This document shows, piece by piece, positions 1-40,284 of a DNA stretch of 40,284 bases. The position numbers and the translations under genes are program-made. The notes beneath the pieces are model-generated. The model did not search any database and was not told where the DNA came from. It worked only from the letters and a program-made list of their open reading frames with translations. The stretch is from NCBI GenBank assembly GCA_035389045.1, contig DAOORA010000037.1, positions 1 to 40,284 on the forward strand, written 5' to 3'. This DNA comes from Bacteroidales bacterium. GTDB taxonomy: Bacteria; Bacteroidota; Bacteroidia; Bacteroidales; CAIWKO01. The first letter of the stretch is position 1. Every line of letters starts with the position of its first letter.

Positions 1-55
1 ACTTATACACAGTACTTTGCTTCATTTTGTTGATAACTTTCTTGCGGATTTAAGG
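1..55. mobile_element. Probable terminal end of an IS1380-family insertion sequence interrupting cmr6
   Basis: TGCGGATTTAAGG at 43-55 resembles, from memory, termini of Bacteroidota IS1380-family elements. Cmr6 similarity stops at this junction (..KYFSI|) and the window begins 55 nt further on. Confidence 0.45.
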
Positions 56-683
56 ATATGGAAAAATATTTTTCTTCGGGGTTCTCTTTTGTAATATCTT
101 TTATTCCCTCAAAAATCTCAGCAATCAATTGAAAGAAATATTCAATTTTATTTTCAACATCTATTTCTTCAGGCTGAATAGTTTGTGATAAAAAATCAGG
201 TTCATTAATTTTACCAAACAAAGCACTTAGCCATCTTGCTTTCGTTCTTTCTTTTTCTTTCTCTCCATCAGATTTGCCTGCAAAAACAAGGTTGCCTGTT
301 TTTTTATCTTTTTCAATAATTGGAAAGGCTGAACGTAACAACCCTTTAACCGAGCTGCCGGGAATTATGGGCAATCCTGTAACATAATCCAGATGAAACC
401 CGATTTTAAATTCTCCTATAGCACCAATACCATGTGTATATCCAGTGCCCATGAGTAACCCCGGATAAGTGGTTTTTAACTGAAAGGAGGTATTTACATT
501 TTTCTGATTTGGAACAACTACTTTTTTAAACCCAGAGAAAACTGCTTTCGTAAAAATGTCATTTTGTTTTTTAAAAAAATCATTGATCAATTCTCTTGTA
601 GATTCATCACTGGGTTTAATATTATGCCAGTATTCAAACTCATTGTAATATCCTTTATAGTACAGCCATGATAAATTTTTCAT
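3..683 (-). CDS. cmr6: Type III-B CRISPR RAMP protein Cmr6, 3'-truncated
   Basis: LKTTYPGLLMGTGYTH, IGFHLDYVTGLPIIPGSSVKGLLRSAF motifs and position after cmr5. The usual C-terminal half (D-F-DA, TPH, G-rich GxKTxxGYG loop) is missing and the last 17 aa look unrelated. Confidence 0.85.
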   Translation of the reverse strand: MKNLSWLYYKGYYNEFEYWHNIKPSDESTRELINDFFKKQNDIFTKAVFSGFKKVVVPNQKNVNTSFQLKTTYPGLLMGTGYTHGIGAIGEFKIGFHLDYVTGLPIIPGSSVKGLLRSAFPIIEKDKKTGNLVFAGKSDGEKEKERTKARWLSALFGKINEPDFLSQTIQPEEIDVENKIEYFFQLIAEIFEGIKDITKENPEEKYFSISLNPQESYQQNEAKYCV

Positions 684-695
684 AAACGATTATTT

Positions 696-1088
696 TTAGA
701 CTAGTGGAAATGTTCTAATCGACAATTTTAAAGCTATTGAAATGTTCAAAATCTCCTCAATCAATCTATCTGTTTTATATCGGTCGTCTTTGACATCTAT
801 AGCATATTTAAATAAATCCGGTTTGCCATTACAATTATTAAAAAAAGGTAATGATATAATTATTTCATAAACCCAGTTTATAACTTTTCTTCTGTCGGCT
901 TTAGAATTGGATTCTTCAGCGTAGTAAACAGCAAGTGTGGGCAATAAACCTGACATAATAATGCTGGCACCTAACGAAGAAAGATAGCCCTTATATTCTT
1001 TTGTTATGGGGTTATTATGATTTGCCGTATAATAACTATCAATTTGTTGAATAGCGCGTGGAATATGTTTCTCTATATTTGCTTTCAT
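696..1088 (-). CDS. cmr5: Type III-B small subunit Cmr5 (Cas11)
   Basis: Small helical protein between cmr4 and cmr6 with YKGYLSSLGASIIMSGLLPTLAVY. Start taken at ATG 1088 (MKANIEK), just after the cmr4 stop; the ORF track gives 1121. Confidence 0.85.
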   Translation of the reverse strand: MKANIEKHIPRAIQQIDSYYTANHNNPITKEYKGYLSSLGASIIMSGLLPTLAVYYAEESNSKADRRKVINWVYEIIISLPFFNNCNGKPDLFKYAIDVKDDRYKTDRLIEEILNISIALKLSIRTFPLV

Positions 1089-1092
1089 ATTT

Positions 1093-1848
1093 CTACATTT
1101 TTGAAATTTTACAAAAACCATAACCTACCGTGGCATTGGCACCAATTTGAACAACGTCACTTAGCAAATGAGTTTCAAATTCTGAGTTATAACCGGTTTC
1201 TTCATCAGGCACAGCAACAAAAAAGTAAAATTTGCTTCCACGAGGTACCACTTCCTCATACCAAAGATTTTCACTCTGTCCATTTTCTAATGAGTTTCTT
1301 GCAATAATAGGCAGGTTCTTCAATACAGTTATCATTTTTTCATTAGGAATAAAAGCAATATTATCACCTACTAAAGCAAGGGTAGCTATTTGCGTTGCAT
1401 CACCATATTCTGTTTGGGCATTTGTGTTCTCTGTTGATGGGATTGACATTTTATTAATGGCAGAGTCAAGTTTACCTGCTGAATTATTAAAGCAAGTAAG
1501 TAACCTTTCTGATGTGCCCAGATAATCTGAAACATTTCCTATACCACGAACAGGTATGGCAAACAAGCGTGCTTCAAAAAACCTGAGACACCCTTGCGAT
1601 AAGTTGTTCTGTTCTTTTTTATCAGAGCCAAAGTATTTAATAATTACAGGGCTATTTGTCGAATAAACGCAGTTTTCAAAATATTCCCTGACAGCCCCTT
1701 TTAAAGATGAAGCATGAATAATCGGTGTATTATCAACCTGGTCGCGTTGAATTTCTTTATCAACAATTCCGAAGTTGTCGCCACCACTGCCTACATGTAA
1801 ATTAGTAAGACATTCGATACAATACGGATAGATTTTAAATTTTTTCAT
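1093..1848 (-). CDS. cmr4: Type III-B backbone RAMP Cmr4 (Cas7)
   Basis: LTNLHVGSG..GIVDKEIQRD (catalytic Asp region), SSLKGAVR, ARNSLENGQSENLWYEEVVP, terminal QIGANATVGYG loop. Confidence 0.95.
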   Translation of the reverse strand: MKKFKIYPYCIECLTNLHVGSGGDNFGIVDKEIQRDQVDNTPIIHASSLKGAVREYFENCVYSTNSPVIIKYFGSDKKEQNNLSQGCLRFFEARLFAIPVRGIGNVSDYLGTSERLLTCFNNSAGKLDSAINKMSIPSTENTNAQTEYGDATQIATLALVGDNIAFIPNEKMITVLKNLPIIARNSLENGQSENLWYEEVVPRGSKFYFFVAVPDEETGYNSEFETHLLSDVVQIGANATVGYGFCKISKM

Positions 1849-1855
1849 TTTATTA

Positions 1856-3049
1856 TTATTTATTGATTATCAAATACTTATTATAGCCAATTTTATTAAA
1901 GGCATCACTCTTCAGCGCTTTTTCCACTTCATTTGTTTTGCCTGTATAGGGATACAAAACAGTTCCTCTTTTTAAGAGTGTCAGGTTTTCACCACTTTTG
2001 GTCACCCCCCCTTTTTGAAAGGCGACATAATTCACAGCATTTTTCTGCTGTGTAACAATATTTTGAAAATTAACATCATCATTGATTGTAAACAGGCAGT
2101 TTTCAATAACATCATTGGAACAAAAACAATTGCTCGTAAGTATAATCACATCATGCTCTCTACAATGATTTTCCTGAAAAGTTTTTTTATCAAAAATATT
2201 ATCAAAACTTTTTTCTTTTGCATCCGTAACTTCCATTTTAAAAAAACTGCGTTCGCCACCCATGGTGATAATTCTTGAACCAAACTCTTTGTCGTTTGGC
2301 AAGTCTAAATCTACAAAAAAAGCAAAGCAAAAATCGTTAGCCAGTTTGTAAAACACTTGTTTATAAAAATCGCCTTTATCATCACGTCTTTTTACTATTT
2401 CCCGATGAATACCAACCTGTTCATGTTTAATAAAAAACCCATTATCAAATCCATGAGTATCTTCGAATTCCAAAGGATCAACGTAATCCCATTGGCGTAA
2501 ATTTTTTCCATCACTGCTTACCCATAGCGAAACTAACCCATATTTCGGGTCGAATGGTTTATTATTTACAAGTAAAGACGGAATGCTTTTTGAATAATTT
2601 TCGAAAATGACAAAATCATTAGGTGCATTAAAGAAATCAACAATGACAGGTGCGATTTTCATATCCATTACCGCGCAATTATTGACTTTTTCATCTTTTT
2701 CCAATCCGTAATTTGCCCAATCAAGAGTCTGTGTTGTATAGTGTATATTTCCATCTGAAATAAAAACCGGGGAAATATTCTTAATAGCTCCAAAATCATC
2801 GACGAATTTATTATTTAGTTTCTGGAAACTATCTTCGCCAATTAGTAATTTCCATTCTTTTGCTATCGGGTCCGTACCTATCAAATTATTTTGAATCAGT
2901 AGTTCATGCCTGAGCATACCTAAAAGAGTAGTTTGCTGCGGTAAATAATTGGAACGGGCGAAGTAGTTTATTTTGCCATCGCCAAAAGTATTTTCTCCAC
3001 CAAAAAAGTATGGAGTCAATGGTTTTAAAGTGATTAGAATTTTATTCAT
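1856..3049 (-). CDS. cmr3: Type III-B Cmr3 (Cas5 group)
   Basis: LKPLTPYFFGGE, SNYLPQQTTLLGMLR, MGGERS and C-terminal IGYN motifs. Overlaps the cas10 stop; alternative start at 3058. Confidence 0.92.
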   Translation of the reverse strand: MNKILITLKPLTPYFFGGENTFGDGKINYFARSNYLPQQTTLLGMLRHELLIQNNLIGTDPIAKEWKLLIGEDSFQKLNNKFVDDFGAIKNISPVFISDGNIHYTTQTLDWANYGLEKDEKVNNCAVMDMKIAPVIVDFFNAPNDFVIFENYSKSIPSLLVNNKPFDPKYGLVSLWVSSDGKNLRQWDYVDPLEFEDTHGFDNGFFIKHEQVGIHREIVKRRDDKGDFYKQVFYKLANDFCFAFFVDLDLPNDKEFGSRIITMGGERSFFKMEVTDAKEKSFDNIFDKKTFQENHCREHDVIILTSNCFCSNDVIENCLFTINDDVNFQNIVTQQKNAVNYVAFQKGGVTKSGENLTLLKRGTVLYPYTGKTNEVEKALKSDAFNKIGYNKYLIINK

Positions 3050-4718
3050 GATTGTCATTTGCGTTTAAAAATTGAACAAATCTGAGGCAACTGTAAATTC
3101 TCGAAATCCTTTTATCTTCATGATTTTCGTCAACGGGTTTTTCATGGGCAAACCACGAAAATGTTTCGTGAATGATGTGTCTTACTGCCTCAAAAAATGC
3201 CTGATAATTTTTGTGTGATGCCTCATTGAAGTTTTCGTCAAAAAAGTATTTCAATTTATTCACATCATTTGCAATTTCAATTATTATTTTTTTCTGGTTA
3301 TTGATTTTGAACATAACAGAATTTAGAAAATTCTCATCCTTGCCCTTACTTTCGGTGCATAAATTCAGAAAGTAATAATACAATGGTGTATTTTGTGTGA
3401 AGCCAAAATCTAATGATTGCCCTGAATGTTTCTCCAGTTTCAGAGCAATGTAGTTTTTGCATGGCTGTTTTTTTGCATTATAAAACAATAGTTCGTAGCT
3501 CTCTGCAAGAATTTCATTCATCGGTTTCTTATAATACCCGACAGACAAACCAAAACTAAGGGAAACCGTTTTATCTTTCATATATTTGTTGACAATGGGC
3601 GCTAATTTTTCTTTAAACATAAAATTCAATCTGGTCATCAGAAAAAACACATTGTTGCCATTTACCCTATATTTTTCATTCTTCTCAGGAGGAAAAAGCT
3701 CCCGAAAATCTAAACCCTCAAATTCATATTTATCATTGGTTAATGGTGCAAAAAACAAGAGGTCGTCACCGCCCATATAAATTGGGAATGCTCCGTATTT
3801 TTTCAATTCACCGGCTGCACTGCTGACAAATTCGTTTAACGCATTAGAAAAGCTCATGATATCACCATTGTTTTTTTCAATTTCTCCGATGAGTGAACCT
3901 ACATTATCCCCATCTGCCTGAACAATGGTAAAATATTTGTGTCGAAATTTAAAATTGTCTTTAAATTCCGATTTCAATGCATTAATAATATTATCTTCAA
4001 TTTGTTCATCCTCTTTGTTTTGAGCTAATTGCTCAAAGTTAATTTCCCCATTTGACGTTTTAAGGTACTGAATACCTAAAGCGTTCCAATATTCAGAAGG
4101 GTGTTGTTTCTCAAGTTCTGTTGTAGAAATTTCAGGTATAGATTTAAACCGTTTAAATGTTTTAGATTTTGCACCACTGTATTTGACCAAAATTGGGGGT
4201 AAAATTTCATCATCGCCATATCCTTTTTCATATAAATTTTGAAAAAATTCAGGACTAACACTTTGGGTATTCCAATAATAATTAATATCAAATGTCTTGA
4301 TGCTGAAATACTTCTTTGAGAGTTCCAAACCATCCAATATTACATTTAACGACTTAATAGGATTGCATGCAATCTCTTTTTGTACAACATATATTTGAAA
4401 ATATGCTAATTCGTTCGGATTATACCCTGTCGCCAAACTAAATTCTTTAAGTGCAATTTCTTTATTATTGTTAATTTCAGTCTCTGTCATGGCTTTGTTG
4501 AGCTTGATATAACAACGGTCTGGATATACCCCAGCTCCATGCAGTGGTAATTTAACATTAGGACTTGGCGAAAGCAATTCCCCATGCTTACTGAATTCAT
4601 CAATAAGGTATTTCATTAAAAGCGAAAAACTGAAACTAGCACTCCAAAGCTCCCGGGTTTTGCGGGCTTGGGACATAGTTTTGTAGATAGGTCCGATGGT
4701 GAGGGCGAGGTATTTCAT
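3042..4718 (-). CDS. cas10: Type III-B Cas10/Cmr2, no HD nuclease domain, intact cyclase palm
   Basis: Starts directly at LTIGPIYKTMSQARKTRELWSAS (no HD domain); QADGDNVG and YMGGDD (3762-3773) palm motifs; 558 aa. Confidence 0.95.
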   Translation of the reverse strand: MKYLALTIGPIYKTMSQARKTRELWSASFSFSLLMKYLIDEFSKHGELLSPSPNVKLPLHGAGVYPDRCYIKLNKAMTETEINNNKEIALKEFSLATGYNPNELAYFQIYVVQKEIACNPIKSLNVILDGLELSKKYFSIKTFDINYYWNTQSVSPEFFQNLYEKGYGDDEILPPILVKYSGAKSKTFKRFKSIPEISTTELEKQHPSEYWNALGIQYLKTSNGEINFEQLAQNKEDEQIEDNIINALKSEFKDNFKFRHKYFTIVQADGDNVGSLIGEIEKNNGDIMSFSNALNEFVSSAAGELKKYGAFPIYMGGDDLLFFAPLTNDKYEFEGLDFRELFPPEKNEKYRVNGNNVFFLMTRLNFMFKEKLAPIVNKYMKDKTVSLSFGLSVGYYKKPMNEILAESYELLFYNAKKQPCKNYIALKLEKHSGQSLDFGFTQNTPLYYYFLNLCTESKGKDENFLNSVMFKINNQKKIIIEIANDVNKLKYFFDENFNEASHKNYQAFFEAVRHIIHETFSWFAHEKPVDENHEDKRISRIYSCLRFVQFLNANDNHE

Positions 4719-4721
4719 AAC

Positions 4722-6017
4722 TTATATTTTTGTCCAGGTGGAATTTAAAGAATTTATCAAAAAAGCATCAATGTCAAAACTACTTGGGATGTCTATATTA
4801 AATGAATGAGGTGTGCCTCCATTTTTTAATTTTAAGGTAATAGTTACCGTTTTGCCATAAATTGCAACAAAGGAGTTGTTTGGTATTAAATAAATATCAT
4901 TATTTATTACTTTAAATGTTATAGGGGACTGAAATCTTTCTAATCCTACAGCAGAGCCATCTATTTTTGCAACCATTTTATTTCCCCTATCAACCGGATT
5001 GCCAACCTGGAATTCAATTTGCTCTGCTAAACCTAATAAAGCCCGAATATATTGGTAGTTATTTGTTTGCTTATCAGTAAAACTATTGTAGTCACTACCT
5101 GTAGCATCAACAATATCAATCGGTTCATTTCTTTTGGTTAAATCAATACCATAAAATTTTGCTGCTTTGTTGGAGTTGAATTCTTGTTTTATTTTTCTCT
5201 TTTCCCATCTTATGGGGTTGGGTAGGTTTACGAAATATTCAAATAATTTTGATTTATTATATACACCATGGTTTATACCACTTTTTAAAAGTTGATATTC
5301 TTCCTTTATTATTTTAAAAATTGTGTTTATTCTAGTGTTGGCATTCCCATTAATACTTTTCTTAAAAGTGCCGGGGGGAAACATCCTCGTATTAATTTCT
5401 TGAGCAACACCATTCATTTTTGAAATAGTAAACGAGCCAAATCCTTTATTTTGCCTAGTTCCGAAATTTGTTTGAAGAAAGAATGAAACAATATGTTTTT
5501 CAATTTCACCTGAAATTTCCTTTGATAATGTTATAATTTCCAAACTAATACCACTATTACTTTGTTTTGCAAGTGCAACTTCATTAAGTTTGCTTCTAGT
5601 TCTATCAATCGCATTTTGATTAAATTTAATCTTATCTTCGTTTGCAAAGTAAAGAGTTGGAGCTATAATATTATTTATATTAATACTAAGTGAAGTGGCA
5701 ATAGCAATCTTCTTTTCAGGATTATTTTGTTCAAGTGCGAGAGGCAAAAATAAGGTTTCATCATTATTTTTTTCTTGAATCTTCATTTTATAATTCAAAG
5801 CCGGATGCTCTCCATTACCAACCAACCATTTTTTCCATTCGGGATTTTCTTTAAATTTATCGAATGCTGACTTTCCTTTTATTCCCGTCAATTTCTCAAT
5901 AATAAACCTATCCAGTTTTGGTTTTACTTCGGTTGCTCTTAGGGTAGCCCCATCCTGCTCGTGCTGGAAGTGGATAATAGGCGTGTGCTGTTTTAATGTA
6001 AAATTGATTGTGTACAT
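4722..6017 (-). CDS. cmr1: Type III-B RAMP Cmr1 (Bacteroidota type)
   Basis: LKQHTPIIHFQ..GATLRATEVKPKLDRFI, NFGTRQNKGFGSF, RALLGLA, RFQSPITFK; directly upstream of cas10. Confidence 0.88.
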   Translation of the reverse strand: MYTINFTLKQHTPIIHFQHEQDGATLRATEVKPKLDRFIIEKLTGIKGKSAFDKFKENPEWKKWLVGNGEHPALNYKMKIQEKNNDETLFLPLALEQNNPEKKIAIATSLSININNIIAPTLYFANEDKIKFNQNAIDRTRSKLNEVALAKQSNSGISLEIITLSKEISGEIEKHIVSFFLQTNFGTRQNKGFGSFTISKMNGVAQEINTRMFPPGTFKKSINGNANTRINTIFKIIKEEYQLLKSGINHGVYNKSKLFEYFVNLPNPIRWEKRKIKQEFNSNKAAKFYGIDLTKRNEPIDIVDATGSDYNSFTDKQTNNYQYIRALLGLAEQIEFQVGNPVDRGNKMVAKIDGSAVGLERFQSPITFKVINNDIYLIPNNSFVAIYGKTVTITLKLKNGGTPHSFNIDIPSSFDIDAFLINSLNSTWTKI

Positions 6018-6022
6018 AGCTG

Positions 6023-6625
6023 TTATTGGTTTTCAGTTTGAGTACCTGTATTGTTTTCTTTTTTATTTTTTTCTGTTGGTTTTTTTTCAAGAATTTCTTT
6101 TAAAATATTGGTGTCTATTTTCTCTTCCTGCACCTCCACTTTTTTATCGCCTTCTCCGGTTATTGTTTTGGTTTTAACCTTTGCCAATTCAAGCATTTTG
6201 GCATAATCGGCAAAAGCGGTTCGATTTTCTTCGTAGTCTTGCCTTCTCTTTTTCTCTTCATCCGAAATCTCGTTTTTCGAACCGTTTTCTGTTGGGGTTT
6301 CCTGCCGGCAATTTTCCCGGCAATAAAATGCAAACTGAATCTGCTGGTATATGTTCATCACCAAAATAACAACACCGCCGACCAATAGCAAAATCAATGC
6401 AGCGCAAAATAAAATTTGTACTACACCAGCACTTATAATCTTATCAAAGGAATAAACTGACCCAGCCTTCACTACCACCGTGCTTACATAGTCGCCAATG
6501 CACTTATTAAAACAACAAACCAAAACAAACCCCAGCAATGCTAATACAATTAATATATATGCATGCCATGCAAGACAGGGAAATTTGTGGTATTTATATT
6601 GTTTACCATTTGTTTTATCGTCCAT
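6023..6625 (-). CDS. Hypothetical membrane protein, two N-terminal TM segments and a charged C-terminal tail
   Basis: Hydrophobic runs AYILIVLALLGFVLVCCF and VVQILFCAALILLLVGGVVILVM, then a K/E-rich region. Its stop is 5 nt before the cmr1 start. Confidence 0.7.
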   Translation of the reverse strand: MDDKTNGKQYKYHKFPCLAWHAYILIVLALLGFVLVCCFNKCIGDYVSTVVVKAGSVYSFDKIISAGVVQILFCAALILLLVGGVVILVMNIYQQIQFAFYCRENCRQETPTENGSKNEISDEEKKRRQDYEENRTAFADYAKMLELAKVKTKTITGEGDKKVEVQEEKIDTNILKEILEKKPTEKNKKENNTGTQTENQ

Positions 6626-6718
6626 TTACAATTTTTTTTCAAAAATAAAAATTAAAACTATATACAAATTATTTTTTAATAAAAAAACTTATTAACTATT
6701 TAAATGTATAAAGATTAG

Positions 6719-8464
6719 CTATTTAACTGTATAAAAACAAATGGCAGAAATCAGAGTGAGTATAACGACAAGCAAAGAAATCAGGATAATACCGGTTTTC
6801 TTCAACCTGGTTCCGGCCTGAATTGATTTTCCTCTCAAAATAAGATAAAAAATACCCGCGCTCATAAACATGGCCGGCGTCACCAACCATAAAGTCCATA
6901 AATTCACTTCAAAACCAGGTTTTGAAATATTAAACATATTCATGCCGAAAAAGGATGCAATAAAAGAGGGTATCACAAATAAAGCCCCGATAATAGTCAA
7001 CAGCGCAATATTTTTGTTTTGCTTTTCCTCTTCCACCAGATTAACATAGTTATGCAGCTCACTAATCTCTCCATCCAGATCATGAACGTGCCCTTTAATA
7101 TTCATAACCTCCTGCATCAGGTTATAGAGTTCAATTCCCTGCTCCTGAGCCGTAATTTCACGAAAATATATTTTGTTCACAAACCGCAGGTACTGCTTAT
7201 ACAGGCTGCTGACTTTGCCGGGTAAATACTTACTTTCTTTATCCTTCATGGCCGATATGGCCGTTACTTCATCGGAGAACCGCAAAACGCAGGCTCGTTG
7301 AAGCAGGCATAATTCGGTCATTTTATAATACATGGTCTGCACATGATTGAGCAGGAAGGCAGAATTATATTCTTTGAGTTTTTCCAAAGATGAAGTAAGG
7401 CATACAAAGGAATATCTGGAAACACCGAAAATAGTACCAAAATTCAACCATCGCACATTGGTGTGTTTTTCCAGAAATTGTGATGACATCTTGCTGTTCT
7501 GGCAAGTCATCATGCCGCTTCCGTCAACAAAAATATACTTATACAACCATTCATTGGTTAGATATGCCGGCGAGGTCATATCATATTTACCATCCTTTTG
7601 GGGAGGAATTAAATTGCCGGACAATTCGTCATTTCCATACCAGCAAATAACAAACATTCTGTCGTCGAGCAAGGGTTCTATGTTAATCTTCGTTGATCCG
7701 TTATCTGCATCCATTTTGTTATGAGCCAGGGGTACCTGATTAAACAAGCTATCCATAAATGCCGGCAGCCTGAGCACTCCCTGCCTGAAATAAGCGGGAT
7801 CGGTATACACTGAGAAATCTTCTATGCCTGTAATGCTTATTTCGATTTCATCGGCAAGTTCAGCATTCTTTACAGCAGTCAATCCCTTTGTAAAATCAAC
7901 ATAATCATACTGTTCAGGACTGCCGGTTACACCCCGGTCCATGCCAAAAAAAGGAGGAAAAAGCCGCCTGCCATGCTGGTTAATGTTCAGAATATCATCG
8001 GGGCTGGCCTGATCTGCATTACGGTTGTTAAGATGAAACGATAACACACCCACGCCCGTATTGTACAAATGCAGCAATATGGAGTCGATTAGCAGATGAT
8101 AGGTTTTTACGACTCCCTGCTTGTTTAGCCTAATAGAGTAAACCGCCTCATCCATTTTAATATCATAACTGAAATGTGCAATAAATTGCTCATCTGCTTT
8201 TTCCCGGCTAATCTCCGGCACCTTTTTGACGTCGTACATTGCCTGCCTGACAAAGTCATAAAAATAGTTGTATTCGTTATAGTTCAACACTGTATCGGGT
8301 ACAAACTGATTTTGTTTCCAGGGTGTTTTATCCAAAAAAGAAACAAAATCCTTCAGATTGGTTTTTTCTTCAAAGTTTTTACTAACGTAGTTTTTTCCGG
8401 TATAACTCCATTGAAATGGAAATAAAAATACGTGATAACTGTACAGTTCACATGGTTGATTCAT
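6719..8464 (-). CDS. corA: CRISPR-associated CorA-family membrane effector
   Basis: Large N-terminal soluble domain (YSYHVFLFPF, DDRMFV, RW..FGT.FGVSRYSF, EITAQEQGIELY) and C-terminal TM helices with the CorA GMN motif (ASFFGMN); adjacent to cmr genes. Confidence 0.9.
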   Translation of the reverse strand: MNQPCELYSYHVFLFPFQWSYTGKNYVSKNFEEKTNLKDFVSFLDKTPWKQNQFVPDTVLNYNEYNYFYDFVRQAMYDVKKVPEISREKADEQFIAHFSYDIKMDEAVYSIRLNKQGVVKTYHLLIDSILLHLYNTGVGVLSFHLNNRNADQASPDDILNINQHGRRLFPPFFGMDRGVTGSPEQYDYVDFTKGLTAVKNAELADEIEISITGIEDFSVYTDPAYFRQGVLRLPAFMDSLFNQVPLAHNKMDADNGSTKINIEPLLDDRMFVICWYGNDELSGNLIPPQKDGKYDMTSPAYLTNEWLYKYIFVDGSGMMTCQNSKMSSQFLEKHTNVRWLNFGTIFGVSRYSFVCLTSSLEKLKEYNSAFLLNHVQTMYYKMTELCLLQRACVLRFSDEVTAISAMKDKESKYLPGKVSSLYKQYLRFVNKIYFREITAQEQGIELYNLMQEVMNIKGHVHDLDGEISELHNYVNLVEEEKQNKNIALLTIIGALFVIPSFIASFFGMNMFNISKPGFEVNLWTLWLVTPAMFMSAGIFYLILRGKSIQAGTRLKKTGIILISLLVVILTLISAICFYTVK

Positions 8465-8475
8465 GGTTGTAATTT

Positions 8476-9222
8476 TTATTTGATTATTTCTATAATTTCA
8501 TTAACATTTGTGTATTCTGCCCTGATTCCAAAAAAGCCATCCTCTCCTCCTCCATACCATGCGTTTTTCGCCGTTACTAATTCATGAAAATGCAGGGCAA
8601 ATTTATCAGTTCCTTCTCCGTAGTAGCAATAATTGGTTTCGTTATAAATCAAAAGCTTTTGGAAAGGAAACAAGCGGTCGGTGATGGTCGAAAAAAAGCT
8701 GGTTAAAGATCTCACCACAGTAATGCCATTTTCCACTTGCATATTTTCCCTTATTGACTTTTCAGCTAGTTTTTCATCAAGAGGTTTGGCTCCCTGCGCT
8801 TTGCGGTCGGCTTTACGTATCCGTTCAATTTCCACTTTGCCTGCTCCGAGTTTTTGCATGGCAGGGATGTATCCCTTGTCATTGGCGGCAATAAGCATTT
8901 GCCTTTTGGAAAGTTTTATCTTCAGCAGGCTGGCAAGCTGTTCTATGGATGAATCATTATTACTGTTTTCGTTATGATGATCTATTTCAATATATTTCTT
9001 TGGATGGTCAATATCTATGATTAATTCTATACCAACAAATGTTTTATCATCATCAAAACAATCTTTATAAGAACTTAATTTTGCACCCCACGTCAAATTC
9101 CTGTCATAAAAATCAACTTCATTTTTTAGGTTTTTTCTTTCAAGAATATTCCTGATTTCGAGCATTTCCAGGTCATGCCCTCCCAAAAGAAAAATGCAGG
9201 ATAAGAGTTCTTTATCTTTCAT
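8476..9222 (-). CDS. nrn: NrN-like DHH-family phosphodiesterase (candidate signal-degrading enzyme)
   Basis: FLLGGHDLEM, LTWGAKLSSY, IEIDHH (8974-8982), SSIEQ, IAANDKGYIPAM; 11 nt upstream of corA, the usual nrn-corA arrangement. Confidence 0.82.
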   Translation of the reverse strand: MKDKELLSCIFLLGGHDLEMLEIRNILERKNLKNEVDFYDRNLTWGAKLSSYKDCFDDDKTFVGIELIIDIDHPKKYIEIDHHNENSNNDSSIEQLASLLKIKLSKRQMLIAANDKGYIPAMQKLGAGKVEIERIRKADRKAQGAKPLDEKLAEKSIRENMQVENGITVVRSLTSFFSTITDRLFPFQKLLIYNETNYCYYGEGTDKFALHFHELVTAKNAWYGGGEDGFFGIRAEYTNVNEIIEIIK

Positions 9223-9799
9223 TTTCCATCAAATATTTTATTACCTCCTCATTCCCCGAAATAATTCCCGAAACTTTCAGCTTTGTATTGATCTTTTCAG
9301 CCACGAATTGCCAGTAAAGTCGCTGATATTTTGAGATATCATCATAATCGGAGTTTTCCTGATAATTGCTCAAGGTACGCCTCACTCTTTTAATATTTTC
9401 ATCAATAAGGTCGTAAAAAAGATCGGTTACTTCTTTGCTGTTCATCAGATAAATAGTCTTATCCAAGCCATACATACCGACTGTTATTGAAGGATAATGA
9501 CCGTTACGACACACCAGTTTGATATCATCAAAACGAATTCTCAATTGGTATGATTCTGATGATTCAAGCAAAATCAATAATAACTCCCAGTCGAAATCAG
9601 ATTCGTTGATATCGCCGGGAAGCCTGTATCGAAATGCAGGTAAAGGCTCAACCCTTTTTTTATACCAGGGGTGATTTTCAATTTTATTCTCTTCAACAAT
9701 AGTAAATTCATTAATATATGACAGACATTGCTCTTCATTTTTCCTGCGCCAATCGGTAAACACTTCTTCGAAAGAATATTTATGTTCTGCTGTTTTCAT
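9212..9799 (-). CDS. Hypothetical soluble protein, translationally coupled between the ClpX paralogue and nrn
   Basis: 195-aa ORF with ATGA overlap with the upstream gene (9796-9799) and 11-nt overlap with nrn. No motif recognised. Confidence 0.75.
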   Translation of the reverse strand: MKTAEHKYSFEEVFTDWRRKNEEQCLSYINEFTIVEENKIENHPWYKKRVEPLPAFRYRLPGDINESDFDWELLLILLESSESYQLRIRFDDIKLVCRNGHYPSITVGMYGLDKTIYLMNSKEVTDLFYDLIDENIKRVRRTLSNYQENSDYDDISKYQRLYWQFVAEKINTKLKVSGIISGNEEVIKYLMENER

Positions 9800-11256
9800 T
9801 TATTAAAGGTTTTAATAAAATCATCTTTTGTTATATGAAAAGTTTCCATGATGATATTTGGAGACTGAAATAATGCCTCTGAAAGTAATTTCTGAAGTAT
9901 TCCACGAATAGCACGAGCTCCCAGCTTAAGTTCAATCACCCTGTCAGCGATCATTTCGCACACATCATCGTCAACAATTAGTTTATCGTAATGTATCCAG
10001 AAAAAATTCTCATATGCATTCAAAAATGAATCCTGGGTGTTTTTAATTATTTCGATTATTTGTTGTTTGGTCAATATGTCCAATGCCAGGTAATAATTTA
10101 TTCGGCCCACGAGTTCCGGAATGATCCCAAAATCAATAAAATCCTGCGGGCTGACACTTTTGAGAATATTATCCGCCGAAGTTTCGTGACCAGCCATGGC
10201 CGATCTGAATCCAATGACAGTGGCATTCATGCGTTTTTCAATAATTCTCTCAATTCCCGCAAAACTACCGCTGAATATAAACATAAGGTTCTTTGTTTTA
10301 AACGCCATGCCTTCTGCATATCGGCCAAGATCCTGTTTTATCACTCTGTCAGCGCCCTCAATAAGTGACAGAAATTCCTGCTGCAAAGCAACACCCCCGA
10401 CATTGCCTTTATTTGTATTTTGTTCGCTGATCTTATCGAATTCATCAAAAAACACCACTCCATTCTCTGCGTCAAACTTTGTTCTTGCCTTTAAATACAA
10501 CAAGGTCAACGCATCTTCAATATTTGAACCGATATATCCTGAACTTACCATTTGTGCGCAATCGACTTTGACAAAAGGCACATCATACATTTCACACAGC
10601 GTTTTTATGATATGCGTTTTCCCGGAACCGGTTGGCCCCAATAACATGATATGCGGATCCGGCAGCAAAACATCGCCTGATCTGCGCGAAACATTTGTAA
10701 TATTATATATTTCCGGGATGATCCGCCTTGTCCTGATAAGATGCAGGTAAAAAGCAAAACTCATATGTTTTTTAGCTTCATCCTGCCCTTTAACAAATTT
10801 GCACAACTCTTTGTAAATGTCTTTTGGCTTTCTGAATGTCGTTAGATGTTGTTTTTTCAGCACCTCATCAGATTCAGAAAAATATATCCTGAAAATGTTG
10901 AAATAATCAGATTTCTCAACGTTACTCAGCTTTTTGAAATAGTTTTCCCAGGTAGTTAATTTTTCAATCGGTGATATGTGACTTTTATTCTTATCATAGA
11001 TTTTTTTACATACATCCACCTCCAGCAGCCACAATATTTCTTTTTTCAGATTAGCTTCCTCACTGATTTCTTTTTTCAGGGTATCGTAAATAGCCAAAAC
11101 TTCGGGCTGGCTTAATTTTGCAATAACCTGCATCAGGAAATATACATCTGAGCTTGTCAATGCCTGGGTGAAAAACAAACAACGGGCAAAATCGTTTTTA
11201 TCTTCAATAAAGTCAGGAATCTGTATAGCTTCAATACCAAAAAACATGTCACCCAT
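9796..11256 (-). CDS. ClpX-like AAA+ ATPase with an atypical N-terminal domain
   Basis: VKGQDEAKK, Walker A GPTGSGKT, pore loop GYIG, Walker B FFDEFDKI, IGF loop (TVIGFRS), PELVGR, LGARAIR. No C4 zinc-binding domain and no adjacent clpP. Confidence 0.9.
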   Translation of the reverse strand: MGDMFFGIEAIQIPDFIEDKNDFARCLFFTQALTSSDVYFLMQVIAKLSQPEVLAIYDTLKKEISEEANLKKEILWLLEVDVCKKIYDKNKSHISPIEKLTTWENYFKKLSNVEKSDYFNIFRIYFSESDEVLKKQHLTTFRKPKDIYKELCKFVKGQDEAKKHMSFAFYLHLIRTRRIIPEIYNITNVSRRSGDVLLPDPHIMLLGPTGSGKTHIIKTLCEMYDVPFVKVDCAQMVSSGYIGSNIEDALTLLYLKARTKFDAENGVVFFDEFDKISEQNTNKGNVGGVALQQEFLSLIEGADRVIKQDLGRYAEGMAFKTKNLMFIFSGSFAGIERIIEKRMNATVIGFRSAMAGHETSADNILKSVSPQDFIDFGIIPELVGRINYYLALDILTKQQIIEIIKNTQDSFLNAYENFFWIHYDKLIVDDDVCEMIADRVIELKLGARAIRGILQKLLSEALFQSPNIIMETFHITKDDFIKTFNK

Positions 11257-11299
11257 AAGAACAAATTTAAAAATTTATATAAAAATCATAAATTGTCAT

Positions 11300-11307
11300 C
11301 AAATATA
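11300..11307 (-). promoter_or_regulatory. Candidate Bacteroidota -7 promoter element for the clpX-like to cmr operon
   Basis: TATATTTG on the minus strand (TAnnTTTG consensus) about 45 nt upstream of the start. The region is AT-rich, so a chance match is possible. Confidence 0.35.
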
Positions 11308-11431
11308 CATATTTTTAACCCGTGAAATTTTTATAAAATAAATTTGTTAACAAGGAAAACATGAAAATGTTTCCCGGCGACCGTTACCATTAATCCACAA
11401 ATATCATACTTAATAATTAATTATATTCATT

Positions 11432-12694
11432 ATGCTTAAACAAGAATTTTTTACCAACATCGGGCTTCCCCTGGAGGAATTTTTGCGAAACCAGATTTAC
11501 AATGCCTTGCAGGGCGAAACTGTAGAGATCATTTTCAAAGAAGCCAAAGTCAGGAAAACTGAAAACTACTGGAAATACATGCTGGAAGGCCACAGCTTTA
11601 AAGTGGACAAAAATATCTCAAAAAAACTTTACACTCTTTTTAACTCCGTTAAAGAAAACCTCGGATATAAAGAAAAACTTGATTTTTATATTTCCAGCGA
11701 CTCCAGTGTCAATGCTTTTGCATTATCCAGTACCGAAGACGACGAGCCTAATATCATCAACATCAATTCTTCATTGCTGAAACTGATGAACGACGATGAA
11801 CTGAGATTCATCATAGGCCATGAGATCGGGCATCTGATAAATAAAAACGCCAACCTGAACAAACTCATCAATTTTGTATTTCCAACAAACTCGAATCTGC
11901 CCGGAGTGTTGATGAACAAGATACGCCTTTGGGAACAGTTATCGGAACTCATCGCCGACAGGTACGGTTTTCTGGCTAACCCAAGCCTGCCGGTATGTAT
12001 CTCGGCATTTTTCAAAATGTCTTCGGGCATGGATGCCAAAGTAGTGGATCTGGATATCAATGCTTTTATGACAGAAAACGAAAATCGTCTTGAATATTTC
12101 AGGAAAGAAAAGGGGCTGAACATTGCTTCGCATCCCATAAACCCCATCCGGATCAAAGCCATTGATTTGTTTTCGAAATCCGACAGGTTTGCCGGTGAAT
12201 CTGGAATAGGAAACTGGCTGACTGATGCCGACCTCGACAAACAAATGACAGAACTCACAGGGGTTCTGCTAAAGGTAAAAAACTCGGAGCTGGATTATCA
12301 TATTTCATATTTTGTGGCCGCTGCAGGCATCATTTGCTCCGGAATAGACGGCGAATTCAACGACCGTGAAGCGGAAATCATCATGCAGGCGCTTTCTGAT
12401 TTCAGCCTTTTTCCGGCAAATTTCTTCGAAGAAATTATTGAGAGTAAAAAAGTGTTTGAGACATTTAATTCATCTGTTAAAAACATACTGGAAATAAACC
12501 CCGCCGAAAAAGATAATTTGCTGGATTTTCTTATCAACCTTGTGATGGCTGATAAAAAAATCAAATCCGACGAACTGAAGTTTATTTTTGAGGTAGGTAC
12601 AGGTTTGCTGGGGTTTACCCGTAAAGAAGTAGCCCAGATCTTTGCATCGTTCATTCAGCGCAATTACATGCCCAGCATACACGATCTGGGTTGA
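11432..12694 (+). CDS. M48-family zinc metallopeptidase with C-terminal TerB-like domain
   Basis: VNAFA, HEIGH (HExxH), ELIADRYG, ASHP..IRI. C-terminal paired TerB-like motifs GIDGEFNDREAE and MADKKIKSDE. No signal peptide or clear TM segment. Confidence 0.82.
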   Translation: MLKQEFFTNIGLPLEEFLRNQIYNALQGETVEIIFKEAKVRKTENYWKYMLEGHSFKVDKNISKKLYTLFNSVKENLGYKEKLDFYISSDSSVNAFALSSTEDDEPNIININSSLLKLMNDDELRFIIGHEIGHLINKNANLNKLINFVFPTNSNLPGVLMNKIRLWEQLSELIADRYGFLANPSLPVCISAFFKMSSGMDAKVVDLDINAFMTENENRLEYFRKEKGLNIASHPINPIRIKAIDLFSKSDRFAGESGIGNWLTDADLDKQMTELTGVLLKVKNSELDYHISYFVAAAGIICSGIDGEFNDREAEIIMQALSDFSLFPANFFEEIIESKKVFETFNSSVKNILEINPAEKDNLLDFLINLVMADKKIKSDELKFIFEVGTGLLGFTRKEVAQIFASFIQRNYMPSIHDLG

Positions 12695-13405
12695 TCAATA
12701 CCGTTTCCTTCTCAGGCTAACCGAGGTCTTCCAAAGTTTTTCAAAAGTTGCCAGATAAGCATTTGCAACATCCGTGTCGGAGAGCACAACAATGTTCTCT
12801 CCGTTTTCCATGGCTGCAGTGCGGGTCCAGTTGTAGCTGCCGGTTATAGTGCGGACTTTGTCAATCACAACGAATTTGTTATGCATCAGCGCCGGACGGT
12901 TGTCTGTCCTGATAGAAATATTGGTTTCAGAAAGCCGGTGGATGTCCGAGCCTTCATCATAACATTTGTCATCATCGGTGATGATACGGATATGTATCCC
13001 ATTATTTTGCGCACTCATCAAAGCCTCTGAGATAAAGTTGTCACTGATAGTAAAAACACAGATATCCAGAGTTTTTTTGGCATCCAGTATTGCCTGGCGG
13101 ATACGTTTCCGGCAACCTTCACCCGGGCTGAAATAGACCTCAGGCTTTGCAGCAGCAACCGGTTCTCTCACACGTTCCAGAAGTTTCAGAGATTCTTCCA
13201 GCCAGCTAAGAACTTTCAATGGGTCACTGCCTGATATGACAGAAGCCGCCTTATCGAACATATAACTTCTTAAGGCTCCGTAATCGGAACCATGTAGTCT
13301 GGCGCCTTTAAGCAGCGCTAACATATCTTCTTTCTCCGTGCCGGATATGGTAAAAGTTTGAACTGTCCAGTCTATTAATGCATATAATTGCTCCCTGTTT
13401 TTCAT
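12695..13405 (-). CDS. Phospholipase D-superfamily (Nuc/Zucchini-like) protein, single HKD motif
   Basis: YFSPG, LDICVFTISD, MHNKFVVID..TITGSYNWT..A..NGEN, with a helical N-terminal extension. Confidence 0.9.
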   Translation of the reverse strand: MKNREQLYALIDWTVQTFTISGTEKEDMLALLKGARLHGSDYGALRSYMFDKAASVISGSDPLKVLSWLEESLKLLERVREPVAAAKPEVYFSPGEGCRKRIRQAILDAKKTLDICVFTISDNFISEALMSAQNNGIHIRIITDDDKCYDEGSDIHRLSETNISIRTDNRPALMHNKFVVIDKVRTITGSYNWTRTAAMENGENIVVLSDTDVANAYLATFEKLWKTSVSLRRKRY

Positions 13406-13676
13406 TGATCCCTTTCCGTTTGATTAAGAAATTGTTTTGATTTTATCTTTTAATATCTTTATGCGCCTTTTTTGCTGCAAATCGTTAGATTTTTCGACAT
13501 AGGGTAAACTATGTCTGCAAAATCTGCCTTGTTTCGCTAAAAAATCCATCATAAATCTTATGTAACATAAAATCAAAACAGTTTCTAAAATTCAGCGGAT
13601 AAAAATATTACAAAAATATTTATTTACAGAAAACTTAATCGTAGTTTTGAAAAAAATTCCTGCCATTGTTCAATTA

Positions 13677-14714
13677 ATGGAAACCATGTCCGGTAAAAAA
13701 TACATTGTCCATGGCAAGTGCCAGAAAGATGCTGACAAAAAAACTTGTGGCGATTTTCTGCTTTACAGGGAAATCAGCGATGAAGGTATCGTTGTGTTAG
13801 TAATGGCTGATGGAGTGGGTTCGCGGCATCACGACTTTATAGCTTCCAATAACGCCTGCAATGCTTTTGTTGATTCATTTTTAAACAATCAGTCGGGCAA
13901 TATGATTCAAAGATTTGAAACAGCTTTAAAGAAAGCCGACCATGAGGTTTCAAGTCCATTGGAGCCGGCATATCATGGTATGATGTCCGTTTTTTTGGCA
14001 GTGGTATGGAATACAAACGAGAATTATTTCTTATGGGATTGTATCGGGGATAGCAGGTTGTATAAATATTCAGCAGAAGGATTGATACAAATAAGCCTGG
14101 ATGGAAAGAAAGCAGTGAATATGCGCGACAAAAGCGGTAAACTGCTGATACAGGATGGCGTGCTGGTCATCAGGGAAGGTCTTACCAATGCTTTGGGATA
14201 TAATGGCGCCCGCATCTCAGTGAAAAGGCAGGATTTCCATGAAGGTGAATCTCTTGTCCTTTGTACTGATGGTATGTACGAAATTGATGATTTTGACGGA
14301 GCTATTACCGGATTTTTATCATCCGGTATTTCTGAAAAAAGATTAGAAAAATTCTTTTCTGCAAATAGGGATTATTTTAAAGATGATGCCAGCATGTTGA
14401 TATTGCAGAGAACCGATCAGCCGCAGAATTATGAACAAAAATATCAGGAAGTGATCCGTAATGGTTCGGATTACAGGCAATTCCGGATATTGCCACATTT
14501 GATAACAAATTATATACAACCGGAAATGCTCAGGCTTGTCAAAGAAAAAAATGAAACCGGCCTGAAAATATTTGCTGCTTATATAGCGGAACATAATTTG
14601 CTCTTAACCGAAGATTTCATCAACAAGGCAATACAGGAAATGAAAGCCACTGATTATATAAATCCTGACTTTTACCACTTGCTGATCAGACAGTTGAAAA
14701 AAATCAACTGGTAA
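13677..14714 (+). CDS. PP2C/PPM-family protein phosphatase with C-terminal helical extension
   Basis: CGD, MADGVGS, IGDSRLY, LTNALG, LCTDGM, DDASM motifs. ATG 13677 preferred over TTG 13647. Confidence 0.88.
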   Translation: METMSGKKYIVHGKCQKDADKKTCGDFLLYREISDEGIVVLVMADGVGSRHHDFIASNNACNAFVDSFLNNQSGNMIQRFETALKKADHEVSSPLEPAYHGMMSVFLAVVWNTNENYFLWDCIGDSRLYKYSAEGLIQISLDGKKAVNMRDKSGKLLIQDGVLVIREGLTNALGYNGARISVKRQDFHEGESLVLCTDGMYEIDDFDGAITGFLSSGISEKRLEKFFSANRDYFKDDASMLILQRTDQPQNYEQKYQEVIRNGSDYRQFRILPHLITNYIQPEMLRLVKEKNETGLKIFAAYIAEHNLLLTEDFINKAIQEMKATDYINPDFYHLLIRQLKKINW

Positions 14715-14928
14715 TTCCGAATTATTATAACTTAAGTTTCGCATAAAAAATAAAATTGACAAATATCAATCATTTGTGGATTGCAAAGAGATTAACACTA
14801 TGGAGAACAAATTTTTTACATATAGTCAAAAAGAATAAAACTACGGTAATTCAGAGCAGCTTCTCCTGAAACGAAAGTGGAAGGAGAAGATTGTCCCTGC
14901 CTGTCGGAGTGTCCGGCACGCCAAGCAG

Positions 14929-15025
14929 ACTTTGTGCGCCTTAGTGCAAACACTTTGTGCGCCTTAGTGGTAAAAAAACTTAACCACGAAGTCGCACTAA
15001 GTACTGTCACAAAGGGACACGAAGG
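14929..15025. repeat. REP-like imperfect palindrome with internal 18-bp direct repeat
   Basis: ACTTTGTGCGCCTTAGTG at 14929-14946 and 14952-14969, mirrored by CCACGAAG, CACTAAG, CACAAAG and CACGAAG on the right; lies between convergent genes. Confidence 0.7.
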
Positions 15026-15073
15026 AAGAAATAAAAATAAATTAAACATAAAAAAAACCAGGCGAAACTCAAG

Positions 15074-16318
15074 TTATAACTCTGTCACTTTTCTGGCCAT
15101 TTCTTTTAAACTTGAATCTTCCAACCCGGCAAAATATCCATAAGTTACTTTAATATCACTATGCTTGAAAGCATCACCGACCATGTCCATCGTGTAGCCA
15201 TCTCGCAGGCTTTTGGTCGCAAAACTGTGACGCGCCCAGTATGTACTTATGCCTTCAGGCAAATGTAATTTTTTTGCAAGATTTTTTATATGTTGATTAA
15301 TAAATCTCGTGAAGTTTCTTATCGCATGGTACTGTCGTTTTTCATCCCATCCGGGTTTAAGAATGCTGAATACATAATTGTTGACGCTGCGGGGTGAGGT
15401 GCCGTATTTTTCAATAACCCTGCGTGAAATATCTGTAAGGAATGCTTCTTGTTCTTCAATATCTTTTTTCGAGGTATTCTGGGTTTTGGATCTTAAATAA
15501 ACGATCTTATCATCGTAAATATTCCTCCATTTCAGTAATGCGATATCCTTTATGTTCATGCCGAATGTAGCAAAACTGAAGAACCAGAAATCTCTTGCTT
15601 TTTCCTGATAAGGATTTTTTACTTCCGCATTTAAAAGTATTCTAAGATGCTCTGTTGTCAGTGCCTTTTTCACTTTTTTGACCGATGGTCTGACGTATTT
15701 CTTTTTGCCAAAAGGATAAATATCTTTAGTGATATCGCTACTCTCGATGGCGAGGTTAAAAACGGCCTGAATTGCACGTGTATATATGGAAACGGTAGTT
15801 CTGCTTGATCCGTGATCCAGCATATAATCTTCAAAGTTCTGAAGCCATTTGGGCGTTATTTCAATAAAAGGAAGATACTCTATTTCTTTCCCGCTGTTTT
15901 CCCTGAGAAAATCCTTCATCTTTTTCTTACAGCATTCATATATGGTGTAAGTACTATACTGCTTATGAGCTTTAAATTCATCTATCCTCAGATCAAAGTA
16001 ATAAAACACATTTTTACCATCGCCTTTTGCTCTGAAAAATTTACGTTCAAAAACCTCAAAAGTGAAGGGACGAATGTCCTTCAGGACTTCATTGGCACGG
16101 CTGAGGACCTCTGTCATCAGCCGGTATTTATCCATGTTTTCGGCTTTAGGTTTTTTGACTCCCCACGTTTCATCGAACTCTTTTTGATTTTGGTCAATTT
16201 TGATATAATAGGCCTTGGATTTTTTTGTAATATCGTCATAAACCCGGAGTTTGACAGGATAGGTATTATCCCTCTTATTTCTTCTGGTATCAAGAATTAT
16301 AGAAGTATTAGCGCTCAT
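15074..16318 (-). CDS. Tyrosine recombinase / site-specific integrase (Bacteroidota type)
   Basis: N-terminal arm-binding-like LDTRR...YPVKLRV, SAM-like middle domain, GMNIKD, RSKT, TYWARHSFAT, KHSDIKVTYGY (catalytic Tyr); next to a tRNA fragment. Confidence 0.93.
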   Translation of the reverse strand: MSANTSIILDTRRNKRDNTYPVKLRVYDDITKKSKAYYIKIDQNQKEFDETWGVKKPKAENMDKYRLMTEVLSRANEVLKDIRPFTFEVFERKFFRAKGDGKNVFYYFDLRIDEFKAHKQYSTYTIYECCKKKMKDFLRENSGKEIEYLPFIEITPKWLQNFEDYMLDHGSSRTTVSIYTRAIQAVFNLAIESSDITKDIYPFGKKKYVRPSVKKVKKALTTEHLRILLNAEVKNPYQEKARDFWFFSFATFGMNIKDIALLKWRNIYDDKIVYLRSKTQNTSKKDIEEQEAFLTDISRRVIEKYGTSPRSVNNYVFSILKPGWDEKRQYHAIRNFTRFINQHIKNLAKKLHLPEGISTYWARHSFATKSLRDGYTMDMVGDAFKHSDIKVTYGYFAGLEDSSLKEMARKVTEL

Positions 16319-16337
16319 ATTATATTTAATTAAAATG

Positions 16338-16345
16338 CAAATATA
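16338..16345 (-). promoter_or_regulatory. Bacteroidota -7 promoter element for the integrase
   Basis: TATATTTG(CA) on the minus strand, 20 nt upstream of the integrase ATG. Confidence 0.55.
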
Positions 16346-16348
16346 CGA

Positions 16349-16461
16349 AAAATTTGCACAATTTATGTGAATTTAATGTTAATAGAATTTATTAAACTTG
16401 TAATTTGATCAATAAAATCAGTATATTTGACAAATAAAATTTGCACAAAATTTGCACAAAA
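16349..16461. repeat. AAAATTTGCACAA direct repeats, candidate integrase arm-type sites
   Basis: Copies at about 16349-16361, 16436-16450 and 16447-16461, between the integrase start and the att core. Confidence 0.55.
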
Positions 16462-16582
16462 AAATGTCAAAAAATGACCTAAATTTGATAATAATAATAT
16501 ATTTTGGCATAACTTATTATTTCTGTGTGTCCAAAATATCAATATTTATGAATAAATATAGTATAAAATAATAATTACATCT

Positions 16583-16632
16583 CTTGCATGGGGTGCAAGG
16601 GGTCGGAAGTTCGAGTCTTCTCGCCCCGACCA
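16583..16632 (+). mobile_element. att site (attR-like): 3' half of tRNA-Pro(GGG)
   Basis: Anticodon arm CTTGC-ATGGGGT-GCAAG, T arm GGAAG-TTCGAGT-CTTCT and acceptor 3' strand CGCCCCG-ACCA. The 5' acceptor strand and D arm are absent upstream. Confidence 0.88.
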
Positions 16633-16970
16633 ATAAAATCAAGGGTTTCAGAGTTTCTGAAATCCTTTTTTGTTTTCAGGGTAACACAATGTTGTATACA
16701 AATTTTAAAATATGACGCGGTGGGCTGGCGTATCCCGGCCGAGGCGCCGGGAGGGTCGGAAGTTCTCCGCCGGCTGGCGGATCGCCCCGACCAATAAAGA
16801 TAAGGGTTTCAGAGTTTCTGAAATCCTTTTTTGTTTGGAGGGTAACACAATGTTGTACACAAATTTTAAAATATGACGCAGTGGGCTGGCGTATCCCGGC
16901 CGAGGCGCCGGGAGGGTCGGAAGTTCTCCGCTGCTAATAAAATCAAGGGGTTCAGAGTTTCTAAAATTCA
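16600..16970 (+). repeat. Tandem 153-161 bp repeat (about 2.4 copies) of decayed tRNA-Pro 3' end plus terminator plus flank
   Basis: GGGTCGGAAGTTC at 16600, 16753 and 16914, each followed by AATAAA..AAGGG(T/G)TTCAGAGTTTCT; GGGTAACACAATGTTGTA..CCCGGCCGAGGCGCCGGG occurs twice. Confidence 0.9.
16641..16677 (+). terminator. Intrinsic terminator-like hairpin after the tRNA fragment (repeated at about 16802-16836)
   Basis: AAGGGTTTCAGA-GTT-TCTGAAATCCTT followed by a T run. Confidence 0.65.
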
Positions 16971-17142
16971 TTTCCGGGGGGTCAAGCAAAAGCTCAATAT
17001 TTACTGCAAGTATTACTTTTCTGACGGAACAGATAAGTAAAAATACTCTGTGCCATAGGCACAATAAGATTTTCAAGGATTATAGTGATCGATTATTCAT
17101 TGTCAACAAACTACAATTACAAAAAGTTGTTTGTCTGAAAAC

Positions 17143-17177
17143 TAATAAGCCTGAATACATGATATTCAGGCTTATTA
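17143..17177 (-). terminator. Hairpin terminator downstream of the 1334-aa gene
   Basis: Perfect 15-bp inverted repeat TAATAAGCCTGAATA-catga-TATTCAGGCTTATTA about 46 nt past the stop. Confidence 0.7.
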
Positions 17178-17223
17178 ATAAAAGATAAAAATTATTTTTC
17201 AACGACGGGACATCCCCGCAAAC

Positions 17224-20200
17224 TTATCGTATCATCTTCAGCACAGCATGTTCAGACCTTTGCGAACTCTCAAATCCGAGTTTGAAAGTATACATGCCTT
17301 CCGGCCAGTCCTTTCCTGAAAATTCAACCTTATGAGCGCCCTGAAGTTGCGATTCGTTAACCAGTGTGGTAACCAGTTCACCAATAGCATTGTATACGTT
17401 CAGCACCACTTTTCCGCTTTCAGGCAGGCTGTATGACAAAGAAGTTTCCCCATTGAACGGATTCGGATATCCGGATATTTCCATCCCGGATTCAATGTCA
17501 GCGCTCTGTACCAGAACTTTTGGCATCAGCAGGTATACATCTTGACCTTCTGTTCCATACTGGTCAGCCATCACACCCGTACCGTACATTTCAAATTGAA
17601 GTTCTCCCGGTCTTTGCATATGGACAGAACGGAAAGCAAGAACGATCACCTGTTCACCGGCTTCCACATCAAAATGGTTTGTGGTTGCATACACCACCCT
17701 GATTACGCCTTGCTCATCGGTTACCAGCAGGTCGTTATCTTTGGCAATGATTTCTTCTAAGGTTGGGTTAATCTTTTCCATATTCCCTTTTTCGGACTTA
17801 TTGGGCAGATAGGCGCCCACAAGTTCAAAATCATTGTCCGGATAAGTCAGCTCCAGGCTCATAGCAGAAAAGTCGTTTATAGCATCGCTGATACGCAAAG
17901 GAATTTCAAAATAGGCCGGATTGGTAGTGGAAATATACTCATCAGCTACCGTAATAATATTTTCAGGATAAGACTTAGTCATGTTCCAGTTAACCACCGA
18001 ATCACGGTATTTGGTGCTGGAAGCATTATAATCACCGTAACAGATTGTTTTCAGATCAATGGTAAGGTTCGCACCGTTGACCGTAACCGAAGTATCCAAT
18101 GCCACCCAGTTGCCTTTGGGGAAATTTTTACTTACATTATAGGGTGATCCTACTTTTGCCTTGATTCTTGAAATATCGATAGCATTTATTGATGCGTTAT
18201 TATCAACATTAGCTGCTTTTCTGTATTTGGGATAAAAATTTCTGGACGGATCATTCAGGGTATCACTGCCGATATAGTATTTTATCAGGGCCAGGTCAAT
18301 AGCATTGACATCATTACCCCATTGCATGGTATCTAATGTGTATTTGTCATAAGATAATATATAGCTGCCGTTGGCAACGCCGGTGAACTGGTAAACGCCT
18401 GAAACATCGCTGGTATCTCTGGCCACTTCTGTTCCTCCGGGATTATTCTTTAAGATAACAATAACATTATCGATGTTATATATAACAGAGTTGTATGTTG
18501 CCGGATTAGGTGCAGGGGAGCCATTGATGGCTTTACCGGTATAACGGGTTTTTCCGCTGATGGTATAGCCGGTACCTGTAACAGTGAGGATGCCTGAAAC
18601 ATTGGTTGTGCCGTTCCAGAATCCTGCATTATAACCACCGTAGTAATAAGAGCCGTTACCTAATTTGAAACGGCTGGCATAATAATATACTCCAGCAGGA
18701 AGTGTGCTTCCGATATTGGCTTTATACTCATCATTATTTCCGTCATCGGCATTATAGGTGGCAGCGACCCAGTTTGTCCAGGTATTGGGGTTGGTATTGG
18801 CTGTATTATAACCGATCCAGGCCTGTATACCGGCGCCCTGCCCTGCCACATCGGTAACACCGGGTGCATAAACTCTGGAATACACATCATACGTACTCCC
18901 CGCTGCTATAGTATCTGCTTCAGGCCACTGTACATTGCACCAGTTTATGGTTAAATGGTTCACCGTCACTATACCCGAAACAGACGTGATCCCATTCCAG
19001 AAACCTGAATTATACCCGCCGTAGAAATAGGTTCCGCCATTGAGTTGAAACCGGCTTGCGTAATAAATTACGCCTGCAGGCAGTGAAGTTCCGATATTAG
19101 CGATATATTCATCATTATTACCGGCATCGAGATTAAATGTTGCAGGAATCCAGTTGATCCAGGTGCCTGGATGGGTATTTAAAGAACTATATCCTATCCA
19201 TGCCTGAATGCCGGCACCCTGGCCTATGGTGTCGGTAATGCCCGGTGCGTAAACCTGTGCATACACGTTAAAAGCAGCTCCTTCGACTATGGTATCGGCT
19301 GACGGCCATTGTATGTTGCACCATGTTATTTCGTTTACGGTCAATACACCTGATTTATTGGTTGTTCCATCCCATAATCCGGCATTATATCCACCATAAA
19401 AATAAGCACCGCTGTTCAATTTGAAACGGCTGGCATAATAATACAACCCGGAAGGAAGTGCAGCGCCTATATTTGCTTTGTATTCATCATTATTTCCGGC
19501 ATCTGCATAAAAGTTTGCAGGGAGCCAGTTGGTCCAAGTATCCGGATTTGTATTGGAGGTACTGTATCCGATCCACGCCTGAATACCGGTACCTTGTCCG
19601 GCCGCATCAGTAATTCCCTCTGCATAAACACGGGCATAGACGTCGATGGAGCCGCCTACCGTAATGGTATCAGCCGCAGGCCATTGTACATTACACCAGG
19701 AAATTACTCCGCTGTTCACTTTCAACGACCCGGAAACATTGGTTGTCCCGTCCCAGAAACCTGAATTGAATCCGCCATAATAGTATGCTCCGCTGCCCAG
19801 CTGAAAACGACTGGCATAAAAGTATGTTCCGGCAGGTAAGGTACTTCCAATATTTGCATTATATTCATCATTATTACCTTCATCGGCATAATAGGTCGCA
19901 GGAACCCAGTTTGTCCATGTATTGGGGTTGGTATTGGTGTCGCTGTAGCCGATCCAGGCCTGTATGCCGGCGCCCTGTCCTACAGTGTCGGTAAGACCGG
20001 GAGCATAAACACGGGCATACACATTATATGTTCCGCCTGCCAGAATAGTATCTGAAGCAGGCCACTGGAGATTACACCAGGTGATATCATTAACCGTCAG
20101 CACACCGGAAAGATTGGTCGTGCCATTCCAGTATCCTGAATTATAACCGCCATAGCAATACGAGCCGCTCCCTAATTTAAAGCGACTGGCATAATAATAG

Positions 20201-21228
20201 ATTCCTGCAGGAAGTGAACTTCCGATATTGGCTTTATATTCGTCGTTATTCCCGATGTCCCCGGTATAGCTGGCCGGTATCCAGTTTGTCCATGTATCAG
20301 GGTTGGTATTGGTGGTGCTATAGCCTATCCAGGCCTGAATACCGGCGCCCTGCCCGATGGTATCAGTAATGCCCTGCGCAAAAACCTGTGCAAAGACATC
20401 ATAAGATGATCCGGTTGTTATAGTGTCTGCTGCGGGCCATTGCAAATTACACCAGGTGATTTCAGGCACATAAGTAACAGTATATGAATAATTTGAATTA
20501 GAATTATTATTCAGTCGTAAGGTATAATAATCTACTGAAGAACTTTCGACAGTTGATTGATTGGAGGTCAAAACATAATAAGAAACCTGTATGCCGGCTG
20601 CCAGACCGGGAATCACAGCAGTACCCTGAAAACTGGCATTGAATGAAGGAATTTCAATAAAATTTGATGTTACCCATTGATCTGTGGTGTATCTGATAAA
20701 AACTTTTTCATTAGCATTTTTCGCACCGCTTAGCGTTACCGTAATAGTGACATCCTGCATGGGCGCTACATCGGGCGCCGGCGATTGTGATACCGTCGTG
20801 ATATCAACAGGATTATAGGATGTTTCCAGGATGGACATATCATTGTTGGAGGTAGCATTCTTGCCGACAATCAGCGTATAGTAATAATTTAACTGCACTG
20901 AGCAGGTCAGGTTGGCATCCCAGCCGCCGGAAACATAATAAAAAGCCCCGCCACTGATCTTTTGATTTAATGGCCGCTGATAATCTGTTGTAGAACCACA
21001 CCACTTTGGAGTATAAACATCAACAGCCGTATTGAATAAAAATTGAATTGTTGTGGTAATGGGCGCCTGAACATTTCCGGACATCGTCACTCCACGGTCT
21101 GCCAATGCAGCATCCCCCCACATTCCCATCGCACCGATATGTGCATTTGACGGTTGACTAAATGAAATTTTACCTGTCAGCAGCAACAGGAAAATTAACA
21201 AAGAAAGCATTTTAATGTACTTTTTCAT
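17224..21228 (-). CDS. T9SS-secreted protein with five tandem ~125-aa repeats and dockerin-like/cohesin-like tail
   Basis: Signal peptide; 5 x WCN(L/V/I)QWP..GQGxGIQAWIGY..GNNDEY..YYASRF; twin NAID motifs; C-terminal YPNPF..VYNAIGELV (T9SS type A CTD). Confidence 0.88.
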   Translation of the reverse strand: MKKYIKMLSLLIFLLLLTGKISFSQPSNAHIGAMGMWGDAALADRGVTMSGNVQAPITTTIQFLFNTAVDVYTPKWCGSTTDYQRPLNQKISGGAFYYVSGGWDANLTCSVQLNYYYTLIVGKNATSNNDMSILETSYNPVDITTVSQSPAPDVAPMQDVTITVTLSGAKNANEKVFIRYTTDQWVTSNFIEIPSFNASFQGTAVIPGLAAGIQVSYYVLTSNQSTVESSSVDYYTLRLNNNSNSNYSYTVTYVPEITWCNLQWPAADTITTGSSYDVFAQVFAQGITDTIGQGAGIQAWIGYSTTNTNPDTWTNWIPASYTGDIGNNDEYKANIGSSLPAGIYYYASRFKLGSGSYCYGGYNSGYWNGTTNLSGVLTVNDITWCNLQWPASDTILAGGTYNVYARVYAPGLTDTVGQGAGIQAWIGYSDTNTNPNTWTNWVPATYYADEGNNDEYNANIGSTLPAGTYFYASRFQLGSGAYYYGGFNSGFWDGTTNVSGSLKVNSGVISWCNVQWPAADTITVGGSIDVYARVYAEGITDAAGQGTGIQAWIGYSTSNTNPDTWTNWLPANFYADAGNNDEYKANIGAALPSGLYYYASRFKLNSGAYFYGGYNAGLWDGTTNKSGVLTVNEITWCNIQWPSADTIVEGAAFNVYAQVYAPGITDTIGQGAGIQAWIGYSSLNTHPGTWINWIPATFNLDAGNNDEYIANIGTSLPAGVIYYASRFQLNGGTYFYGGYNSGFWNGITSVSGIVTVNHLTINWCNVQWPEADTIAAGSTYDVYSRVYAPGVTDVAGQGAGIQAWIGYNTANTNPNTWTNWVAATYNADDGNNDEYKANIGSTLPAGVYYYASRFKLGNGSYYYGGYNAGFWNGTTNVSGILTVTGTGYTISGKTRYTGKAINGSPAPNPATYNSVIYNIDNVIVILKNNPGGTEVARDTSDVSGVYQFTGVANGSYILSYDKYTLDTMQWGNDVNAIDLALIKYYIGSDTLNDPSRNFYPKYRKAANVDNNASINAIDISRIKAKVGSPYNVSKNFPKGNWVALDTSVTVNGANLTIDLKTICYGDYNASSTKYRDSVVNWNMTKSYPENIITVADEYISTTNPAYFEIPLRISDAINDFSAMSLELTYPDNDFELVGAYLPNKSEKGNMEKINPTLEEIIAKDNDLLVTDEQGVIRVVYATTNHFDVEAGEQVIVLAFRSVHMQRPGELQFEMYGTGVMADQYGTEGQDVYLLMPKVLVQSADIESGMEISGYPNPFNGETSLSYSLPESGKVVLNVYNAIGELVTTLVNESQLQGAHKVEFSGKDWPEGMYTFKLGFESSQRSEHAVLKMIR
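18575..20463 (-). repeat. Five intragenic tandem repeats of about 375-385 bp
   Basis: Five WCNxQWP-initiated units in the translation, with matching recurrent DNA (e.g. atccaggcctg, ctggcataataata). Boundaries are approximate. Confidence 0.85.
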
Positions 21229-21620
21229 CTGGTTTGTTTTTAGTTAGTAGAATTATTTTGATATTATAAGTAAAAATCTGTCGCCATTCAATTTCACAAA
21301 AATAAAACTTTGATATGAAAATCAAAAGATATTGCACAGAAAAAAGTCAATTATTTATTACATATCATTGTTTATTATATTTTTGATTCCCCCGCATACA
21401 TTTCATATTGTTGAAAATACAGATGTGAAAAACAATACGGAATAAAATTAACAATGATAAATAGGAATTTAATATTTTCATTCAGTGTACAACATCATAG
21501 AATAGAATCATACATTCACAACCGTATTTCAATGACACCAAAGGCCATAAAAAACACAATAAATCTCAGGTGAAAATTTGTATCAATATTATCAGTAAAG
21601 TATCTGCAGCGCGCCATTGA

Positions 21621-22700
21621 TTAATGGACACAGCCGCAATAGCACCATATCGGTGAAGAAATTGCTTCATTACCATCGGCCTCAGTAACGATAACATAAA
21701 AATAATCGCCGTTATCACAGGTGAGTGTCTGCGTTATGTTTACTGTGGCCGTATTCGGCGACCAGGTGTTGACAACAACCCCGTTCTTAAGAAGTTTTAC
21801 CGTCGAAAAAATTTCACCATCCTGATCCGTGGCCTGTATCTGCATGGGGAGATTACCGGTCTTCACCGTAGAACCCATCTCACTGTTATTTATCATGAAA
21901 GACAGCGCGATATTTTTATCCATGGTGCTGAAGAATCTTCTTGCCCGCATGGCTTCCAACAAATCATTACGCGTTAACCTGTTTGCCAGGATGGCCATAC
22001 GGTAATCATTTTTTGTACCCCATGTTGCAGAATGGTCATCTCCTGCACCTGTGGCGCCCAAAACCCAGCCATTAGTAAGGGCTTCATCAAAGTCGCCTTT
22101 GCCATCACCAATAATGTATCCATCATTGTAATAATGAACATCAAAACCATCATTGGAATTCCACAATTCCATGCCTACGATCTGCTTACAGGGCGGAGTG
22201 GTTGAATTGTAACTATACTGCCCATGGTTTGCATATTTATTGGGATGATTAAAAAATGCCACAAGGCTGCTTCTGGCATTCAACCAGGAAACAAGGTCAT
22301 CAAACGATGTGGTCACCTGATTGGTGGTGAAATCATCAGAATTTATTATGGTAATGTGGCCAATGCCAATCTGGCTTGACCATTCAAAGCCGTAAAAAGC
22401 CGCAAAAACGCCATCCTCATTATATGCATTTGCCTGGGCTTTGACATCATCATATTCTGTACTTGATAAATAAACAGAGGAGTTCAAATAATCATGATCT
22501 GCCAGGCTGAAAAAATCCAGTCCTGCCGTGTTCTTTGCATAATCGTAGGCCTGGGCAGGGGTACCCGTACCGTCAGAATAGCTGGTATGATTATGCAGAT
22601 GCCCGTAATAAACATTGGATCCTCCAATATGCGGCTGACCTGCAACGTTTATGGAAAACAAAACAAATAATACTGCAAATATTGGGTTAATATGCTTCAT
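21621..22700 (-). CDS. Secreted PHP-domain metallohydrolase (CehA/McbA-like)
   Basis: YYGHLHNHTSYSDG, SLADH, GFEW, GH, FNHP, GDDH. Signal peptide from ATG 22700; TATATTTG promoter at 22728-22735 supports this start. Confidence 0.85.
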   Translation of the reverse strand: MKHINPIFAVLFVLFSINVAGQPHIGGSNVYYGHLHNHTSYSDGTGTPAQAYDYAKNTAGLDFFSLADHDYLNSSVYLSSTEYDDVKAQANAYNEDGVFAAFYGFEWSSQIGIGHITIINSDDFTTNQVTTSFDDLVSWLNARSSLVAFFNHPNKYANHGQYSYNSTTPPCKQIVGMELWNSNDGFDVHYYNDGYIIGDGKGDFDEALTNGWVLGATGAGDDHSATWGTKNDYRMAILANRLTRNDLLEAMRARRFFSTMDKNIALSFMINNSEMGSTVKTGNLPMQIQATDQDGEIFSTVKLLKNGVVVNTWSPNTATVNITQTLTCDNGDYFYVIVTEADGNEAISSPIWCYCGCVH

Positions 22701-23216
22701 AAGATAAAAGTATTTCAAACAGAAATGCAAATATACATAAATAATTATCGATAGTCAATAAAAAATTATTTTTAGTTTTAACAAAATATTTATACAACAA
22801 ACAACACAAAATAAGGCTGTCGATGTCATAAAAAGGAGTACTTATCCATTAAGAAAAACAATTTTTTGAAAAACCTGACATAGTGTCATTAACCTTGTTT
22901 GAAGAAAAAATGGCACTGAAATTAATTTGCCTTTTAGGTTCCAATAAAAAACTGACAGTTGTTCTAAAGAGGAAACTGATGAATAGCGGATAATCAAAAT
23001 ATTTATTCTAAAATAATATATTTTTTGTCACCATAATAAAATAATCAACTTAAACATACTGACAGCTATTGAAATGGTATACTTTTAGTAAATCATCCTC
23101 CGGTGAAATCGTGTTGTATTATTTTTACTACTTTGACTACGGACAGTTTTTTATTTAAATTTGTAATTTTTCAGTTTTATCAACGTTTTTATGGTTTTAT
23201 CAACAATCTGTCATTA

Positions 23217-25589
23217 ATGAAAAAATATATATTAATAATTATCGTATTATTTCTCTTTTCAGCAAGTATTGCCGGGCAGGTATTTGCACAGAAATATACG
23301 ATCAGCGGATATGTCAAGGACAACACCACCGGAGAGTTTCTCATTGGTTCCAATGTTTACCTGAAAGAACTGATGAAGGGAACTTCAACCAATACCTACG
23401 GCTTTTATTCCATCACCGTTGAAAAAGGAGACTACAATCTGAGCGCTACTTTTGTAGGCTACAAGGATTTTGTTCAAAAAATCACACTGGACAAAAATAT
23501 CAAGTTAAATATCAGCCTCGAACCAAGTATTATAACTACCTCAGAGGTAGTTATCTCGGGTGAACGTGAAGATAAGAACATTCAGAGCGCAGAAGTGGGC
23601 CGGGTGGAAATACCGATTGAGAAAATTAAAAAACTGCCAGCCCTATTGGGTGAGGTTGATATTATCAAAGCCATACAGCTTACTCCCGGGATACAAGCCG
23701 CAGGAGAAGGCAACACCGGATTTTATGTAAGAGGCGGCGGACCCGACCAGAACCTTATCCTGCTCGATGAAGCCGTCGTGTACAACGCCTCACACCTGCT
23801 CGGATTTTTCTCAGTCTTCAATGCCGACGCTTTGAAGAATGTGGAGATGATAAAAGCCGGAATGCCAGCCAACTACGGCGGGCGCCTTGCATCGGTGCTC
23901 GATATTTCAATGAAAGAAGGAAATAACAAAAAATTTGAATTCGACGGCGGTATTGGATTGATTTCATCACGGCTGACGGTACAGGGGCCAATTAAAAAAG
24001 AAAAATCTTCATTTATTGTTTCAGGACGACGCACTTACCTCGATCTTATCATGCAGCCTTTCCTGAAAAAAGATTCCCCTTTTAAAAATGGCGGCTATTA
24101 TTTTTATGATATCAACGCAAAAGTCAACTATTATTTTTCTGATAAAGACCGGCTTTTTCTGAGCGGGTATTTCGGCAAGGATGTGTTTACTCTAAAAGGA
24201 GGTGAAACATTTTCGAATAAAATTGACTGGGGAAATGCCACTGCAACCATCAGGTGGAACCATCTTTTCAACGACAAACTATTTCTGAACACCACTCTGA
24301 TCTTCAGTGATTATAAATTCAATATGGGCGCTGAACAAAACTTTTATGAGATGAAACTTCACTCCGGTATCACAGATTACAGCGCTAAACTGGATTTTTC
24401 ATACCTCCCCTCCATCCGTCATAATATTAAGTTTGGAGGTTTGTATACGTATCATATCCTGATGCCTAACAGCGCTTCGGCACGTTCGGACACCACCGAA
24501 TTCGACCTGGGGGGCACAGTCAAACTGTATTCCCATGAAGCAGCAATCTTCATCACCGATGATTTCGATCTGTCAGAAAGAATCAAGATCAGCGGTGGAT
24601 TGAGATATTCCATGTTTTTCCATACGGGCCCTTTTGACCGGTATACGGTGAACGAAACAGGAATAATTAATGATACGACCTCTTATAAGACTGGCGAACT
24701 GATAAAAATGTATCATGGACTGGAACCCCGGCTCGCTGTAAAATTCGGTGTTGACGCACAATCATCCATCAAGGCATCTTTCACCATGAATTACCAGTAC
24801 ATCCATATGGCATCTTATACGTCAGTTTCATTGCCGACCGATATCTGGGTTCCAAGTTCATCACTGGTAAAACCGCAGATCGGTTTTCAATATTCACTTG
24901 GTTATTTCAGGAATTTCTATAAGAATATGTGGGAGACATCCTTTGAGATATATTACAAAAACATGCGCAACCAGATTGAATTCAAGGAAGGGGTTTCTGC
25001 AACCGACAACCTTAAAAATAATACGGACAACAACTTTACTTATGGCAAAGGCTGGTCATACGGGGGGGAGCTTTTCATAAAAAAACGCCTGGGTAAAACC
25101 ACAGGCTGGATCGGCTACACCATATCATGGACCCAGCGTAAATTTCCTGAAATCAACGGAGGAAAAACGTATCCTGCAAAATATGACCGCCGGCATGACA
25201 TTTCGGTTGTTGTATCGCAGCAGTTAGGCAAAAGATGGTCTATTTCAGGAGTATGGGTGTACGCTACCGGTAATGCCATGACCTTACCCCTGTCAAGATA
25301 TTTCTTATCAGGCAGCATTGTCAACGAGTACAGCGAACGCAATGCCTTCCGCATGCCTGCCTATCACAGGCTCGATATTTCAGCCACATTTTCAAGTAAA
25401 GATAAACCCGGAAAAAAATTCCACTGGGATCTGAATTTTGGTGTCTATAATGTTTACAGCCGCATGAACCCCTATTATATTTACTTCGAAACAACAGGGG
25501 ACATCGCCACATTGAACCTGAAAACCGTGGCGAAACAGGTCTCGCTGTTCCCAATCATACCATCCATTACATGGAATTTTAAATTTTAA
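23217..25589 (+). CDS. TonB-dependent outer membrane receptor
   Basis: Signal peptide, CarboxypepD_reg-like N-terminus, plug (LPALLGEVD, YVRGGGPDQNLILLD, YGGRLASVLD), terminal WNFKF. TAAATTTG promoter at 23156-23163. Confidence 0.95.
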   Translation: MKKYILIIIVLFLFSASIAGQVFAQKYTISGYVKDNTTGEFLIGSNVYLKELMKGTSTNTYGFYSITVEKGDYNLSATFVGYKDFVQKITLDKNIKLNISLEPSIITTSEVVISGEREDKNIQSAEVGRVEIPIEKIKKLPALLGEVDIIKAIQLTPGIQAAGEGNTGFYVRGGGPDQNLILLDEAVVYNASHLLGFFSVFNADALKNVEMIKAGMPANYGGRLASVLDISMKEGNNKKFEFDGGIGLISSRLTVQGPIKKEKSSFIVSGRRTYLDLIMQPFLKKDSPFKNGGYYFYDINAKVNYYFSDKDRLFLSGYFGKDVFTLKGGETFSNKIDWGNATATIRWNHLFNDKLFLNTTLIFSDYKFNMGAEQNFYEMKLHSGITDYSAKLDFSYLPSIRHNIKFGGLYTYHILMPNSASARSDTTEFDLGGTVKLYSHEAAIFITDDFDLSERIKISGGLRYSMFFHTGPFDRYTVNETGIINDTTSYKTGELIKMYHGLEPRLAVKFGVDAQSSIKASFTMNYQYIHMASYTSVSLPTDIWVPSSSLVKPQIGFQYSLGYFRNFYKNMWETSFEIYYKNMRNQIEFKEGVSATDNLKNNTDNNFTYGKGWSYGGELFIKKRLGKTTGWIGYTISWTQRKFPEINGGKTYPAKYDRRHDISVVVSQQLGKRWSISGVWVYATGNAMTLPLSRYFLSGSIVNEYSERNAFRMPAYHRLDISATFSSKDKPGKKFHWDLNFGVYNVYSRMNPYYIYFETTGDIATLNLKTVAKQVSLFPIIPSITWNFKF

Positions 25590-25594
25590 CCGCC

Positions 25595-26476
25595 ATGAAA
25601 AAAAGAATATATTATTTATTGATATTATTATTTAGCTCTGCCTTTGCATTTATTTCCTGTGAAAAAGAAATAACAATGGACCTGCCTGAAGAGGAACCCA
25701 AAATTGTTATCGAAGGCTATATTGAAAATGGATTGCCTGCAAGGGTTTCCATAACAAAAAGCGCCCCCTATTTTGATCCGATCGATTCGCTGACATTAAT
25801 CAATTCTATTGTTTCCGATGCACTGGTTATCGTCAGCGACGGTGTAACTTATGACACACTCCAAAAAGACACCATCCTTGCGCTTCCGCCAATAATTTAT
25901 GTCGGGAATAATATCATCGGCGAAATCGGAAAAACATATTACCTGACGGTTGTTGTCGGCGGACAGGCATATACTTCTCAAACCACTATACAACAACCCA
26001 TAGCCTTTGATTCCTTATGGTTTAAACTGTCCCCCGACAATGATACCGTAGGCGACATTTTCGCCCTCGGAACCGATAACGGCGCGGCTTACAATTATTA
26101 TCGTGTTTTTACAAAAAATACCAATATCGATTACGGTTTTGTGCCAATTTTCGAATCGGTATGGGATGATAAATTCTTTAACGGAATGACTTTCACAATT
26201 CAGCTTTATCATGGTATTTCGAGCAATATAACTGAATTATTTGAAGATGACGGCGGCAGGGGCGTTGGTTACAAAGTTGGTGACAAAGTAATAACCAAAC
26301 TTTGTACCATGGACTACGAAAGCTTTAAATTCTGGTCGGCGGCAGAATCTGAGATTGTTTTCGGCAGTAATCCGTTTATGACAACTACCAGCGTACCCAC
26401 CAATATCCAGGGAGGCGCCATCGGATGCTGGACAGGATATTGCGCCACTTACGACAGCATCATTTGTACACCATAA
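25595..26476 (+). CDS. DUF4249-family lipoprotein
   Basis: Lipobox FISC-EKEI, KIVIEGYI, PTNIQGGAIG; directly after the TonB receptor. Confidence 0.85.
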   Translation: MKKRIYYLLILLFSSAFAFISCEKEITMDLPEEEPKIVIEGYIENGLPARVSITKSAPYFDPIDSLTLINSIVSDALVIVSDGVTYDTLQKDTILALPPIIYVGNNIIGEIGKTYYLTVVVGGQAYTSQTTIQQPIAFDSLWFKLSPDNDTVGDIFALGTDNGAAYNYYRVFTKNTNIDYGFVPIFESVWDDKFFNGMTFTIQLYHGISSNITELFEDDGGRGVGYKVGDKVITKLCTMDYESFKFWSAAESEIVFGSNPFMTTTSVPTNIQGGAIGCWTGYCATYDSIICTP

Positions 26477-26489
26477 AAAATATATAGAT

Positions 26490-27428
26490 ATGACCGAAGA
26501 ATTTGAAAAAACCAAAGTACTTATCATAGGCTCCGGGCCTGCAGGATACACCGCAGCTATTTATACAGCCCGTGCAGATCTGAAACCATTACTGTATCAG
26601 GGCATGCAGCCAGGAGGACAACTGACCATCACCACCGATGTTGAAAACTTTCCGGGATACCCCGAAGGGATTGGCGGATTTGAAATGATGGAAGACCTGC
26701 GCAAACAGGCAGAGCGTTTTGGCGCGGATATCCGCTGGGGAGAAATCACCAGCATTGACTTATCTGAAAGGCCATTCAAAGTCGTTGCCGATGGCACCAA
26801 AACGATACTGGCCGATGCGCTGATCATTGCGACAGGAGCTTCAGCCCGATGGCTGGGGCTTGAAACAGAAGAAAAATACAGAGGTTTCGGTGTGTCTGCC
26901 TGTGCTACCTGCGACGGTTTTTTTTACAAAGGCAAAGAGGTCGCAATTATCGGCGGAGGCGACAGCGCTGCAGAAGAAGCCACTTACCTGGCAAAACTCT
27001 GCAGCAAAGTATACATGATCCACAGGAGAACGGAGCTGAGAGCATCCAAAGCCATGCAAAACAAGGTGTTTGGCACTCCAAACATCGAAAGACTCTTCGG
27101 GTATGTTCCTGTTGAAATTACCGGAGAAAAAAATGTAGAAGGTCTTATCATTAAAAATGTGGATACCGGTGAACTGTTAAATCTTGCGATCAGCGGCCTT
27201 TTTGTTGCCATCGGACACAGCCCGAACTCAGCGCTCTTTAAAGGACAACTCGATATGGATGAAAGCGGCTATGTGATAACCGTACCAGGAACTACCCAGA
27301 CCAGTGTCAAAGGGGTTTTTGCAGCGGGTGATGTACAGGACAAGGTATACAGACAGGCTACCACAGCAGCAGGAAGCGGTTGTATGGCCGCTATCGAAGC
27401 GGAACGGTTTTTATCGTCACAGCACTGA
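26490..27428 (+). CDS. trxB: Thioredoxin-disulfide reductase
   Basis: IIGSGPAGYTAA, GGQLTITTDVENFPG, CATCDG, GGGDSAAEEA, FAAGDV. Confidence 0.98.
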   Translation: MTEEFEKTKVLIIGSGPAGYTAAIYTARADLKPLLYQGMQPGGQLTITTDVENFPGYPEGIGGFEMMEDLRKQAERFGADIRWGEITSIDLSERPFKVVADGTKTILADALIIATGASARWLGLETEEKYRGFGVSACATCDGFFYKGKEVAIIGGGDSAAEEATYLAKLCSKVYMIHRRTELRASKAMQNKVFGTPNIERLFGYVPVEITGEKNVEGLIIKNVDTGELLNLAISGLFVAIGHSPNSALFKGQLDMDESGYVITVPGTTQTSVKGVFAAGDVQDKVYRQATTAAGSGCMAAIEAERFLSSQH

Positions 27429-27439
27429 CCACGGATTTC

Positions 27440-29041
27440 CTAATTTTGTTTTTTTCCGGCAGCAAGCTGCTCAGCCTGCAGCAACGCATTATAAAGATTG
27501 GCAACGCCTCCGCTTACCGATAACTCATTGAAAGGTATTTTTATTTTTTTGTAGGAATCGGAAGGCTGCTGTACCATCTGATCCGTTTTTATGGCCGACT
27601 GCATGATGATATCTTTCACTTCCTTTGCACTCAGTTGGGGGTAATAGCTTCTGATCACAGCGGCAATGCCCGCCACAACAGGGCTTGCCATAGAGGTCCC
27701 GCTGGCTGTGCCATAGCGGTTACCCGGTTTTAAACCCCAGAGATCAACACCGGGCGCAAAAACATCCACCGTTTTTTTTCCGTAATTGGAAAAATCAGCC
27801 ACCAGGTCATCGTTCAGGCTCATTGCGCTTGCACCGACCGTGAGCCAGTTGGATGTCAGTATTGTACCATCAGCGCTTTTATTTGCAGGATAATTATCAA
27901 CCACGTCGTTATCCTCGGAATCATTACCTGCCGCATGAACAAGCAACACATCATATTTATCGGCAAGCGGCAATACATCATCCACGAATTTCTTCTGCGG
28001 GGAAAATGCTTTCCCGAAACTCATGTTGATGACCTTTGCACCATTCTCAATGGCATAGCGGATTCCATTGGCAACATCCTTGTCGCGTTCATCACCGTCG
28101 GGCACCACACGGACGACCATCAGCTGCACATTTGCTGCAATACCATCGGCTCCAAGACGGTTATTACGGACAGCACCTATCTCCCCTGCCACAAAAGTAC
28201 CGTGACCAGGGTCAGGGCCAATAACATCATTATTACCATAGATACGGTTACTGTTATCCTTGTAATCGTCGCCAACTATCGACCTGGAATCAAAATCGAG
28301 GTTATAATGATAATTGAGTTCACTGTTGACCTGATCAGCATAACCGGTCAGATCCTCCGCTTTAATACCAAACATGAGCCATACCATAAGTTTCTCAGCG
28401 CTTTCAGCAACGTCAGCAGGAGCTTTGTCCAATTTTTTCAGGTCTTTCATGGTATATTCCGGTTTGTTGAGATAGGCCTTTACAAGACTATCGGCATGTT
28501 TTAATTCCATGCCCGATTGCACCATTCCGGACTCTCCGGCAGATTCATCAAGTTTTTTCTGATACACTTCTTTCACTTTTTTATAAAGCCGGAATTCATC
28601 GGTATTGCCGACCTTATTTGAATCTGCATCCTTATATTTAGCATCAAGTTCTCTGTACAGCCTTGTCACTTCCAGGTTATCCTGCTTCACATTCTCTCCT
28701 TTCGGATTACCGATAAAGTTCCAGCCATGTATGTCGTCAATATACCCGTTTTTATCATCATCAATGCCATTGCCGGGAATTTCATCCGGATTGGTCCATA
28801 TGTTTCCTTTAAGATCCTCATGATTTATATCTGTTCCGCCATCAATAACAGCTACAACCACCGGACGGGACACCTTGTTCTTCAGCAATTCTTTGTAAGA
28901 CTTTTCGGTGCTTACACCAAACATTTTATCCGACTTCAGGTCCTTATTGTACCAGTTGATCAGTTTTTTCTCTTCTTTGCTCTGCCCAAAAACAGTGGTG
29001 AAAACAAATAACAACAATGTTAAAGTGAGTATTTTCTTCAT
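27440..29041 (-). CDS. Secreted S8 (subtilisin-like) serine peptidase
   Basis: Catalytic triad motifs VAVIDGG, GHGTFVAG, GTSMASP and oxyanion AAGN. Signal peptide from ATG 29041; the ORF track gives 29083. Confidence 0.93.
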   Translation of the reverse strand: MKKILTLTLLLFVFTTVFGQSKEEKKLINWYNKDLKSDKMFGVSTEKSYKELLKNKVSRPVVVAVIDGGTDINHEDLKGNIWTNPDEIPGNGIDDDKNGYIDDIHGWNFIGNPKGENVKQDNLEVTRLYRELDAKYKDADSNKVGNTDEFRLYKKVKEVYQKKLDESAGESGMVQSGMELKHADSLVKAYLNKPEYTMKDLKKLDKAPADVAESAEKLMVWLMFGIKAEDLTGYADQVNSELNYHYNLDFDSRSIVGDDYKDNSNRIYGNNDVIGPDPGHGTFVAGEIGAVRNNRLGADGIAANVQLMVVRVVPDGDERDKDVANGIRYAIENGAKVINMSFGKAFSPQKKFVDDVLPLADKYDVLLVHAAGNDSEDNDVVDNYPANKSADGTILTSNWLTVGASAMSLNDDLVADFSNYGKKTVDVFAPGVDLWGLKPGNRYGTASGTSMASPVVAGIAAVIRSYYPQLSAKEVKDIIMQSAIKTDQMVQQPSDSYKKIKIPFNELSVSGGVANLYNALLQAEQLAAGKKQN

Positions 29042-29269
29042 ATTGATATGTTTTACAAACATAAAACTAAATTTTGGGTACAATATTATACAATTTGAAC
29101 ATCAAATTGAACAAATTTGCAAAATTCTTACCCGGGCTATTTTCAACAATAGATTACATTTATATATGCCTGATATTATCCATTGAAAGCTCATGGCCTA
29201 AATCACCTGATTGTTATTTATAACCACTTCAAAACATTATATTTAAGTAAGAACCGGTAGTCGTGAAAA

Positions 29270-32200
29270 TCAATGAATCATTTTCATTATCAGACATTTA
29301 TTATTCTCTTTACCCTCAAAATCAAACTTGAAAGTATATATACCTGATGTACAATTCGCCGGTGAAAAAACACAAGCATGTTTTCCGCTTAATTGTGGCT
29401 CGTTGATTATTTCCTGCACCAATGCACCAGTTGCATTATAAACTTTCAAATGAACGGTTCCGTTTTCCGGAGTACGATAGGTCAACGTTACATCACCTTT
29501 AAACGGATTTGGATACCCGGTAAATTCAAACCCCGGATCCGGGTTGTTGCCCTGTACAAAAACTTTTGGGATGAACAGGCAGGCGTCCTCATTTTCTTCT
29601 CCGTACCGGTTTCCAATCACACCAGTTCCTGAAAGGGAAAAGTCAACTTCACCGTGAGCAAGCCTCCGTAACGGACGAAAACCCAGCCTGATGATTTCAT
29701 CATTGGTAGCCACATCAAAATGATCTGTTGTTGCAAAAACCACTCTGATAACTCCGTTTTCATCCGTCACCAGGAGGTCGTCATCCGCACTTAAGATTTC
29801 TTCTAAGGTGGGATTAATCCTGACATTTTGCTCCTTGTTAGGTGTTCCGGGCATAGTAACACTCACCAGCTGGTATGCATCAGCAGGATAATTCAGTTCC
29901 AAACCGAGCGCTGAAAACTCATTCACTTTGGTACTGATATGTAAAGGCACTTCGAAAAAGTTCCGGTCGCTGGTTACCAGATAATCATCACCAACAGCAA
30001 TGATATTTTCCGGAACAGATTTAAGCATACTCCAGTTTACTGCAGAATCGCGGTACTTAGTGCCCGATGCATTAAAATCCCCGTAACAGATTGTTTTCAG
30101 GTTGACCGGCAGGTCAGATCCTGCCACAGTAACCATAGTGTCCAGAGCCACCCAATTCCCTTTCGGAAAGTTTTTGAGGCTGTTATTGGGTGAACCTATC
30201 TTGGCTTTGATTCTTGAAACGTCTATGGCATTGATCGAGGCATTATTATCTACATTAACCGCTTTTTTATATGTTGCAGCAAAGTTTCTGGATGGGTCTG
30301 CAAGCGTATCCACGCCCATATAATATTTCAATAAGGTTACATCAATAGCGTCCATGCCGTTGCCCGACTGCATAGTATCCGGAGTGTATTTATCATATGA
30401 CAGTATATAGTTGCCATCGGGCATGCCGCAAAAACGGTAATTTCCATCGATATCACTGGTATCCCTGGCCAGTTCCGTTCCGGAAGGAAAACTTTTCAGA
30501 ATAACGATTACATTATCAATAGTGTATTTGATTGCATTATATGTTGGAGGATTGGGAGCCGGAACGCCGTTGTTTGCCTTGGCGGCATACTTTGTTTTAC
30601 CACTGATGGAATGAAGCAGATCATCCATGGCAACAAGCACGGTATCGGAAGCCGGGCAGCCGTTATTGTTGATACGCAATACATAGGTGGTGCTTACTGT
30701 TGGTGAAGCCAGTGGCTGGGAAATGCTTGTATCGTTCAATCCTGATGATGGCGACCAGGCGATGGTTCCCGGACCGTTTGCCGGATCACCGATAAGCACA
30801 GGGGTGCAGGAATAAACTGCATCTGCACCGGCATTGACATAAGGAAGCTGATAAATAGTAACTGAACGGGTGACCTCCGGTGTTGTGAAGCCGCACTCAT
30901 AAGCAAATACCCGGATATCGAGTGAACCATAAAAACCATCAGTCCATGTCATCACACCCGACAGCGAATCAATACTACCGGCAGCCGGGTTACTGACTGA
31001 CCAGTGAAAACCCGAATAGTTGGCGCCTGAGGTAAAATAGGTGGTTGTGAGGCTGTCGCCGGCCACCTGACAGACAGGCTCAATGCCCGCAGAAACAGAT
31101 ATGGGGGCCGGCGTGCTTACCACAATATTTACGGCAACATTAAAACTGACTTCATCAAAATTACCGGCTTCGTCCTCCACTTTTATGGTAACTATATTAG
31201 ATGTCCCGGAAGTTAATGTGCCCGCCACAGGGACCTGTGTAATGACCAAATCTCCGGAACAATTATCTGTGGCAACAACCGATGATGTATAATCGGGCAG
31301 TACCGCGGCACAACCCTGGCCGGTAATTACACTGGTATCATGAAATGACGTAACAATAACAGGAGGCACAATATCCAGGCCTATGCCTGTAATGGTAAAA
31401 TTATAAGGATTTTCATCAGTATCATTATTTGCAATACTTATGGAACCTGAATTGGTATCACAGGCACCCGGTGTAAAAATCACCTGAAACGTTGTTGAAT
31501 CGCCCGCTCCGACAGTAGAATCAGCATCTGTGAGCAGTAAAAATCCACTGCCGGTGACAGATACAACAGGAGTACCGGTCAATTCAAGGGTAGTATTACC
31601 AATATTTTCTATGGTAAAGGTCACGGTATCGCCGGTTTCCCCAACATTGACCGAACCAAAATCAAATACACCACCATCAGGGATATCAGTTGCCTGCCGG
31701 ACATTTATTTCTTTATCCTGTAAAACAGGCAAAAAATCCTGATCCGGAATATCATTGGCCACATTAGAGTAATCACGGTTTATTGGTACAAAAATATAAT
31801 CCTGCATGGCCGGCGTAAGCGTTCCGCTCCAGCCGTACGGAATGATAATCGAATAGTCACCATTCACGCCCGAAGTAACTGTTTGAGCTATGGAATCAAA
31901 ATAATGCAATGTGACGCCTGCAATGCCCGTATTTCCCGAAATCATATAATACAAATTTGTACTGTGTGCCTTTGTGTAGCCGGTTTTTTCGTATAATCTG
32001 ATACTATCGCAAATTTTATATGCATATATATTCACATAATACTCTTTGTTAACGCTGAGGCCGCTCACCCAGACATGAGGAGTGACTGAGGCGCCCTCGT
32101 AGATACATTGCTGTCCCCCGGCATATAACGTATCGGCGGATGGTACAAGGCCGTCGTCAGGCGCTATAAAATAATTGGTATCGTTGATATACATAACATA

Positions 32201-33613
32201 ACCATCAGCGCCGGTCGCAGACCCTGAAAATGAATTTATCATGAAACCGGTGGCGGTGGTAGCGCCAAACGACAAATTGGATGCCGGAACTGAAGGCGAT
32301 CCGCATTTATAGAAAATATAGGCTGCGCCGGCATTGGTTTTGGCATTTCCCCCATTGGCGTCATAATCCTGAAGACAAGCGCCGGCAATTATATAATTGT
32401 TTTTCGCTGTAATGGATCCGCCAAAATTGTCATCCTGCATACGGTCAGCAGCCACCACTTTCTGTATCTGTTGCCAGGAGGCTGAATCCTTTTTGAAGAT
32501 ATACATAGCGCCGGCATCAATCTTCTGATTAGCGCCATTGGCATCAAAATTCTGCAATGAAGCTCCTGAATAAATATAATCCCCGGAAATGGCTACAACT
32601 ACTCCGAAATAATCGCTGCCCATCCTGTCGGCAGCAACAATTTTTTGCTGAAAAGTCCAGACGTTTGAGATATTCTTATAAATGTATGCAGAACCTGCGC
32701 CGGCCAGTGTGTTACCCCCCCCGGCATCTTCATCTTCTGCGGGCGCCCCGGCCACTGCATAATCACCATACATAGAAACGCTATAACCAAAGGCATCATT
32801 AGCAGCAATATCGGGTGAATAAATTTTCTGCAACTGTGCCCACATACCGCCAAGATTATAAAACATATAAACAGCCCCGGTATGTAATGCCCCGGGAACC
32901 CAAGCTCCCACAATCAGCCAGTTGCCATACATACTTAATGAACCTCCGAAGTATTCTGCCTGTACCCTGTTGATAGCTGTCACCTGCTCAACAAAGGTCC
33001 ATACGCCATTGATATTTTTATAACTATAAAAAGATCCGGTAGCTATTTTGTAATTGGCGCCATTTCTATCATGCGACTGATAAGGACATCCGATAAGTAA
33101 ATAATCACCGTAAGTAGTAAGCGACCAGCCAAAGCGGTCTCCCGCCTGTTTGTCAGGCGCTGTGATTTTCTGCACAAAAACCCAGGTACCATTCTGATTA
33201 TCAAAAACATAAACAGCGCCGGCATTCCCAACACCGGACACAGATTCCATGTTAGCGCTCACAAAGGCATAATGGTCCGTAATAGCCAAACCAAACCCGA
33301 AATTATAGCCGGATCCCCTGTCGGGAGGAACAATTTTCTGAACCTGCTGCCAGTTACCATTAACGTTTCTCAATATATATGCAGCCCCTGCATCAGTAAC
33401 CGGTGAACCGCCGTTAGCATCCACATCATTGCCTGTAGCGCCCACAATGGCATACTCATCGGACATAGCCATGGTATAGCGGCTATAAACATCTGAAGCT
33501 GTCCTGTCGGATGCACAAACCTTTACAATCTGGTTCCAGTCTTGTGCAATTAAATCATTTATACTAATAATGACAATGGCAAATGCCATCCATATTAATT
33601 TATATTTTTTCAT
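29270..33613 (-). CDS. T9SS-secreted FG-GAP beta-propeller protein with Ig-like/HYR and dockerin-like/cohesin-like tail
   Basis: About seven FGxxV..GA/AGAxYIF repeats, FTIENIG..L (choice-of-anchor D-like), DNCS (HYR-like), twin AID motifs, YPNPF CTD. Start at MKKYKL (33613); the ORF track gives 33697. Confidence 0.88.
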   Translation of the reverse strand: MKKYKLIWMAFAIVIISINDLIAQDWNQIVKVCASDRTASDVYSRYTMAMSDEYAIVGATGNDVDANGGSPVTDAGAAYILRNVNGNWQQVQKIVPPDRGSGYNFGFGLAITDHYAFVSANMESVSGVGNAGAVYVFDNQNGTWVFVQKITAPDKQAGDRFGWSLTTYGDYLLIGCPYQSHDRNGANYKIATGSFYSYKNINGVWTFVEQVTAINRVQAEYFGGSLSMYGNWLIVGAWVPGALHTGAVYMFYNLGGMWAQLQKIYSPDIAANDAFGYSVSMYGDYAVAGAPAEDEDAGGGNTLAGAGSAYIYKNISNVWTFQQKIVAADRMGSDYFGVVVAISGDYIYSGASLQNFDANGANQKIDAGAMYIFKKDSASWQQIQKVVAADRMQDDNFGGSITAKNNYIIAGACLQDYDANGGNAKTNAGAAYIFYKCGSPSVPASNLSFGATTATGFMINSFSGSATGADGYVMYINDTNYFIAPDDGLVPSADTLYAGGQQCIYEGASVTPHVWVSGLSVNKEYYVNIYAYKICDSIRLYEKTGYTKAHSTNLYYMISGNTGIAGVTLHYFDSIAQTVTSGVNGDYSIIIPYGWSGTLTPAMQDYIFVPINRDYSNVANDIPDQDFLPVLQDKEINVRQATDIPDGGVFDFGSVNVGETGDTVTFTIENIGNTTLELTGTPVVSVTGSGFLLLTDADSTVGAGDSTTFQVIFTPGACDTNSGSISIANNDTDENPYNFTITGIGLDIVPPVIVTSFHDTSVITGQGCAAVLPDYTSSVVATDNCSGDLVITQVPVAGTLTSGTSNIVTIKVEDEAGNFDEVSFNVAVNIVVSTPAPISVSAGIEPVCQVAGDSLTTTYFTSGANYSGFHWSVSNPAAGSIDSLSGVMTWTDGFYGSLDIRVFAYECGFTTPEVTRSVTIYQLPYVNAGADAVYSCTPVLIGDPANGPGTIAWSPSSGLNDTSISQPLASPTVSTTYVLRINNNGCPASDTVLVAMDDLLHSISGKTKYAAKANNGVPAPNPPTYNAIKYTIDNVIVILKSFPSGTELARDTSDIDGNYRFCGMPDGNYILSYDKYTPDTMQSGNGMDAIDVTLLKYYMGVDTLADPSRNFAATYKKAVNVDNNASINAIDVSRIKAKIGSPNNSLKNFPKGNWVALDTMVTVAGSDLPVNLKTICYGDFNASGTKYRDSAVNWSMLKSVPENIIAVGDDYLVTSDRNFFEVPLHISTKVNEFSALGLELNYPADAYQLVSVTMPGTPNKEQNVRINPTLEEILSADDDLLVTDENGVIRVVFATTDHFDVATNDEIIRLGFRPLRRLAHGEVDFSLSGTGVIGNRYGEENEDACLFIPKVFVQGNNPDPGFEFTGYPNPFKGDVTLTYRTPENGTVHLKVYNATGALVQEIINEPQLSGKHACVFSPANCTSGIYTFKFDFEGKENNKCLIMKMIH

Positions 33614-33720
33614 ATGTTGATTTTTAAAGTTTGTAATAATACTTAATCGTTTCAGTCGATCAAAACGGTATAATGCTAAAATCAAAACCATTTGCATTTT
33701 TTTATGATTTACATTATTCG

Positions 33721-34350
33721 CTATTGATTATTCTTAAAAACCTTGTTCAAAGCATCAGTTCTTGAATTCACCTGAAGTTTGTCGTAAATGTTGCGGATGT
33801 GCGTTCTAACTGTTTCAACGCTTATAAAAAGTTTGCCGGCAATTTCTTTATACCGGAAGCCTTTGGCGAGCAAGTCAAGAATTTCACGCTCGCGCTGAGA
33901 TAATACATTAATTTCACTGGAAACCATATGCTTTATACTGAATTGTTCGATAACCCTCCGGGCTATCTGGGGCGACATTGGAGATCCCCCTGCATGGATT
34001 TCAACAATGCCCGAAATGATCTTTTCGGGAAGCGAGTTTTTAAGCAGGTATCCGGTTGCGCCTGCACACAGCGACTGAAACACGGATTCGTCATCATCAA
34101 AAATGGTAAACATCACAAACTGAATTTCAGGATATTTTTCCCTGGCTGCTTTAACACAGGAAATGCCGTTCATCCCCGGCAGTTCAATGTCCATGACCAC
34201 AACATCCGGGTTCATTTTGTTTAAATCCTGCATGAATTCTTCGGCATTGGAAAAACCTTTCAGCAAGCTGCAATCAGCCGATTTTTCTATGATGCCCTCA
34301 ATCGTTTTTCGTAGTTCGTTATCGTCTTCTACAATGCAAACATTTATCAT
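33721..34350 (-). CDS. NarL/LuxR-family response regulator
   Basis: IVEDD, VVMDIELPGMNG, GYLLK receiver motifs; LSQREREIL..GFRYKEIA..TVRTHIRNIYDKLQV HTH. Confidence 0.96.
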   Translation of the reverse strand: MINVCIVEDDNELRKTIEGIIEKSADCSLLKGFSNAEEFMQDLNKMNPDVVVMDIELPGMNGISCVKAAREKYPEIQFVMFTIFDDDESVFQSLCAGATGYLLKNSLPEKIISGIVEIHAGGSPMSPQIARRVIEQFSIKHMVSSEINVLSQREREILDLLAKGFRYKEIAGKLFISVETVRTHIRNIYDKLQVNSRTDALNKVFKNNQ

Positions 34351-34397
34351 AGTGCGTTTTTTTTAACAAATGTATATGAATATGCAGCGGTTCGCAA

Positions 34398-34413
34398 TAC
34401 CACAATAGTAGTA
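34398..34413. promoter_or_regulatory. Candidate 7-2-7 NarL-type operator upstream of the response regulator
   Basis: TACCACA-AT-AGTAGTA (second arm reads TACTACT on the minus strand), upstream of a TACATTTG -7 element at 34367-34374. Confidence 0.4.
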
Positions 34414-34426
34414 ATTTGCAAAACTG

Positions 34427-37400
34427 CTAAAGAGGAATGTCTAATAACACGGCAGTCCCGTTTCCCGGCACTGATTCGATTTCAAGTTTTCCCTGACAGG
34501 CATGGGCGCGCTTCGCCATATTACCAAGCCCGTTGGAGAAAGAGCCTATATTCGTCTTGTCGAAGCCCTTCCCATTGTCCTTAACTTTAAGGGAAACATG
34601 CTGTGGTGTCACTTCAATTTCAATAGTGCACGCAGTTGCAGATGAGTGTTTAATAATATTATGCGCAGCTTCTTTTAAGATCAGAAAGAAACTCTGTCTT
34701 TTCAAAGGAGATATGGGACTATCGTTTACATTATCCGGGAAATCAAGAATGCAATCTATTCCGGAATTTTCAAACAAATCATTGCAATAAATACGCGAAT
34801 AGGCCATCAGGGCAGCTAGATTATCGTACCTGGGATTGGTCGACCAGATGATTTCCCTGAAGTCATCGATAACCCTGCGGGATAAACCCGAAATCTGATT
34901 CAGTTTATTCAGCGAACTGATATTTCCATCGATTTCGGCTTTCAGCGACTCACTCAGTAGTGCAATTTTCGACAGAGAAGCTCCTGTGCCATCATGAATA
35001 TCTTTTGATAATGTGGTCCGGATTTTTTCAATTTCCTGCAGCCTGGCCAATTCATTGATTTTTTTCCGGTATTTCTGGTACATAATAAACCTGATTACAG
35101 CCGCCAGTATTCCTGTTCCCAAAATCAAAGCCAAGGTCAGAAACCACCATGTTCTCCAGATTGGCGGCTTTATGATAAAGTGAAATTCTGCGGGTTTTTC
35201 ATTCCATAGGCCATCATTGTTGCATGATTTCACCATAAAGGTGTATTCACCCGGTGGCAGGTTTGGATATTCTGCCTTTGTTTCTTCGGTTACCGGCGAC
35301 CAATCATTTTCAAGGCCTTCAAGCTTCCATTGATATCGTGTTGCATTGGGGTTGCTGAAACAAACGCCGCCGAACTCAAAGGTAAGATGATTCTGGTCAT
35401 AAGGTAAGCACAAATTGACGGGTAAACGAAACCAGTAACTAACAGAATCACAATAATTTATGTAATCCTCACTTTCCCAATTTATTTCTTTGTAAAATAG
35501 CTTGATACCTGTAATATATGTTTCCGGTGGTTTTGAATTCAATCTGACATCCCCGGGATTAAACTTAATTAATCCCTGCATAGTTGCAAACCATATGTTT
35601 CCGGCACTATCAATATTGATGTTCTGACCGCTTAGCATGTATGCGGAAAAACCATTCTTTTTACTGAACGATTTTATCGTAGCAATGCTCCCGTTATTTT
35701 TAAATGTAATTATATCAAAACCGTTGCTGAAACCGGCATAAAGTTTTTCTTTACCATCAGCAGCAAGAGCCAGGTAACGGTCGGACGAAAGTCCCTGTTT
35801 TGTTGAATATAAATGTGGCCCCGTTTCATCAATTTTTATTAGTCCTCCATAAACAGCTATCCATACTCTGTTCCATTTGTCTACGGTCATATCATCAGGG
35901 CTGAGGCAATTACCCGGATAATTGGTAAACGTAAATTGGCTGCCGTCGTATGTCATAAAGCCGGCATTCGTTGCAAACCAAATGTTATTGTTGGTATCAC
36001 GTACTATGAAATCAATGGTTCCGGTCTCTTTGCCATAATCATCCGTGCCAAAACATATAGTTTTCTTACCGTCGAACCGGATCAGGGTGTTATAATCATT
36101 AACAAACCAAATATTTGTCCCGTCGTTGAAGGCCACCCGTGGAATCATGTCTTTATCCAGCCCGAATTCCGAATTTATCTGCCGCCCTTCAAAATGCCCG
36201 GCATCAAACAGGCCATGATAGGTAAGCGCTATTGTTTTTCCTTCTCCTGTTTCAAAAAAGCCCATGGCTTCCCTGCCTTCAGGAGCATCATATACAATTA
36301 TTTTGGTGCCATCGAATCTGCATAGTTTGTCAATAGAAGTAGCAAACCAGATGTTTTCCTTAGAGTCTTTGAAATTAAAATATACTCTGGATGAATTTAA
36401 TCCATCCTTTTCGTTGATGGTGATGAACTTTTCACCCATGTACGCTACAGCCCCAAGTCCGCGGGTTGCCAGCCACAAATTATTTTCATTATCCTTTGTT
36501 ATATAAAAAACAAGGTTTATCGGCAACCCGTTCTTTTCATCGAACAAAAAAACACTGCCATCCCTGTTTACCCTCCAAATCCCGGTTTCGCTTGGTATCC
36601 AGATATTATGGTCGTCGTCTTCGCAAATTCCGGAAAAAAACCAATAGAAAATATTGCCAGGTAAATCAAGAAATTTGATCTTTTTATTTTTATATGAAAA
36701 AATACTGTATTGATGTGATGACGGTTCGTACGTTGAAAAATATGAAGTAGAATCAGAGGCTCCATAAATGAAATTCAGCCATTTACCGGCAAGAGCAGAG
36801 TCTTTATATACGGTAGACTCAAAAAGCACAGTATCCGTAATCACATATAATTTATTTTGCGTATTCACCACAACATCACCTGCGGAATTTCTTACCACAG
36901 ACAACAGCATGGTTTCTGCAACATTTAAAAACGGATATGAATGTGAAATATCATGAAACCTGTCGCCCTCAAAATAAAGTAACTGCCTTCTATCGTCAGC
37001 ATTCCATAAGGCAATCCACAACCGTCCTTTATTATCAAGCGCTGTGGATGCCCACCGGCCGGGAAGTAAAATTCCGTCTTTCGAAGTGAAATTTGTGAAT
37101 TTTTTCCCATCGTAAATGCTGAAGCTGTTCAGGCTCAGTATCAGCAGCCGCCCATCAGGCAATTCAACAATGAGACCAACATCATTATCGCCCAATCCGT
37201 CTTTTTCGGTATAATTCTCAAAGGTCTTTCCATTGAAGCGGTATATCCCACCTCCCATGGATGCAAACCATAAATGCCCGCGCCTGTCCTGTATGATTTT
37301 TACAATATCATTCGAACTAAGCCCTTGCTCATAATTAAACACCTGGAAATGGTACTGCTGGGCAAACAGGTCTTTCATGAATACAATCAATAGTAATAAA

Positions 37401-37441
37401 ACAGAATATTTAAACAATTTTCTAATCACGTTCAATAACAT
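34427..37441 (-). CDS. Sensor histidine kinase with periplasmic beta-propellers, Y_Y_Y domain and HisKA_3/HATPase
   Basis: Repeated D..G.(L/I)W(F/I)A and GL motifs, YQWKLEGLE..YPNLPPGEYTF, TM after PPIWRTWWF, KDIHDG, KEAAHNIIKHS, DNGKGF, NGLGNM. Confidence 0.94.
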   Translation of the reverse strand: MLLNVIRKLFKYSVLLLLIVFMKDLFAQQYHFQVFNYEQGLSSNDIVKIIQDRRGHLWFASMGGGIYRFNGKTFENYTEKDGLGDNDVGLIVELPDGRLLILSLNSFSIYDGKKFTNFTSKDGILLPGRWASTALDNKGRLWIALWNADDRRQLLYFEGDRFHDISHSYPFLNVAETMLLSVVRNSAGDVVVNTQNKLYVITDTVLFESTVYKDSALAGKWLNFIYGASDSTSYFSTYEPSSHQYSIFSYKNKKIKFLDLPGNIFYWFFSGICEDDDHNIWIPSETGIWRVNRDGSVFLFDEKNGLPINLVFYITKDNENNLWLATRGLGAVAYMGEKFITINEKDGLNSSRVYFNFKDSKENIWFATSIDKLCRFDGTKIIVYDAPEGREAMGFFETGEGKTIALTYHGLFDAGHFEGRQINSEFGLDKDMIPRVAFNDGTNIWFVNDYNTLIRFDGKKTICFGTDDYGKETGTIDFIVRDTNNNIWFATNAGFMTYDGSQFTFTNYPGNCLSPDDMTVDKWNRVWIAVYGGLIKIDETGPHLYSTKQGLSSDRYLALAADGKEKLYAGFSNGFDIITFKNNGSIATIKSFSKKNGFSAYMLSGQNINIDSAGNIWFATMQGLIKFNPGDVRLNSKPPETYITGIKLFYKEINWESEDYINYCDSVSYWFRLPVNLCLPYDQNHLTFEFGGVCFSNPNATRYQWKLEGLENDWSPVTEETKAEYPNLPPGEYTFMVKSCNNDGLWNEKPAEFHFIIKPPIWRTWWFLTLALILGTGILAAVIRFIMYQKYRKKINELARLQEIEKIRTTLSKDIHDGTGASLSKIALLSESLKAEIDGNISSLNKLNQISGLSRRVIDDFREIIWSTNPRYDNLAALMAYSRIYCNDLFENSGIDCILDFPDNVNDSPISPLKRQSFFLILKEAAHNIIKHSSATACTIEIEVTPQHVSLKVKDNGKGFDKTNIGSFSNGLGNMAKRAHACQGKLEIESVPGNGTAVLLDIPL

Positions 37442-37867
37442 TCCTTTCGAAATTAAGATGTTTACTTTGTCAATCCTAATAAAGTTTTTTTCCCATCACA
37501 AATAAATATTTAATACGAATCATTTCAGTCTCCCAGAATTAACAATTACCATTATTCTTTTCTCTTTGGGGGCAGGGAAGTGGATTGTTAATCAGGACTT
37601 TTTCCATGAGCCAGATTTTATCAACCTGTTATTCTGAGATTTCCCGTCTTAACCAGTGTCAATATAATAAATCAGGTAATTTACAAATTTAATGTTTTTC
37701 AAAAACAATGTAAATATTTTCCATAGTTTTTTAACTCACAATGGAAATTCTTTATGAAAAACAGGTTTGATTAACGAGCGCCTCAGGTATGGTTAAGGTT
37801 TTGTTTTTGCGTTATTATTACGACAGATCTAATCTGTCAGTAAAACGACTTTTTCCAGAAACCTCTG

Positions 37868-40228
37868 CTATCTTATTATTTCAAACATTTTTGAATATCT
37901 TTTTGCTTTATGATTCAGCACCAGCAAGTATATTGCCTCAGGCAATTCTTTAAGGGAGATGGTTTTCAGGTTTTTTCCTTTATGACAATTAATTAGTTCA
38001 GAAAAAATAACTTTTTGGCCATTCATATCATAAATCTCTACCTCCGCACTGCCTTTTTCATTAGCTGTAAATTCTATCTTCAATAGGTCATATGCAGGAT
38101 TGGGAAAAACAGACAGTTCATCATTCCGTCCGTAGCTAATATTTGTTTCTTCCATGCCCAGGGTATGGTCAAAAGGTTCTATCATGATCACACCTGCATG
38201 AAAATCCGTTAAATAAATGGTGCCATCCGGCCCTACAGTCACGGTACTGTTACCATATAGGTTTTTCCACCCGCCTGTACCACGGCATTGGGCAACAAGC
38301 ACTGCACCGGTCATGGAAGACAGGTCATAAATCTTCAAACCAAAAAACCTGTCGGCCACGTAAAGGTATTTGTTTTTCAATACAACACCGAAAGCTCTTT
38401 GTGTAAACTTAAAATCCATCCCAATTTCGTTAAGATTATTTCCATCCCAGTTGTACCAGGCAAATTGAGGCCCGTATGCCACGGCGATGATTCCGTTTTC
38501 GACGGATATGGAATGTATCTCATCATCCGAGAGAAATCCAAAACCCAATGGAAGCCTTATAGTATCAAGAAAAATAAAGCCGGCGTCAACCACCTTCTGT
38601 GCACAGAGGTAATGGACATTATTGATGGTCTTGCCATAATATACGGTATCCCCCGAAACGGCAAATCCTCCCGCATCGCTGTTCATGGAATCAAGAGCAA
38701 GGTCGTGGTAATTGGAACCGGCATCAAACGGATCAAAAAGAGTAATCCAGGTTTTTTCAAGCAGGTTATCATAGGTCGCCACCATCCGCTCACCCGTATT
38801 GGTTTGAATAATCTTCATGTGCGTCATAAAATTCTTGTTCATATCCCAGGCAAGTTGCTGAACGCCACCCGACAGCCAGGGATTGATGTTATATACTTCC
38901 GATGAGTTCACCATCATCAGGCTATCGTTCAGAAATTCAACATCGCTGCAGAAAAAATGATTGTTTACATCATAGATATGCATCTGTTTTGATCGGGTAT
39001 CAAATCCATAAATAAATTTGAGACTGTCGGGGTTGTATGCCACCAGTCCGTATCCTTCGTGGCAGGCCCATAAAATATTGTTCCTGAATTTATTATTCAC
39101 ACACCATCCGCCGGTTTCAAGAAACCCCAGGGTATCACCGGGCTGAAGCTGCGAAACATCACTTACCAGCACTCCGCACCATTCCGAAGACATTGCTATA
39201 TATGGGGTGCCATCCATGAGTGCCGCATCAAAATGCCACAGCCCGGGAATCACATAAGCTATTTTCTGCATGGTATCAGCAGGCAGGCCGGTTGCATCCA
39301 GTATAGGCATATATGCTGCCGGAAATACAGAGGCATTGGTAGCTGCCGTAGTTACTAAAAACAACGTATCATTCCGTGAATCCATGTTCATGATATTCAG
39401 TTGTGCAAAGCCCAGCACGCCACCACTCAGCGAAAATGTATCCACCGGAAACAGTGTATCTGTGGCAAAATTCAAGGCAAAGAAATTCGATTTATAAAAC
39501 ACGATGTCTTCCGGCCCCGCACAAACATAGATAATACTGTCGTTCGCATCGGCAAACTGCAGATCCTGAACCACGCTGATCTTTTCGCTCTGCCATGCTG
39601 CCACAGGAACATTCAGATTATTTCTGTGATATACGTATATATTTCCTCTGACAGCGGTATCGGGCGACAAATACAAAACGCCCTGCCCACCCACAGCAAT
39701 ATAATCACCCCGACGTGCCACACAAAAAGAGTTGGGCGGCCCGAAACTGCCTGATTTTACAAAGCCTGTTCCGGGCACATATTTCAACATACGCACCCTG
39801 AAATTGTCGGCTACATAAAGCGTATCATTAGTACGACATAAATCATAGGCCGCCGTATCGGCCATACCGTGCATGTCATAATGGGCCAGCACATCAAGCG
39901 AAGGCGAGGTATAGTCAAGCGCATATACACCATCGTGCGTGGCAGCCGCAAAAAGCACATTACCATATAGTTCCGTTTCGTTGATCAGTCCGAGAAAAGG
40001 TCGTTTGGCTACAACAGTATAATGCTGCGGATCAGACATGTCATAAACCCAGATGCTTGTCCCGCATCCGACAATAAGTCGTTTTGCGGTACTGTCCCAG
40101 TTCACATGAAAACCCGCGCTGCCGGGTGTCTGCCCTATTCGGTTTAGTGCTGTAACCTGAGCTGTTGAGGAAGCAACAGCAAATAACAAAATCGTTAAAA
40201 CAAATAAAAAAGCCATTGTTTTTTTCAT
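37868..40228 (-). CDS. T9SS-secreted beta-propeller (LVIVD-like) protein
   Basis: Signal peptide, LYVAD..GLKIYD-type repeats, C-terminal VFPNPA..IYDMNGQ CTD. Confidence 0.82.
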   Translation of the reverse strand: MKKTMAFLFVLTILLFAVASSTAQVTALNRIGQTPGSAGFHVNWDSTAKRLIVGCGTSIWVYDMSDPQHYTVVAKRPFLGLINETELYGNVLFAAATHDGVYALDYTSPSLDVLAHYDMHGMADTAAYDLCRTNDTLYVADNFRVRMLKYVPGTGFVKSGSFGPPNSFCVARRGDYIAVGGQGVLYLSPDTAVRGNIYVYHRNNLNVPVAAWQSEKISVVQDLQFADANDSIIYVCAGPEDIVFYKSNFFALNFATDTLFPVDTFSLSGGVLGFAQLNIMNMDSRNDTLFLVTTAATNASVFPAAYMPILDATGLPADTMQKIAYVIPGLWHFDAALMDGTPYIAMSSEWCGVLVSDVSQLQPGDTLGFLETGGWCVNNKFRNNILWACHEGYGLVAYNPDSLKFIYGFDTRSKQMHIYDVNNHFFCSDVEFLNDSLMMVNSSEVYNINPWLSGGVQQLAWDMNKNFMTHMKIIQTNTGERMVATYDNLLEKTWITLFDPFDAGSNYHDLALDSMNSDAGGFAVSGDTVYYGKTINNVHYLCAQKVVDAGFIFLDTIRLPLGFGFLSDDEIHSISVENGIIAVAYGPQFAWYNWDGNNLNEIGMDFKFTQRAFGVVLKNKYLYVADRFFGLKIYDLSSMTGAVLVAQCRGTGGWKNLYGNSTVTVGPDGTIYLTDFHAGVIMIEPFDHTLGMEETNISYGRNDELSVFPNPAYDLLKIEFTANEKGSAEVEIYDMNGQKVIFSELINCHKGKNLKTISLKELPEAIYLLVLNHKAKRYSKMFEIIR

Positions 40229-40284
40229 AGAAGCTGGTAGATGATTAATATTCCAAATATAAGGAAAATTTATTAAAAAACAGG

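Follow-up and report, generated by a model that had tools for sequence, protein, structure and literature searches.

We describe a type III-B locus of a Bacteroidales bacterium in which a ClpX-like ATPase and a small protein, hyp195, are encoded at the head of an apparent nrn-corA-cmr operon. This is a real variant, rare and specific to one clade. Our best explanation, put forward tentatively, is that a portable module of an unfoldase and its partner has been taken up in front of nrn-corA; that the module serves immunity is our inference. The association of the pair with nrn-corA is conserved in three lineages, and the pair is dispensable for CorA systems in general.

Organization of the Locus

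The window, that is, the whole stretch of 40,284 nucleotides that was analysed, corresponds to one entire contig. On its minus strand it carries clpX-like (9796-11256, 486 aa), hyp195 (9212-9799, 195 aa), nrn (8476-9222, 248 aa), corA (6719-8464, 581 aa), a gene for a protein with two hydrophobic segments (2-TM gene, 6023-6625, 200 aa), cmr1 (4722-6017), cas10/cmr2 (3042-4718, 558 aa), cmr3 (1856-3058), cmr4 (1093-1848), cmr5 (696-1121), and cmr6 (3-683). The gene run and the junctions given in the preliminary description were recovered in full: all the open reading frames were present, and on recomputation clpX-like and hyp195 overlap by 4 nt, hyp195 and nrn overlap by 11 nt, and nrn and corA are separated by 11 nt. 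With these overlaps and this gap the first four genes appear to be packed like one operon, as had been claimed. A spacer of 93 nt (6626-6718, minus strand) lies between corA and the 2-TM gene, and the remaining junctions of the run range between a 29-nt overlap and a 12-nt gap.

The assignment of the locus to the CorA/NrN type III-B systems with HD-less Cas10 was confirmed with Pfam, NCBIfam, and PADLOC, among which matches were obtained for all six genes of a complete Cmr1-6 set. Cmr3, Cmr4, Cmr5, Cmr6 (as RAMP/Cmr6), and Cas10/Cmr2 were detected among the three collections, Cmr1 was picked up by PADLOC alone (1.1e-78), and Cmr4 and Cas10/Cmr2 scored above the NCBIfam cut-offs. In Cas10, a Cmr2_N match covers residues 3-53, no HD match was obtained in Pfam, and the GGDD motif was read in the translation. 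The acceptor site that binds SAM in the Cas10 of Bacteroides fragilis has D70 and E151 as its conserved acidic residues, according to the portions of PMC10600005 available to us. The CorA protein matched the corresponding families of PADLOC (6e-128) and Pfam (7.6e-13). NrN, a CorA-associated phosphodiesterase of the DHH family, was recognized by PADLOC (DHH_CorA, 4.7e-81), yet it had no Pfam match. The adjoining nrn and corA genes place a membrane effector beside the putative enzyme that degrades SAM-AMP; in the same portions of that source (Chi et al. 2023, PMC10600005), SAM-AMP is the signal of the type III-B Cmr/CorA/NrN system of B. fragilis and NrN degrades it. No SAVED or CARF domain was detected in the locus with Pfam, NCBIfam, or PADLOC.

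The 2-TM protein, whose gene is placed between corA and cmr1, has its hydrophobic segments at residues 14-45 and 60-97 and a charged C-terminal tail. On the other side of the run, a divergent intergenic region (11257-11431) separates clpX-like from a plus-strand gene (11432-12694) for a soluble M48-type zinc peptidase with the HEIGH motif and a C-terminal TerB domain (M48-TerB), which is followed on the minus strand by a gene for a NucT/DrmC-like nuclease of the PLD family (12695-13405). The M48-TerB, PLD, and 2-TM genes are conserved together with the block, a fact that has no part in the preliminary description.

No CRISPR array was found in the window, whose contig ends 2 nt after cmr6, and assemblies often lose arrays. 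None was found in the 135 contigs of the assembly with a simple k-mer script: the matches on contigs C6, C38, and C63 proved on inspection to be something other than arrays, and those on C44, C45, C59, and C84 were judged to be simple repeats from the seed k-mers alone. Locus L002, which extends 75 bases further than cmr6, also showed no array on reading.

The ClpX-Like ATPase

The ClpX-like character ascribed to the ATPase was borne out by an NCBIfam ClpX match (1.8e-75) covering residues 133-478. The scores lie below the curated ClpX cut-offs (254.4 versus 359 bits for NF003745 and 231.5 versus 370.75 for TIGR00382), and in a phylogenetic tree 7/7 paralogues are on one side of a branch with 99/98 support, opposite 12 housekeeping ClpX. 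The best solved relative was the ClpX structure 1um8_A (8.4e-50, residues 141-482), HslU being far weaker (6.6e-22). Judged by these comparisons, the ATPase is a ClpX-clade paralogue and not an orthologue. It shares 35% identity with the housekeeping ClpX of the same genome, which adjoins the single ClpP gene. No orthologue was present in the 400 other sampled genomes of the phylum, each of which gave one ClpX-like match with the exception of G373; this genome gave two weak ones, the best at 1.9e-22.

The AAA+ module conserves Walker A (GPTGSGKT), Walker B (D271-E272), and the pore-1 loop (GYIG, 240-243). In the alignment, a VIGF loop at 347-350 occupies the place of the VGY/IGF loop that housekeeping ClpX has, and it is probably of the ClpP-docking type; it is kept in 4/4 aligned paralogues, which argues for docking on ClpP. 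The RKH-type loop is altered, with GRYA in place of the GRKH of the housekeeping rows, and the aligned stretch between Walker B and a conserved QQ is 3 residues shorter than in housekeeping ClpX. In two distant paralogues (L093 and L069, see below) the pore loop reads GIVG/GIIG, the tyrosine being replaced.

The N-terminus also departs from ClpX. A domain of ~135 aa stands where ClpX has its zinc finger, and in the alignment the N-terminal part of the paralogues (~115-135 aa) is unlike that of housekeeping ClpX, whose rows carry two aligned Cys (...C.F...CGR...) that we take to be part of the C4 zinc finger. For the N-domain, the searches made here gave no match to a known family, to a sequence, or to a structure, and just one other relative of it was found. 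For a possible homology of this domain between the two subgroups of paralogues, the hhalign probability was 3.7% (E 0.012). In the ESM Atlas, neither hyp195 nor the N-domain had a usable feature match, all the structure rows being at TM<=0.41. For the N-domain, a TerB/DUF533 cluster (TM 0.40) ranked first in the Atlas; this lead was abandoned because BLASTP against the neighbouring M48-TerB protein gave an E value of 0.57.

hyp195 and Its Family

hyp195 is a soluble, acidic protein (pI 5.2) with no transmembrane segment, and it had no match in Pfam, NCBIfam, PADLOC, or the PDB sequences. Its conserved motifs are PWY..V, DFDW.LLL.L..SS, and LF..LI.E. With a 57-row alignment, AlphaFold2 gave a model of pLDDT 87.8, in which an alpha/beta N-terminal part is predicted to be followed by three long C-terminal helices; the model obtained with 4 sequences (pLDDT 36.4) was unusable. 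Comparison of the former with the PDB by Foldseek returned nothing at E<=0.001 (best E 0.1), the viral structures of BFVD gave no match (best E 0.19), and the wide VIA-align search found no Z>=5 among 48,161 chains (best Z 3.9). These fold searches are not exhaustive, and the absence of a structural match is no proof of a new fold. As far as the model goes, hyp195 defines a family without annotation whose confidently predicted structure matches nothing solved.

A pattern scan of genome contigs with the close-family alignment A1 produced 127 pattern matches and no relative, and in the 10-row alignment A2 no segment was sufficiently conserved for a scan of this kind. By hhalign, hyp195 is homologous to a wider family (probability 97.9%, E 5.7e-13), found mostly as a stand-alone gene in Patescibacteria and widespread in those of genetic code 25. 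The relatives are near-universal single-copy genes in Patescibacteria of the Gracilibacteria/Absconditabacteria type. They also occur as tandem fusions of two and three copies, which hints at an oligomeric ring partner and predicts a multimer. Most genes of the family (72 clustered loci, the majority from Patescibacteria judging by the record titles) have surroundings of housekeeping type, with no ClpX-like gene within 10 kb. In Bacteroidota, family members lie beside ClpX-like ATPases or are fused to DUF2971.

The preliminary description had named homologues mostly away from type III loci as evidence against its reading, and the wider families are indeed mostly found away from them. Considering 77 loci with distant hyp195-family genes, a CorA, NrN, or Cas10 match was present in 0/77. 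Two distant pairs of a ClpX-like gene and a hyp-family gene, both in Bacteroidota (L069 and L093, the latter with the two genes overlapping by 17 nt), are not next to CRISPR genes. In all the loci found here the clpX-like paralogue is accompanied by a hyp-family gene. Because the wider families and the distant pairs lie away from type III loci, the second option of the preliminary description is favoured, in which the two genes are a module of their own that became joined to the operon. Since pairs of the same kind exist in other places with no CRISPR genes, the pair is probably a portable module that was captured by the CorA system.

Recurrence of the Pair beside nrn-corA

Three lineages, 55-71% identical, share the order clpX-like, hyp195, nrn, corA. 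Independent metagenome contigs repeat the gene order at protein identities of 55-93%, and it is also found in the DNA run of a strain with ~90-95% identity, so the arrangement is more than chance. One of the recurrences, L003, has the same order with identities to the window of 72% (PLD), 71% (M48), 71% (ClpX-like), 55% (hyp), 60% (NrN), 69% (CorA), and 40% (2-TM). In the other, L004, the identities are 55% for hyp, 77% for NrN, and 93% for CorA; a junction that joins such unequal neighbours has survived either recombination or a very unequal divergence. Among the three lineages, identity is ~55% for the hyp proteins and 67-71% for the ClpX-like proteins. CorA operons headed by clpX-like and hyp195 are carried by few Bacteroidota, which come from sludge and digesters. 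Taking into account that the three lineages may stem from one capture event, their conservation could be mere inheritance.

Three other nrn-corA-cmr loci were found among the 400 sampled genomes of the phylum (L029-L031). There was no match to clpX-like or hyp195 within 14-20 kb around them, and each of these genomes has a single ClpX-like match. The 2-TM gene is also absent from the three loci, and by this distribution the 2-TM protein is specific to the clade with the clpX-like/hyp195 block. In the portions of PMC10600005 available to us, Cmr, CorA, and NrN of B. fragilis alone sufficed for immunity in E. coli.

Junctions, Promoters, and Transcription

The reading frames of hyp and nrn overlap in 3/3 loci, by 11 nt in the window, 11 nt in L004, and 14 or 26 nt in L003. 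From 6000 to 11256, the minus strand showed no terminator-like site. The -7 promoter motif of Bacteroidetes is TAnnTTTG, and it does not occur on the minus strand inside hyp195. Upstream of clpX-like, a block at ~11289-11345 is nearly identical in the window and L003 and holds TATATTTG (11300-11307, minus strand), which we take to fit this motif. The spacer between corA and the 2-TM gene contains TATTTTTG (6640-6647), conserved in L003, which may be an internal promoter for 2TM-cmr1-6; this reading is weak because the region is AT-rich.

Window-wide, the scans were at chance, with 54 sigma-70-type promoters versus 50.5 expected and 9 terminators versus 9.0 expected, TAnnTTTG occurring 55 times versus 49.3 expected; for that reason only the position and the conservation of single sites were used. 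Two metatranscriptome runs contained short contigs 100% identical to parts of the 2-TM gene, corA, and hyp195, with none in clpX-like and none across the junctions. Given that DNA can be present in RNA libraries, these contigs were not counted as evidence on co-transcription.

Proposed Mechanism and Alternative Explanations

In the mechanism that we propose, a two-gene module, formed by a ClpX-clade AAA+ unfoldase with a noncanonical N-domain and its cognate hyp195, would have entered the operon at its 5′ end, by capture in one small Bacteroidota lineage, and would then have been inherited with it. The conserved promoter-like block upstream of clpX-like would drive the transcription of the four genes, so that nrn and corA, the essential effector genes, would be expressed together with the pair. 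The ATPase would form a hexamer and dock on the single ClpP of the host via the retained VIGF loop, and hyp195 would bind the ATPase as an adaptor or as a controlled substrate. The module would add regulated unfolding or proteolysis to the SAM-AMP/CorA immunity, most plausibly limiting or removing a component that is toxic, be it CorA, the 2-TM protein, or an activated complex, or resetting the system after an alarm. The most far-reaching form of this proposal, which we consider unlikely, is that the ATPase and hyp195 constitute the first unfoldase-based arm of CRISPR signalling, either as a switch, coupled to ClpP, by which CorA (or the 2-TM protein) is degraded or reset, or under the control of SAM-AMP; hyp195 would then stand for a class of AAA+ partners or adaptors that is new and has no structural match.

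The pair could instead be an independent stress or defence module, maybe together with M48-TerB and PLD, that is co-transcribed with nrn-corA with no functional link and is carried in a low-GC island bounded by an integrase; we regard this as possible though doubtful. It would agree with the CRISPR-free pairs of L069 and L093 and with the conservation of M48-TerB and PLD next to the block in L003. An integrase (15074-16318) does bound the island, whose GC is 0.32-0.38 versus 0.40-0.47 further on. The weak PADLOC matches of the ATPase to defence ATPases of the IetA type (5.6e-09) point in the same direction, as does locus L104, where hyp-family domains fused to DUF2971 adjoin ThsB-TIR and SLATT genes. 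However, the overlap between hyp and nrn is kept in the three lineages despite a protein difference of ~45%, the junction of L004 survived the disparity between its corA and hyp, and the interior of hyp195 offers no promoter motif from which nrn and corA could be expressed apart from the pair.

It was also considered that the pair is a second signal-controlled effector, in which hyp195 or the N-domain would sense SAM-AMP or a breakdown product of it and turn the unfoldase and ClpP on host or phage targets, by analogy with the cOA-activated CalpL and SAVED-CHAT. The pair shares its operon with a putative SAM-AMP effector and the enzyme that degrades the signal, neither hyp195 nor the N-domain has a known function, and protease effectors of type III are on record in the portions of PMC12255297 available to us. 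We nevertheless find this improbable, since hyp195 has no recognized nucleotide-binding fold and the scanned neighbours of L069 and L093 include no Cas10 or other recognizable signal synthase. Quite improbable, in turn, is that the ATPase works independently of ClpP as a remodeller which, with hyp195, would assemble, activate, or disassemble the Cmr complex or the CorA oligomer, by analogy with HORMA/Trip13 in CBASS. The present locus does place an AAA+ gene and the gene of a small partner side by side in an immune operon with nucleotide signalling, but the conserved VIGF loop points to ClpP docking and hyp195 gave no HORMA match in the fold searches, which are not exhaustive. Lastly, that the ATPase is an ordinary housekeeping ClpX duplicate with no dedicated role can practically be dismissed, for its identity to the ClpX of its own genome and its ClpX motifs are set against a replaced zinc-finger N-domain, the change of GRKH into GRYA, a score under the equivalog cut-off, the lack of orthologues in the sampled phylum genomes, and the hyp-family gene always alongside.

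CorA/SAM-AMP immunity is a recent discovery, and of the means by which a cell survives or shuts off its membrane-damaging effector, just the need for NrN is established. A lineage in which an unfoldase and its partner are joined to the nrn-corA operon provides a natural experiment on how CorA toxicity is controlled. If the captured module has the role that we propose, its ATPase would be the first member of the ClpX family to be linked with an effector module of CRISPR. Finding the partner of hyp195 would give the first functional handle on this family, whether or not it belongs to CRISPR.

Comparison with Known Systems

The HORMA/Trip13 pair controls the cyclases of CBASS, and the present operon is similar in joining an AAA+ remodeller and a small partner in nucleotide-signalling immunity; the AAA+ clade of Trip13 differs from that of the ATPase described here, and hyp195 has no HORMA match. 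In ClpXP, the N-domain of ClpX binds adaptors such as SspB. The ATPase shares with that ClpX the ClpX-clade AAA+ module, the Walker A and B motifs, the aromatic pore-1 loop, and an IGF-type loop, and it also has a small partner gene adjoining; it differs in the absence of the C4 zinc-binding N-domain, in the altered RKH-type loop, and in its score under the equivalog cut-off. Unlike the ClpX adaptors, hyp195 resembles no solved structure.

Accessory genes related to proteolysis are also found within type III loci in the case of CalpL-CalpT-CalpS and SAVED-CHAT, named in the portions of PMC12255297 available to us; these sense through SAVED domains and do not belong to the AAA+ unfoldases, whereas no SAVED or CARF domain was detected in the present locus. 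ATPase genes are recurrently beside type III cassettes in the work of Shah et al. 2018 (PMC6546367), whose available passages list as AAA accessory clusters the Csx3-AAA fusions 35 and 67, the DUF499/SMC-like cluster 80, and the small AAA protein 93. The term "Clp" is absent from its main text, and none of these four AAA/ATPase clusters is tied to CorA in those passages. The statement that no ClpX unfoldase had been described in the CorA system agrees with a term search of the accessible text of papers that deal with CorA and the accessory proteins of type III systems, in which "ClpX" is absent. Where "AAA" and "ATPase" were searched in the same literature, they were absent too, apart from a single "ATPase" in a reference title on another system (PMC12255297) and the clusters of PMC6546367.

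The closest known system is that of B. fragilis, as far as the available portions of PMC10600005 describe it. Both have cmr1-6, an HD-less Cas10 with GGDD, and CorA side by side with a DHH-family NrN upstream of cmr1, and the order nrn-corA-cmr1-cas10-cmr3-6 of the window is that of the canonical loci L029-L031. Likened from the genes alone, the locus described here adds five conserved genes to the B. fragilis system, namely, clpX-like and hyp195 before nrn, the 2-TM gene between corA and cmr1, the divergent M48-TerB gene, and the PLD gene.

Organization of the Locus

The gene run under study lies on the minus strand of one entire contig of a 4.46 Mb assembly (96% complete). In reading order it comprises the ORFs of the ClpX-like ATPase (9796-11256, 486 aa), hyp195 (9212-9799), nrn (8476-9222), corA (6719-8464), a 2-TM gene (6023-6625), and cmr1, cas10, cmr3, cmr4, cmr5, and cmr6. 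This last gene reaches position 3, and the contig ends 2 nt past it. NrN, CorA, and Cmr1 were identified by the PADLOC profiles DHH_CorA (4.7e-81), CorA (6e-128), and Cmr1 (1.1e-78), and the remaining Cmr proteins by Pfam and NCBIfam. Cas10 has Cmr2_N at its start and GGDD, and no HD domain was matched in Pfam. The window had no CRISPR array, and a simple script found none in the assembly.

For the first three junctions the preliminary description had given overlaps of 4 and 11 nt and then a gap of 11 nt, and recomputation reproduced all of them. After corA there is a 93-nt spacer, the cmr genes are closely packed, and the minus strand showed no terminator-like site from 6000 to 11256. Ahead of clpX-like, the intergenic region holds a ~55-nt block, near-identical in the metagenome relative L003, and inside it TATATTTG fits the Bacteroidetes -7 motif. 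Because a further -7-type motif lies within the corA/2-TM spacer, it is plausible that there would be two transcription units, clpX-like-hyp195-nrn-corA and 2TM-cmr1-6. Short contigs from two activated-sludge metatranscriptome runs of separate studies were 100% identical to window positions 6232-6607, 6982-8321, and 9353-9507 (within the 2-TM gene, corA, and hyp195), which does not prove transcription.

Conservation in Close Relatives

The association of the pair, clpX-like and hyp195, with the operon is conserved across one small clade. The 10.7-kb locus L003 keeps the window order of PLD-family nuclease, M48-TerB peptidase, ClpX-like, hyp, NrN, CorA, and 2-TM, with identities of 72, 71, 71, 55, 60, 69, and 40%, respectively; its contig stops before the point where any cmr gene could show. 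In L004, a second metagenome relative, hyp, NrN, and CorA are 55, 77, and 93% identical to those of the window. The hyp protein of L004 has the same sequence as the database protein P0003, whose record shares one 6358-nt longest contig with that of P0005, a third ClpX-like protein, and we infer that both are encoded on one contig. A ~90-95% identical strain in a DNA run covered 6000-11500 with the same gene order. The hyp/nrn frame overlap was present in three of three loci, and to date the variant is known from three lineages, whose metagenomes are labelled as sludge and digester.

Two side observations concern the flanks. At 9955-10700 of L003 a nucleotidyltransferase/HEPN pair follows the 2-TM gene, where the window has cmr1. 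The M48 zinc peptidase (HEIGH, C-terminal TerB, soluble) and the PLD/NucT-like nuclease (window 11432-13405, L003 2538-4511, 71-72% identity) may constitute a separate system or act with the ATPase.

The ClpX-Like ATPase and hyp195

NCBIfam ClpX matched residues 133-478 of the ATPase at 1.8e-75, yet with 254 bits, under the 359-bit cut-off. The nearest solved relative was ClpX 1um8_A (8.4e-50), with HslU far behind (6.6e-22). In an alignment with three of the phylum's housekeeping ClpX, the ATPase retains Walker A, Walker B (D271-E272), and GYIG as its pore-1 loop, and VIGF stands at the position of the ClpP-docking loop. About 135 unrelated residues replace the cysteine-rich N-domain, GRKH becomes GRYA, and 3 residues are missing from the stretch between Walker B and the conserved QQ. 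The new N-domain had a single other relative, P0005 (55%), among 5.8 billion clustered proteins. The host's own ClpX, which adjoins the genome's single ClpP, is 35% identical to the ATPase. A ClpX-type match (E<=1e-20) occurred in 388 of 400 other sampled phylum genomes, exactly one in each save G373 with two weak ones, and no match resembled the paralogue (best 3.1e-60, 31-39% identity, AAA+ part only).

The hyp195 protein is acidic, without TM segment, and had no match in Pfam, NCBIfam, or PADLOC, nor among PDB sequences at E<=1. Its close relatives are three (91, 55, and 54% identity). Searching 1.84 billion representatives with a profile gave 10 proteins with E<=0.001, two of them at 7.7e-29 and 2.7e-19; four single-domain matches lay between 3e-5 and 2e-4, and three were built from tandem copies (P0008, 544 aa, and P0009, 533 aa, three each; P0010, 357 aa, two), which suggests that the single-domain members may act as multimers. 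Profile-profile comparison confirmed the homology of the close to the distant group (probability 97.9%, E 5.7e-13, 144 columns). An AlphaFold2 model (pLDDT 87.8, pTM 0.82) was obtained from a 57-row alignment that took 44 of 75 locus ORFs, leaving aside fragments, multi-domain forms, and ORFs whose start was uncertain. The predicted fold has helices at residues 10-50 and 71-80, three short strands, and a C-terminal part of three long helices, and matched no known fold in Foldseek PDB (best E 0.1), VIA-align (best Z 3.9), or BFVD (best E 0.19). The family appears to be undescribed so far.

Both Families outside CRISPR Loci

Scanning for the distant subfamily with one genome per species returned 77 loci, mostly labelled Patescibacteria (Absconditabacteria/SR1, Gracilibacteria, "Peribacteria") and six Bacteroidota. 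When 14 window proteins were compared with them by tblastn (E<=1e-5), only the ClpX-like one matched, only in L093 and L069, and in both immediately upstream of the hyp homologue and co-directional with it; remote CorA/NrN might escape this threshold, since the hyp195 query itself matched nothing there. Each of these two loci encodes a 444-aa ClpX-like ATPase and then the hyp homologue (17-nt overlap in L093, 46-nt gap in L069), and neither showed a recognisable CRISPR or PADLOC system. The ATPases retain a VGF loop, with pore loops GIVG/GIIG; their N-domain family is rare (5 clusters, 81-100% identity), and its homology to the N-domain of the window is inconclusive. In a 19-row tree, with long branches and an ORF filter that removed 8 of 19 loci, a 99/98 branch separated the 7 paralogues from 12 housekeeping ClpX. 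A WG_beta_rep protein near both pairs (L093 10640-11749, 369 aa; L069 6561-7703, 380 aa) could be a third member of this module.

In Patescibacteria the hyp195-family gene stands alone. At 26 loci it follows a co-directional gene for which the one representative scanned is a YidD-Fmt fusion; other common neighbour clusters have DNA polymerase III delta and pilin-like genes as their scanned representatives. Two Flavobacteria loci encode proteins of 463-475 aa that begin with the domain and end in DUF2971 (L089 10001-11392, beside Kinase-PolyVal and Gln_deamidase_2; L104 3428-4855, beside a ThsB-type TIR and SLATT). Under code 25, many Patescibacteria homologues among the distant loci (L033-L108) carry Arg at a conserved Trp, every such Arg being CGA or CGG: 35 CGA and 6 CGG against 22 TGG in the DFD[W] column, and 21 CGA and 1 CGG against 39 TGG in Qx[W]Y. 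This pattern fits the CGA/CGG-to-Trp reassignment in Absconditabacterales, reportedly described by Shulgina and Eddy in 2021.

Possible Role of the Pair

The pair is probably a portable unit that one lineage fused onto the head of the nrn-corA operon. Considering the operon fusion, the retained hyp/nrn overlap, and the conserved promoter block, the pair is likely co-expressed with the CRISPR effector genes. Since the motor and ClpP-docking motifs are retained and the host ClpP is single, its activity would most likely be regulated unfolding or proteolysis, with a putative target and a putative link to SAM-AMP. We tentatively read the pair as an accessory of the CorA/NrN type III-B system, a reading that we put a little short of even.

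The main competing account is a bystander module within a low-GC, integrase-bounded island. A PP2C phosphatase and a tyrosine integrase lie beyond the PLD gene (13647-16318), GC is 0.32-0.38 up to ~11 kb against 0.40-0.47 past 17 kb, and what else the window encodes is ordinary for Bacteroidota (TonB receptor, T9SS-tailed proteins, two-component system), so the CRISPR block looks like part of an acquired island. With the L093 and L069 pairs on one side and the retained hyp/nrn overlap on the other, we regard a bystander as unlikely, though a serious contender. That the pair is a second signal-controlled effector seems improbable. Slightly less probable again is a remodeller independent of ClpP, the VIGF loop being kept. 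A plain ClpX duplicate, for all its ClpX-type AAA+ part, is hardly credible with that N-domain.

Comparison with Known CorA Systems

The pair is not general to CorA systems. The NrN family occurred in 3 of 400 other phylum genomes, and the 14-20 kb around each locus had the arrangement nrn(-corA)-cmr1-cas10-cmr3-6, with no ClpX-like, hyp195, 2TM, M48, or PLD match at E<=1e-4. In one of them, L031, nrn is a fragment and corA had no match. In another, L029 (G277:C1, ~9906-12185), one open frame of 763 aa spans nrn and corA and appears to encode an NrN-CorA fusion.

By term search, "ClpX" was absent from the main texts of Chi 2023 (PMC10600005), Hoikkala 2024, and the 2025 SAM-AMP lyase paper, "AAA" and "ATPase" were absent too from the first two, and the third has "ATPase" once, in a reference title on CBASS. 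"Clp" was absent from the main text of Shah 2018 (PMC6546367), which gives other AAA ATPase clusters. Among the literature matches listed, judged by title or by title and start of abstract, none dealt with a ClpX-like protein or unfoldase in CorA or type III CRISPR, and the search found no paper on a ClpX-like protein in anti-phage defense. The CRISPR core is of an already known kind, which the added genes turn into a new variant.

Follow-up and report, generated by a model that had tools for sequence, protein, structure and literature searches.

A ClpX paralogue with a replaced N-domain and a dedicated partner gene heads a type III-B CRISPR locus in a Bacteroidales bacterium

ClpX is among the best understood protein-unfolding motors, and three of its parts, namely the N-domain and the RKH and pore-2 loops, determine which substrates it takes. 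In the ClpXL family described here, all three of these parts are exchanged or diverged and a partner protein of its own is present, with the ClpP-docking tripeptide mostly kept. The member that we analyzed, a ClpX-like AAA+ ATPase of 486 aa with an ATG start (ClpXL; 9796..11256, minus strand), is encoded by a Bacteroidales bacterium on DAOORA010000037.1 (assembly GCA_035389045.1), of which positions 1-40,284, the whole 40,284-nt stretch, are referred to as the window. This gene raises the question of what a ClpX-like unfoldase with new substrate-recognition parts might do among CRISPR effector genes, and which protein, if any, directs it to a target.

ClpXL is the first gene of an 11-gene run, a CRISPR locus of type III-B and of the kind that has CorA and NrN (SAM-AMP), in the order ClpXL, a 195-aa partner, NrN, CorA, a membrane protein and Cmr1-6, all on the minus strand. 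The start of the partner gene (9212..9799) overlaps the ClpXL stop by 4 nt, and the two genes are probably translationally coupled. They are followed by a CorA-associated, NrN-type DHH phosphoesterase (8476..9222; PADLOC DHH_CorA E 4.7e-81, with the DHH motif at residue 81), a CRISPR-associated CorA-like membrane effector (6719..8464; PADLOC CorA E 6e-128, Pfam CorA E 7.6e-13), a 200-aa protein with hydrophobic segments, a Lys/Glu-rich tail and no family match (6023..6625), and the block of type III-B effector genes recognized by PADLOC and Pfam (3..6017), which consists of cmr1 (4722-6017), cas10/cmr2 (3042-4718), cmr3 (1856-3058), cmr4 (1093-1848), cmr5 (696-1121) and cmr6 (3-683). Cmr1-6, CorA and NrN are co-directional with overlaps or short gaps, and the Cas10 protein carries GGDD at residue 316, predicting cyclase competence, and lacks an HD motif within the first 80 residues. 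Scans for sigma-70 promoters (26 sites, compared with 24.1 ± 5.2 in shuffled sequence) and for terminators (5, compared with 5.7 ± 2.4) gave no excess and are silent on operon structure. No cas6 gene and no Rfam match were found in the window, and TRF and a 22-mer scan detected no CRISPR array either there or in the whole assembly, a result that does not establish absence because arrays often stay unassembled.

Divergent to ClpXL, across a 175-bp intergenic region that is likely to hold promoters (11257..11431), a gene on the plus strand (11432..12694) encodes an M48 zinc metallopeptidase with a C-terminal TerB domain (Pfam Peptidase_M48 E 1.8e-13, TerB E 1.2e-4) and intact HEIGH and ELIAD motifs at residues 130 and 172. 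A sequence-only reading of this DNA had noted that ClpXL lacks a tig, clpP or lon context, and indeed none of these genes is present in the window; the same reading had overlooked both the position of the gene in a CRISPR operon and the facing M48-TerB gene. Because ClpXL heads a Cmr-CorA-NrN operon and faces M48-TerB, its role is more likely to lie in antiviral defence than in regulated proteolysis of a general kind.

The AAA+ part of the protein resembles ClpX far beyond chance (NCBIfam ClpX E 1.8e-75), with H. pylori ClpX (1um8) as a PDB match at E 8.4e-50; across residues 134-467 it is 34% identical to the ClpX of the same genome. The earlier statement that the motor elements are intact held for each of them. 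Walker A (GPTGSGKT, residues 207-214; 10615..10638), the pore-1 loop (GYIG, residues 240-243; 10528..10539) and Walker B (FFDEFD, residues 269-274; 10435..10452), all on the minus strand like the elements that follow, were located, and G207, G210, G212 and K213, G240, Y241 and G243, and F270, D271, E272 and D274 are invariant in 40/40 family members. Alignments placed VGR (residues 383-385; 10102..10110) at the Arg-finger position and GARAIR (residues 446-451; 9904..9921) at the sensor-II position, with R385 and R448 aligned to the corresponding arginines of solved ClpX and both invariant in 40/40 members. From these motifs we infer that ClpXL would assemble into a hexameric, active unfoldase. 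The IGF tripeptide said to lie at about 10207-10215 occupies exactly those positions (residues 348-350), at the place of the ClpP-docking loop, and is aligned to LGF of H. pylori ClpX and to IGY of the genome's own ClpX. The divergence reported for the two other loops was likewise borne out by alignment: the pore-2 region (NKGNVGG, residues 282-288; 10393..10413) is 3 residues shorter than that of ClpX and is followed by the family signature QQEFL, with G.VGG..QQEFL conserved family-wide, and at the RKH-loop equivalent (LGRYAE, residues 310-315; 10312..10329) the RKH is lost, 'GRKH' of ClpX having become 'GR-Y' with deletions in a region that varies across the family.

Similarity to ClpX begins only at residue 127-143. 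The sequence preceding it, a family-specific N-domain (residues 1-143; 10828..11256, minus strand), has no match to zf-C4_ClpX (PF06689) at E<=0.01 and only two Cys (26 and 83), and its AlphaFold2 model consists of eight helices (pLDDT 76, pTM 0.69), consistent with the claim that about 140 aa of unrelated helical sequence stand in place of the C4 zinc-binding domain. The fold search that had been suggested for this region, carried out with Foldseek on the moderate-confidence model of residues 1-143, returned no PDB match (best E 2.1), and a VIA-wide search gave none either (best Z 3.7). A profile of the N-domain built without the window row matched ClpXL residues 20-141 (E 2.5e-7). For both the N-domain and the partner, ESM Atlas gave no usable feature match, with every structural TM under 0.5. 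Faint Atlas and VIA rows raised the candidate of a TerB-like N-domain, which we rejected because the hhalign probability against the M48-TerB alignment was 0.2% (0.3% for the partner).

A canonical clpX gene (580.4 bits, above the cut-off) adjoins clpP on contig C1 of the same genome, which has one copy of clpP and whose housekeeping ClpX carries the tripeptide IGY. ClpXL itself falls below both curated ClpX equivalog cut-offs (TIGR00382 / NF003745; scores of 254.4 and 231.5 bits, compared with cut-offs of 359 and 370.75 bits), and its similarity to HslU (TIGR00390) amounts to 104.5 bits in 3 separate stretches, below the cut-off of 362.45 bits. Approximately 42 clusters of proteins of 456-493 aa without a zinc finger scored 257-781 bits, compared with ∼200 bits for canonical ClpX. 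In an IQ-TREE phylogeny, the 23 ClpXL-family rows lay together on one side of a branch supported at SH-aLRT 99, and 15 canonical ClpX rows, including the genome's own, were grouped with support 100; an AU test rejected the placement of ClpXL with canonical ClpX (p 0.031). L020 and P0068 (PTH2 downstream), together with a ClpX-like clade of ∼400 aa without a zinc finger (P0044-P0071), fell on the canonical side of the tree and are outside the family counts given here. The proposal that ClpXL is an accessory ClpX paralogue is thus supported, and the paralogue belongs to a separate clade. A phage origin was considered and rejected, since a scan of viral contigs with the family alignment yielded 46 loci, 0 of which had the N-domain or the partner, and the best viral-contig match, at 35% identity, is confined to the AAA+ core.

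The partner belongs to a new family and has no match in Pfam, NCBIfam or PADLOC, and its model (pLDDT 70) matched no fold in searches of the PDB with Foldseek (best E 0.24) or VIA-wide (best Z 3.3). No CARF or SAVED domain was matched by Pfam or PADLOC in ClpXL or the partner, and fold searches with the moderate-confidence models gave no clear match; a sensor of new fold may be present. A partner profile built without the window row recovered the window partner at E 3.8e-12; the partner matches at L015 and L021 are outside the set used for building the profile. Across 14 family loci, two of which are contigs shorter than 3 kb, the partner is encoded adjacent to ClpXL in 11, is fused to the ClpXL N-terminus in 2 (L009 and L011) and is absent from 1 (L008, where the 10 kb to the left and the 10 kb to the right of ClpXL contain none). 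As a control, we searched the loci of other AAA+ proteins, and a match to the partner or the N-domain was found in 0/118.

A model of the complex supports binding of the partner to the ClpXL N-domain. Its ipSAE was 0.75 (0.76, 0.71 and 0.75 in three runs), compared with 0.00 for the best of 3 controls, and the runs had at least 88% of contacts in common, with a partner pLDDT of at least 64. The predicted interface joins N-domain residues 30-94 to partner residues 85-94 and 154-189. The ipSAE is the model's own confidence and not a measurement. Of 157 solved complexes 116 attained its mark, as did 2 of 215 mismatched pairs, counts that are rough because the alignments used here were our own. 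The earlier suggestion that ClpXL has a dedicated specificity thereby gains support, from a co-inherited partner predicted to bind the new N-domain.

The partner domain is not confined to ClpXL loci. It occurs in 505 representative clusters, far more commonly than the ClpXL family, and is thus a fairly widespread as well as a new module. Among 26 long representatives scanned, it was fused to DUF2971 in 10, to a kinase-like protein in 1 and to a HerA/FtsK-like protein in 1. DUF2971 is described as ART-like and as part of the Aristaios antiphage protein in the portions available of PMC12522546 and PMC11381338. With its fusions to the ClpXL ATPase in some genomes and to ART-like, kinase-like and HerA-like domains in others, it has the look of a sensing or regulatory module common to several proteins, more than that of an adaptor with a housekeeping role.

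Taken as a whole, these features are best explained by a ClpX-derived unfoldase that, with its dedicated partner, constitutes a mobile defence module wired into the type III-B operon, an explanation for which we consider the case about evenly balanced. The helical N-domain would have replaced the adaptor-docking zinc finger of ClpX and would bind the dedicated partner of ∼180 aa encoded immediately downstream. ClpXL and the partner would be mobile together, as a module of the defence islands that Bacteroidota-type genomes carry, and would here form the promoter-proximal part of a type III-B CorA/NrN operon, facing M48-TerB. Acting as an adaptor or a sensor, the partner would select a target protein, the ATPase of ClpXL would thread it through the pore, and the unfolded chain would be degraded, most likely by the single ClpP of the host docked via the IGF loop, though the linked M48 peptidase might take the place of ClpP or act beside it. 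Both the target protein and any control by CRISPR signalling we infer rather than observe.

How closely the module is tied to CRISPR can be judged from its neighborhoods in other genomes. Type III CRISPR genes or arrays are present in 5 of the 14 family loci, a raw count that seems high for so rare a system. In addition to the window, these are L005, which has CorA and NrN; L008, with Cmr4-6, Cas6, RT-Cas1, Cas2 and a 26-repeat array ending 376 bp before ClpXL; L018, with an RT, Cas1 and a 12-repeat array ending 162 bp before ClpXL; and L011, with Csm3 ∼8 kb from ClpXL. In the other 9 loci, the DNA retrieved contains no type III gene, and the CRISPR tie may reflect clustering in defence islands rather than coupling. 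One explanation for this distribution, which we regard as possible though rather doubtful, is that ClpXL and the partner, sometimes with M48-TerB, act alone as an autonomous defence or conflict module, and that their adjacency to CRISPR genes comes from the clustering of defence genes with no coupling to Cas10 signalling. Consistent with this idea, the other neighbors vary among loci (Tubulin_2, TerB, RelA_SpoT, LRR, transglutaminase and large unknown proteins), almost the same ClpXL-partner pair stands in unlike surroundings in L018 and in L019, and the partner domain is also found with other effector domains. However, the pair in the window and in L005 lies in or directly against a CorA-NrN operon, with genes overlapping or nearly abutting, and ClpXL follows a CRISPR array within 400 bp in L008 and L018. 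As to further neighbors, an integrase, a PLD nuclease and a PP2C phosphatase adjoin in the window, and a PP2C homologue is present in L018 and the distant L027 and not in L019.

The fate of an unfolded substrate depends, under the preferred reading of a ClpX-derived unfoldase with a dedicated partner in a type III-B operon, on docking of the host ClpP through the IGF loop, a step that the earlier reading had also proposed and that the retained tripeptide would permit. An IGF-like tripeptide ([ILMV]G[FY]) is kept at the docking loop in 32/40 family members, including the window protein; the remaining 8 have RGY (3), EGF (1), SKY (1) or TKY (3). Because these 8 members, in two clades, have lost the tripeptide, ClpP docking cannot be family-wide, and the [ST]KY clade (P0013, P0020, P0023, P0024 and L005) includes the M48-linked loci L005 and L007 (=P0023), which carry 46%-identical M48-TerB homologues beside ClpXL and the partner. 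We therefore weighed a remodeller independent of ClpP, which would unfold or disassemble a complex without degradation or pass its substrates to M48-TerB, the candidates being the partner's cargo, CorA or the Cmr complex. The intact M48 motifs and the recurrence of M48-TerB in two distant subclades would fit such a remodeller, which we nevertheless judge unlikely: most members, the window protein among them, keep the docking tripeptide, M48-TerB lies beside the pair in only 3 of the 14 loci, and the hhalign probabilities given above show no profile similarity of M48-TerB to the N-domain or partner, nor does anything else point to contact with them. Peptidases of the M48 type are not known to team with AAA+ rings. 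An accessory ClpX of the housekeeping type, performing ClpP-based regulated proteolysis of a cellular substrate with no role in immunity, would agree with the intact IGF and motor motifs and with the ClpX paralogues that have separate roles in other bacteria such as Myxococcus xanthus (three clpX genes, according to the portion available of PMC11423568), but it is very improbable given that the partner has a patchy, island-like distribution (1 of 401 genomes sampled from the phylum, namely the window's own), that its neighbors include the integrase, PLD nuclease and PP2C phosphatase noted above, that the gene lies inside a CRISPR operon and that fusions join the partner domain to toxin domains of the ART-like kind.

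The preferred reading, a mobile ClpXL-partner module wired into the type III-B operon, can be carried further, to a proposal that we put forward as speculative and improbable in its full form. ClpXL and the partner would then represent a class of ancillary machinery that is new for type III CRISPR, in which the partner domain, an unrecognized sensor or regulatory module common to DUF2971 toxins and to kinase-like and HerA-like proteins, answers the Cas10 signal SAM-AMP or a phage cue and sends the unfoldase to CorA, to the Cmr complex, to a protein of the phage or to some latent toxin or antitoxin, whose degradation through ClpP or M48-TerB executes or resets immunity. If this were true, ATP-dependent unfolding or proteolysis would join the ancillary activities of CRISPR systems, and there would be a handle on how immunity based on membrane effectors might be controlled or reset. 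Since the partner domain is joined to toxin-like effectors, what it senses could also explain several unexplored defence systems. More broadly, our results suggest that bacteria defend themselves against viruses in part by unfolding or breaking down targeted proteins. In full-text literature searches, we found no paper that places a ClpX-like unfoldase in a type III CRISPR or anti-phage context, and a term search of the article texts of PMC10600005, PMC11229360 and PMC6546367 found no 'Clp'; the main text of PMC10600005 likewise has no mention of Clp, AAA or ATPase.

A comparison with known systems shows which parts of this arrangement are shared and which are its own. Like canonical ClpX, ClpXL has large and small AAA+ domains, Walker A and B, a pore-1 GY[IV]G loop, an Arg finger, sensor II and a tripeptide of the IGF type; unlike it, ClpXL has no C4 domain, has lost RKH, has a short pore-2 loop with its own G.VGG..QQEFL, scores below the ClpX cut-offs, belongs to a separate clade, and is encoded away from clpP and tied to a partner gene. 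SspB and RssB are ClpX adaptors that dock on the N-domain, and the partner resembles them in being small, a predicted N-domain binder and genetically dedicated to ClpXL, whereas it differs in having no family or fold match and in its fusions to the ATPase or to ART-like, kinase-like or HerA-like domains. Protease signalling linked to CRISPR is represented by the Lon-SAVED protein CalpL and by Craspase, with which the window has in common that proteolysis or unfolding machinery is encoded within a type III locus; in contrast to these, no SAVED, CARF or TPR-CHAT was detected, and ClpXL is predicted to be an ATP-driven motor and not a signal-gated endopeptidase. Weak local P-loop matches to IetA of IetAS (E 5.6e-9) and DolB of Dodola (E 1.5e-6) were reported by PADLOC, but these span only ∼90-240 residues, the partner proteins differ, and ClpXL scored 28.5 bits against the NCBIfam IteA cut-off of 510. 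The operon as a whole resembles the type III-B system with CorA and NrN, which uses SAM-AMP signalling (Chi et al. 2023, PMC10600005): the window operon likewise has Cmr1-6, a GGDD Cas10 without HD, CorA and NrN, and it differs from that system in that neither an array nor cas6 was found in the window, in the 200-aa membrane protein between corA and cmr1, and in the addition of ClpXL, its partner and M48-TerB.

The ClpX-like AAA+ ATPase of the window (ClpXL), a 486-aa protein encoded by the minus-strand ORF at 9796..11256, carries Walker A (GPTGSGKT, residues 207-214), the pore-1 loop GYIG (240-243), Walker B (FFDEFD, 269-274), NKGNVGG (282-288), LGRYAE (310-315), IGF (348-350), VGR (383-385) and GARAIR (446-451). 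All motifs claimed in the sequence-only reading were found in place, with IGF exactly at 10207-10215. Among solved structures, H. pylori ClpX (1um8) is the closest relative, matching query residues 141-482 at E 8.4e-50, and in this alignment IGF is paired with LGF, the pore-2 stretch is 3 residues shorter than in 1um8 and 'GR-Y' lies opposite the ClpX 'GRkH', which bears out the claimed divergence of the pore-2 and RKH regions. Aligned to the ClpX that this genome encodes elsewhere (34% identity, residues 134-467), the protein shows the same pattern at pore-2 and RKH, and IGF again falls on the docking tripeptide, there IGY. Two NCBIfam ClpX equivalog models scored below their cut-offs (254.4 and 231.5 bits vs 359 and 370.75) and begin matching only from residue 127-133; the Pfam domains on the protein are AAA_2, AAA and ClpB_D2-small. 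The proposed replacement of the C4 zinc domain by helical sequence was confirmed by the lack of a Pfam zf-C4_ClpX match on ClpXL, by the presence of only two cysteines in residues 1-143 (the N-domain), and by a model of these residues from an 11-row alignment, which has eight helices (pLDDT 76, pTM 0.69) and no convincing structural match in the PDB. The original observation on ClpXL therefore stands.

The assembly (135 contigs, 96.3% complete), in which contig C37 is the window, also encodes the separate canonical ClpX that was looked for. This gene, on contig C1, scores 580.4 bits, which exceeds the cut-off, and directly adjoins the only clpP copy in the genome; its product has the C4 finger, GYVG and RKH. 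The ClpP-docking tripeptide of this housekeeping ClpX (L001:1462-2703, minus strand) is IGY, not IGF. A word-indexed protein search returned three tiers: the window protein alone, then ~42 clusters (456-493 aa, 257-781 bits) that lack the zinc-finger domain, then canonical ClpX with PF06689 (~200 bits). Among 40 aligned family members (alignment A1), the Walker motifs, G240, Y241, G243, G.VGG..QQEFL, R385 and R448 are invariant, and Y6, G7, F28 and W103 are landmarks of the N-domain. A FastTree phylogeny (91 rows) has the 50 family rows on one side; opposite them are canonical ClpX and a distinct clade of ~400-aa proteins lacking the zinc finger. A quick IQ-TREE run on 43 rows, the genome's own ClpX among them, set the 23 family rows apart by one branch (SH-aLRT 99) and the 15 canonical ClpX rows by another (SH-aLRT 100). 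An AU test rejected joining ClpXL, together with its nearest relative, to canonical ClpX (p 0.031); the test is weaker here because the group was chosen after the first tree. Given the second, canonical clpX and the separate clade, ClpXL is neither the genome's only ClpX nor a member of the housekeeping group. The ~400-aa clade (P0044-P0071) and a small clade (L020 and P0068), in which genes for a PTH2 peptidyl-tRNA hydrolase and a dNMP kinase-like protein follow (L020:9794-12931), both fall on the canonical side.

One scan of a genome collection supplied the related loci L005-L009, L011 and L012; a second, of metagenomes, supplied L015-L019 and L021, along with L014, which is the contig of the window itself. 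In 13 of 14 loci ClpXL is linked to a partner, in the window a 195-aa protein (9212-9799, minus strand, 4-nt overlap with ClpXL) that BLASTP and profile searches assign to a family of ~150-200-aa domains, stand-alone or fused. The partner lies directly downstream of ClpXL in the window, L006, L012 (two pairs), L015, L016, L017, L018, L019 and L021, on the opposite strand between an M48-TerB gene and ClpXL in L005 and L007, and is fused to the ClpXL N-terminus in L009 and L011; L008 is the sole locus without it. The L015 and L021 partners were outside the set that built the partner profile. Profiles built without the window row recovered the window partner at E 3.8e-12 (next window protein, 0.023) and the N-domain at E 2.5e-7 (next best, 0.1), and at E<=0.01 neither profile matched any of 118 control loci, 72 metagenomic and 46 viral, whose AAA+ proteins are more distantly related. 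The partner occurs in one of 401 genomes sampled from the phylum, the window's own, and no family member was found on viral contigs. L012:151-3693 holds two convergent ClpX-like genes, both accompanied by a separate partner gene; the second ATPase (2347-3693, minus strand) is very divergent and on a long branch. Within each of the pairs P0008/P0014 and P0009/P0022, the longest contigs are of equal length, a hint of further paired paralogues.

Complex prediction with the N-domain (alignment A3) and the partner (A2) passed with an ipSAE of 0.75 (runs 0.76, 0.71 and 0.75), which for binding is model confidence rather than a measurement; the best of three controls gave 0.00. Among solved complexes, 116 of 157 clear the pass mark, and among mismatched pairs 2 of 215 do so, counts that apply only roughly here, as our own alignments were used. 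The runs had at least 88% of contacts in common, with partner pLDDT of at least 64, and in the modelled interface residues 30-94 of the N-domain would contact two parts of the partner, residues 85-94 and its long C-terminal helix (154-189). To our knowledge, no comparable complex has been described.

With the partner-domain profile, an exhaustive search across 1.84 billion representatives found 505 proteins at E<=0.001, among them 402 at E<=1e-10. The majority are stand-alone proteins of 170-200 aa; some have two or three copies, in tandem in P0121-P0126. A Pfam scan of 26 longer proteins identified two ClpX-like fusions, a kinase-like domain (P0199), a HerA/FtsK-like ATPase (P0257) and, in ten, an N-terminal partner domain with a C-terminal DUF2971 (P0146, P0155, P0158, P0162, P0169, P0171, P0173, P0193, P0225, P0233); the rest were without a significant Pfam domain (two weak matches under the gathering score). 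DUF2971 is an ART-like (DarT-like) family carried by the lactococcal antiphage protein Aristaios, according to PMC12522546 and PMC11381338. Because one small domain is joined to several unrelated effector types, we infer that in conflict systems it would act as a sensor, regulator or adaptor. For the partner model (pLDDT 70), no convincing structural match turned up in the PDB.

The window genes from ClpXL, itself assigned by ClpX profile and alignment evidence, through Cmr6 are all on the minus strand, overlapping or briefly spaced, a context that the sequence-only reading had overlooked. Following the partner are an NrN-type DHH esterase (8476-9222; PADLOC DHH_CorA, E 4.7e-81), a CRISPR-type CorA (6719-8464; PADLOC, E 6e-128), a 200-aa protein (6023-6625) and Cmr1 (4722-6017; PADLOC), and then, by PADLOC and Pfam, Cas10/Cmr2 (3042-4718), Cmr3 (1856-3058), Cmr4 (1093-1848), Cmr5 (696-1121) and Cmr6 (3-683). 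Cas10 keeps GGDD, and the HD motif is absent from its first 80 residues. The 200-aa protein, between corA and cmr1, has hydrophobic segments, a Lys/Glu-rich tail and no family match; a 23-nt unit present twice (90% match, 6691-6735) runs from the 3' end of corA into the gap ahead of its gene. No cas6 was found within the window and no CRISPR array in a 22-mer scan of the 135 contigs; because the Cmr operon reaches the first bases of contig C37, an array may have been lost at the contig break. A Cas1-like match lies at C9:93633-94277. The gene transcribed divergently from ClpXL (11432-12694) encodes an M48 zinc metallopeptidase that looks cytosolic, has HEIGH and ELIAD motifs and carries TerB as its C-terminal domain, and beyond it are a PLD-family nuclease (12695-13405, minus strand), a PP2C phosphatase (13647-14714, plus strand) and a tyrosine integrase (15074-16318, minus strand). 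Together with the CRISPR operon these genes look like a defence island, whose boundary may be the integrase and a 161-bp direct repeat just past it (1.9 copies, 16621-16931). Farther on, a 1334-aa protein (17224-21228, minus strand) has a T9SS C-terminal sorting domain and ~4.8 tandem copies of a 375-381-nt unit in its gene (18596-20460, 70% match).

Type III elements lie near ClpXL in five of the 14 loci: the window; L005, with CorA and NrN, whose contig stops just past both; L008, with Cmr4-6, Cas6, RT-Cas1, Cas2 and a 26-repeat array ending 376 bp ahead of ClpXL; L018, with RT, Cas1 and a 12-repeat array ending 162 bp ahead of ClpXL; and, a weaker link, L011, where Csm3 is ~8 kb off with IS elements between. 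The other nine show none, two of them on contigs <3 kb, and the remaining neighbours are diverse (Tubulin_2, TerB, RelA_SpoT, LRR, transglutaminase, large unknown proteins). In L017:405-9768 and L009:9369-17132 the pair lies beside Tubulin_2-domain, RelA_SpoT-like, small TerB and several large family-less proteins, which may be another multi-gene conflict system. L018 and L019 have almost identical ClpXL-partner pairs in different surroundings; we therefore conclude that the mobile unit is the two-gene pair. That the pair is an autonomous module merely clustering with CRISPR loci is a possible reading, to be set beside the arrays that end within a few hundred base pairs of ClpXL.

The IGF of ClpXL occupies the loop position homologous to the ClpP-docking loop, through which ClpXL may dock to ClpP. 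The IGY of the housekeeping ClpX also speaks for docking, as does the retention of [ILMV]-G-[FY] in 32 of 40 family members; the other eight have RGY (three), EGF (one), SKY (one) or TKY (three) and fall in two clades, one of which includes both M48-linked loci L005 and L007. These deviations argue against docking being universal across the family. In the window, L005 and L007, M48-TerB homologues (46% identical) are next to the ClpXL-partner pair; the ClpXL members of these loci belong to two distant subclades. A ClpP-independent remodeller, or one that hands over to M48-TerB, would suit the deviating members, and we consider it unlikely; the window protein has IGF and the M48 neighbour together. 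An accessory ClpX outside defence is very improbable beside the type III operon of the window. The reading that we favour, at about an even chance, is a dedicated unfoldase-adaptor pair with a role in defence, whose substrate would most likely be degraded through host ClpP. In their demonstrated parts, the autonomous module and the remodeller overlap with this unfoldase-adaptor pair.

Full-text literature searches turned up no link between ClpX-like ATPases and CorA, type III CRISPR or anti-phage systems; 'Clp' does not occur in the main texts of three central publications on accessory genes of type III systems, and such a gene could still be listed in their supplements. Neither ClpXL nor its partner is covered by a PADLOC (2023) model; the PADLOC matches were weak P-loop ones to IetA and DolB only. 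We rate as new here the specificity parts of the ClpX-type motor, the partner family and the CRISPR-linked context, the motor itself being of a known kind. The window genes are the gene set of a type III-B CorA/NrN system, shared with the system that uses SAM-AMP as its signal, as described by Chi et al. 2023 (PMC10600005).
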